The position numbers were made by a program, and so were the translations under genes. From Octopus sinensis (lineage: Eukaryota), in NCBI RefSeq assembly GCF_006345805.1, contig NC_043017.1, positions 4,526,001 to 4,590,000 on the forward strand: DNA of 64,000 bases, written 5' to 3'. The notes beneath the pieces are model-generated. The model was given only the letters and a program-made list of their open reading frames with translations. It had not been told where the DNA came from and ran no database searches. Shown here one piece after another: positions 1 to 64,000 of the stretch; positions within the stretch are counted from its first letter, which is position 1; each line of letters opens with the position of its first letter.

Positions 1-2
1 TC

Positions 3-152
<150 letters not shown>

Positions 153-888
153 CTCTATTGCTGTGATAAATCTTTCTGTGAAAGAATAGAAACCAGATGA
201 GCGTGATGTCTGTGATAGTTCATTTTATCAAAGAAGCATTTAACTAGATCAGGAGTCGGGGAACTTTTTTAACCAATTACCCCAAAACATAATTATGCCA
301 ACGTTACCCCTTTGATTTGAAAAGAAGAAAATCATAGATTCTTTAAATTTAAAAGGTTTATGGAATCTATTTACATGGAGAATAAAATTATAAACATAAA
401 AAGTATAAAACAAATGTGATAAAATATCCTGATTTTGAAACAAAAGGATTTTTCTAGAAACTTTTTCGCTTGAGGTTATGGAGAAATGATGTTGACAACG
501 CCTTAGCAACCAAATTGTTTGTAATTCAAAATGGCTTGATGTCTCTTAAATACTTGCATTACATTGGACAGATGCAGTGTTGCCAGAAAAAAAATTTCTG
601 TCATATCAAGGAACACATTTTTTTTATAGAACTTTATTTATGTCTAATGAATCCTCACCCCCAAGAATTTCATTTTTACCGACCCCTGAACTATATTCAC
701 CCTTGACAAAAAGACGAAAAAGAAAAAGCATGTAATATATGTATTATATCATTCTTTCAAAAAATCTCATTTAACCATTCATAATTTGTTGATATTGCAG
801 AGAAGCTGTATCTCTCAATCTTCATTCTGTGACAATAATTACTTATAATAGCATTTATAGGAAGCTATGCTTTATATAACCACTACAA

Positions 889-1030
889 CCGTGGCTGTGT
901 GAATATGAATTTTGCTTTGAAGCACATGGATTCAGGTTCTATCTCATTGTGTGGCACCATGGGCAAGTGTCTTCTATTGCAGCCTTGGGACGACCAATGC
1001 CCCTTGTGAATGTAATTGGTAGATTGAAGC
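889..1030 (+). mobile_element. Degenerate CORE-type SINE, 5' part
   Basis: gtggctgtgtg...ggcaccatgggcaagtgtcttctattgcagcc matches the intact copies at 58303 and 18783. Confidence 0.65.
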
Positions 1031-2843
1031 TGGTTTGTTTGTGTGTGTTTGCACATGCACATATGAACGTTTACATTCAGTGTGTCTTTTCTTGAGACAA
1101 TTTGAGAGAAATCTGGTTTGTCATGTTTGGCTCTTCCTTATACAAGACATTGTGTAACTCTGTCTTTGAGGACAAGTTGGAATAAAATAACAAAAAAAAA
1201 ATTTCTTTCTTAAAGTACAGGTAAGGCTTCGCAACTATCCCAATAAATCTCCATCCAAAAGCCAGGATATCCTGGAAAAGCAGGTGCAAAAATAAACTAT
1301 TACATTTTTAATAAAAGCATTCTTTAAGAACATCTGTATTTATTCTATATAACATATTTCCAGAAGAGAGGAAAGATACAATTGATTTGACATCATGGGT
1401 GAATAGCTAGAGAAAGGTATTCTCATAATTGACCATAGATTTTGGGTGAACACAAACCACATAAACATTTCATTATAATTCAAATGAATATATGTAAGAT
1501 CTCTTGATATTCTGAATTTTATGTATCAATGAGTGTAAGGAATGGAAAAGGTAAATAAAGGCTACAGTTGTTTCAAAATTAAATTTAATATGCCTTGCAT
1601 AACTCTGCTTTTTCTTGTCTATGCAAGCTGTGTACAAGCATGATGTTAACTAACTTCCTATATCAGGATTTTTTTGGGTTGCACTGCTCTATAACTGTTT
1701 TGTTCGTGCGCTTGTGAATGCTAACGGTATAGAAGTCTTCAGAATGGAAAAATTAAGGTTGAATTTGTTGCTCATGGATATCTCATTACCAGGTAAAAAA
1801 AGGTGTAAATGAATTTGCTAATACGCATTACAAATGAACTAATTAGCCAAATGAGGTGCAAAGCTTCTTAAAAAATCCACAAGTGAGAAACTTGTGTTTG
1901 AGGTTGAGTTAATATCAAAAAATCCCAGTAGGGCAAATAGTGTGTGGAAATTATGTGGGTGCACAGAAAATCACTTCAGGACCAGATTTTTGTATAATAT
2001 CTACGAGAGGCATAATGTCACATGGCAACCTTGATAATGTAGATGAGATGAAAAAAGCACCCAGTCCATGCTTATAAAGTGGTTGGCATTATGAATGGCA
2101 TCCAACTATAAAAAAAAAACCATGCCAAGGCAGATATTGTAGCTTGATGCAATTTGTAGACATCAAATCTTGTCAAACTGTCCAAACTATTGCCTACACG
2201 AGATGTGGACATTAAATGGTGATGACAAAAAAAAAAAAAAGATAAGAGAAATAAGATTGACCAGTGGCATGTATTTAAACAACATAGATAACTACAAGCA
2301 TATCAAATAATATGAAACACGAAATCCTGTTTTATTAAAATTATTTCTGCCTCTAAAAGCTGCATAATAGTTAGCAAATGGTAATTGAGATTCAATAATT
2401 CTCAAGCACTGACATGCCATTAAGACAAAGGACAAGCATTTTGTCTTAAAACTATATAAGAGGACAGTCATGGGCATATGTTTTTGGCTCGGCAAAGAGA
2501 CCGATAGAATAAGAAGTAGGTTTTAAAAATACAAGTCTGAGGGTCGATTTGTTCGACAAAACCCCTTCAGGATGGTGCACCAGCATGGCCGCAATCAAAT
2601 TACTGAAATAGTGAAAAATAAAAGACATTCCTACACATGCACGATAAAAGAAGTAAGCCGAAACTTCGACGTCGCTGTTAAGCTTTCCTTTGTAAAAAAT
2701 TATTAAATAAACGAGGACTGCACTAAAAGTGTTGGGTAATCCTTCACTTTATTGTGGACTTGTTTGTTTTTACATATAACTTGACATAAAAACAAACATT
2801 AATATGTGTGTGCTAGAAATACGCTGATATATTAACGCAGTTA

Positions 2844-3244
2844 AGGCGGCGAGCTGGCAGAAAAGATAGCACGCCGGAAGAAATACTTAGCGGTATTTCG
2901 TCAGCCGTTACGTTCTGAGTTCTAATTCCGCCGAGATCGACTTTGCCTTTCATCCTTTCCAGATCGATAAATTAAGGACCAGTTACGCACTGGGGTCGAT
3001 ATAATTGACTTAATTATTTTGTCCCCTCTGTGTTTAGCCCCTTGTGGGTAGTAAAGAAATAGGTATTTCGTCTGCTGCTACGTTCTGAGTTCAAATTCCA
3101 CCGAGGTCGACTTTGCCTTTCATCCTTTCGGGATTGATTAAATAAACACCAGTTACACACTAGGGTCGATATAATCGACTTAATCCGTTGTCTGTCCTTG
3201 TTTGTCCCCTCTATGTTTAGCCCCTTGTGGGTAGTAAAGAAATA
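2844..3244 (+). mobile_element. tRNA-head SINE (family A), dimeric form
   Basis: Head aggcggcgagctggcagaa...gttctgagtt, then a second 3' unit from about 3062. Perfect 18-bp TSD gatatattaacgcagtta at 2826-2843 and 3245-3262. Confidence 0.85.
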
Positions 3245-3259
3245 GATATATTAACGCAG

Positions 3260-3452
3260 TTATTTCGTATCGAAACTGCGGCTAAATAACATTAGTCGTC
3301 TTCATTGCTTTATTACGAAACTACCGCTGAATATGGAAGACGTGCAGTGGTCTTGTGCTGGAGGAACCGTTTAAAAAACTCAATTTAAATCTTTTTTTCG
3401 TTGTTTTATGTAAAAGTACAACTCAGGCATTCATTATTTCAATCTAAATATG
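3260..3452 (+). promoter_or_regulatory. Putative promoter / non-coding first exon of the 5961 ZNF gene
   Basis: Motif ttatttcgtatcgaaactgcggctaaa recurs upstream of two other ZNF genes (11725, 20261). Donor-like atg|gtaagt at 3453. Confidence 0.4.
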
Positions 3453-3690
3453 GTAAGTTAGCCAAGATTTGCATTAACGTTGTATTATTGTGCATGTGTA
3501 ATTGAAATATTCGGTTCTTGGGGCGTAAGACAAATTATGTGAACTTGGAATCATTTTCATGTCCTACGGTTTTCTTACGTAATTATATACTCAGTAATTA
3601 AGGAGTTTGTGGGAAAATAATGATAATTAATTATGATGATAATAATCTTTTCTTCTATCGGCACAAGTTATAAAATTTGGGGGAAAGGAA

Positions 3691-3935
3691 GGTACTACTT
3701 GAGAACAGTGGTCCAGGTGCGCGTAGTCGCGCATCCGCGCTAGCTAGTCGTGACTAGTCGATCCTACAACGACTACTTAGCACAGTAAATAAAACACAAA
3801 ATAAATAATTTTTTTACACAAAGTAAATAATTTGTGTCAAACAGTAAATAACACAAAAACACAAAGTAAGGATCGACTAGTCATGACTAGCTATCGCGAG
3901 TGCGCGCACTGGGACCACTGTTCTCAAGTAGTACC
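3691..3935. mobile_element. Non-autonomous Merlin-type MITE
   Basis: Long TIRs beginning GGTACTACTTGAGAACAGTGGTCC. 8-bp TSD gaaaggaa/gaaaggag. Inserted into a degenerate SINE. Confidence 0.8.
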
Positions 3936-5294
3936 GAAAGGAGCTTGTTGATTACATGGATCTCGGTGCTCAACTGGTATTTATTCCGTCGACCCCGAAA
4001 AGTCCACGTTTGCGGAATTTGAATCCAGAATATAAATACAGACGAAATGTCGCTAAAACATTTTGATAATAATCGTTTCGGTATCAAATCGCTGAGGATT
4101 TACGAAAAAAATCGAGGACGAAACAAAGCGAGGTTACATGAAAAATAGCAATAACAATTTTTAACAAAAGAGAGAGAGAGACTTCGGAGGGGGACTTTTG
4201 GAAATGAAACAGAAGAATGATAGTGATCGTGACTTCATCCACCCCACAATATGCTGCTAGAAGTCACCAAAACCAACTTGATGTGTCTAAAGTGTATGTT
4301 TTTATCATTAAATATTCCGTTCGCTGCAACATCTAAAACGTCCTTCACATCGTCATCCTACTTATTGTAGGAATCTATTTTCCTTACCTTAATTTAGATT
4401 ATCGATCTGAATATTTTAAGTCTTCTTTGTTAATGAGTCATGGTAAAGGTTTTGTATATTTGCAATTTAAACATTTCATTTACGTCAAAACTACACAATT
4501 ATGTTTGGAAAAAGACAAAAAAAGGCGGGGTGGGGGAAACGTTGCAATGGGAGCGAGAATGATTTTTTAAAAATTCAAAATGGTTAGATTATTATCCATA
4601 CAAGAACTGGTGGTGGTTCTCTCAGTTCATATTCGGAAAACTAGTTTGTGTCAAATAGTTTCGTTAAATATGTAATGGAGTGGTTACCAGTATGTAATGG
4701 TTGTTGTGTATGTAGAAGGTGAAGATGATGTTGATTCCATGAAAGAAAGACAGTGGCCGGAGTTGTAGATAACATATTTATTTCTCCATTACATATAATT
4801 AAAGCCAACTCACCACGTACAGGCGTGTATAAAAACAATGGGTAAGCTTACGAGATAACGAGAGTTATATTTTCCTAGACTTACCTATTCCCTGTCGTTC
4901 TAGCAGCCGTAACTCAATAAAGCAAGTGATGTTGTCGAAAGTAAGAGAGTGGTAGACGGGACAACTGTATCGTTGGTGAATTCCAAAGCTGTCCCTCTTT
5001 GATGTTCTGTCGAGATGGTATTTCGAACTGGTTGTCCTGCTTTCTGTTGGTCGCCCTCACTAACTAACTTGACTCTAAAACCACTTCTTATGAAGTGGTT
5101 TTAGGGTTAAATTTTGACTGCTATCTCTAGAATGGTGGTATCTTTCAGATACGCCTTAATTATAATTTTAATAATAATTAATACCTATAAGGTTTTTATT
5201 CCAATGCTGGCCACCTGATATGATCGATATTTTAAGTAACAATCTTATCCTTATTTATAGGATAAGATTGTTATTATAGGGTATTTATATTTCA

Positions 5295-5447
5295 GGCTTC
5301 TATCGGTTTCCGTCTACCAAATCCACTCACAAGGCCTTGGTCATTCTGAAGCTATAGTAGAAGACACTTGCCCAAAGTGCCCTGCAGTGGGACTGAACCC
5401 AGAACCATGTGGTTGGGATGCAAACGTCTTACCATACAACCACACCT
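5295..5447 (-). mobile_element. CORE-type SINE, 5' half
   Basis: tttccgtctaccaaatccactcacaagg...agaagacacttgcccaa...gggactgaaccc, same family as 18783 and 61349. Confidence 0.8.
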
Positions 5448-5909
5448 ACAAGATGTAATCTACAAACATGTAGACTTCTTAAAAGGTTGTAATGATGCAC
5501 TTTTAGTTACAAATTAAAAAGTAAAGTTCCATTACTTGCAAAAGTTAATAGCTACAGCTTATCAACTTTCCATGTATGTAGTAAGATTTTGTTTATTACT
5601 TCCATATTTTTTAAAGTATCCTCTATATCTTAAACCATTTATTTATTATTTCAGAATACCATGTGATATTGCAGTAAAGGAGTCCTTACTTAAGATGCAC
5701 CAATGAGTTTTATTGTTAACTATTAAAACCTGTAAAATGTTATACTGAATGGACCCATTATATGATTCTGGGATCAAGTTACTGTGAGATTCTTAATCAA
5801 ACTTTGATGAGGAGATGTTCATGAAACTTCAAGCGTCTTCAGATATTGGCAGAGATGCACAGATAATGGAAATACATCACTGAAATATTTGTTAGAAATA
5901 AAATATTAA

Positions 5910-7075
<1,166 letters not shown>

Positions 7076-7892
7076 TAGCTGTGATTCATTCTCTCAAAAT
7101 TTGTCTCTGAACTCGATATTTATTTATTCCTGTCTTGTATAACCATTATTAAATTTACAAAGCAAAATTATATAATGATGTCATCAAAACCTCTCAACAT
7201 TATATTTTGTACGACACCACAACTATCTCGACAGTGATGAGGAAGCCTTAGGTGCTTTCCAAATACTCATACATATTCCATTACACATTCTATGACTTAT
7301 TTGACATTTTGTATAAATGCTCAAAAATATATTTACATATTATTATCATAAATTATAAATTACATCATTGTACAGTTATTGTGTTACGAGCAAATACACA
7401 AGCCATTTAAAGACAAGAATTCGACATACAATAAATAGGATATACACACACACACACAGAGTCTGATATATATTCTTCTATGTATCTTATGCATATTCTG
7501 TTTGAAATTCTATGAAATGGATGATACTGTCAGTAAGATTTTATACAATTTTATATATTTTTTTCATTTATAAAATAATTTGTGAGTTGATTAAGCTGAA
7601 TGTTAATTTACAAGCATCTTTGAAACCTTAAACTTAATATAAATTCTAAATGAGTGATATAATATGTTGTAATCATTGGTGTCAGCTTCATCATCATCAT
7701 CATAATAAATATTTAAATCTCCATTCTGTGTTGTAGTACATCCCTTTCAGGTTATTTCAGGTTATTATGTCAAATGTAATATTTATTTATTTAAATTGTT
7801 TTAAATTAATCATGCATTATCTCATAGCTTTGAGATTTCAATGATGGGTTGTTTATTTTTAGAATTTAACAGTTATTTTTTCCAAAGCTATA

Positions 7893-8059
7893 ATAGAAGT
7901 GACAAAGGAACATATTTGGCATATTTTGCTTTATGAGTTCAATAAAGGCAACAACGCAACGATAAGTGCAAGGAATATTGATGAGTATTTGTGGATCAGA
8001 TAATAAGTGTAAGCCAGTGTAAATGGTGAATCCAGAAATTCCAAACTGGAAACTACAGT
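7893..8059 (+). mobile_element. Mariner transposase N-terminal (HTH) fragment, degenerate
   Basis: Reads (I)EVTKEHIWHILLYEFNKGNNATISARNI, then after a frameshift ISVSQCKW*IQKFQTGNYS. This is a typical mariner N-terminus. Confidence 0.75.
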
Positions 8060-9011
<952 letters not shown>

Positions 9012-9197
9012 TATCTGTGGTAAATGTATTCATACAAGGAAGTAGATATAACTGTGTGATAACAAACTCCTAACACTATTATGAAATGGAAGAAAGATAT
9101 AACTATAAAAGAAAATATTTCATCTTAACATAATACAGGATATATTTACTATATCTTATATATAACCTGGATGTTATATGCATCCATTTGTATACAT

Positions 9198-9344
9198 TCA
9201 TCATCATCGTTTAACGTCCGCTGGCAAACCAGATTGCTGCACCAGGCTCCAATCTTGATCTGGCAGAGTTTCTAAAGTTGGATGACCTTCCTAACGCCAA
9301 CCACTCCGAGAGTGTAGTGGGTGCTTTTTACGTGCCACCGGCAC
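9198..9344 (-). mobile_element. RTE-like LINE 3' tail fragment
   Basis: catcatcatcgtttaacgtcc...ggatgaccttcctaacgccaaccactccgagagtgtagtgggtgct, same family as 52957. Confidence 0.75.
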
Positions 9345-10139
9345 ATTGTAGTGTGACTATCTGTGTATGTATCCCAGTAAAGCTGTTTCTGCTATTGCTA
9401 AATTTTATATAATTTTCTTTGAAGCATGATTCTTTATGACTTATGTTTTAGTTGGTTGTATCAACGTAACCTTAAATTTGATATAAATGCAAAGTGGATG
9501 GTGGCCTGGTGTGAACATCTGGCCGTGTGTGGAATTTCCTCAATTGTTATCAAAAGGTTGCACCATCTCTCTTCCTTTCTGAGACAGAAAATAGACATGA
9601 AACAACTCAAGCACCCTCCGACTCTCCCTTCTTCCTTTCAGAAGCAAAGTTTTGGGTTTGACATCATCAGTTTTGGCACAATTAAGAATCAGTCTGGAAA
9701 TATTGATGAGATTCTTGTGCTGTGGTGAGTAGATGTATGCTAGACGCAAGAGGTAAAGTGGACAATTTTCTCGTTAGGAAGAAACACAAATGCATATTAT
9801 TCTGGTTGGGTAACATCACTGTAGCATCGACATATTGTTGGTAGAGAGAGACAGGTAGATAAAGTAAGTGATACATTCAGAGTTATTGAGTTTAGACCAG
9901 TAATAAGCAATAGTAATTTTCACATATGCACCACAATCAGAACTGACAGATGAACAAGAGAAAAAACCCCTTCCTATAAGGCTTCCTTATAGACAGCACA
10001 ATAATAGATGACAATAACCTCATAATCATGCTTTGCAACTTTAATGGAAACGTTTAGCAACACCATGATGGCTCTCCCAATGACCAAGGAGGTTATGAAT
10101 ATTGAAACATAATCAAGAGTGATTAAGTTTCTTGGGGGT

Positions 10140-10580
10140 CTATGATTCAGTTGACTTAAAGTTTTGCAATGCTAACTTGAGGAAACTGACCCATTCCCTG
10201 ATCACCTTACCATAAAATGAGATGGATGTTTGTGGATACTAAAACTTTCTACAATGAAGGACATATCACTCAACATATTCTAGTGATTTATTCAGAGTAA
10301 GAACCAGATCTCGATTCAGAGAAGTATAAGTAATATGTATGGGAAAGAGAATAGGACCTGCTGGGAATTTTTACATGAGACCCTGATGTATGCCGTTGAC
10401 CAAATCTCAAATCTATAGATGGCCAAGCAGAAGCTGATGTAGTGTTGGAGATGTATAATAGACAAAGCTATAGTAAGTGAAGATAGGCCTAGGAAAGAAT
10501 GGAAGAGAGGAGCAAGGAATATCTATTAACTGAAAGAGAAGTTAGACATCTAGTTTATTTAGCAAGGAGGGAAGCAAAAG
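10140..10580 (+). mobile_element. Highly degenerate RTE-like LINE internal fragment
   Basis: Short peptide remnants (NLRKLTHSLIT, SDLFRVRT, VYLARREAK-like) in broken frames. Confidence 0.4.
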
Positions 10581-11245
10581 TTAGATTTACCACAGAAAGT
10601 AATGCCAATGTTTAAACAAACCTCAACTAATGGCGCAGGAGTGGCTGTGTGGTAAGTAGCTGGCTATGTAATAAAGGTCTCAAATTTTGCCACAATGGCA
10701 GCAATTTGAGGGAGGGGAGTAGTCGATTACATCAACTGGTACTCAATTTACCGACCCCAAAAGGATAAAAGTCAAAGTCGACCTCGGCGGAATTTGAACT
10801 CAGAATGAAGTGACGGGTGAAATACTGCTTAGCATTTCGTCCAGTTCGCCGCCTTACATTGCAATGTAATAATTGTAGAAATAAAGTTCAAAATATACAA
10901 TGTTTTAATTACTTGAATTATATAAATAATAATTAAATTATATATTATGCGGCATACCAACAGAATTGTGCTCCCATCCCTGACTTTGTTTTCTCGTAAT
11001 TTTCAGAAAAATGGATATTTTTTAATTAAATTTTCTACATATACACTTCAGGTGATGCAGAATACGATTATATCGGAATTTAATGTGTAAAAAATAGTTT
11101 GTGGGCACGCACACATACATACCCACTCACATTACATATCTATGAAATGAAACTTGAAATTGTGGAAAACATTTGTGTGCGTCCACCTTTTTTTTCCTTT
11201 TTTTTTTTTGTTTTTCATATTAAATTCCAATATAATTGTATTCTA

Positions 11246-11487
11246 GGATCTTTACCTTTTGGCCGACAGATTTTTAAAATATTTTTTTGTAACTAAACAC
11301 TTTCAAACTTCGGACACTGGTAGAATGTGTCATATAAAACATCTTTTACTCTTAGCATTTTTGAGAAAAATTTATTTTTACGAAGTAATTTCACGTTAAA
11401 GTATGCTAAGAGTAAAAGATGTTGTATATGACACATTCTACCAAAAAAATTAATTTTTTAAATCTGTAAGTCAAAAGGTAAAGATCC
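11246..11487. mobile_element. GG-ended MITE with 8-bp TSD (Merlin-type), largely palindromic
   Basis: TIRs ggatctttaccttttg / caaaaggtaaagatcc. Perfect TSD gtattcta at 11238-11245 and 11488-11495. Internal ~40-bp inverted arms. Confidence 0.8.
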
Positions 11488-11724
11488 GTATTCTAAACCA
11501 TCTGAAAAGTATTTGTAGAAAATTTCATTAAAATAAATATAAATTTTTCTGAAAGTCTTGAGGAAACAAAATCGGTTGAAGCACATTTTTGTAGATATGT
11601 AGTTATTGTGTTTTATTTTCTGCATGATCTCCTGGTCCGTGAAAAAATTGTATTTCGCGAAATTGATGCAAAAACCAGTCGAGGGGCACTGTTTGAGATA
11701 ATTGATATTTTACACACACGCATA

Positions 11725-11930
11725 TTATTTCGTCAGCGAAACTGTGGCTGAAGATGAAATATCAGCTTCATTGTTTGATACCAACAAGAAATAAATCTGA
11801 AAATCTTGAAACGTTGATGTCAAAGAGTTAAAAGTTATTAATTAAAACCTCTGAAAATCTCAATTTAACGAGGAGATGGTTTGGTAAAAGGGTAAAACAC
11901 TAACTAGTTCACTGTTTACATCTCAACTCG
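11725..11930 (+). promoter_or_regulatory. Putative promoter / non-coding first exon of the 13528 ZNF gene
   Basis: ttatttcgtcagcgaaactgtggctgaa motif; donor-like tcg|gtaagt at 11931. Confidence 0.4.
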
Positions 11931-12031
11931 GTAAGTTGATGAAGATTTGCTCTCTAAGGTTGTAATTGTGTAAATCGGAATTAGGTTTCTGTTGGAGGAT
12001 GAAGTAATTAAACGAAAGTGAACCTGTAAAT

Positions 12032-12200
12032 ATACCTAATTCTTTACTACCCACAAGGGGTTAAACACAGAGGGGACAAACAGACGGATTAAGTCGACCC
12101 CAGTGCGCAACTGGTACTTAATTTATCGACCCCGAAAGGATGAAAGGCAAAGTCGACTTCGATGGAATTCGAACTCGGGACGTAGCGGCAGACGAAATAC
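12032..12200 (-). mobile_element. SINE family A, headless 3' unit
   Basis: Reverse complement of gtatttcgtctgccgctacg...gggtagtaaagaattaggtat. Confidence 0.75.
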
Positions 12201-13527
12201 TGCTAACATGTAAATAACATTGGAAGAAAGGTGTATCGTCATGTCGATATTTACAGACAGGATCTACTATCGAACTGGAATTTTGATCTGTTATTTCTGA
12301 GAACTATGGATCGAAAATAAATTCCATTTTATTTAAATCAAAAACAGGTTGTGTCGACTGTAAACATTTGATCGAATTTTATACCTGAGTATACAAACGA
12401 AATTTCAAGTATTGACACGAGGATCACACCATTGCTTATTTCATCAAACCCATAAGTATGAAAAGAACGAGATTTTCGTAATTGGCAATTAAAACTGCAT
12501 CTTTGTAGATTTTGTTTTTAAATTGGTTCAGTGAAATAAACAGAAAAGATCCAAAATTAGTCGGAGGTCTATATTGCTTTCTTCATTCCATGCAATCTGT
12601 TTCGGCTTTACTTATAATATTTTCCTCTTTAGGGAAGTATATTTCACTTTCACACCTTACCTCTTCGTGTCCCTAAAGTAGCTGCACATAAAGAAGCTAC
12701 AACGATAATTTCAAAGTAATAATAAACTACTCGGGGGGTTCAGACCTGCTAGAAAACGCAACCAAGTTTCCGTGAAACTTGATTTTCTCGTCATGAAATG
12801 GAGGCGTATATCGAATAATATAATCCGAGGTATGTAGTGCCTGAAAGGACTATGGTTGGTCATGGCTGGAATACTGTTGATTGTTTATCTGCTCAGTGAG
12901 GATTATAAGAAATCTAGAGGAAAGAATATTATTATGTACCATTCTGTAGTTTGACATTTATAATATTGCTCAATGTGAAGGTGCTGTCTGTGAATACGTA
13001 AATTTCACACGAGTTTCATTGATATAATTTTAGTAAATTAAGAAAACTAAAATCCAGTTGTTACAGTTTTTCTCAAGTCTGTCAATATAGAAACGTAGTA
13101 AAATTTCCACTATTAAATTCCTACTTTTTAAGTATTCTCTATATCTTTATTATTTCGCTTTTATTTCAGAATATCAAATGTAATTGGCATAAAAATCATT
13201 TTCGAGATGCATTATCAATGTTTATCGTCTTTGAAACACCGAAGGGAGATTATGCAGAAGATATGTAACTCTGCTTACATAAATCAGGAGTAGAGTTCCT
13301 AAAAAAATATTTCCACCAAGTAAGATTATTTGCAAGGGGCTTCGGCTTCATTGTCTGCAATATGTACAAGATGATTTTACATCCTTTGGACAAACTTACA
13401 AAACCTTCAGATATGAACAAGGATCATAGACAATGGAAACAGCCGTAAGAATATTTTTTAGGAACAAAAAATATAAAAGAAGTAAAAGAGAATATCATCT
13501 GTAAATAGTGGTGAGAGAAGAAAAATT

Positions 13528-14475
13528 ATGGCAAACGAAATAAATGAGAAAAAGGTAAAATATAAAACAGGATCTAAAAAGATTGATTTTCCTGATGAGA
13601 CATTCAAAGAGATAGGAAAAACATTGTACCACTGTGATATCTGTAAAAAGTCATTTTCTCAAAATGGTAACCTAACTACTCACAAACGTATTCACACAGG
13701 AGAGAAACCATATAACTGTGACATCTGTGGTAAATCCTTCACTCAAAGTGGGGTCTTGACTAAACACAAACGGATCCATACAGGGGAGAAACCATATTAC
13801 TGTAATATTTGTGATAAATCCTTCTCTCAGATGTGGGTCTTAACTAAACACAAACGGATCCATACAGGAGAGAAACCATATCACTGTAATATCTGTGGTA
13901 AATCATTCTCACAGAATTGTAATTTAACTAAACACAAACGAATTCATACTGGAGAAAAGCCATATCACTGTGATATCTGTGATAAATCCTTTTCTGAAAG
14001 TAGTAACTTAACCGCTCATATACGCATTCATACAGGGGAAAAACCTTATTGTTGTGACATCTGTGGTAAATCTTTCTCTGGAAATTGTGACTTAACTAAA
14101 CACAGACATATTCACACACGAGAGAAGCCGTATGAATGTGATATTTGTGGTAAATCCTTTTCTAGAAATGGTGAATTAACTTCTCATGTACGCATTCATA
14201 CAGGAGAGAAACCTTATGACTGCGACATCTGTGATAAAGCATTCTCTCGAAATAGTGAATTGGTTACTCACATACGCATTCATACGGGAGAGAAGCCATA
14301 TCACTGTGATATCTGTGGCAAATCATTCACTCAGAATCATCATGTAATTAAACACAAACGCACTCATACAGGAGAAAAGCCATATCTCTGTGATGTCTGT
14401 GGCAAATCATTCTCTCTCACTGGTAACTTAACCAGACACAAGTATGTACATACAGAAGAGAAGCCATATGACTGA
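13528..14475 (+). CDS. C2H2 zinc-finger protein, 315 aa, 10 tandem fingers
   Basis: ATG-initiated ORF with leader [20 protein letters not shown] and CxxC-12-HxxxH repeats joined by TGEKPY linkers. Acceptor tttcag at 13169. Confidence 0.93.
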
Positions 14476-14570
14476 TATTCTTGGAAAATAATTCTCTTTA
14501 AAAAAATCGTGAAACTACACACCTAAGTAGTCTTTACAAAAATAACTATCAGTATAGCAAGTTATTCAAA

Positions 14571-14588
14571 TATATATATGTGTGTATG

Positions 14589-14638
<50 letters not shown>

Positions 14639-14660
14639 TAGACATATGTATATATATATG
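14571..14660. repeat. (TA)n microsatellite
   Basis: Pure TA run at about 14593-14636 with degenerate flanks. Confidence 0.95.
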
Positions 14661-14917
14661 TAACTTAGAATAACTTAAAAAGGTTTTGGCAAGTATTGGC
14701 CCAGGCCATGTCTAACTTAATAGCACCACCTGGTGAAGTCTTTCAATTCAGGATTTGGGCACCAAGGCCCATTCGAGCAGAGAGTTATTGTTTGCGGAGA
14801 CATATCCGGGTGTGGGTGGTTTGTCCGGGACTGTTTAAAGAAATTTGTCCAAAGACTTCTTGAATTTTGTGTGGTCAGTTTCTGTTTTGACGTGTTCTGG
14901 TGTAATATATATATATA

Positions 14918-15134
14918 CGAGGTGGTGCTGGAAAGTTCATGGCTTTAAGGGTATCACAAAGGGCCTGGCTGGAGGACCAACCTTCCGAGTTCTTTTACAG
15001 GGCTTAGAAAAACTGAAGGACCACTGCAACAAATGTGTGAATCTGAGAGGGGGACATGTTGAATTATATCAAAATTAACTGATCCTTCTGTATTTTCTTT
15101 TACCCAAAACCAGGAACTTTTCAGCACCCCCTTG
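14918..15134 (+). mobile_element. Internally deleted mariner element
   Basis: TIRs cgaggtggtgctggaaagttc / gaacttttcagcacccccttg with TA on both sides. Mariner C-terminal remnant GLEKLKDHCNKCVNLRGGHVE. Confidence 0.75.
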
Positions 15135-15644
15135 TATCTGTTAAGATCATAAATGTATTTACATAGTTACGAAAATATAACAATGTGATAACAACCTCCC
15201 AAAATGATATTCCTCATCATGTGATTGGTACAGCCTATCGTTGGGATGCCATTCACAGCTATATCTTCATTGGTGAGATGATTTAGCACTGCAACTTCTT
15301 TTAATAGATGCATTCACTCAGAATTCTCATATATATTTCATGTAACACATTTCCAGAAGTGGGGGGGGGGGGGAATGCTGACCATTCATTTGACATTGTT
15401 GGTAGATTGCTGAAAAATATTTTCTAATAAATCATTATTGCAACTGTTATCAATGCATAAACCATGCAAAAGTACTTCAATATACCATAATCATATATGT
15501 AATAAACAATATACCATAATCATATGTAAATATGATTGTGGTGTATTCTGGATTTTATGTACATTATTTTTGCTGTAAAATCTATTTAGTAAATAACCCA
15601 TCAAGGAAAGGATTCTCTTCTTGATTTATGTTATTTTATCATTT

Positions 15645-16042
15645 ACTGGCAGTATCGCCCGGCGTTGCTCGGGTTTGTAAGGGAAATAACTATATAAGCA
15701 TTTTTAGAGATGTTAAATATAATAGCATCTCAATATGGCTAACCACAAAGGGGGGGGGGGTTACTGTAGCTTTTTACGTTCTGAGATTTGATAATAAATT
15801 TTTAGAGAGTTACTTCCCTTATATATGCCAAAAATGCATTAAAAATGGGAAAAATTGATGGTAAATTTTTTTTAAATCGTAAACTCATCGTAGACATGTG
15901 CTAATACCCAGAAGGGCTCGATGTGAATCACGACTATAAGATACCCGGTTTTGGTTAAACTGCACTGCAAAATGTGGGAGTAGTTAGGAATCTAAATCGT
16001 AGGAGACAGACAGCACACAACCTCACTTTTATATATAAAGAT
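15645..16042 (+). mobile_element. Non-autonomous Helitron-like (HINE/Lep1-style) element
   Basis: 5' cagtatcgcccggcgttgctcggg hairpin and 3' ttttatatataaagat. Shares its 5' end with 50930. Confidence 0.55.
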
Positions 16043-16140
16043 ATGATAATGATTCCTTCATGACTTGATTAATAAGCCAAATATTAATTTTTTATGTTTC
16101 AATGTAAACTTCATTTTAATATATATATGCAACCTAGGAA

Positions 16141-16590
16141 ACCAAGCTGGCAGAACTGTTAGCGTTCTGGGTAAAATGTTTAGTGACAGTCTTTCCATCT
16201 TCATGTTTTGAGTTCAAATCCTGCCAAGGTTAACTTTGCTTTCCATCCTCTTGAGGTTGATAAAATCAGTACCAGTTGTGCGTTGAGGTTGATGTAATTG
16301 ACTTGTCCGTTCCCCTGAAATTGTTAGCCTTGTGCCAAAATTTGAAAACAATATACATATATACAAAGTGAGACAGCAGGGTGGCAAAATAGTTAGCATA
16401 CTAGGTGGAATGTGGCTAAAGTATTTCGTTCTGTCTTCACGTTCTTCTGAGTTCAAATTCCACTGAGGTCAACTTTGCCTTTCATCCTTTTGGTGGTTGA
16501 TAATCTAAGTACCACCTGAGCACTGGGGTCGATGTAATTGATTTACCCACTGCCCCAAAACTTCTGGCTTTGTGCCAAAATTTGAAATCA
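16141..16590 (+). mobile_element. Two tandem degenerate SINE copies (family A variant tail)
   Basis: Two units of ctggcagaa...gagttcaaat...tttgcctttcatcct...gtgccaaaatttgaaa. Confidence 0.65.
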
Positions 16591-16928
16591 ATTTGAGATG
16601 AACCTGAGTGGTTGAATGATGAAGATGGTGGTAAAAAGAGGAAAAATTGGTGAGTCCTGTGTAAACGAATGGTAGAAATAAAGTTGACAGCTAAGTGTCT
16701 GATAGGGTAATGAAAGAGTCTTAGTGTAGGGAAAGCAATAGTAGTAGACTTGGCAAGGGGCAAAGGGGACATTAAATGATGATGATTTTATAAAAGGAAA
16801 TGTGATGACAAAGGAATGATTATCATATGGACTTCATTAGCTTACAGTTGTTTCTGCTATAAATGCAGTGCACTCTTAGTTGAGTGCTTGAGTAACACCT
16901 TATAGCTTCAAACACACACACACACACC

Positions 16929-16959
<31 letters not shown>

Positions 16960-17481
16960 TCTTGTTTCAGTCATTTGACTGTGGCCATGCTGGAGCACCA
17001 CCTTTAGTCAAGCAAATCAACCGCAGGACTTATTCTTTGTAAGCCTAGTACTTATTTTATTGGTCTGTTTTGCTGAACCACTAAGTTACGGGGACGTAAA
17101 CACACTAGCATCAGTTGTCAAGCGATGTTGGCGGGACAAACACAGACACACAAACATATATACACACATGCATATATATGACAGTGTGTGTGTATATATA
17201 TATATATATAGAGAGAGAGATGAAAAATGTGTGTTTGTATGTACCCTTTTCTTCATATGACTGTAAATAAGTAATGTTATTCATTTCCAGTTTCCCTTGA
17301 AAAATATGTCTGGCTACATTATCTTGCTTGGGAACATGAGGGTTAGTCACAAGAAGGGCATCTAGCCTTAAAAAATCTGCCTCAGAAAATTCCATCTGAC
17401 CCATGCAAGCATAGAAAAGAGGACGTTAAATGACAAAGACAGTAAAAGATCCTGACTGGCCATTCATGTCTTTCTACATAC

Positions 17482-17875
17482 CATCATCATCATCATCGTT
17501 TAACGTCCACTTTCCATTCTAGCGTGAGTTGGACGATTTGACAGGTCTGGCGAACCAGATGGCTGCACCAGGCTCCAATCTGATCTGGCAGAGTTTCTAC
17601 AGCTGGATGCCCTTCCTAATGCCAACCACTCCGAGAGTGTAGTGGGTGCTTTTTATGTGCCACCGGCACGAGGGCCAGTCATGCAGTACTGGCAACAACC
17701 ATGCTCAAATGGTGCTTTTTATGTGCCACCTGCACAGGAACCAGTCCAGTGGCACTGGCAACGACCTCGCTCGAATGTTTTTTCACGTGCCACCAGCACA
17801 AGTGCTAGTAAGGCGGCACAGGTAACTATCACGCTCGAATGGTGTTTTTAATGTGACATCGGCTCGGAGCCCAGC
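17482..17875 (-). mobile_element. RTE-like LINE 3' UTR with (GAT)n tail
   Basis: catcatcatcgtttaacgtcc start, ggatgcccttcctaatgccaacc core, and gtgctttttatgtgccacc repeats. Confidence 0.75.
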
Positions 17876-18782
17876 TTGTTGCTCTGGCCCCGATCTCACT
17901 CGTATGGTTCTCTTAGTGCTCCACCAGCACAGTTTTTATATTCACTCATCAGCTTCTGGATGATTACTGTGCAACTAGTGATTGAATTGCATGAGAGGTG
18001 ACAAAATTCTGATGAGTTATCTATATGTAGAGATTTCAGCATCTGCCATAAACACTGGATATATTCCAACAAAACTGACATTCGTGACAGACTCTGTTGA
18101 GATTTCTCTGAGGCATACAAATTAACCAATATTGTTGATTCTCTAACTTGTGTTCCAAACGTTAGTATCTGCTTGATCTTTTCCTTACTACACATAAATC
18201 ATTACACTACAACTGTTATCTCTGCTTAACAGATCAGATTACACTTCCATTGTGTTTATTGATGTGCTGAGCAAAGACTCTTTTGATGTGCCATTCTGTT
18301 TTCATATGCTGTGAACAGATGTGAAGGACAGTATTTTTCCAGGCCAATTCCCCACTTGAATATTGCTTTAGATCTAAAGTAGTGGTTCTCAGTCAAGGTC
18401 CATATGACCCTTGGGGGTCTGTATATCAGATTTTGCTGTTAATAAAAGGATTATATTTCTACAAAATATAAAATATTTTAGCAATTTTTTTTTATACAAT
18501 TCCTAATAATATTTCATTATAAAATTACAATAGGACCTTTTATATATATAATGAAAGGCAATGGAAGTCCAATAGTGTAAAACAGGAATCCAAAGGATCC
18601 ATAGGCAAACATGGTTGAGAATTACTGATCTAGATTATCAAAAGTTGCATTTCTTCCACAAAAGCCTTACATTTAACCTTGGTTTACTCCATAATATGCT
18701 TCTGCTTTGCTCATTTCAACCACTATTTCTACCTTTATCATCGAAATAAGAATGATACTTAGGTGGGAGCGTTAAGTAGTGA

Positions 18783-18969
18783 TTCTTTTACTTGTTTCAG
18801 TCATTTGACTGCGGCCATGCTGGAGCACCGCCTTTAGTCCAGCAAATCGACCCCGGGACTTATTCTATCAGTCTCTTTTGCCGAACTGCTAAGTGACGGG
18901 GACGTAAACACACCAGCATCGGTTGTCAAGCAATGCTAGGGAGACAAACACAGACACACAAACATATAT

Positions 18970-19002
<33 letters not shown>

Positions 19003-19173
19003 CATATATACGACGGGCTTCTTTCAGTTTCTGTCTACCAAATCCACTCACAAGGCTTTGGTTGGCCCGAGGCAATAGCAGAAGACACTTGCCCAAGGTG
19101 CCACGCAGTGGGACTGAACCTGGAACCATGTGGTTGGTTAGCAAGCTACTTACCACACAGCCACTCCTGCGCC
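18783..19173 (-). mobile_element. Full-length tRNA-head CORE-type SINE (resembles octopus OR-type SINEs)
   Basis: Head ggcgcaggagtggctgtgtggtaag...ggttcagtccca, CORE-like ccttgggcaagtgtctt, central (TA)/(TG) repeat, tail gaaacaagtaaaag. Confidence 0.85.
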
Positions 19174-19220
19174 ATATGTATATAAATGTAATGTTATTAT
19201 CAGTTCAAATATGCCAATTT

Positions 19221-19425
19221 CATGTTTGAACTCATAAATAGGCCTTTTGCTGTGTTTTGTCATGGGAAAAATTTCTCACTGTAGACAAATGGTGTAAATA
19301 ACACCTAAATCAGAAAATTTCTCACTACAGACATGATTTAGGGGTATTTACACCATTTGTCTACAGTGAGAAATTTTCTCCTTAAGAAAACACAGTGAAA
19401 GGCTTGTTTACAAGTTCAAACTAAT
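19221..19425. repeat. ~200-bp imperfect foldback element
   Basis: Arms aaaatttctcactgtagacaaatggtgtaaata and tatttacaccatttgtctacagtgagaaatttt, extending outwards. A related end lies at about 32980. Confidence 0.7.
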
Positions 19426-19715
19426 GCCAAAATGTTAAAGAACACTGAGACAGCTATGCTAATTCTGTTCTGTTAAAGATTCATCAGAAGGATGGTTCGT
19501 GTGATTTCTGGAGGAAAGCCATTTGAATATGTCATCATCATCATCCTAGTCAGGTGTCACACTAAGTGATGCTGTGGTCATCACGATGTCTTGCTACCTT
19601 CTCCTGTCCTCTACCCCATGGACAGCTGAGAATAAAGACAATCTTTCAGCCAAGAAGTGGGTGGTCTGCCTCTTTTACGTCTGCCGTTCACCTTGCCAGT
19701 TATAATCGTTATCTT

Positions 19716-20086
19716 GTGGAGGAGCAATGGCCCAGTGGTTAGGGCAGCGGACTCGCGGTTTCGATTCCCAGACCGGGCGTTGTGAGTGTTTATTGAGCGA
19801 AAACACCTAAAGCTCCACGAGGCTCCGGCAGGGGATGGTAGTGATCCCTGCTGTACTCTTTCACTACAACTTTCTCTCTCTCTTACTTCCTGTTTCTGTT
19901 GTACCTGTATTTCAAAGGGCCGGCCTTGTCACTCTCTGTGTCACGCTGAATATCCCTGAGAACTACGTTAAGGGTACACGTGTCTGTGGAGTGCTCAGCC
20001 ACTTACACGTTAATTTCACGAGCAGACTGTTCCGTTGATTCGGATCGACCGGAACCCTCGTCGTCGTAACCGACGGAGTGCTTCCA
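19716..20086 (+). mobile_element. tRNA-head SINE family C, full length
   Basis: gcaatggcccagtggttagggcag...gtcgtaaccgacggagtgct. Near-identical copies at 34289 and 47941. Confidence 0.8.
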
Positions 20087-20260
20087 TTCATATAATCGTT
20101 CTCTGAAAAAAATTATTATAAACAAAAAAAGAAAAACACTATAAACAACACTTAAAGCTGAAACATGCGTGAATTGCTGAAAGCAATAAAAAATATAATT
20201 GCTGTATCCAATAATTTTCAAGAATTTTTTTTAACCATCGATAAATCTTTCTGGGACACC

Positions 20261-20407
20261 CGTTATATCGAAACTGTGGCTAAGGATATAGAATCTAACT
20301 TTGAAACGATTTACGTCATTTCGAAAAAAACTATAAGACGCGAAATGGTAAATCGCTGTTAACATCTTGGAACGATAAGTTGACGAAGATTTCAATATAT
20401 CTGTCAG
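20261..20407 (+). promoter_or_regulatory. Putative promoter / non-coding first exon of the 22731 ZNF gene
   Basis: atcgaaactgtggctaa motif; donor-like cag|gtaatg at 20408. Confidence 0.35.
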
Positions 20408-20660
20408 GTAATGTGTCTAAATGATAGAATAACCATCTTCAAGACCGCAGTAATTTTACAGAAACGACAAACCTTAGGGATATCTCTTCTTTGACATTAA
20501 TGCTTATACTCTTTCACACCACCAGGAAAGTCCCACCTCTTTATTCCAGAAGGCATCGCCCTATTTCTTTAGTTTTGTCTTTTTTATTCACTTTTTATTA
20601 TTATTATTATTAATTTTCCAAAGAATGAAATTTGAAAATAACACGTCCGGTTCGTTTCTG

Positions 20661-21040
20661 GGTAATACTTGAGAACAGTGGTCCTGGTGCGCGCACTCGC
20701 GTACTCGCACTAGCTAGTCGTGACTAGTCGATCCTTACTTTGTGTTTTTTTTTTGTGTTATTTACTTTGTTTAACAAAAATTATTTATTTTGGTGTTTTA
20801 TTAGGTTGTCCCAAAAGTTCGTAAACACTTGCGAAAATTGAATTTTTATTCGCCAAGCACTAAAAAACAATAAAAATTATTCCTCAAAATAAAGACCATT
20901 ATTTTCCAAGACTTTCTACGAACTTTTGGGACAACCTTATATTTACTTTGCTAGGTAGTCGTTGTAGGATCGACTAGTCACGTCTAGCTAGCGCGACTAC
21001 GCGAGTGCGCGCACCGGGATCGCTGTTCTCATGTAGTACC
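20661..21040. mobile_element. Merlin-type MITE (same family as 3691, opposite orientation)
   Basis: TIRs ggtaatacttgagaacagtgg / cgctgttctcatgtagtacc. Perfect 8-bp TSD cgtttctg at 20653-20660 and 21041-21048. Confidence 0.85.
20801..20939. mobile_element. 139-bp mariner-type MITE nested in the Merlin-type MITE
   Basis: TIRs aggttgtcccaaaagttcgta / tacgaacttttgggacaacct with TA duplication. Confidence 0.8.
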
Positions 21041-21685
21041 CGTTTCTGCATACGTAAATATGAGGACGCACGAAAAGTGTTTGTCTTTCAAGGTGGTCTA
21101 TCCTGGACTGTCTCATGTTTTTTTTCTTTTATATCAAAATTTCCCTCATCTACCATTTTTCTCTCATAGCGCACCCTGAACTATATTATCTAATTGTACC
21201 CATTTAGAAAACGGATAATGTAGTCCTGAGTACACTAATGCCATATGGTGCGTTACCTACGCACAATGGAGAAGCAAATTTTGAAAAAGAATTTCTCCAA
21301 ATAAAAAAACATTTCCATTTCATTTGTGCAACGCACTGGGAGGCAAAAACATAGGTTTTCTAAATGTGTCTTCAATAATGCTTCAGCAGTGATCAAACTG
21401 GTGTTTTAAAAACGGTTCCAACTGTGACCATCTCGTTTTTTAAAACGCCTTAGCTGTAACCATCGTGTCGTTTTTAATGTCCCCTGTCACCCGTTTTTTA
21501 AAAAAGGATGCATTGGATAACGTAGTCTACTTTACCCGAAAAATAAAAGTGACTGAATGAAGGTCTTTCGTCGTAAGGCTGTAGATGAGAGAAACAACGA
21601 GCGAAAGGCTTCTGTAAGGTCAACTGCTGTCGCCCAACATGCTAGAAATAACAGCTACATTGTTCGTCGTTATATAAATTTCCTT

Positions 21686-22075
21686 ACTCTTTTACTTGTT
21701 TCAGTCATTTGACTGTGGCCATGCTGGAGCACCGCCTTTAGTCGACCAAATCGACCCCTGGACTTATTCTATCGGTCTCTTGCCGAACCGCTAAGTTACG
21801 GGGACGTAATCACACAACCATCGGTTGTCAAGCGATGGTGGGGGGGGGACAAACACAGACACACAAACATATACACACATACATATATATATATATATAC
21901 ACACACACACATATACGACGGGCTTCTTTCAGTTTCCGTCTACCAAATCCACTCACAAGACTTTGGTCGGCCCAAGGCTATAGTAGAGGACACTTGCCCA
22001 GGTGCCATGCAGTGGGACTGAATCTGGAACCATGTGGTTGGTAAGCAAGCTACTTACCACGCAGCCACTCCTGTG
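21686..22075 (-). mobile_element. Full-length CORE-type SINE
   Basis: Same family as 18783. Confidence 0.85.
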
Positions 22076-22179
22076 ATTCTCTGTAAAATAATTGATGGGA
22101 TGGTCAAGCCTGGAATGCATTCAATCACAGGTCAACTGGAACAGAGCTGGCATCTTTTCTGTTGTTGCCACAGTTTTCT

Positions 22180-22320
22180 TAGCAGTTCGGCAAAAGAGAC
22201 CGATAGAATAAATGCTGGGCTTACAAAGAATAAGTCCTGGGGTCGATTTGCTTGACTTAAAGGCAGTGCTCCAGCATGGCCACAATCAAATGACTGAAAC
22301 AAGTAAAAGAGAGTAAAAAG
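22180..22320 (+). mobile_element. CORE-type SINE, 3' fragment
   Basis: ttcggcaaaagagaccgatagaataa...tgactgaaacaagtaaaagag. Confidence 0.8.
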
Positions 22321-22730
22321 AATCTGAAAAGCTGTTGTCTGCAAATATGTAGACTTCAGACAAGGTTATATGATAGTATTTTGATGAATTAAAAAGTGAA
22401 TTTCAGTCATTGAGGTAAATGTTTATGTCAGGAGATTGTTAATATAGAAAAGTAATAAAATTTTTACATAAGTACTCCCTATATCTTATACTATTTCTTT
22501 ATTTCAGAATATCAGACAACATTGGTATAAAATAATATATATATCATCTAATATAAGACTGAAGAAAGATATTATACACAACAAAATTTACAAATGAGTT
22601 AGCAACTTCTGTCGTCAGCAAAGATCACAACTGATGGAAATATGATGTAGAAATGTTTACTAGAAAGGCAATATGAAAACAAGAAGAAACAAAATCTCTG
22701 TCTGTATATTGTGATGAGGGAAGAAAAATA

Positions 22731-24086
22731 ATGGAAAAGGAATTGTCCAAGAACCAGTTTAAATGTAACACACAGTCTAAAATGATTGATTTTCCTGATG
22801 AGATGGGAAGGAAATTGTACCACTGTGATATCTGTAAAAAGTCCTTCTCTCAAAAAAGTAAGCTTACCACTCACAAGCGTATTCATACAAGAGGAAAACC
22901 ATATCATTGTGACATCTGTGGTAAGTCGTTTTCTCTAAGAAGTGACCTGACTAATCATGAAAATATGCATACAGGTAAAAAACCATATCACTGTGACATC
23001 TGTGGTGAATCCTTCTGCAAAAGTAGTACTTTAACTAGTCACAAACGTATCCATACAGGTGAGAAGCCATATCACTGTGATACCTGTGGCAAATCATTCT
23101 CTCATGGAAGTACGTTGACATCACACAAACGCGTTCACACAGGAGAAAAGCCTTACCACTGTAATATCTGTGGTAAATCATTCTCTCGAAATGGATCTTT
23201 AATTATTCACAAGCATATTCATACTGGAGAAAAACCATATTGTTGTAATATCTGTGGTAAATCTTTCTCTCAAACAAGTCAGCTAAGTACTCATAAGCGT
23301 ATTCATACAGGTGAAAAACCATATTGCTGTGATGTCTGTGGTAAATCATGCTCTCAAAAAAGTCAGTTAATTACTCATAAGCGTGTTCATACTGGAGAGA
23401 AGCCGTATCACTGCGAAATCTGTGGAAAATCATTCTCTGCCTCTGGTCACTTAACTACCCACAAATTTATTCATACAGGAGAAAGACTGCATCACTGTGA
23501 TATCTGTGGTAAATCATTCACTCACGGAAACACCTTGACTACACATAAACGTATTCATACCGGGGAAAGACCATACCACTGTGATATCTGTGGTAAATCA
23601 TTCTCGCGAAATAGTTACTTGACTTCTCACAAACGTAGTCATACAGGAGAGAAACCATATCGCTGTGATATCTGTGGTAAATCATTCTTTCGAAATGTTG
23701 ACTTAACTAGTCACAAACATATTCATACGGGAGAAAAACCATATCAGTGCGATATCTGTGGTAAATCAGTCTCTCAAAGGTCTCACTTGGCCAGTCACAA
23801 ACTAATCCATACAGGAGAAAAACCACATGGCTGCGATATCTGTGGTAAATCATTCTCTTTAAGATCTATATTAACTAACCACAGATATATTCATACAGGA
23901 GAGAAACGATATGGTTGTGTTATCTGTGGTAAATCATTCTCTGTAAGTGCTAACTTAAGTAAGCACAACCGTATCCATACAGGAGAGAAGCCATATCAAT
24001 GTGATACATGTGACAAATCATTTTCTCAAAGATATTCCTTGACTAGACACAAATTTATTCATACGGGGAAGAAAGAATATAACTGA
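22731..24086 (+). CDS. C2H2 zinc-finger protein, 451 aa, 15 tandem fingers
   Basis: ATG-initiated ORF with leader [24 protein letters not shown] and a regular 28-aa finger period. Acceptor atttcag at 22507. Confidence 0.94.
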
Positions 24087-25565
24087 TATTTGTGGTAAAT
24101 CCTTTCTCATAAATGTTACTGAGCTACACATGCATTTATGGATACTGAAGAAACCACTGTAACAATGTGAAAAGGGATGTTTTTGTATAAGATATATCTA
24201 ACGAATGTACTTTAAAAAATATGATGGTGTGAAAACAACCACCCAACACTTCATTATATACACAAACACATACACACGTCCTCAACTATTCCTACATTGG
24301 TGAGACGGCTTGCTAGTCATTTCAGAATGCTCATATATATTCCATCTAGCATATTTCCAAAGGGAAAAAAAAAGCATTGTATTGATTTATTTGACATTGT
24401 GAATAAATGACTGAGGATTGTATTGTCCTAAATCAGGATCAACTTCTCTCTACAGTTATCATGTTAGAAATAAACACAGGATTCATGGCAAAAATTCTTT
24501 TGTCATACCATAGTAGTATGTATGTGCATGTAAGCCCTTATATATATTTTGGTGCAAGTGTGTTGCTTAGTGGTTAAGGTGTTGGACTCATGATTGTATG
24601 ATTTAGGTTTCAATTCCTCAATCAAGCAATGCAATGTGTTCTTGAGCAAAATACTTCATTCCACTTTGCTCCAGTCCGCTCAGCTGGCAAAAATGAGTAA
24701 TCCTTTGATGGACCAGTGTTCTGTCCAGTGGGGAATGTATGCTCCACATAAACTGGGAAACTAGCCCTATGATTTGTGAAGGATCTTTATCCTTTATCAT
24801 CCTATATATATTATGGATGTTATTTATATACATTTTTCATGTATTCTGATTTGGAGCTTAGTGTATATCTGTCTTCAAGGAAGTGATAATAAGATCTTAT
24901 ATTTATCATTTCTTGTATTCCGTTCTGTGAGGTGGTTGTTGTTAGGGAGGGCATCCAGCTGTAAAGATCATGCCAAAATGGACACAGAAGTCTGGTGCAG
25001 TCTTCTGCCTGTCTGCCTCTTGTCAAACCATCCAACCCATGGCAGTTTGGAAGGTGGACATTAAATGATGATGATGATGTATTTATAGTGTAACTCCTCC
25101 ATGGCAGGTTGAATGTCACTTTGCGAGTGTCAGTGTAGCCTTGAACATAATATAAATGCAAAGTCCATGGTATAATTTATGAATCATCGTCTTCATCAGC
25201 ATTAATGTTTTTATAATGTCCATTCTGTATATTGGTTTGGATAGGAAAAATTTTCATTGATTGTGAAAGCCAACATTTGGATAAATAAACTTGTTTTGCA
25301 TTGGAAAAAGTGTGTTGATTCTGCTGGTGTTTATTTTGATTAATAAAGTTTTGTTTGAGCTGAGATATGTGCACCAGAATTTAAAGGTTAAAAGGAATCA
25401 AGTGATAAAGTTCAAAATCTCTCACCTTTCCCTCTTCTTTTTATTAAATCTCTAGAAGATGAAAATTCAATAAATTATTGAAATAACTTTTAAACAGTAA
25501 TAAGAGATTAGAAAATATAGGGAAATCGCTTTTAAATATATATTCAAAAATGGATGTCACTTTAA

Positions 25566-25918
25566 CCGTTTGGCATTTAAACTGGTTATATCCAGCCCAA
25601 ATATTTTATTTTATGTTCAAGGCGGCCAGATCTGGACTCTCACATGTAGCATACAATGTCATTTTAAAAATAAGCACTCTTAAAGCTACAAGATTAATTC
25701 TTAACAATGTGAATAAATAAACAATACATTTGACAGCAACCATCACCATTATTTAGCATCCATTTTCCCATCCTGGCATGGGTGGGTTGGTTGGTTTAAC
25801 AGGCGCTGGTTAAGCAGAAGACTGCACCAGGCTCCAATGTCTGTTTTGGCATGGTTTTTACAGCTGGATGCCCTTCCTAACACCAGCCACCATACAGAGT
25901 AATCTGAATGCCAAAGGG
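25566..25918. mobile_element. piggyBac-type MITE with a nested RTE tail fragment
   Basis: TTAA on both sides (25562-25565, 25919-25922). TIRs ccgtttggcatt / aatgccaaaggg. RTE tail at about 25740-25895. Related pieces near 33800-34160 and 46000-46245. Confidence 0.65.
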
Positions 25919-26316
25919 TTAAAGCAAAGAAGTTTTACACAAAGAGTGAAATGAAACAAAAGCAAAATTAATGCTACAATCCTTGGGAATATGTAAGAGT
26001 ATATCTCAACTCTTAGAAGAGCTATGCCACTGGTCCTACCAACATTGAATGCAGTATGGCTCTTAAGTATGCACAAATCCTTCAACACATCCAAAAAAAG
26101 ATTACCATTAATTCCTGAGCACATTTATGTTTTTAATGCTTTTGACGCTGCTAGATTGAATGATGCTGCTCAAGTGTCGAAACTAGTGATATTCACTTGG
26201 CAGCAGATGATGGGAATGCATATTTTTTGTGCCTTAGTCTCAATATTTAGTTGTCCTTCATTCTCATAAATTGGAAATTGTTCATGGTTTGTGGAAATTA
26301 CACTGATATTGTTTTA

Positions 26317-26882
26317 TTGGGTTGTCCGGAAAGTTCATGCCGATTTTTAAAGGAAAGAAAAAGGTCAATAAATACTTGCCATTATATTTTTAATCAACGA
26401 AATATGAACCATTTTGTTGCACAATGTGTCTCCATCTTTCCTTTAACTTGAAAATACCCTCTTCCCAGAATTGAGGTGGTTTCATGGCAAAGAATTCATC
26501 AAGGTATCTTTTTACGTCATCCAAGGAATTGAAATTTTTACCATTAAAACTATTCTGCAGAGACCTGAATAAGTGGAAATCCGAAGGAGCAATATCTGGT
26601 GAATATGGAGGGTGGGGTAACACATCCCAGCCGAGCTGCAGCAATTTTTGTCTGCTTCCCAAAACATCAAGTGCCGAAAATGAATTTTCTTATCTTCCAT
26701 TTTAAAGGGTTACAGAATCAACACAGGTTATAGGAACATAAACCTTCTTCCACGAAAAGATAGCTTAAACTGTGCTCTAAATGGAGGTGTAGTCAAATCC
26801 TATTTTATGGACTCAATCATGTTCTAAAATAAGTCGGAAGGTAAGCTGCTATAAATCGGCACGAACTTTCCAGACAACCCAA
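26317..26882 (-). mobile_element. Internally deleted mariner (D,D34D type), 566 bp
   Basis: 30-bp TIRs with 2 mismatches and TA duplication. N-terminus MEDKKIHFRHLMF joined to C-terminal LGWDVLPHPPYSPDIAPSDFHLFRSLQN...KLKERWRHIVQQNGSYFVD*. Confidence 0.9.
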
Positions 26883-27039
26883 TACTTCAGAGATAATCTT
26901 AAGCTAAGACTTAGATAGTGACGTCTAGCCTTGTGGGATTTTGTGGCATGCATATATATAAAGCAAACATAAGGAATGACTTTATCTAGGAATCTAATCA
27001 TCATTATCATCATTTAACATCCTTTTTGCTTCCCAACCA

Positions 27040-27167
27040 TGACTCCAGATTCAGTCCCGCTGCGTAGCACCTAGGACAAATGTCTTCTACTATAGTCTCA
27101 GGCCAATCAAAACCTTGTCACTGGAGTTTGGTAAACAGAAACCTAAAGAAGCTCATCATATATACAT

Positions 27168-27213
<46 letters not shown>

Positions 27214-27375
27214 GTGTGTGTGTGTCCCCCCACCACCGCTTGACAACCGGTGTTGAAATGTTTACATACCCCGTAACTTAGCGGTTCGACAAAAGAGGCC
27301 CATAGAATATGTACCAGGTTTTAAAAGTATTTTTTTTTAAAAGTACCGAGGTCAATTCATTCGACTAAAATTCTT
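27040..27375 (+). mobile_element. Degenerate CORE-type SINE
   Basis: ttcagtcccgctgcgtagcacctaggacaaatgtcttctactatag...ttgacaaccggtg...cttagcggttcgacaaaagag. Confidence 0.7.
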
Positions 27376-27662
27376 CAGAATGTAAATATACGTATGCAAC
27401 GTAAAATGTGGCACGAAGAATTCGCTTATAATAGTCACTGCTCAACAATTTCGCATGCGCAAAGTAAGACCTTGAAATTTTATGCCATCATTTTACTCCG
27501 CTATAAGCAGTGTTGACACACACAAACCAAATGTATGACCTTTTTATATTTATTATAAAACAAAACTCGTAAATTTGGTGTCTCGTAAACCGACTCCTCG
27601 TAAAGTGAGGTATTACTGTATTTGAAATCCAGAGATGCAATTCAGTACAACAGACTGCCGTC

Positions 27663-27777
27663 TAAGAAACACACAAAAGCCGTTCGATTCACTTCAACAT
27701 TTAAGTTTAATTAAACTGACAAATTAAACTTAAACTTAAATGTTGAAGTGAATCGAACGGCTTTTGTGTGTTTCTTA
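27663..27777. repeat. Perfect 48-bp inverted repeat with a 19-bp spacer
   Basis: taagaaacacacaaaagccgttcgattcacttcaacatttaagtttaa (27663-27710) and its exact reverse complement (27730-27777). Confidence 0.9.
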
Positions 27778-27959
27778 AATGGCTTACAAACACCTTCGAC
27801 GCTGCAATTGTTTTCGTTTCAGCACACGATCTCAGATCAAATCACTTGCTATGCAAGTACATCTCCGTAAGACTGCTCTTTGACAAACATCTAAATACAA
27901 GGTGCTACCGACAACGACTTTTTATGAGTTAATTACCCTTCTGAAAAGAACAATTAAGG

Positions 27960-28224
27960 GAAAGTATTTGCGCATGCGAAGTGGGCGCGGCGCGCTTTCC
28001 GCTTCTATCTTGAAAATAAACACGTGCGTCACTTTGTTTATCTTTCTCGGCTGCAAGTGACAATTGTATTCAATCATATCCTTTATAAAACACTTCCGTA
28101 AGTATTCAGTAAAGACTAATTGGCATTCTTTCGATATAACTCAACAAAATCAAAACATTTCCGTGGAAGCAAATGACAGTTTCTTGCTTGGAAATTTGCG
28201 GATTTTACATCACCCATGAAACCG
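27960..28224 (+). promoter_or_regulatory. CpG-rich putative promoter / first exon of the 29.9-kb ZNF gene
   Basis: NRF1-like tgcgcatgcg (27969-27978), gggcgcggcgcg, E-box cacgtg (28021). Donor-like cc|gtaagt (28098) and ccg|gtaaga (28225). Confidence 0.4.
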
Positions 28225-28385
28225 GTAAGAAGAAATATGCAAGGCTTTCTTTCTCCAAGTTTGAAATGGAATCTTTATTATGATAAAAAAAAATGATCTT
28301 ACATAGAGAGGGACGTTACTAGACAAACTGGAACAAAAAATGTTTTATGAGTTCGGATGGATATCGTTTTAAAATTTTACTAAAA

Positions 28386-28736
28386 TCGATTTCCGTAAAA
28401 AACTTCTTTTTTTTTTACATATGGGCTTGCGGGAACTTTTGAAGTAATGAGAGCGAAAGAGACTAAGAGAAAGCGATTGTATGACGAGGGAAGTTCTTTT
28501 GAAGTTACCGTGCATGGGAAGCATTGATATGTCTGTGTGTTTGATGGGGTGTGGGAGACAGACAGTGTGTTGTGTAAGTGAAGTGCTTCTGTTAGTGTGT
28601 GTGAAGAGACAGAGTAATGTGTGAAAGAGAGAGATAACTGAAATTTTTTACTCGGTGTATGTGTATATGTATGTATATTACTGCAAAAGTTCCCGCAAGC
28701 CCATATGTAAAAAAAAAATTTTTTTACGGAAATCGA
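28386..28736. mobile_element. MITE-like element with ~60-bp inverted arms
   Basis: tcgatttccgtaaaaaa...tacatatgggcttgcgggaacttttg versus caaaagttcccgcaagcccatatgta...ttttttacggaaatcga. Outer ends and TSD not resolved. Confidence 0.6.
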
Positions 28737-29499
28737 CGGAAAGGTCTACTAGAGACGAAAGATCGCCGAACTTTTTTTTTTAATTAAAAAGAAAACGAAT
28801 AAAAGTTTAAAAGATCGAACTCGGCAGCCTATAAGGCCACTCCAAGTTTGAAATGAGACGTTGCTGGCATAATTTTATGCTTGACTTTTATGCTTTGATT
28901 TTCTCGAGTTATATCGAAGGAATGCCGACTATTTTATGCTTGACTAAAGGCGGTGCTCCTGCATGGCCGCAGTCAAATGACTGAAACAAGTAAAAGAGAG
29001 AAAAGATAAAAACTGGTATCTGTAGTTTATCAGTATCATGTACACTACTAAAATTATAGTAAAATAATTGCTGAATCTTAAATTTTTTAGTATCTTATAT
29101 AACTGATAATATTTCTTTATTATTTCAGAATATCAGATGACGTTGGCATTAAAAAGGATTATCAGAAGCACCATCACCTATTAACGACTAAGGAATATGT
29201 TATACACAACAGTTGTGTAAATTTGGCTACATAAATCTATGGAACAATTAGTGTGGAATACTACCTCTGAGTGATAATATCAACAAAATTTGTTTACTTG
29301 ACTATCTGAATGTGTGCAAGCTTGTTTTGCATTCTACTTAAACGTGGACAGATGTGAAAAAAGAAAAAGAGTTTGCAGTATCTTCAGCATTTGACAAATA
29401 TCACTGTTTAATAGAAGTACAGCAGTAGGTATTGTCTTTTAGGAATAAGATTTAAAAATAGAAAGAAAGAAAATATCAATGTATTGTGAAAGAATAATT

Positions 29500-29899
29500 A
29501 TAGATGATGAATTATTTCTGAACAAAGTTAAAATTATGACGATTTAAAAGGATTGATTTTCATTGTAAAAATATGAAATAGGGAACTCATATTATTGTGA
29601 TATCACTACAAACTCATTCTCTTAAAAAGGCAAGCTGACTGTTCCCAAATGTATTCCTATAGGAGAGAAGCCTTATCACAGTGATACCTGGGGAATCTTT
29701 TTCTCACAATAATAGCTTTACTAATTACAAAGATACACATACAGTAGAAAAACCATAACCATACCACAGTAATAACTGGTAAATCATTCTCTGCAAGAAA
29801 TAACTTCACTGCCTGCATATCCATTTATACAGGAGAGAAGCCATATCAAGTGAAATTTGTTGGAAATTGTTCTTTGAAATTAATCGTTTACCTGAACTC
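29500..29899 (+). pseudogene. Decayed ancestral 5' part (leader plus ~4 dead fingers) of the 29.9-kb ZNF gene
   Basis: ATA GAT GAT GAA TTA at the position of ATG GAA AAT GAA TTA. TAA at 29545. Finger remnants such as YYCDITTNSFS*KGKLT and GEKPYHSDTWG, with indels. Confidence 0.75.
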
Positions 29900-31012
29900 A
29901 TGCACACTAATATAGAAGAAAAACCATTTTGCTGTAATATTTGCGGCAAATCTTTCTCTAAAATTCGCAGCTTGACGAAGCATAAATACATTCATACCAG
30001 AGAAAAACTATATCGCTGTGAAATCTGTGGTGCATCTTTCTCAAATGGAAATAACTTAATTTGTCATAAACGCATTCATACAGGTGAGAGACCGTACCAC
30101 TGTGACATCTGTGGTAAATCGTTTTTGCAGCATAATCATTTGACCAAACATAAACACATTCATACTGGAGATAAACCTTACCACTGTGACATCTGTGGCA
30201 CATCATTCTCTCAAGGTGCTCATTTAACTATACATAAACGAACTCATACAGGTGAGAAACCATATCGTTGTGATACCTGTGGTAAATTATTCTCCAGAGG
30301 TGATCAGTTAGCAAAACATGAGCATATTCATACTGGGCAAAAACCATTTCACTGCCACACCTGTGGTAAATCTTTCTCTCAAGAAACTCATCTTACTACT
30401 CACAAGCGCATTCATACAGGAGAGAAGCCATATCACTGTAATATCTGTGGTAAATCATTCTCACAGAATTGTAATTTAACTAAACACAAACGCATTCATA
30501 CTGGAGAAAAGCCATATCACTGTGACATCTGTGATAAATCATTTTCTGAAAGTAGTAACTTAACCGCTCACATACGGATTCATACAGGGGAAAAACCTTA
30601 TTGTTGTGACATCTGTGGTAAATCTTCCTCTGGAAATTGTGACTTAACTAAACATAGACATATTCATACAAGAGAGAAGCCGTATGAATGTGATATTTGT
30701 GGTAAATCCTTTTCTAGAAATGGTGAATTAACTTCTCATGTACGCATTCATACAGGAGAGAAACCTTATGACTGCGACATCTGTGATAAAGCATTCTCTC
30801 GAAATAGTGAATTGATTACTCACATACGCATTCATACGGGAGAGAAGCCATATCACTGTGATATCTGTGGGAAAACATTCACTCGAAGATACGGTTTAAC
30901 TAAACACATGTACACGCACACTGGTGAAAAGCCATATCACTGTGATATCTGTGGTAAATCATTTTCTCAAAATGGTAACTTAACTAAGCACAAACGTGTT
31001 CACACAGGATAG
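29900..31012 (+). CDS. C2H2 zinc-finger protein, ~370 aa from the first in-frame ATG, 13 fingers
   Basis: Uninterrupted ORF (track start at 29867 is TTG; first ATG is 29900). Ends HTG then TAG. Acceptor tttcag at 29128. Confidence 0.85.
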
Positions 31013-31020
31013 AAGCTAGT

Positions 31021-31730
31021 CAAGGTGGCACTGGCATTGGTCACGCTCGGATGGTGCTTTTTTCATGCCACCGGCACAGAAGCCAGTCGAGGCAGCACTG
31101 GCATCGGCCACGTTCGGATGGTGCTTTTTATGTGCCACCGGCACAGGAGCCAGTCGAGGCGGTGCTGGCATCAGCCATGTTCGGATGGTGCTTTTTATGT
31201 GCCACCGGCACAGGTATCACAACTACTATTTCCATTGATATTTATTTCGATGTTCATGTACTTGACTCAATAGGTCTCCTCAAGCACAACGGGTTGTTCT
31301 GAAATCCAAGGTACTTTGAATAGGCAGGGGTATGCAGAACTGGTGCAGGAAGCAGCCTGGGTCTTTACAGTCACAGCATATCTCCAGAGATCTCGGTCCT
31401 TCATCATCATCATCGTTTAACGTCCGTTCTCCATGCTAGCATGGGTTGGACGGTTCGACCGGGGATCTGGGAAGCCAGGGGCTGCACCAGGCTCCAGTCT
31501 TATCTGGCAATGTTTCTACAGCTGGATGCCCTTCCTAACGCCAACCACTCCGTGAGTGTAGTGGGTGCTTTTTACGTGCCACCTGCACAGGTGCCAGGCG
31601 AGGCTGGCAACGGCCACGGTCGGATTGGTGTATTTTACGTGCCACCGGCATGGAAGCCAGTGGAGGCGGCGCTGGCATCGGCCACGAGTCGGATAGAGCT
31701 TTTTACGTACCACCAGACCAGGGATCCTGG
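31021..31730 (-). mobile_element. Composite of two RTE-like LINE 3' ends inserted just after the ZNF stop
   Basis: Three 67-bp units (atggtgc at 31051, 31118, 31185), an RTE ORF-end remnant, then a second copy beginning catcatcatcgtttaacg at about 31400. Confidence 0.75.
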
Positions 31731-32159
31731 CTGAATCATCACTTATTGATTCACAAACACATTCATACGGGATAGAAGTCATATCATTGTTGCATGTAGT
31801 AAATCACTTGCAGCAGGAAACAAAAAATCGACCAAGTGACACGGGTGTGATGGGGGGGGAGGACACGTGACTTGACGAAACCACTTCATTTCCCGCCTTC
31901 TGACAAACAGATTGATATTTGTGCTAATCGAACCGCAAACTTCAGAACTCCCAAATTTGATTGATTTATTGGTGCTGCCCTGACCATTGATGAAGAAGTT
32001 GTTTCACAACCTATGTGGTGACTGCACGTCATCTTAGGCAAGTGTAATGTAACCAGCTGTGAATTGATGTGAAATTTGGTCGATGGATACTGCCCACCTT
32101 ATTACCGTATGTATCTGTGTCCAGGTTTATATTTACCAGAGTTGTGCCAAAAAGTGCAA

Positions 32160-32506
32160 CCAACCACATGGTTCAGGGTTCAGTCCCACTGCGTGACACC
32201 TTGGGCAAGTGTCTTCTACTATAGCCCCGGGCCGACCAATGCCTTGTGAGTGGATTTGGTAGACGGAAACTGAAAGAAGCCCGTCGTATATATGTATATA
32301 TATGTGTGTGTGTCTGTGTTTGTCCCCCTAGCATTGCTTGACAACCGATGCTGGCGTATTTATGTCCCCGTCACTTAGCAGTTTGGCATAAGAGACCGAT
32401 AGAATAAGTACTGGGCTTACAAAGAATAAGTCCTTGGGTCTAGTTGCTCGACTAAAGGCGGTGCTCCAGCATGGCCACAGTCAAATGACTGAAACAAGTA
32501 AAAGAG
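32160..32506 (+). mobile_element. CORE-type SINE, near full length
   Basis: caaccacatggttcagggttcagtcccactgcg...gaaacaagtaaaagag. Confidence 0.85.
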
Positions 32507-32668
32507 TTCAATAAAATAAGCATGAGACTGACATAAGGACTGCAGTTGATAAGATTGAGGAAACCTTTGGAGAATATTGCTATGGCTGTAGTCCAGCAAC
32601 TCAACATATCTTATGAGGTGACATCAGCAAGCAGTGACGTGTATAAACACAAAATCCTTATCAGTTCC

Positions 32669-32948
32669 TCGTGTCGGTGGCACGTAAAAAGCACCATCCG
32701 TTCGTGGCCGTTGCAAGCCTCACCTGGCCCCCGTGCCGGTGGCACTTAAAAAGCACCATCCGATCGTGGCACGTAAAAAGCACCCACTACACTCATGGAG
32801 TGGTTGGCGTTAGGAAGGGCATCCAGCCGTAGAAACATTGCCAGATAAGACTGGAGCCTGGTGCAGCCTTCTGGCTTCCCAGACCCCAGTTGAACCGTCC
32901 AACCCATGCTAGCATGGAAAGCGGACGCTAAACGATGATGATGATGAT
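32669..32948 (+). mobile_element. RTE-like LINE 3' UTR with (GAT)n tail
   Basis: gtggcacgtaaaaagcacc repeats...ggacgctaaacgatgatgatgatg. Confidence 0.75.
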
Positions 32949-34288
32949 ATGAACTTGTAAGAAAGTTACTAACTGAATTTTGTCATGGAGAAAATTTCTT
33001 GCTCTAGACAAATTGGTGTAAATACACAAAATCAGTCCACAGAGCTCCCTAAGTTGACTGTGGGATGCTTGCATCCAACTCGCAAGTTTGTGTTTATATA
33101 CATCACTGCCACCCCTTATTTTATTAATAGCAAGCTGTTGAATAGTGCAACCAGTCATTAAGTGATGACTGGAATATCATAAGAGGGGACCTATCTCTTG
33201 TGTCAATTCACAGGATTTTCCCTTCTGGATATGGTCCAGGAGCCAAGGATGCCGGAGGTCTCCACTGCCACAGGCTCAACATTAGTTTAGTCATGTTACA
33301 GGACCTCCATCACTTCCTGCTTCTAGTGGATATGGTCAGACATTGACAACTCAGTAAAAGATGAATACGAAGAATTCAAAGGTGGTGGTTGCATACATCA
33401 ATGATTAAACAGAAAAGATGGTAGAAAACCTTCAGCTGACAGATACAAAAAAATACCAAAAGACAAGGTCGTGTCTCTTGCTCCGTTTCGTTTCTGCATT
33501 GTTCTTAGGTTAAGGATTTTGGTTAATACATAATTAAATTGGGTCCCAGTTTCTAAAAAGTTAGCATTGTCTGAACCCCAGAATATTGATGTGTGCAATA
33601 AACAGCATTCATCATTTCTGCAGTTATAAACCAGGAGCTTGGAACTTGTTCTTTAATAATGTTTGCATGAACCTTCAAAGAAACGTTTGAAAGTTCAGAT
33701 AAATTGCAGTAATTAGATAAGACATTTTTAACTCTGATTTTGATGAGATGATTGTTTATTTTTCAAATGACGTAGGTCAGTGTGAGAGACCAGATCTGGC
33801 CAGCTTGAAGATTAATCAGGTAGAATATATTGGCCGGATATGGCCACTTTAAATGCTAGAGATAACTATTTAGCACTCAGATTTCTGAGAAACTAAATAC
33901 TTATTTATTCCCATTGATATGAATTAGTCATGCATTACCTTGTAGCCTTGAGATTTCAATGATGTGATTGTTTATTTTTAGAATAATATTGTAGAGTAAG
34001 TGTGAGAGACCAGATCTGGCCAAAGATAAAAAAACAGCTAGAATATTTCGGCCAGATATGGCTGGTTTAAAGATCTAAACTTTTTTCTTTTTTTTTTAAC
34101 CCTTTAGCATTCAGATTACTCTGTCAAGTGTAATGCTTATTCATTCACATTGATTTGAATTAATCATACAAGGCTGCACCAGGCTCCAGTCAGAAACAGT
34201 GCCAGATCAGACTGGAGCCTGGTGCAGCCTTCTGGCTTCCCAGATCCTCGGTCGAACCGTCCAACCCATGCTAGCATGGAGAGCGGAC

Positions 34289-34655
34289 GTGGAGACGCAA
34301 TGGCCCAGTGGTTAGGGCAGCAGACTCGCGGTTTCGATTCCCAGACCGGGCGTTGTGAGTGTTTATTAAGCGAAAACACCTAAAGCTCCACAAGGCTCCG
34401 GCAGGGATGATGGTGATCCCTGCTGTACTCTTTCACCACAACTTTCTCTCACTCTTACTTCCTGTTTCTGTTGTACCTGTATTTCAAAGGGCCGGCCTTG
34501 TCACTCTCTGTGTCACGCTGAATATCCCCGAGAACTACATTAAGGGTACACGTGTCTGTGGAGTGCTCAGCCACTTACACGTTAATTTCACGAGCAAGCT
34601 GTTCCGTTGATTGGATCAACCGGAACCCTCGTCGTCGTAACCGACGGAGTGCTTC
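34289..34655 (+). mobile_element. SINE family C nested in an RTE tail
   Basis: The RTE tail breaks at gagcggacgt (34290) and resumes ggacgttaaacgatgacgatg at about 34688. Confidence 0.8.
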
Positions 34656-36642
34656 TTTGAAAGAAGAGAAGAGAAAGAGAGGAGAATGGACGTTAAACGA
34701 TGACGATGATTATCTTGTGGCACTTATTTTCCCATCACTCTCTTTACCCAACCCAGGCAAATGCTGTCCATGGTCCATTTCATTATATACACCTCCCTGT
34801 AACTTAGGTGTATGGCACCCATCCCTTTCCCTGTCACATATTATCTTTCTCCAGCTGAGGTTGCCATGTATCTCCTCTAGTCATACTCTTATTCAGTGGT
34901 TCCCAGCTGATTTCTGACCATGTCCCACCGAATCATTTCTGAAATCCTGATGCCCCCTTGTGATATATAATTTTTGTTATTCAAAATAAAATGTTTAGGA
35001 AACGAATGCACATTTAATGAATAGTAGAGGGACTTCGGAAAATTCGCATGATCCGAGTTTTTCCCTCGTAACTTTTAGGAAAATGTTTTTTTTTAATAAA
35101 ATTTTATATTCAACTAGCATAGATAATGACTATAAAGATGTTTATGGGAAAATCTTTTCCTAGGAATGGAGAAAGGACATCAGAAAATTCACAAGATCCG
35201 AGTTTTTTGCCCATAACCTGGTGTTAGTTTATCGTGGATAGCGAGTATAAATCCAAATTTTAAATATTCCTCTGAATGTTGACGAACATTATTTTACTTA
35301 CACTACCGTATTTTTGAATCAGCATAACTACAAATTTTTGCATCCTCAACTTTGGCTGATCATAAATTTCAGAAAAATGGATATTTTTAATGAAATTATT
35401 TACGAATGTTATATCATGTAGATTCCGAATATACAAAATTTGGGGGGGAAAGTATTTTAGAAGGGGAATTTTGGAAATTTCACCAGAGTCCAATTCAATT
35501 CATCTTAACTTTCAAGAAAATGGATACTTTTTTAATGAAATTCTCTACAAATATACCTTTCGATTATGTAGATTCCAAGGACGTAGGAATTTTGGGTCTA
35601 TCTTTGAGAACTGTTCCTCACTTGCAGGTGTTTTCAAACAAGTCATCCATATTTATTTCATTTTGTTTGTTTTGTGCATCCATAGATTCTATACCACACA
35701 CACGTTTGTAATTATTACAAGATTGCCACTTTAGAGACATCAGATCTTGTGTTTATGACTGATGCACACAACCTGTTTTGATGTCTCTAAAGTGTCAAAA
35801 TTTGATAAATTTGTCATAGAGGGGATGTAAAAGAATTCTTTTTTAACTCATTCACGAATTGCCCCCTAACTATGTATGTATGCCTCACCAGTGCTCCACA
35901 TTTGGAATTACAGCTCTAACCTCTCATCACCTGGCACAAAGCCAACCCCCTCCTCATTTCATTAAGGGGTTTTGTCTTGATAGTAGAGTCTTCTATCTTG
36001 CCAGCTCCTGCCAGACCATCCGACCCATGCCAGCAATTGAGGAGGATGTTAAATTATTTACTTCAATGGTGTAAAAAATAATAAAGAAATTAATAAACAT
36101 CACACGTTTTATTACTTTGTTTTTTTACCTTCAGTTTTATTAACACACTTTTACAGAAAGAAAAACATTAAAAGTAAAAAGAGGATCAAATTAACAAAAC
36201 CCATAACTGCATCACCAAGGAAACAAAAAAAAAAAAAGCAACAGATGGGGGGGGGGGAGTAATGGGTTGTGTATCCCAGAGCAAATGATGTGTCTCTCAT
36301 CATGCCTCATTAGCATGATTGCAAAAGCATTGCTACAGAAAACAGCCACCCCACCACATGGTGCTCATTTCTCGGATTTGATTTTGGGGAGAAAAATCAG
36401 CAGCGTGAGGTCTCAACAGTAACCAGCAGAATCTAATTAATGGTTCATGTTTCTCTTTTCTGCTTTGTGGACAACCATACCTGAGTGTACTTTTAATTAT
36501 TTCCATTTGAAGAAAAAAATTTTTCGATTGATTGTCGATGTGTCTATTTGCCTTCCTATCTATGAACTACCAGAATCAACAATTATTTCTGATGCTTGTA
36601 GAGAAATTAAAGGAGTTCAATGAAAGACTATCACTCACTGCA

Positions 36643-37182
36643 TTAATTGAAGGATTTACTCTTTATATCTTTAGTGTAGAAAAGGTAAAATCCTTCGGTT
36701 AATACATTGTGACTAATCAAGGCACTACTCACAGAAAATGATTTATCACAGTGATATGGTGTTTCTCCTGTATGAATATGGCTGTGTGTAGTTAAGAGAC
36801 TTTTTTTGAGAGAATGATTTATCACAGATGCTGCAGTAATATGGCTTCTCTCCAGTATGAATGCGCTTGTGAGTAGTTACAAAATTTTGAGAGAAGGATT
36901 TACCATGGATATCACAGCGATATGGTCTCTCTCTCCTGTATGGATACGCTTGTGAGCAGTTAAATTATTAGTTGTAGCAAATACTTTACCACAGCTATTG
37001 CAGTGATATGGTTTTCCTCCTGTATGGAAGCATTTGTGAGGAGTTAAGTTACTTTTATGAGAGACTGATTTTTTACAGACATCACAGTGGTATGTTTTCT
37101 TCATCTTGTTCAACATATAAAAATCAATACTTTTAGATTGTATTTGATCTATACTTTGGTTCTTCAATTATTCTTTTCCCAT
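36643..37182 (-). pseudogene. C2H2 ZNF pseudogene (about 5 finger remnants)
   Basis: ATG at 37182 reads MGKE* (TAA in codon 5). (GA)n slippage frameshift at about 36926-36935; later fingers degenerate. Family acceptor present at 37483. Confidence 0.85.
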
Positions 37183-37632
37183 CAATTTTCTCTTTTCACA
37201 ATGTCCAAATATTTTCTCCTATTTGGTCTTGCATTTTCTTTCTAAGTTTCCTTCAGCTGTAATCTTAATCCTCATGTTGAAACACTGCAAAATCTTTCGC
37301 AACTTTGTTCAAATTTGATCATTTTGTACGGTAGCAAAATAAATATTTTGCAATTTCATTTTATTCAAAGGCAATATGTTATGGTAATCCAAAATAAAAT
37401 CTGAAATATCTTCCTTTAGTCATTAGCAAATGATGAATATTAAATAATGCATCTGAATAAAATAACAATGTTGTCTGATTTTCTGAAACAATAGAAAAAA
37501 CAAAATATAAGTCATTTAAAGATTAGAAATTTTACATTTTTATAATGATAAACTATAGATATAATCCTTTACTTAAACATATGAATCTTACTCTTAAAGT
37601 TGAGGCAAGTGAAATCAAAATCAAATTCGATG

Positions 37633-38019
37633 ACTGGCATCCGTGCTGGTGGAGCACTAAGAGCACCATCCGAGTGTGATCGTTGCCAGAGGAATGTAAA
37701 AAGCACCATTCGTGCGTGATCCCTACCAGTGTCGTCTTACTGACATGTGAAAAAACATTTGAGCAAGGTCGTTGCCCGTGCCGCTGACATGTAAAAAACA
37801 CCATTTGAGCGTGGCCATTGCCAGTACTGCCTGAGTGGCACGTAAAAGCACCCTCTACACTCTTGGAGTGGTTGGCATTAGGAAGGCATCAAGCTGCAGA
37901 AACTCTGCCAGATCAGATTGGAGCCTGGTGCAGCCTTCTGGTTCGCCAGTCCTCAGTCAAATCGTCCAACCCACGCTAGAATGGAAAGTGGACGTTAAAA
38001 AATTATGATGATGATGATG
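37633..38019 (+). mobile_element. RTE-like LINE 3' UTR with (GAT)n tail
   Basis: Same family as 32669. Confidence 0.75.
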
Positions 38020-38307
38020 TTTGACTAATCCTTTCAAGGCTGTGTCCCAGTGTGACCGCAGTCCAGTGACTGAAGCAAGTAAAAGATAAACCTGCATTGT
38101 AATCTATCTATACTCTCAAGAATGAATCCCCTGGAGAATTTTTGTGTTTGTGTGAAATAAGTAAAGGTATAATGCTAAAATAAAATATCTTTTCCATACC
38201 TCTTAAGATCACTGGATACATTAATCCCAGATTGCAGAAACAGTATTGAGGGTTTGAAAAACAAAAATCAGTTTCCTTTCACAAGTTTTTCCCGCTGAAA
38301 CTAATCG

Positions 38308-39617
38308 GGTAACTAATGCGTTTCATTTCCGTGTAGGTAAGGAGAGAGAGAGAGAGAGAGCCTTCTAAGAAAGAGAGGAGAGACATAAGTCCTTATGTAG
38401 TTGAAGGACATGGCTGGTCCGAGAGGGGTACATATAATTGAGCTGCCTCTCGAAAAAATTTGTGGTGTAATACTGTCTTGTCCTTCTCTGAGGAAATAAA
38501 TAAATATCTGGCCAGATATTGATGGAAATATTTGGATCCAGTACTTGACAGCCTTCTCATACTCCATTTTATCTCCCTCCACAAACGTTCAATGTTTTGT
38601 GTGTGAATATGCGTTTGATCACTATTTTCAGAATGGTTTATCACGTAATGGTGATAACCCAAACTGCTTAAATCACTGTAGGCAGCCCCTGTATCACTAT
38701 AAATAACTGAGCCAGGTTTGATAAATGTCTGGATGAGAGGAACCAGTGTCGCTTTGTCACGCTCCTTATTTATTAGTGGCACAACGAAACGACGCTTACT
38801 GGTTCGCTCTAATCCACCAAACAACCAAACTTGGTTCAAAATTGGACCCCTGTCAGGTTTCCGGTGGACAATTAAGGCCTCACCAATTTCGACCTCAATT
38901 GATTCTCCACCTATTTGTTCCTGTTTGTGAAGCCAGTTTTCTGTTACTCCACAACAGAACGACCTCCATTCTTGAGCTCTTAAACACATTTCCTGCTTCG
39001 CCATCAGTATCATATCACTCCAAGTTTGATTTAGAAATTCGTTTACGAAAAGAACGACTTTCCACGGAGGAATGAGTGCATTATCAAGAAAGGATCCTTT
39101 AAAGTCCGATACTGAATAACGACACTGCTGCCGTTTTCTAGATTCAGCGTCAGTGTAGCTCCTGCACTGCCAGAGATGCTCTTCCTTTATATACACGCAT
39201 TCACTCCGACAGCGTGGACATATTACATCAGTGGGCAGAACACCATGGTTCCGGAGGAATACAATAGATTCTTCATTCTGCTTATAAAAATCATAGATGC
39301 AATCATAGTATATGCGCTGACAGGTTGCACACGACATCACGGTAGAATTAAATCCGAACAGCTTTGCAAATTCCGCTTATTTTTATATGCTTTTCAGCTC
39401 TCTCTCACGCACACACACAGAAATGAACAAGTACTGTGGAAGAGAAAACAAATAAAAAAACACACACGCATACAACATACAATATGTAAATTAAGGATAT
39501 TTTAAAAAGATACAATAGTTTTCTATAAGCATATATTTCTTTTAAATCGCTTCTTTGTAGAGTGAAAACATTGATTGTCTCTCTCTCCCCACGCAAAAAT
39601 GAAACGCATTAGTTCCC
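38308..39617 (-). mobile_element. Merlin (IS1016/IS1595-like) DNA transposon
   Basis: 21-bp inverted repeats with 20/21 match (ggtaactaatgcgtttcattt at 38308-38328; 39597-39617), with looser extension on both sides. No clean TSD at these ends. Confidence 0.75.
38393..39337 (-). CDS. Merlin / ISXO2-like (DDE_Tnp_IS1595) transposase, 314 aa, first catalytic Asp changed to Gly
   Basis: Motifs ICPRC..WQC..C, IGGESIEVEIGEA (canonically VEIDE), VWLFGGLER, PGSVIYSD, YHHYVINHS, HTQNIERLW. No stop or frameshift. Confidence 0.85.
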   Translation of the reverse strand: MSCATCQRIYYDCIYDFYKQNEESIVFLRNHGVLPTDVICPRCRSECVYIKEEHLWQCRSYTDAESRKRQQCRYSVSDFKGSFLDNALIPPWKVVLFVNEFLNQTWSDMILMAKQEMCLRAQEWRSFCCGVTENWLHKQEQIGGESIEVEIGEALIVHRKPDRGPILNQVWLFGGLERTSKRRFVVPLINKERDKATLVPLIQTFIKPGSVIYSDTGAAYSDLSSLGYHHYVINHSENSDQTHIHTQNIERLWREIKWSMRRLSSTGSKYFHQYLARYLFISSEKDKTVLHHKFFREAAQLYVPLSDQPCPSTT

Positions 39618-40516
39618 CTATTAGAGTTTTGGCGGGAATGATACTTTTCCAGGTGAAAAATCAGGGTTTTTTTTTCTCTTGGTGAACCGAATGCAGGTAT
39701 ACTTGTCCAAATTTACCGAATATACCAATCTTGTCTTCTTTAACTGTAAAGAAACAAATGCAACTTATATATTTCATCTTGTATATAACAGTCAATCATA
39801 AATAAATAATAAATTTATTAATCCAATTTACATCGAATATTTTTTATCGACTCCCCGAATTTAGATGATCATAACTTTCAGTAAAATGGATATTTTTTAA
39901 TGAAATTCCCTACGAATATGTGTTATATCATGTAGATCCCAAATGTTTGGGGAGGGGCGTGTTTTAGGAAGAGTGGGGTAGGGAATTTCGGAAAATACTG
40001 GAGTCCAATTTTGATTTTGTCGAGTCATATCGAAGGAATACCTACCTTCTTCAGAAATTGCTTAAAAAATTGGATGCTAATTTGGGTCAAGTTGGTAAGA
40101 GGTCAAAAAATAAATAGGTCAGTAATTATGAAAAAAAGATGACATCCCTTGCATGCAAGCAAGGCGGTCAAGAACGTATATAAAAAGTTTTCATTAGTAA
40201 TAGACAAACATGAATTTCGAAACACATTTTATCCCATTCGTAAAAGCTACAATGAGGAAATATATTATGCCATTGATACACCTTTTTACAGCCTTACAAC
40301 AAATCTTTGTCAACTCACCCGTTTCATAAAAATAAAGCAGTATTAGATATTATACCACACGCGTAAGACTGCGAGCTGGTAGAATGCGAAGCGGCATTTC
40401 TAACGGTTCTTTACCATTCCAAGTTCGAACCCCGCCGAGGCATTCATTCGTTCTTTCGGAATCGATAAAATAAAGTCCCAGGGCAGCAAAAAAAAAGGTT
40501 AATGAAATTAAATAGT

Positions 40517-40700
40517 GGCGTAACTTCGGTATAAGTACCAGAAGCACCGGATACATTTCCAGAAAGTGTTTTTTTTATATATATATGGGGGGGGGTTAGC
40601 ATTAGGGTTTGTGTTAGGGTTAGAGGTGGGAGAAAAGGGTTTCAGTTATCTTCAGAAATGTAAACAAAGCCACTTACGGTACTTCTACCGAAGGATCGCC
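40517..40700. mobile_element. GG-ended MITE with 9-bp TSD (MULE- or Merlin-type) containing TTAGGG-like repeats
   Basis: TIRs ggcgtaacttcggtataagtacc / ggtacttctaccgaaggatcgcc. TSD ttaaatagt at 40508-40516 and 40903-40911, separated from the right end by a SINE. Confidence 0.7.
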
Positions 40701-40898
40701 CCTTGTGGGTAGTAAAGAAATAAGTATTACGTCTGTCTTTAGGTCCTGAGTTCAAATTCCGCTGAGGTCGACTTTGCCTTTCATCTTTTCGGGGGTCGAT
40801 TAAATAAGTACCAGTTACGCATTGGGGTCGATGTAATCGGCTTAATCTGTCTGTCTGCCCCCTCTGTGTTTAGCCCCTTGTGGGTAGTAAAGGAATAG
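40701..40898 (+). mobile_element. SINE family A, 5'-truncated dimer
   Basis: ccttgtgggtagtaaagaaataagtattacgtctg... followed by a full 3' unit. Confidence 0.75.
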
Positions 40899-43735
40899 GA
40901 AATTAAATAGTTTCCTCTCTTAAATTCTCATCCCACGTGGCCGAAGCTGGTTTCAAACTTTGTGATATTTACATGACACGCATCGTGAAGGTTGTTCCCC
41001 TTTGTATTGATATATTTCATTATTTATCCGATAGAGGGAAGAGTGAACTGTATCGTCGGAAGTTATGTGAATGTTTTCCCCTGACCTCTCAACACTTCAC
41101 CTTTCACCTTATGAGGTCATCTCTCATATTTTATGTCGTCCTACCACCACCGCCGCCACCACCATCGCTGCTACGTTATTGATATGGTAAGTATTATTAT
41201 TCATTCCATATTTTACGTGAGTCAGACTGTTTCTACGACTACATCATCCAATGTAGTCTTGTAGTATATATATCTATATTTGATCTGAGAAGGCTAAGAT
41301 CTCTCTCTCAGACACAGCTGCCCGTTCCAGCAAATCAATTACATTATTTCACTAATTGATATAATATAATATTTGTTGCTGGTGAATTTAAAGACAGAAT
41401 TTCTACATGCCACACATTGAAAAGCTTTCTTCTAACCTGTAAGTCATTCATATGTATATATATATATATTATATATAAGCATATTCTGCTGGATATGTTT
41501 TTATTATCATTTTCTTTTATCATATTCCGCTTGTGTCTTAACACAGTTAAGATCTAGAACATATAAAGCACTTGTGTTGCTCTGTTTGTGATATATTTCA
41601 CTTCAGTAAAGTTTAGATATTTCTACGAGACATGTATGTATGTAACTTAGTTTTTAGTGATCGTTAAATACAACCTATTATGATCTGCGATTGTAGGAGT
41701 TCCCTGGAAATATATTCACTTGAAACAGACATTTCATAATGAAACTTGATTCCTCAGGGAATCGAGAAACATTATCGATATTCTTCGTCCACATTTTGCC
41801 TTTGTGGCAAATGTATTTTGTGGATTTCTATAATGCGTTTTATGTCCAATATATGTTGGTTTTTTTTTTTATTGTTTCATCAAGCAATGCTTCACTGAAA
41901 ATACACTAAATTTGTGTTTTAAAAGCAAAAGGTTTATAACTATGTGATCAAAATAGTTAATAAAAGTCCAGGTATTGAGATGAGAAACTGATATGTTACT
42001 TTTATTCATTGCAATATGCAGAATATTGTAATCTTTTTAAGTTACTGCTCCAGTATTTTTAAGAATGTCTTCTGAGATTTTTCTACCACAATTTGTTATT
42101 AATAATATAATTTTAAAATTGTGTCTCTGTGAAGGTGCATGGCTCTGTGGTCAGAGCGTCTGGCTCACAATCATGAGGCAGTGAGTTTGATTCCCGGACC
42201 GGGCTGTGTGTTGTATTCTTGAGTAAGACGCTTTATTTCACGTTGCTCCAGTTCAGCAGAAATGAGTTGCGATGTCACTGGTACCAAGCTGTATCGGTCT
42301 TTGCCTTTTCCCTTGGATAACATCGACGGGGAGGCTGGTCTTGTGCCTCGGATGGTAACTGTCTAGGAGCCACCTCTTGGTCATTCATGACCGAAGAGAG
42401 AGAAAGAGAAATGGTCCAAAAATGCAAAGTTAAAGAGCAACAAACAGTGTATTAGCTTGACACTCCGGGAAAATGGAAGACGCCTTTAACGTTTCGAGCC
42501 TACTCTTCTATTAAAAGGCCAGATGAGGAGACAAAAAAATGTGTCCGAGCTAAAACGTGTTAAAATGGATATATATGTATAATAACTTTGCTTCCGGGTT
42601 CAGTCCCACTGTGTGGTACCTTGGGTTAGTGTCTTGTGAACGGATTAGGTAAACGGAAACTGAAAGAAACCCGTTGTGTGTATGACTTTGTGTTCTCCAC
42701 ACTGCTTGACAACTGGTGATGGTTTGTAAGCAAGCTTCTCAACTGCGACTGCACCTATTTGTGTGTTTGTATAGATCATGATTTTGGCCCCTTCCTTCCA
42801 TAGGGAACTCAAAACCTTAAAAGTCTCAAAACCAAACAATATCACAAGCTTACACCAAAAACACCCATGGTCTGAATAACTGCTGCATCACCAAGAGAAA
42901 TAACATCATACAGAACCATCGCCTCCCTATGCGACTGTTTGTGTTAATGAAGAAAAGTTTTATCTTTGACATCACCAATCTATACATCTGTCCTCTCTCA
43001 AAATTGCTCATACTACTATACTCTCAACCATCCCACTATTTATAAATCTAAACACAAGGCATACATGAGATGCTCTCTGTTTCTTTCAGTTAATTTCAAA
43101 TATAACAAAGAATTTAGTAAAATAACTTAGTTATCATTAAGCTAGTGTTAGGAACATAAATTGTGACTAAGGTTTGGTGGAAGACTTTAATTCAAAACTT
43201 AGGAAAACAAGACATTTGTATTACAGAGCCAGAAGCGGTTTCAGGCGGGTTAAGGTAAAAGTTTATATCTACAGTTTATTAATATACAATTATACTAGAA
43301 TTTCTGGTTTCTGTTATTAAGCATTGTCTATATCTTATATTTTTCAGAATATCAGATGACATTGGTGTAAAAGAATATTTTACTTCGGATGCATCAAAAG
43401 TGTTTATCATCTCTTGAAAACTAAAGGAAAAGATATTCTACAGAACTGCTATATATATATTTATATATAACTACAGTCAAATTCTGTGAAATATTTCTTC
43501 TCAAATAAGATTAATAGCGAAATTTCTATGTTTCAACTCTTTGGCATTTGCACAAGACGGGTTTTCATTCTAATTAACCTTGGACAAATTTACAAAGGAA
43601 ACTGAAGCTTCTTCAGCTGTCAACAGCAATCACTCTTGTTGAAAGTATAATTGTAGAAATATTTTTTAGGATTAAAATATAACACGAGAGGAAGAAAAAA
43701 AAATTCTGTTGATTGGTGTAAGAAAAGAAATATAG

Positions 43736-44749
<1,014 letters not shown>

Positions 44750-47700
44750 CCATGTCCTATGTAAAAAAAAGTTTCTATAAAAGAAAGATCTTATACAATT
44801 GTATTCCTACCAGAGAGAAGATATAATACTGTGATAATAACCTTCCAATACTACATTTTGTATGGCTACTGCAATATTTATGTTGGTGAAATAACATAGC
44901 ACCGTGTTTTTAACAAAACCTCTCTTTCACTATGCTTATGTATATTCCATTTGACATATTTGCAGAAGAGAGAATAAGCGCTGTTGATTGATTGACATTG
45001 TGGGTAAATAACTGAGAAAAGTATCTTCAGGAATCTGTGTGAGGATTATATCAATGCAGAGTTATTACAAGTTAAAATAGAAGCCTTGAGAGATCTTTGA
45101 TCATACCCTAATGAGGTGTATATATGTATGTATATATATGCATGTATATATATATGAATATGTATGTGTGTGTATATATATATACATCATCATCATCATT
45201 TAACGTCCGTTTTCCGCACTAGCACAGGTTGTATGAATATGTATGTATATGTATGAATATGTATATATATATGCATGTATAATATATATCCATTTATATA
45301 TATATATATTCCACAGCTTATCAACATTTTGGAGTGTACATTCTTGTTTCATGTTTTATACAATCATGGGAATGATTCTGTCGGGAGTAAAATCTATTAA
45401 ATTTTATCATTTCTTTTATTTCGCATGGTTCCTTCATCACTTTCTGTAAATAATAATCTCATATTTAAATACTGATTTGTTCGTAAATTATTCTTCTGTC
45501 ATTTTACATGTGAAGGCTCATGGCTCAGTGAGTTTGATTCTTTGAGCAAGACACTTTGTTCCACATTGCTCCAGTTCACTCAGCTGTAGAAATGAGTTGT
45601 GATATCATTGATACCAAACTATATCTGCCTTTGCCTTTCCCTTGGATAACATCAGTGGCATGGAGAGGGAGACTGCTATGCATGGGTGACTGCCGGTCTT
45701 CTATAAACAGCCTTGCCCAGACTTGTGCCTCGGAGGGGAACTTTCTAGGTGCAATCCCATGGTCATTCATGACCAAAGGAGATCTTTACCCTTTTTTACC
45801 CCTATCATTTTACATGTAGGGTATCTAAGCAAACCTTTAGTTGACACACCTAGAATTGACAGAATTCATAAACTTGTTCATTGTGTGATAAAAGTTGCAC
45901 ATGTCTCTGAACTGTTGTCCACTAACTCTTTACTTACTTAGATGCCGAGTAATTTGTTGACATCATTTGATACTGAGAACCTGATTCCAGACATTATCAT
46001 ATAGTGCTTGAAAGATAAAGTACAGAATCACTTAATTTAGTGCACTGGCCCGAGTATTCTACTTTGTTCACACTGGTCAGATTTGGCCTCATGCACACCT
46101 TATGATGTTATTCTCAAAAAAAATAAATAAAATAAACAATCATATTGAAATCTCAGAATTGCAAAACAATGCATGAATAATTCAAAACAATGTGAATAAA
46201 CAAGTATTAGATTTGGTGGAGTAATCTGAATGCTAAAGGGTTAAGTTATAATCCTTTCTACTAAAGGCACAAGGCATGAAATTTTGGGGGAGTGGACATT
46301 GACCCGTGTTTCACACTAGTGCTTAATTCATTGACCCCCGAAAGGATGAAAGGCAGAGTTGACCTCGGCAGAATTTGAACTCAGAACATAGCAACAGGTG
46401 AAATACTGCCAAGCACTTCACCTTGCATGCTAATGATTCTGTCAGGTTGCTGCCTTTAAAGGGTTAAATTACAATCAAAATGGTCATCCAGTGAACATGT
46501 GTAGGCAATAAATTGATGACGGCCAAGTGAGAAGCAGACTAACTCAGGAACTTGTATTCCCAAAGCCCTAAAATATTTAAAAACCTGAAACCTTTTTTAT
46601 CTTTTGTTGGTTGTAATAAATAAACTGATATTTGTGATATTTCTTCATTCAAGACATCTTGAACAAACAACATGGCAACATAGAAGCTGTAATAAAAATA
46701 TAACTGAATTGTTGCAATTTTTGTCTGTTGTTACATTTCTTTCTCCAATCTACCATGATGGATATAATTTGCTTTTTTATTTCAGTAACAGAAATGCCAA
46801 ATAATTGTAGGCGGCATGTATTAGCCACAATATATAACTGATAATTACTTGACTCCCAAATGAATAAGTTCAGTTAACCCCAGAACCTGAAGTGCAGAAT
46901 ATATTAACTGCTTTTCCCTGAAGAGCAATGTCTCAACCCCAAAATATAAATGTGCAAACTATTGACAGATCTATTATATAAAATCCATTGTCTGTCTGTG
47001 TGTGTGTGTGTGTGTGTGTCTTCTAGGATCTCGGGCATCCTCCATCCGATTGCACTCAAATTTGATTTGTAGATACTGACGGTACTAAAGCATGTAGAAG
47101 TTTTGAAAAAATTACAAAACTCGATTCCAGGTGAGAATACGATCGATAAAGCATTCTTTGGGATAGAAAAAGAAGTCAGTCTGTATTTCTCTTGCTGGTG
47201 TCTCAAATTTAGGTTAAATCAGTGTTTCTCAAAGGGGAGGCCTATGGGCCGGTCGGACAAGTTGTTCTGAAAAAATTTGGTTTAAATGTTTGACAACTCA
47301 GCACCATCCATTGGACGGGGGTACATTTTGCTCGTCTCTTATAACTTGCATAGTTTTGGCTTTTCAAGAGCATGAAAACATTAATTTCTCACATTGGCTC
47401 AAAACTATATACTTTACGGAAGTTTAGACTGGATAAAACTTATCTCAGTATTTGACTGATACTTATTTTTTTTTTTCTTTTAAAGCTTGGCATTTATTCT
47501 CCTGGTCTCTTTTGCCAAAGTTATGAGGATGTAAACACACAGACACTAGTTGTTAAGTGGTGGTGGGGGGGACAAATACAAGGACCAGCCCACAAACTGA
47601 AATTAAGGTATAAAGATTGCATCAAGAATACACTGGAGATCGAAATCTTGGGAAATGGATGAGAAAATCACATTCTAGATTGTTCAGCTTGAAGGAAAGT

Positions 47701-47940
47701 ACTGTATGATGGAAGGAAAGAATCCAAACAAAATTGTATCAAGTATGAAAAGCTCAAGAGAAATGTTTGTTAGGGGCTTAATGTTGATTTACCTGAATGT
47801 GTTGGCGTACAGCCCAATTTAACATGTAACAAATTATGTTCACATCTGTCTGAGTAAGACAGGCCTTAGGAGTTATCTGAGAAACCACAAACAGAAAGTA
47901 GTTGTTAATTATGCATTATGCAACATATCTACTTGTGGTG

Positions 47941-48296
47941 GAAGCACTCCGTCGGTTACGACGATGAGGGTTCCGCTTGATCCGATCAACGGAACAGCCT
48001 GCTCGTGAAATTAACATGTAAGTGGCTGAGCACTCCACAGACACGTGTACCCTTAACGTAGTTCTCGGGGATATTCAGCGTGACAAGGCCGGCCCCTTGA
48101 AATACAGGTACAACAGAAACAGGAAGTAAGAGTGAGAGAAAGTTGTGGTGAAAGAGTACAGCAGGGATCACCACCATCCCCTGCCAGAGCCTCGTGGAGC
48201 TTTAGGTGTTTTCGCTCAATAAACACTCACAACGCCCGGTCTGGGAATCAAAACCGCGAGTCTGCTGCCCTAACCACTGGGCCATTGCGTCTCCAC
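47941..48296 (-). mobile_element. SINE family C, full length
   Basis: 14-bp TSD atctacttgt(g/a)gtg at 47927-47940 and 48297-48310. Confidence 0.85.
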
Positions 48297-48624
48297 ATCT
48301 ACTTGTAGTGGGTATAGAAAACAATCTGCATCAGCAGACAGCCTGAAACAACATTGTAGACAGGTTCACCAAAACAATATTTTTTATTTAATTCGGTGAT
48401 GTTCTTTTCCATATACGTAAATGTTTTCCCAAATAAAGTTGCACTTCATTTTGGAAGCTATGAGCGGATGCAGAAGGACCCAGCTCTGAATGTACTGCAT
48501 CTTATAGTAGCAGCAGCTGTAAGCTCATCAAGTTCATTGCATAATTTCCTGTTCCTTTGTCAATTATTTAATTTCATATTACACTCTGTACTAACACTTT
48601 AGTGGAATCACAGGAAGGTAAGAA

Positions 48625-48847
48625 AGTTGCCCGTCGTATATATGTATGTGCATATGTTTGTGTGTCTGCGTTTGTCCCCTCCCCCCCAACATCGCTTGAC
48701 AACCGATGCTGGTGTGTTTACGTCCCTGTCACTTAGCAGTTCGGCAAAAAGAGACCGATAGAATAAGTCCTGGGGTCGATTTGCTCAACTAAAAAGGTGG
48801 TGCTCCAGCATGGCCACAGTCAAATGACTGAAACAAGTAAAAGAGTA
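48625..48847 (+). mobile_element. CORE-type SINE, 3' half
   Basis: gcccgtcgtatatatg...gaaacaagtaaaagag. Confidence 0.8.
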
Positions 48848-49053
48848 AATACTCATAAATAGATGGCAATAAAACAACAGCAGAATGGAAAGTAAAAAGA
48901 ATGTCTGGATCATTTATTAGAAAATATAATTGTTTTCTGAATCACTTTCACTCACACACACACCATCACTTGCAGACACGATCGCTGATTCACAAGCACC
49001 CAAAGACAGACTTGTAGATTTCTTTTTTTAGAAAACAAGTCTAGAGTTGTTTG

Positions 49054-50681
49054 CTAAGAAGAAGCATTTTTTTGCTCTTTATAAATTTCTCGGTAACATG
49101 CAGAAGCATTTGTTATGGCAGTAAAAACTTTTGCACTTCGTTCAAAATTTGGATCTTGTCTTTGAAAAATGTCCAACGCTTTATCCAAATGCTGAAATGC
49201 TTCCTCGAGTCCTTGCAACGTGAACGCATTAACTGACGTTTCATCAACAGTGTCCGTTTCCTTTTCTGCTGTTGCCTCCTCTTGCATTGCTACAAGTTCT
49301 TCGTTAGTAAGCTCGTTACTATGTGATCGAAGCAGCTCATCTATGTCACTTGCTGACACGTTGAGATTCAATTCATTTGCCAGTTTTACAATTTCTTCTG
49401 TTTCTTTTTGAACACTTTCTTGTAGTGATTCAAAATCCTCAGAATCATTAAGAAATTGAGGGCAAAGTTTTTTCCAAGCACTCTTCATATTCTTTTCAGT
49501 GATATCATCCCATGCTTTTCTTATGATTTTCACTGCAGTATAAATGTTGTAACTTTCCCAGAATTCCATTACAGTAGGTCCCCCTTCTTTGACCGTTTCT
49601 TCATTCAGCATCGCAAATGTGTAACGTAAATAATGAGCTTTAAAACCTGCAATAACACCCTGGTCCATTGGTTGCAAAAGTGATGTATCCAGAGGCAAAA
49701 AAACAACTTTGACATTAGGATGGAGATGTTGCAGAATTGGAGGGTGGCTGGGTGCATTGTTAATAATCAACATTGCATGAAATGGAAGTTGGTTCTTATC
49801 ACAATATTTCTTAACTTCCGGTACAAAGTGGTATGAAAACCATTCTTCAAATAATGTTGCCGTAACCCAAGCTTTTTCATTAGATTTCCACAAGACTGGA
49901 AGAGTACTTTTTAAGATACCTTTGAGTGCCCTAGGGTTTTCCGTTCGATAAACTAGCATTGGTTTTAATTTTAAATCCCCAGATGCATTTCCTCCAAATA
50001 ATAATGTCAGTCGATCTTTTGCAACGTTGAAACCAGGCAGTGCAGATTCTTCCTTAACAATGGAGCTCTTGGATGGCAGACGTTTCCAGAAAAGTCCTGT
50101 TTCACTCACATTAAAAATCAGTTGTGGCACGTAGCCCCCTTCTTCGATCGTTCCTGCCAATGTTTCTGTAAAGGTTTTTGCTGGATCGACATCAGCGTTT
50201 GATGCTTTGCCTTGCACTCTGACCGAATGCCACCCATGTCGATTTTTAAATCGCTCAAACCATCCTCTGCTCGCAACAAAAGTTTCGTTTGTTTCGCCTT
50301 TCATTTCTTTGAGCAGATTGAAAAGGACAAAGCTTTGCTGCGGATCGACGCTTGGTTGACATTCATCTGCATTCGTTGCGTCGTGTCAGTTATCCATGCA
50401 TTTACAAGTCTTTCCATTTCCGGAATAATGCTTCCAGCATCTCTTTTACGAGACCACGTCGATTGCAAAGGCTGCGCATTTCTCACCTGAGATAAATATT
50501 TTTGTTTTTCTTTGAGAATCGTGCAGACAGTTGACGATTTAAGTGAAAACCTGTCACAAATGTTCTTCACGGTTGTACCGCCATCGTGCATTTTTACGAT
50601 TTCATATTTTGTTTTTAAAGTGATGGCTTTCCGTTTCTTTTTGTTCCCGTCGGTGTCCGTTGTACACTTTCGTTTAGACAT
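49054..50681 (-). CDS. Tigger/pogo-family (TIGD1-like) transposase, ~542 aa if one 1-bp deletion at about 50321-50326 is restored; two catalytic Asp lost
   Basis: ORF 50301-50729 gives MSKRK..RKAITLKTKYEIV (pipsqueak-type HTH). ORF 49054-50304 gives FVASRGWFERFKNRH (CENP-B-type HTH), IFNVSETGLFWK, KDRLTLLFGGNASGDLKLKP, IINNAPSHP and LQPMDQGVI. Confidence 0.85.
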
Positions 50682-50929
50682 ATTGGGTGGGTTTTTTAAA
50701 AATGCCGAAAATAGTAAAAACACGTACACAATATAAAATACAGAGCACGAAGAATTAGCTTACAATCTCTTTCAACAAAGCGCACGTGCAATTAAGGCAT
50801 TTAAATTTTGGTGAAATTGAAATTTTATCCTTTCATTTTATTCCGTCGCTTTTTGCAACTGTGTAGACGTGTCAGAACCAATGTTGCCACACACATAATG
50901 ACTGTTTAACATTTTTATATTAATTATAG

Positions 50930-51326
50930 AACTAGCAGTATCGCCCGGCGTTGCTCGGGTTTGTTTCGACCCTTTAGAGTTAGAATTTTTGAAAAGTAAA
51001 AATTTTGCATTATGTAGCTTGTTATTCTCTTTAAGTGAACATTTTTCTGGTTGAAATACACCGAAAACTGGCGACACAGCAGTCGAAAAATCGTAAAAAA
51101 TAGGGATTTTCATAGAAAAGAAAGCACCTTTTTGATGTAAATAATTTTTGGTGTTAACATGGTCCGATTTGAATTTTTCTTCTACGGAAGGAAGAGCAAG
51201 CCTTCTTCTATCATACTCTCAATTTTGGTCAACTTGCACCGCAGGGTCTCAGAGGAGATAGTGTTAGTTGAAGGCTACCAAACCTGCCACACACAGACAA
51301 CTTCAGCTTTATATATAGAGAGAGAT
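50930..51326 (+). mobile_element. Non-autonomous Helitron-like element
   Basis: aactagcagtatcgcccggcgttgctcggg 5' end and ctttatatatagagagagat 3' end. 5' end shared with 15645. Confidence 0.55.
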
Positions 51327-51330
51327 AAAA

Positions 51331-51354
51331 CTCGTAAAGCGAAGTATTACTGTA
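51331..51354 (-). repeat. Candidate Tigger-type terminal inverted repeat plus TA
   Basis: ctcgtaaagcgaagtattactg+ta; a 20/22 match occurs at 27597-27618, also followed by TA. Confidence 0.55.
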
Positions 51355-51984
51355 ATTAATTATAGCACTGACCGTTTTAATTAAATATTTAATTAAAAAA
51401 AATCTTCGCTGACGTGAAGGTGTTCTATGAGTCAAGAAGGAGGTGCTACGAATATATGATAGATCAAACAAAGAGAAACATTATATTGATGAACGGAAAA
51501 TAGACGATTGAATGAAGAAAATAACTATTTGAAATATTACCTCGTCTATATCTTTTTTTCCGTAAATGAAGCAGTAAAGTTGTGAGTGAAGAATAACAGA
51601 AGAGAAGAAAAAACAAATATCAGACAAATTCCCTGTAATTATAAAAAGTCAGAGTTTGTTGTGAAGTGTGTTACTGCGTAAATGTTATAGAATAATATGT
51701 TAATAGAATTTCTTTAACATTTAACTTTAAATCTCACAACAAATAGGGTCTTTCTTGGGGTGGACGGGTTTTGAATGGCAGCGAAATGTCTCTTGGATTT
51801 TGAAAGTCTGAGATAAATATCCGGTTGAAGATGCGCATGACAAAATGCCCGGGGATGAGAATTAATTGTTGACATGTTTCTATGTGTACTTTTATCATTC
51901 AACCACAGCCCATTGATTTCTGGAAAGATCTTTTTTAAATACTATGAAATGGGAGTTCCAACAAAAATTTCGATTTCTTTATTA

Positions 51985-52138
51985 GGCGATCCTTCGGTAT
52001 AGGTACACGCGTGACTTTGTTTACATTTCTGAAGATAAAAAAACCCTTTTTCTCCCAACCCTCACCCTAACCCCCCCCCCATATAAAAAAAACCTCACTT
52101 TCTTGAAATGTATCCGGTACTTATACCGAAGTTACGCC
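51985..52138. mobile_element. GG-ended MITE with 9-bp TSD (same family as 40517)
   Basis: Perfect TSD tctttatta at 51976-51984 and 52139-52147; TIRs ggcgatccttcggtat / ataccgaagttacgcc. Confidence 0.8.
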
Positions 52139-52956
52139 TCTTTATTATATTAATGACAGGTGCCCTAGACTACATATATATGAATGTATGTGTGTGTGTG
52201 TCCCTAGCATTGCTTGACAACCGATGCTGGTGTGTTTATGTCCCCGTCACTTAGCGGTTCGGCATAAGAGATCGATAGAATAAGTACCAGGCTTACAAAG
52301 AATAAGTTCTGGGGTCGATTTGCTCGACTAAAGGCGGTGCTCCAGCATGGCCGCAGTCAAATGACTGAAACAAGTAAAAGAATAAAATAATATACATACA
52401 TATTATGGTTTCTTTCAGTTTCCTTCAACTAAATTCCTTCACACAAGAGTTTGGTCAACCCAGGCCGATAAAAGAAACCTACCTAATGTGTTGCACAGTG
52501 GAATGGAAGCTGAAATTGTGTGGCTAGGAAACAATTTGTTGCACCACACAGCCATGCCTACATTTAATGTATGCATGTATGTACATAATACATATCTATC
52601 TATACACACACACACACACACACAGACAAATGAATAATTTGGGTGTGGGGAGGATGAGGATGATCCAAATTAGTCTTTTATATGAAGGCTTAATGAATAT
52701 GGGAGGTCAATGTGGAGAAGTGTATGGTGTGATGAGCAGAGGGAATGGTGAAATGAGGATGGAGGGCTTCAAGTGATGAGATGTAAGATAGGAAAGGTGG
52801 GTGAGGATGTAAAGCAAAGCAGTAACAAGGATATGCTTGGCAGAGTATAAAAAATATACATCTGGGCTTCTAAACACTACCCTTGTGTCAGTGTGTTTTG
52901 CCATGGGAAGATGGGTCTTCTACAGCACTATGTATCACTACTTAGAATGGTCCTTT

Positions 52957-54060
52957 ATCATCATCATCATCGTTCGACGGCCGTTTTCCGTGCTAGCATG
53001 GGTTGGACGGTTCGACCGGGGTCTGGGAAGCCAGGGGCTGCACCAGGCTCCAGTCTGATCTGGCACTGTTTCTACAGCTGGATGCCCTTCCTAACGCCAA
53101 CCACTCCGCGAGTGTAGTGGGTGCTTTTTACGTGCCACCGGCACAGGTGCCAGGGGAGTCTGGATGCGGCCACGATCGGTTGGTGCTTTTAACATGCCAC
53201 CGGCATGAAAGCCAGGTGCCAGGGGAGTCTGGCATTGGCCACGTTTGGATGGTGCTTTTTACGTGCCACCGGCACAGAAGCCGGTCGAGGCGGGACTGGC
53301 ATCGGCCACGTTTAGATGGTGCTTTTTATGTGCCAAGGCCAACCTTCACCCCTTCTTTGCCCTCTTCCATAGGTTTCAGTTAGAGAGCTCAACACTTCCT
53401 TATGCTGCTGCCAACCTCCATACACATCACATGTCCATACCAACACAGCCTTTCCTTTGCACATTACACCGGATCCTTCTAAAACCCAGTTTTTCTCTCA
53501 GCTCATTTGTGCTCTGGTGTTCATTGGAATATGTTCACTTCCTTTCTTTCTAGTGTTCACAAGTATTCTACTTTCAAGGTCCATGTCTTGCTATCAAGTA
53601 GCATCACAATTCTAACACATGTACCACACAATGTAGCCTTCATCCTGAAGGAAAAGACTAATGCTGCTAGTAATGGAATTTGATCTCAGCACTTTTACCA
53701 TCCTGTTCTTACTCTGATTACTATATTCTCTGAACAAAAGGCGGCGAGCTGGCAGAAACGTTAGCGCGCCGGGTGAAATGCTTAGCGGTATTTCGTCTGT
53801 CGTTACGTTCTGAGTTCAAATTCTGTCGAGGTCGACTTTGCCTTTCATCCTTTCGGGGTCTATAAATAAAGTACCAGTTTCGCACTGGGGTCGATGTAGC
53901 CGACTTAATCCCTTTGTCTGTCCTTGTTTGTCCCCTCTGTGTTTAGCCCCTTGTGGGCAGTAAAGAAATATATATTCTCTGAACAAACACCTCCCTTGCT
54001 AATATTTGTCAGCTAGGTATCAGAAGCTATTGACTGTTACTATAGTGAGCCATCCAGGTA
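52957..54060 (-). mobile_element. 5'-truncated RTE-like LINE (RT C-terminal remnant, 3' UTR repeats, GAT tail)
   Basis: The minus strand has remnants resembling RVRTGW, RMKATLCGTCVRIVML, ELREKLG and WYGHV, contiguous with the tail family. Confidence 0.75.
53739..53970 (+). mobile_element. SINE family A monomer nested in the LINE
   Basis: Perfect 17-bp TSD tatattctctgaacaaa at 53722-53738 and 53971-53987. Confidence 0.9.
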
Positions 54061-54371
54061 TCTAGGAGACTATTTCCAGTGTGTGAATGTGCATGACCAA
54101 GTGGTTAGGCTATTGCACTCACAATCGTTAAATCATGGGCTCAATTCCCAGACCTGGCAGCGTCTTGTGTTCTTGAGCGAAACACTTTATTTTACATTGC
54201 TTCAGTCCCCTTTTCACTCAGCAGGGAACATTGGTTGGCTCACCTGGCCAGCGAGCGGAGTGATTCCAAGGCTAAAACGATGCAAAGCACATTGTCACCA
54301 GTGATATGGAACATCTGATAGTCTGACCAATCACATGATTTCCAGTGTGCTCATGGTACATGTTGCTCCAC

Positions 54372-54733
54372 ATGTAGGCGGTGAGCTGGCAGAATCGTTT
54401 GCACACCGTTACGTTCTGAGTTCAAATTCTGCCGAGGTCAACTTTTCCTTTCAGAGTTAATAAATTAAGTACCAGTTATGCACTGTGATCAATATAATCG
54501 ACTTAATCCGTTTGTCTGTCCTCTCTGTGTTTAGCCCCTTGTGGGAAGTAAAGAAGTAGGTATTTCATCTGCCGCTACATTCTGAGTTCAAATTCCGCCG
54601 AGGTCGACTTTGCCTTTCATCCTTTCAGGCTCGATTAAATAAGTACCAGTTACGCACTGCGGTCGATATAATCAACTTAATACGTCTGTCTGTCCTCTCT
54701 GTGTTTAGCCTTTTGTGGATAGTAAAGAAATAA
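54372..54733 (+). mobile_element. SINE family A, dimeric form
   Basis: 16-bp TSD gtacatgttgctccac at 54356-54371 and 54734-54749. Confidence 0.85.
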
Positions 54734-55228
54734 GTACATGTTGCTCCACTGCATCTGCCACACACAAACCCTATCTATGTCTGTTAACCCACAAGTGATC
54801 CCACCACATCTCGTGTTTGAAGGTGACACAGGGTACAGCATATGCAGATCCTAACTACTCTTTTACAGCATTTCCATTTAATAAAACTGGAAGGTCCTGT
54901 ACGCATTTGATGTGTTGCTGCACTTTGTCTAAGTATGACATTATAAACTGCATCAGTGATTTGTATATATATTCAACAGGACCTCTGTAATGCCATGATG
55001 GACCGTGAAGTCTGGCGTAACATAGTAAATTCCATTGTCTCAACCATGGTCAAACAATGATGAATGATATATACTCTCATTACTAATTAGACTGTTTCTA
55101 GCTTGGATACCATCAACCAATTAGATATATCACAAATTAACTCAACAGCCACTAAGCTTATTTAATCAACAAAATTATCATATTGCTTATCTCTCATTTC
55201 TGAGAATCTAGTATAAAAATGATGCTAA

Positions 55229-55785
55229 TTTAAGCACAAGGCCAGCAATTTTGAGGGGAAGGGGAAGATGATTGCATTAACTCCATTGCTCAACTGGTAT
55301 TTATTTTATTGACCCCAAAAGGAAGAAAGCCAAAGTTGAACTTGGTGGTATTTGAACACAAAATATATTGGTTTCAAATTTTGGCACATGGTCAGCAATT
55401 TTGCGAGGGCAAAGGGTTTAAGTCAATTATAATGACCACAGTGCTCAACAGATACCAGTTTTATAACCTCAAAAGATGAAAGGCAGAGTCGACCTGGACG
55501 GAATTTGAACTCATAGCAAAGTATTGGAAGAAGTCCCACTCACGAATAATTCTGCTGTATTTAGTATAAAATAATATTGATTTCAAATTCTGGCACTTGT
55601 CCAGCAATTATAGGGAAGGGGCAAGATGATTACATTGACCCTGGTGTTTGAATGGTATTTATTTTTATTGACTATAAAAGAATAAAAAGCAGAGTTGACC
55701 CTGGCAGCATTTGAACTCAGGACATGCTCAGCAGCATTTCGTCTGGCATGCTAACAATTCTGCCAGCTTGCTGCCTTATTTAGTA
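55229..55785 (-). mobile_element. Three tandem degenerate SINE copies
   Basis: Units gcac..ggccagcaatttt..gattacattgacc..aaaggcagagtcgacc..gaatttgaactc at about 55230, 55380 and 55590. Confidence 0.65.
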
Positions 55786-57047
55786 TAGAATATCAACATT
55801 TTAACATCTACCTTTTCTTGCTTGCATGGGTTGGACAGAATTTATTGAGGCAGATTTTCTATGGGTGGATAACCCTCTTGTTGCCAACCTTCACCTGTTT
55901 CTAAGCAAGGTAATATTTCCCCATGGCCAGACATGCTTTTCACAGAATATTGGAAATGAGTTTGTTTGTTTGTATGACAGTGACACTCTACAACCATTAT
56001 GCAAGACAGAGAGACACAACTACATGCATACTCACACATACAATGAGCTTCTTTCTTTCTTTCTATCTATCAAATCCACCCACAAGGCTCTGATCAACTT
56101 GTAACAGAAGGCACTTACCCAAGGTGCCATGCAGTGGGACTGAACCCAAAACCATGTGGTTGGGAAGTAAAATTCTTAACCACATAGCCATGCAAGCACC
56201 TAATTTTATAGCTTCAAAGTAAAAATAGTTCAACTGAATTTAGAGGAAAGTGTAACTTTTATCATACGACAATGATACAGTTTGTAAATTCTACGGTTTA
56301 TCATTGTGACAGTGCAATTTTTAGTTACATCAAAAATGATAAAAGAATAGCTTTAGAATAAATCAGCTTTATTTATATTTTAGGTTATTAAAAATATTTG
56401 CAATGCCTAAGGAGTCAGAATTCAAGATTCTGAGCAAGACAAAACATTGACAAAGGATGATGTTATATCTTGGAGGAGAACCGTGTCCCACTCATGACAG
56501 CAAGTGGAATTAACATGTAAACACCGAAGACAGTTCACAAATATCACCATTTTTCAAATTACATTAAGTTGAAGTTTACAGTTACACTTGCAAATTAGCA
56601 TTCAGCTTAACCGTTAAGTTTTTTATTTTTATTTTTAGGAAGCATGTTATAAAGAAAAGAAAAATTACACAAGTTTATGTACGAATCCCTTGACAGGATA
56701 CATATGTAATCTAGACTATCCATCAGATATCTCGTACATCATCTAATGGTAAGATGAAATGGTTTCTTTTGTGGTTTGTGTATTCTTCGGTGATGTTGTC
56801 CTCAATTCAGGAGTATACATTTCTTAGTCATTTATTCTCAATGTCACATAAAATAACAGAGTCTTTTCTTCCTGTTAAAAAACAATGCTTTTATTAACAA
56901 TATCACAGTTGTAAGTTATCTCCCAAACGTAGACATAGTTGCGATTAAATAAAATACAAGTTGGGAGGAGGTTACCACACTTATGTCCAGTGTGAATATA
57001 TCTATGGGTATGTATTTTTCTCATTGAAGGGATTTTGAGAGACTCAA

Positions 57048-57818
57048 TTACTCTTCTATATGAATACGTACGTGTGCACTTAGCTGGCATTTCTGGGAAA
57101 ATGATTTATCACAGATATCACACTGAAATGGTTTCTCTTGCATATGAATGCACATATGTTTATTGAAATGATATTTCTGAGAGAATGATTTACCACAGAT
57201 ATCACAGTGATATGGTTTCTCTCCTGTATGAACGGGTCTGTGAGAAGCTATGTGACTTTTTAGAGAGAACGGTTTACCACAGATATCACAATGATATGGC
57301 TTTTCACCTGTATGAATGCGTATGTGAGCAGTTAAGGTATATATGCGAGAGAATGATTTACCACAGATGTGACACTGATATGGTCTCTCTCCTGTATGAA
57401 TGCGTTTGTGCTTAGTCAAGTGAGAATTTTGAGAGAATGATTTACCACAAATATCACAGTGATATGGTTTTTCTCCAGTATGAGTTCGTTTGTGAGTAGT
57501 CAACGTGCTTCCATGGGAAAATGATTTACCACAAATGTCACAGCGATGTCGTTCCTCTCCTGTATGAAGGCGGATATGTATGCTTAAATCATCATTTCGC
57601 GAGAATGATTTACCGCACATATCACACTGGTATGGCTTTTCTCCTGTATGGATACGTATATGAGCTGTAAGGTTACTTTTTTGAGCAAATGACTTTTTAC
57701 AGATATCACAGTAATATGATGTTTTTCTTATCTCTTTAAGCATCTTTTCAGGAAAATCAATACTTTCAGGCTCTGTTTTACACTTAACCAGGTCCCCACA
57801 TAATTCGTTTTCCATCAT
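57048..57818 (-). CDS. C2H2 zinc-finger protein, 256 aa, 8 fingers
   Basis: First ATG at 57818 (track start is GTG). Leader [25 protein letters not shown]; ends HIEE*. Acceptor (minus strand tgcag|aatatcagatga) at 58161. Confidence 0.92.
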
Positions 57819-58302
57819 TGTTCTTTTTTTCACCACAAAAAGAGAAAAAAAAAATAATGTATAAATTTACTTTTGTTTAAGTATTTTATCCTTTTCGAAT
57901 TTTCTATATTTTCATCATCTCTGTGATTTTGTTGATATCTGAAGTCACCGCAAATCCTTTTGTAAAATTTGTCCAAGTTTAATCAAAATGCGAAATCATC
58001 AATTTCATGTCCCAGACAACACAAGAGATTTTCAGAGGAAACATTTCATAGTAATTACACAAACAGTGTTATATCTCTTCTGAATAACATCTTCCTTTAG
58101 TTCTTAAATGATGATAAATAGTGATGTATCCGAAGTTTTAAGCTTGTATCATCTGATATTCTGCAATAAAGAAACAGAATAAGATATAGAGGTTAGTAAA
58201 AAAAAAATAAGTGATTTAACAGTGAAAATTTTACTACATTTCTATATTGAAAAATTAGACATTGGCTGAACAAATGAATTCACTTTATAATTTGTTATGA
58301 CA

Positions 58303-58697
58303 GGCGCAGGAGTGGCTGTGTGGTAAGTAGCTTGCTTACCAACCACATGGACGTGGGTTCAGTCCCACTGTGTGGCATCTTGGGCAAGTGTCTTCTACTA
58401 TAGCCTCGGGCCGATCAAAGCCTTGTGAGTGGATTTGGTAGACGGAAACTGAAAGAAGCCCGTCGTATATGTATATATATGTGTGTATGTATCATTATGT
58501 GTCTGTGTTTGTCCCCCCCCCAACATCGCTTGACAACCAATGCTGGTGTGTTTACGTCCCAGTAACTTAGCGGTTCGGCAAAGGAGACCGATAGAATAAT
58601 TACTAGGCTTACAAAGAATAAGTCCCGGGGTCGATTTGCTCGACTAAAGGCGGTGCTCCAGCATGGCCACAGTCAAATGACCGAAACAAGTAAAAGT
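58303..58697 (+). mobile_element. Full-length CORE-type SINE in the ZNF intron (antisense to the gene)
   Basis: ggcgcaggagtggctgtgtggtaag...gaaacaagtaaaag. Confidence 0.88.
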
Positions 58698-60380
58698 GTG
58701 TAAGTGTAATCTGTTTTACAATTTCAGGTTAATTTCAAATTTAATTACGCCACTTTCTCATTAGGTACAAAAGACAAAAAAATGAACTGCATGCATCCGC
58801 AGAAATTTAAAATTAATTGGGTTGCTCGATCCCACAAGCTTAGGTATATAAACTTCATTAGATAGCTTTTCTCTCGTCTTACTCAAAAAAAATGTCATAC
58901 TTTATGCCAATGAGATCTTATTACTAAGAGAAAGATACATCTGAATTAAAACAACATAACTGGGACACAGAAAAAGAATTGAAGCGTGGACATTATGAGA
59001 CATTCAGCAAATAGAAAGAAAGAAAAAACCACTGCTGGATGAATACAAATGGCTTAGCAGTAATTATGTAAAACCACAGTTTTAATACGATAAATTTTCT
59101 AAAGATTCACAATTACTTACAGTATGTGTATAATTAGCAGCAGAAGTACTTAACCTTGCTCTTATGGTAAATATAAGGAAAAATCACAGCCTATAGCATT
59201 TCTTCGTAAGAAGTACCACTGTGCAAAATTTCAACTACCTTTGTAGTAATCGATGACCTACAACTAAGAATGTGCATACATTAACATTTATATATCTAGA
59301 TATTTATTATTTCATACAAAATGTATATAATGTATTAAAGAGAAAAAAAAAAACGAGAAACTACTGATAATTTCAAAGCCTAACTTGGAAGGATGGAAAG
59401 AAATGCAGACCCTGTTATTAATTATTATGGAGTAAATGAAATTTATGAAAGAAAATGTAATAAATGTCATTTAGTAGATTTAGTGTTGAATGCAGCTTGG
59501 AATATGTATTGAATGGCCTGTGAAGAGAAGATACGGATCAACACTCAAGAAAATTAATGAAACCGGGATGTAGGATGAAGAGCTTACGTCTTTTTTTTTT
59601 AATTAAAAAATATCAATAATTTCGATGCTGAAGAAGATGAGTTTAAATTTGATATCACTCGAGGGTTCTAGACTTCACATTTGGCATTATGCTAAAAAGA
59701 TAAGTCAAAAACGTACATGGTATATATACCAAAGCAAATTCTTCAATGGATATATTCATAAATTTATGTGAAGAGATCACATTTCTGCTACAAGAGAAAA
59801 CTGATTAATCATCGAATTCTATAAACGAAAAAAGAATTATTGCTGCAGCCTATGAAATTTTATCATCTTTCCTTAATAAATATAAAAATTTCAGAAGGGA
59901 GTATTTATTATTATTATTATTTAAAAATCGACTAAAATAGGATCTCCCCTGCTTACTTTGGTAATTCTACGATCCAGGCTTGTTTTAGTTCCTTTTTTTT
60001 CCTCCTTCCTAATGAACGATGTAGAATTTCCTTGTCAGGTAACAATCAATGACAAACCATGGCTACTACACTAACCGCATAATTAATATATATATAAGTA
60101 ATCGATGTACCTGTGATCTTTCGTTATTTTCCCCTCTATACCTGCGTGAATTATTTTTGAGTATACTTTGTCTGAGAGACTTTTCTTATAGTAAAGGAAA
60201 TAGCTAAAAATTTTTTGGCTGCTATTTCTAAAAGTTCGGTGCGTGGTAAAGTAAATTATTTTACTGAACCCTAATTATGTAACGTAATGTTTTAAATATA
60301 CCGTAAATGGTCTTTTTACATACTGAACACTACTTGGTAAAATTAATTAATAATTAATTAATTTTACCCTTTTATTAATG

Positions 60381-60420
<40 letters not shown>

Positions 60421-60461
60421 TAGAAGTATTGGGGGTGATGTACAGATTTAATACATTTGAA

Positions 60462-60566
60462 AGAAAAAAGGTGTTGTTCTGAATGCTGGATGGTTGTAAA
60501 AAAATATATTTATATGTAAATAAATATTTATTTTTACAACCATCCAGCATTCTGAACACCTTTTTC
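60462..60566. repeat. Hairpin with perfect 22-bp core arms
   Basis: gaatgctggatggttgtaaaaa (60481-60502) and tttttacaaccatccagcattc (60531-60552), extending imperfectly outwards. Confidence 0.8.
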
Positions 60567-61348
60567 TTTTATATATATATACACACACATATATTCGTAT
60601 GTGTGTGTGTGTGTACACATAAGATAAAGATGGTTAATTCTTCAAAATGGTTAATTCCTGCTTATTGTAATTTTTGGTAATTTAGCCCCAGGCTGGACCT
60701 AAGAACACAGACAGATGATCAAAAAAAAAAAACAGGTCGTTACCAGAGTGTAACGAATTTCATGACAGATCAAAGAAAAAAACAGTATTATAAACAGAAA
60801 AACGAACAAAAGACGATTTAATGACAAACCCAAAGACAAAAAAAAAGGACGTACCTCATAAAATCGTCTTTCATTGATTAAATAATGTTTACAAATAGCA
60901 ATCAAATATCAGTTTATAGAGGTGAAGTGAGATACTGTGCGTAGAAGAATTACTACTGCGTATATACATTATAATAAAATAGAGAAATATGACTACTTAT
61001 TTATTAATTTATAGGTTAGTGTGAGACGGGTCTATTCATTCGAACGGATGTGACACCATCGCCGTTTTGCTCTCACACGTTCTTCCTCGGGACAAGATCC
61101 GGTTGAACATGCGCAAAATGTCAGGAGTGGAGCGATGCCAGGTGAAATAGACACAAATACAAGCACACACTTACATGTCTTTGAGTGTGTGTGTGTGTGT
61201 GTGTGATGAGGGCGGCGACTATTGAAAAGGTTGCAGGACGCAACGAAAGTTTGGGGAAAAAAAAAAAGTAAATGAATTGAAATCGAACCGGCGCGTGTGT
61301 TAAATAATAAGGGGAAAGATTTCCTCCCGTTCCCCCCCAATTTTTATT

Positions 61349-61731
61349 TACTCTTTTACTCTTTTACTTGTTTCAGTCATTTGACTGCGGCCATGCTGGA
61401 GCACCGCCTTTAGTCGAGCAAATCGACCCCCGGGACTTATTCTTTGTAAGCCCAGTACTTATTCTATCGGTCTGTTTTGCCGAACCGCTAAGTGACGGGG
61501 ACATAAACACACCAGCATCGGTATGCAAGCAATGCTAGGGACACAAACACAGACACACAAACACATACATATATACGACAGGCTTCTTTCAGTTTCCGTC
61601 TACCAAATCCACTCACAAGGCATTGGTCGGCCCGGGGCTATAGCAGAAGACACTTGCCCAAGATGCCACGCAGTGGGACCGAACCCGGAACCATGTGGTT
61701 GGTTAGCAAGCTACTTACCACACAGCCACTC
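61349..61731 (-). mobile_element. Full-length CORE-type SINE
   Basis: Family match; very similar to the copy at 62321. Confidence 0.88.
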
Positions 61732-62320
61732 ATTTATTTATTTTTACCAAAACCCTCGTTGGATCATTTCCGGATAGCATTCTATAATGTTTTTACCCGA
61801 ATCTCACTTAACTATAGATAGGTAGATAGATAGATATGCCTGGTGCAGTTCTCCGGTTTTCCAGTTCCTGTCTAACTGTCCAACCCATGTCACCGTTAAA
61901 TGATAATGATGGCGATATACAAAAATCGGCATTCTGAAATTTCGCTCCCCGCTTCCCCCAATTTCTTCATCTTTCACTTTTTTTCCTAACCCTAGCCCTA
62001 CCGTAACTACAAAAATGTTGTGGAAAAAAGACGCAAGAATAGATTGGGTGAAGCCGAAGGCAAATCCATAGCAACAGTGTTCGTATCCGTGGCAACAACA
62101 CAACAGAAACTGAAAAGAAGATCATTGTATACCTATAACAGGAATTCCTTGATTAGCACGGTTAATCAATTCTTGCGAAACACCACTTACACCAAAACCA
62201 TACTAACCAAGACTAAGAACCAGTGTAATAATTATTATGAACCCCGGAAAATACCAAAATTATTATAATTTTGTTTCACTTAAGGCCCATCTATAATGCA
62301 TTGTATATACTTTAAATCAT

Positions 62321-62705
62321 TACTCTTTTTTTTACTCTTTTACTTGTTTCAGTCATTTGACTGCGGCCATGCTGGAGCACCGCCTTTAGTCGAGCAACTC
62401 GACCCGGGGACTTATTCTTTGTAAGCCCAGTACTTATTCTATCGGTCTGTTTTGCCGAACCGCTAAGTGACGGGGACATAAACACACCAGCATCGGTTGT
62501 CAAGCAATGCTAGGGGGACAAACACACACATATACATATATACGACGGGCTTCTTTCAGTTTCCGTCTACCAAATCCACTCACAAGGCTTTGGTCGGCCC
62601 GAGGCTATAGTAGAAGACACTTGCCCAAGGTGTCACGCAGTGGGACTGAACCCAGAACCATGTGGTTGGTAAGGAAGCTACTTACCACACAGCCACTCCT
62701 GCACC
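62321..62705 (-). mobile_element. Full-length CORE-type SINE
   Basis: Family match; (tactcttt)n tail. Confidence 0.88.
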
Positions 62706-64000
62706 TATGATTGAGGAATATATTAAAAAATATAGTAAGATGTAAATTTTATTTTTTACTAAAAACCTTTATCTAATTTCAATTAAACAGTCGTAGCTTT
62801 TTCCCCTTTTCTCCGTGATTTTGCTATAACAATCAGTTTGCTTATCTAGCCCTCGACGAACATTCATGTATCTCTTTTCATTTGAATCAATCTCTTGAAC
62901 GAGTTCTTTTGCTTTTTCAATTGTAACAATTCTTCAAGTTTTTTGACGGAAATATCTTCGGGTATGGTTTCCCTTTTTTCTGCTTCCTTTTCCATCTTCT
63001 CCTTCGTATGTCTTTCGACGCCTGCTAATCACGGGGTACCTGTATATCTTTTGGAAATGTGTGCATGCACGTTTCTCGTGTCTTACTTATTACTTCAAAA
63101 CTGCATCGTTGGGGGAAAACTATTTTCATTTTGCAGACTCCCCATATCACAAAGCATTTAATACACTTTTCACAGAAAACAGGGGAGGGCAGAAAACCCT
63201 CGGAAATTCCTCACCCACCCACACACGTGCCTCAGCGTGTGTGGTGGACTGCGTGCTCTAGTTTCCTAGTCACCCTTCGCCACTGATATACATATGTATA
63301 TCGTCGTTATTATCATTTAACGGTGGCATGGGCTGGACAGTTAGACAGGAGCTGACAAACCAGAGAACTGCACCAGGCACCTCTATCTACCTACCTACCT
63401 ATCTATCTATAGTTAAGTAAGATTCGGGTAAAAACCTTATAGAATGCTATGCAAAGCTCGTCCACAGTTATTGGCTACCTGATGTCATCATACACTGGAA
63501 ATGCTCCTGCTACTGGATATATACTGGGAATTCCATAGTATCCGTATAGTTTATATAGATAGATAAATTACAGAAATGGAATTAACAACATTATTGGATC
63601 TTCTCTGTTTGGCTACAATTTTTCAATTTCCGTTGCAATTGATTTCGTATTAGGTGTAATGATGTAGTTTTGTTTGCTAATCATTGATATGAAATCAATA
63701 AATAAAGAGTTAATAACTTTTAAAGTTTGTGTAATTTTAGCCAAATGAAAGCCTCAGATACATGCCTGTTTCCATAGTAACAAGCCTAGCTTTCCCCAAG
63801 CTATTTATTCATGCTTATTAAATGGTGATTGTGAGATCTGCTTGGCCTTAAATCATGCACCAAAAATTCTTTCCTTTAGGTTTTTGCATAATTGTATGAT
63901 TTCCCGTGTGTATAATACAAATCCACGAATATTTTGTATTTTGTAGAAGCATAACCAATTGATTGCATATAATTTTATATAACAAAATTTTATACGAACC

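What the first reader, a model, noticed from the sequence alone, without database searches (positions are those of the whole stretch)
13861..30870. Five-finger cassette transplanted between two otherwise different ZNF genes, with mostly silent differences
13861-14318 and 30413-30870 encode QNCNL-ESSNL-GNCDL-RNGEL-RNSEL as fingers 4-8 of one gene and 7-11 of the other, while flanking fingers are unrelated. By-eye comparison gives 11 differences in about 458 bp, 9 synonymous and 2 replacement (F/S, V/I). The last ~200 bp has only one difference. Inference: ectopic gene conversion or unequal crossover moves multi-finger modules as units, and the silent bias suggests selection on both copies. This would be a combinatorial route to new DNA-binding specificities.
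Basis: partly seen in the sequence, partly recalled or inferred. Interest (0 to 1): 0.75.

Follow-up and report, generated by a model that had tools for sequence, protein, structure and literature searches.

The report
Gene conversion between two octopus zinc-finger genes
Two old, otherwise dissimilar zinc-finger genes lying 16.5 kb apart in an octopus gene cluster share one 458-base, five-finger stretch that is 97.6% identical, most likely a patch copied from one gene into the other; this is a clean example of a known process, not a new one.

Summary
Window 13861-14318 and 30413-30870 align without gaps and differ at 11 of 458 bases: 9 silent and 2 replacements (F/S, V/I). They are fingers 4-8 of a 10-finger gene and fingers 7-11 of a 13-finger open frame. 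Finger pairs in this window average 71.7% identity, so the island is far beyond chance (P about 1e-51).

The genome is the Octopus sinensis assembly. It holds only these two copies; the next best match is 82%. The flanks of both genes have no close relative anywhere (best 78% and 75%). Silent-site divergence jumps from 0.08-0.12 inside the block to 0.6-2.7 outside. The block is therefore younger than its surroundings, not merely better conserved.

The best explanation is one ectopic (interlocus) gene conversion of about 460 bp between same-strand tandem paralogues. Its edges fall in the conserved linker and Cys-knuckle motifs. The direction is probably gene 1 to gene 2, on weak evidence. The silent bias is real (P about 1e-5). 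The clustering of differences in the first 260 bp is not significant (P = 0.19).

Gene 2 has lost its leader and first fingers. One replacement removes a core Phe that is F in 509 of 518 fingers. Short conversion tracts among poly-zinc-finger paralogues are already documented, so this is a new member of a known kind.

The parts
13528..14475 (+). Gene 1: intact single-exon C2H2 zinc-finger ORF of 315 aa, with leader [24 protein letters not shown] and 10 fingers
   Evidence: ORF lists; finger map; Pfam zf-C2H2 1e-61 and zf-H2C2_2 1.5e-93
13861..14318 (+). Cassette copy 1: linker before finger 4 through the Cys knuckle of finger 9, covering fingers 4-8 of gene 1; probable donor
   Evidence: 97.6% identical to 30413-30870; only two copies above 82% in the genome; its likeness to the rest of the family (0.747) equals that of gene 1's own flanks (0.748)
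29804..31012 (+). Gene 2: 402-codon stop-to-stop open frame with 13 intact fingers and first ATG at 29900; ends at a TAG five codons before the position where gene 1 stops
   Evidence: Pfam zf-C2H2 8e-68
30413..30870 (+). Cassette copy 2: fingers 7-11 of gene 2, probable acceptor; carries F->S (TCC at 30626-30628) at the core Phe of its third cassette finger
   Evidence: F occupies this position in 509 of 518 fingers sampled, and this is the only S. Gene 2's native fingers are less family-like (0.706) than the cassette (0.747), P = 0.065
29450..29603 (+). Decayed leader of gene 2, 76% identical to gene 1's leader region and interrupted by three in-frame stops
   Evidence: Local alignment score 96 against a shuffle maximum of 46; other genes' leaders score 75-79; translation
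29604..29926 (+). About four decayed finger units of gene 2, with lost Cys/His ligands, stops and at least two frameshifts, upstream of the intact open frame
   Evidence: Three-frame translation; blastn similarity of ZNF arrays reaching 29674
22731..24086 (+). Gene C: 15-finger paralogue lying between gene 1 and gene 2 that did not take part; at most 85% identical to any gene 1 finger (82% to any cassette finger)
   Evidence: no block above 78% anywhere in the genome
8835..8939 (+). Finger of the relic gene B (in-frame TAG) that is about 90% identical to 13795-13899, gene 1 finger 3 with the shared helix QMWVL; a possible older, shorter exchange
   Evidence: 75 of 84 bases identical for the finger, the only other pair above 87% in the window; sliding comparison

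Best explanation
The window is part of a tandem cluster of single-exon C2H2 zinc-finger genes on contig C21 of the Octopus sinensis assembly.

Gene 1 (13528-14475) and gene 2 (29804-31012) are old, divergent paralogues. They lie on the same strand 16.5 kb apart, with another paralogue between them.

A single non-allelic (interlocus) gene conversion copied about 460 bp (13861 to between 14318 and 14332) from one array into the other. It overwrote five whole fingers without changing length or frame.

Both ends of the tract lie in the segments that all fingers share: the HTGEKPY linker on the left and the YHCDICG knuckle on the right. These segments supply the homology needed to start and resolve strand invasion between arrays that are otherwise about 70% identical.

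The donor was probably gene 1. After the event the copies accumulated 12 point differences, almost all silent, which indicates purifying selection on the block.

Shown: the island, its uniqueness in the genome, the jump in silent-site divergence, the motif positions of the edges, and the decay of gene 2's 5' end.

Inferred: conversion rather than a double crossover, the direction, and the functional state of gene 2.
For: - Exact tract: 11 mismatches in 458 bp, no indels. P = 1.7e-51 against the flank mismatch rate.
- Finger-pair background is 71.7 +/- 5.3%.
- Genome-wide there are only two copies; the next best match is 82%.
- The flanks of both genes have no close paralogue: best 78% and 75%.
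- Cassette dS is 0.08-0.12. The 5' flank dS is 0.97-2.7 and the 3' flank dS is 0.56-0.72. Third-position identity is 94% inside against 53-67% outside.
- There is no collinear non-coding similarity between the two loci. The other repeats are roughly 200-400-bp interspersed elements at other offsets.
- Edges: mismatches stop at 13860 and resume at 14319, 14323 and 14333, that is in the linker and the Cys knuckle.
- Both arrays have exactly two fingers after the tract.
- Mosaic blocks with sharp edges are frequent in other ZNF arrays of the same genome. L013/L025 share 5 fingers at 98.8% flanked by 81-82%; L004/L008 share 4 fingers flanked by 71 and 82%.
- GENECONV-detected short conversions among poly-ZF paralogues are published (PMC2604467). 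[quoted passage not shown]
- Direction: the cassette's mean identity to 495 other fingers is 0.747. Gene 1's flanks give 0.748 and gene 2's flanks 0.706.
Against: - No outgroup sequence could be obtained. Non-reciprocity, direction and date are therefore untested. Three protein searches found no protein carrying the cassette and exact look-ups failed.
- The direction test is weak (Mann-Whitney P = 0.065), and the larger reference set was chosen by similarity to the cassette.
- A double crossover or two successive unequal exchanges would leave the same pattern in a single genome.
- Raw reads were not available, so an assembly or polishing artefact is not formally excluded.
- The genome search scores only about 40 of roughly 2,200-2,500 first-look candidates per query. 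'Only two copies' rests on the best candidates being ranked first.
Confidence: 0.8

Rival explanations
1. Chimeric gene built by unequal crossovers. Two separate reciprocal exchanges, or one double crossover, between misaligned arrays placed gene 1's five fingers into gene 2 or the reverse. No non-reciprocal conversion is needed.
For: The same-strand tandem arrangement favours unequal exchange. Within-array finger duplications and copy-number changes, which are hallmarks of unequal crossover, are abundant in other arrays of this genome. L024 is an array of near-identical fingers, and L004 and L013 have 18-25% of finger pairs at or above 90%.
Against: A single unequal crossover gives one breakpoint and duplicates or deletes the 16.5 kb between the genes. 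Here there are two breakpoints 458 bp apart, no length change, and no collinear duplication of the intervening or flanking DNA. Two independent crossovers landing 458 bp apart is less parsimonious than one conversion tract of ordinary length.
Confidence: 0.1
2. Assembly or polishing artefact. Reads from one locus were used to build or polish the consensus of the other, creating a false shared block.
For: The assembly contains redundancy. L010 on unplaced contig C12650 is 100% identical over 15 fingers to L012 on C30. ZNF clusters are difficult to assemble. Gene A in the window has a frame break that could be an indel error.
Against: The two copies differ at 12 scattered sites. The block edges coincide with finger-motif boundaries in frame. 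There are no Ns in the window. Each copy is embedded in unique flanks that have no other match in the genome. Polishing errors do not normally replace 458 bp of a 70%-identical sequence. The silent-site bias of the differences is a biological signature.
Confidence: 0.04
3. Ancient whole-gene duplication in which five fingers were kept nearly identical by strong selection while the remaining fingers diverged, with no recombination.
For: Gene 2's decayed leader is most similar to gene 1's. Both arrays have two fingers after the block. dN/dS in the block is low, 0.05-0.09.
Against: Protein-level selection cannot hold synonymous sites. Third-position identity is 94% in the block against 53-67% in the flanks, and dS is 0.08-0.12 against 0.6-2.7. 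In-register flank fingers (65-79%) are no more alike than random finger pairs (71.7%).
Confidence: 0.02

Closest known systems
Interlocus (ectopic, non-allelic) gene conversion among tandemly clustered poly-zinc-finger paralogues, as detected with GENECONV in vertebrate KRAB/poly-ZF expansions (Emerson & Thomas 2009, PMC2604467)
   Same: A short tract of near-identity between paralogues that are otherwise divergent. The genes are tandemly clustered C2H2 genes, and the tract length of a few hundred bp is ordinary.
   Different: The host is a cephalopod, with a KRAB-less single-exon family that has its own short N-terminal leader. I found no description of conversion tracts for octopus C2H2 genes; seven papers held the terms and none addressed it. 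The contrast of about 98% against about 70%, in genes with no other close relative, is unusually clean.
PRDM9 zinc-finger coding minisatellite, with finger shuffling by unequal crossover and conversion within one array (for example PMC3890296)
   Same: Whole 84-bp finger units are the currency of exchange, and breakpoints fall in conserved finger framework. The same genome also contains a PRDM9-like homogenised array (L024, mean finger identity 95%).
   Different: PRDM9 shuffling is allelic and intragenic, among near-identical repeats. Here the exchange is between two separate genes 16.5 kb apart whose fingers are otherwise about 70% identical.
Homogenisation of clustered cephalopod protocadherin genes by gene conversion (Albertin et al. 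2022, PMC9068888)
   Same: The same animal group and the same proposed process acting in large tandem gene clusters.
   Different: In that paper it is inferred from species-specific clades of whole genes, not from a mapped tract. The paper reports the C2H2 expansion but no conversion for it.
Pseudogene-templated gene conversion of chicken immunoglobulin V genes
   Same: Cassette-like patches are copied between a damaged family member and an intact one in the same cluster.
   Different: The chicken process is somatic, AID-driven and programmed, always runs from pseudogene to functional gene, and recurs. Here there is one germline event, probably from the intact gene into the 5'-decayed one. This comparison is recalled from general knowledge and was not tested.

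Membership tests
Interlocus gene conversion tract | A discrete segment of much higher identity than its surroundings between paralogues, with abrupt edges | tested here: met
   97.6% over 458 bp against 65-79% in adjacent in-register fingers; P = 1.7e-51
Interlocus gene conversion tract | The discontinuity also holds at synonymous sites, showing a different coalescence time rather than different constraint | tested here: met
   dS 0.08-0.12 inside against 0.56-2.7 outside; third-position identity 94% against 53-67%
Interlocus gene conversion tract | Collinear replacement with no change of length or frame, and no duplication or deletion of intervening DNA | tested here: met
   Ungapped alignment in frame; no collinear similarity of flanking or intervening DNA
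Interlocus gene conversion tract | Non-reciprocal transfer: donor unchanged and acceptor overwritten, seen as phylogenetic incongruence against orthologues | not testable with these tools
   No orthologous sequence from another octopus could be retrieved. Only a weak compositional hint of direction exists
Interlocus gene conversion tract | Reality of both copies in the organism, confirmed by spanning reads | not testable with these tools
   No read data. Indirect support comes from 12 locus-specific differences and unique flanks
Krueppel-type C2H2 poly-zinc-finger gene | Tandem 28-residue units C-x2-C-x12-H-x3-H joined by TGEKP-type linkers | tested here: met
   10 and 13 consecutive 84-bp units; Pfam zf-C2H2 and zf-H2C2_2 far above their cut-offs
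Krueppel-type C2H2 poly-zinc-finger gene | Sequence-specific DNA binding by the array | not tested
   No binding data. The contact residues (-1, +2, +3, +6) are identical in the two cassette copies
Simple recent whole-gene duplicate | Similar identity over the whole gene and its non-coding flanks | tested here: not met
   Flanking fingers are at background identity, and UTR and intergenic DNA are unrelated

The most novel reading that the evidence does not exclude
Multi-finger blocks are exchanged repeatedly among octopus C2H2 genes and are kept by selection as a way of building new DNA-binding specificities. Leaderless, half-decayed arrays such as gene 2 would persist in the clusters as reservoirs or test beds of finger modules. 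The silent bias in this block, the open 13-finger frame of a gene whose 5' end is dead, and the many mosaic blocks in the C28 cluster do not exclude this reading.
Probability: 0.12. Interest if true: 0.6.

Novelty: new member of a known kind. Interest (0 to 1): 0.3.

Why it matters
Octopus genomes carry one of the largest C2H2 zinc-finger expansions known, and how these arrays diversify is little studied.

This locus gives a clean, datable, single-event example of five fingers moving as a unit between two old genes. Such events mislead gene trees and dN/dS scans of the family. They can also give two proteins an identical five-finger recognition module in different contexts.

The locus is a useful marker for a genome-wide scan and for cross-species dating. 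It does not reveal a new mechanism.

Tried and rejected
1. Finding orthologues to polarise and date the event. Three homologous-protein searches were swamped by generic poly-ZF proteins: the cassette as a region of gene 1, the cassette alone, and the cassette inside a 1000-residue pseudo-query made with a stop-reading code to widen the length filter. In the long-protein range the result is inconclusive, because a true hit could be outranked.
2. Exact look-ups of five window proteins: none is in the collection.
I used those 30 loci as a sample instead. The sample is biased because it was chosen by similarity to the cassette.
4. Nested, more recent conversion of the last 200 bp: rejected as not significant (P = 0.19).
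5. GC, GC3 and framework-codon choice as a direction test: no discrimination.
6. Positional homology of the flanks: in-register flank identity (mean about 73%) equals the background. Only the equal count of two fingers after the block and the leader similarity hint at old tandem ancestry.
7. A third-party donor, such as a transposon-borne array: none found genome-wide.
Full report
WHAT IS THERE

The window contains seven or eight single-exon C2H2 zinc-finger (ZNF) arrays on both strands, interspersed with transposon remnants. The whole genome is 2.72 Gb in 13,516 contigs, and the window is C21:4526001-4590000. A protein hit named Octopus sinensis lies on a contig of 15,106,159 bp, which is exactly the length of contig C30 of this genome. 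The most similar database proteins are from O. sinensis, O. vulgaris and O. bimaculoides. The source is therefore the O. sinensis assembly. This lineage is known for a very large C2H2 expansion (PMC9068888).

CHECK OF THE OBSERVATION

Window 13861-14318 and 30413-30870 align without gaps and have 11 mismatches in 458 bp. Read by codon, 9 differences are synonymous and 2 are replacements. The replacements are F/S at 14074-14076 and V/I at 14263. A further silent difference sits at 14319.

The block is fingers 4-8 of gene 1 (13528-14475, 315 aa, 10 fingers, intact leader). It is also fingers 7-11 of the 13 intact fingers in the gene 2 open frame 29804-31012.

The one sub-claim that does not hold statistically is the significance of the quiet last 200 bp. 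A maximum chi-square permutation test gives P = 0.19.

IS IT MORE THAN CHANCE?

All fingers share framework and linker sequence, so the right yardstick is the identity of arbitrary finger pairs. In the window that identity has mean 71.7%, SD 5.3% and 99th percentile 83%. The five cassette pairs are 95-100%. The only other pair above 87% is 89%, discussed under 'Other things seen'.

Along the in-register diagonal the per-finger identities are 76, 65, 68 | 99, 95, 95, 100, 99 | 76, 79. At the flank mismatch rate the island has P = 1.7e-51.

UNIQUENESS

- A search of the whole genome with the block finds the two window copies (100% and 98%) and then nothing above 82%.
- The 5' flank of gene 1 has a best genome-wide match of 78%, and the 5' flank of gene 2 has 75%. 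Both values are background. Both genes are therefore old singletons.
- The same test on the neighbouring arrays A, C, E and F finds no block above 82% anywhere. In this stretch the event is isolated.
- Caveat: the tool scores only about 40 first-look candidates per query.

WHY RECOMBINATION AND NOT SELECTION OR DUPLICATION

- Silent-site divergence is 0.08-0.12 in the block, 0.97-2.7 in the three fingers to the left and 0.56-0.72 in the two fingers to the right. Third-position identity is 94% against 53% and 67%. Protein-level constraint cannot produce that, so the block has a much more recent common ancestor than its flanks.
- Non-coding DNA around the two genes shows no collinear similarity. 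The only other matches above 85% in the window are roughly 200-400-bp interspersed repeats at unrelated offsets. A simple whole-gene or segmental duplicate is excluded.
- The window has no Ns, and the two copies differ at 12 scattered sites. A collapse or copy-paste artefact is therefore unlikely, although reads were not available.

ANATOMY OF THE TRACT

Mismatches are dense up to 13860 and resume at 14319, 14323 and 14333.

- The left edge is the codons for HTGEKPY, the inter-finger linker.
- The right edge is YHCDICG, the start of the next finger.

These are the segments most conserved among all fingers. They are where two arrays of about 70% identity offer enough local homology for strand invasion and resolution. 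The tract is 458 to about 472 bp, or 5.45 finger units, with no indel.

The genes lie on the same strand 16.5 kb apart. A 15-finger paralogue (gene C, 22731-24086) lies between them and was not involved. Two breakpoints, no length change and no loss or gain of intervening DNA fit a single non-reciprocal conversion better than unequal crossing-over.

POSITION IN THE ARRAYS

Counted from the 3' end, however, the block is in the same place in both genes, because exactly two fingers follow it in each.

Gene 2 once had more fingers upstream. A recognisable leader remnant at 29450-29603 is 76% identical to gene 1's leader. It scores higher against gene 1's leader than against those of genes A, C and E (96 against 75-79; shuffle maximum 46). 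About four decayed finger units follow it, carrying stops, frameshifts and lost ligands.

The pair may be ancient tandem duplicates. The flanks, however, are no more alike than random fingers, so this remains a hint only.

DIRECTION

No outgroup could be retrieved. The only indication is likeness to the rest of the family.

| Finger set | Mean identity to 495 other fingers of this genome |
|---|---|
| Cassette fingers | 0.747 |
| Gene 1's own flank fingers | 0.748 |
| Gene 2's own flank fingers | 0.706 |

The Mann-Whitney test gives P = 0.065. The trend is the same with the unbiased window-only reference set. This weakly favours transfer from gene 1 into gene 2. Base composition and framework codon choice do not discriminate.

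SELECTION AND STATE OF THE COPIES

Ten of the 12 differences are silent, where 90.5 of 459 sites are silent (P = 4e-6). dN/dS is 0.05-0.09.

By my own hand calculation, if gene 2 were evolving neutrally about 45% of the differences should be replacements, and seeing 2 or fewer of 12 has P of about 0.04. The case for constraint on both copies is therefore suggestive, not strong.

The F->S change in gene 2 removes the hydrophobic-core Phe. That position is F in 509 of 518 fingers sampled, and this is the only S. One of the five transferred fingers is probably structurally impaired in gene 2. The V/I difference is at helix position +5, which is not a canonical contact. All contact positions (-1, +2, +3, +6) are identical in the two copies.

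Gene 2's canonical start is dead. Even so, its 13-finger frame of 402 codons is open and all other ligand residues are intact. The adjacent roughly 480 bp carry many disabling lesions. This contrast argues that the 3' part is, or recently was, maintained, perhaps through the internal ATG at 29900 or an upstream exon. That is inference.

Gene 2 also ends five codons early at a TAG, immediately before an interspersed repeat.

HOW COMMON IS THIS IN THE GENOME?

The 26 other arrays fetched are a biased sample, mostly the young C28 cluster. They show abundant mosaicism.

- L013/L025 share 5 fingers at 98.8% flanked by 81-82%.
- L004/L008 share 4 fingers at 95% flanked by 71 and 82%.
- L009/L021 share 4 fingers at 95% flanked by 67 and 86%.
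- L006/L020 share 5 fingers at 97%.
- Many arrays carry internal finger duplications.
- One array (L024) is a minisatellite-like run of near-identical fingers with mean identity 95%.

Recombination in finger-sized units is therefore a general feature of this genome's ZNF clusters. The window's case stands out only because the background is so divergent.

COMPARISON WITH WHAT IS KNOWN

- Emerson & Thomas (PMC2604467) ran GENECONV on lineage-specific poly-ZF paralogues. [quoted passage not shown]
- Wells et al. [quoted passage not shown]
- Albertin et al. 2022 invoke conversion for cephalopod protocadherins and describe the C2H2 expansion without mapping conversion in it.
- I found no paper describing conversion tracts in octopus C2H2 genes.

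This is a new, unusually clean member of a known kind of event.

VERDICT

Interest is 0.3.

OTHER THINGS SEEN

- A relic array (gene B) shares a roughly 105-bp stretch at about 90% identity with gene 1 finger 3.
- Gene A has a frame break.
- The window holds a Merlin/IS1595-like and a Tigger/pogo-like transposase remnant.
- An unplaced contig duplicates part of C30 exactly.
- C30 carries a tandem series of identical ZNF hits with a period of about 6.4 kb.

Noticed in passing
window 8835-8939 vs 13795-13899: A finger of a short relic array (gene B, 8322-9000, in-frame TAG at the helix start) is about 90% identical to gene 1 finger 3 and shares the unusual helix QMWVL. It is the only other finger pair above 87% in the window. 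It may be an older, one-finger conversion or a trace of shared ancestry.
   Followed up: partly
window 5910-7075: Gene A is split into two overlapping open frames (5910-6443 and 6407-7075), so a frameshift lies inside its fifth finger. It is either a young pseudogene or an indel error in the assembly.
   Followed up: no
window 29450-29926: Gene 2 has a decayed leader with three in-frame stops and about four decayed fingers directly upstream of a perfectly open 13-finger frame. The sharp contrast suggests that the 3' part is still maintained through another start.
   Followed up: partly
window 31013-31714: Gene 2 stops at a TAG five codons before the position where gene 1 ends. It runs straight into interspersed repeat copies (31031-31137 and 31395-31714 match 53229-53335 and 52949-53270 at 88-91%).
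   Followed up: no
window 38393-39376 (-): A 327-codon open frame with an ISXO2-like (IS1595/Merlin-type) DDE transposase domain, Pfam PF12762 at 2.5e-16.
   Followed up: partly
window 49054-50759 (-): A Tigger/pogo-like transposase remnant: DDE_1 (3.6e-42) with an HTH_Tnp_Tc5 match, and an upstream CENP-B_N domain in a different, overlapping frame, so there is at least one frameshift.
   Followed up: partly
window 19716-20084, 34286-34655, 47939-48299, and a second family at 32158-32518, 58302-58709, 61348-61731 and 62326-62706: Two families of roughly 350-400-bp interspersed repeats, SINE-like and 86-96% identical among copies, on both strands between the ZNF genes.
   Followed up: no
window 36925-37092 (-) and 72-155 (+): Isolated one- and two-finger ZNF relics outside the main arrays.
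   Followed up: no
L024 (G000:C30:4458498-4461955): At least 18 consecutive fingers that are nearly identical to each other (helix QNSDLTK, mean pairwise identity 95%), one with an in-frame stop. This is a PRDM9-like homogenised coding minisatellite.
   Followed up: partly
L010 (G000:C12650:57716-61173) vs L012 (G000:C30:12691341-12694798): 15 consecutive fingers are 100% identical between an unplaced 283-kb contig and chromosome-scale contig C30. This is probably an uncollapsed haplotig or a redundant scaffold.
   Followed up: no
G000:C30:10159038-10198264: Seven equally scoring ZNF hits spaced about 6.4 kb apart (10159139, 10165564, 10171934, 10178350, 10184771, 10191185, 10197597). This looks like a recently amplified tandem repeat unit containing a ZNF gene.
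   Followed up: no
L004 (C28:2413922-2417379, +) vs L013 (C28:2605889-2609346, -): 17 consecutive fingers at 99.1% identity in inverted orientation about 190 kb apart. This is a recent inverted segmental duplication within the C28 ZNF cluster.
   Followed up: no
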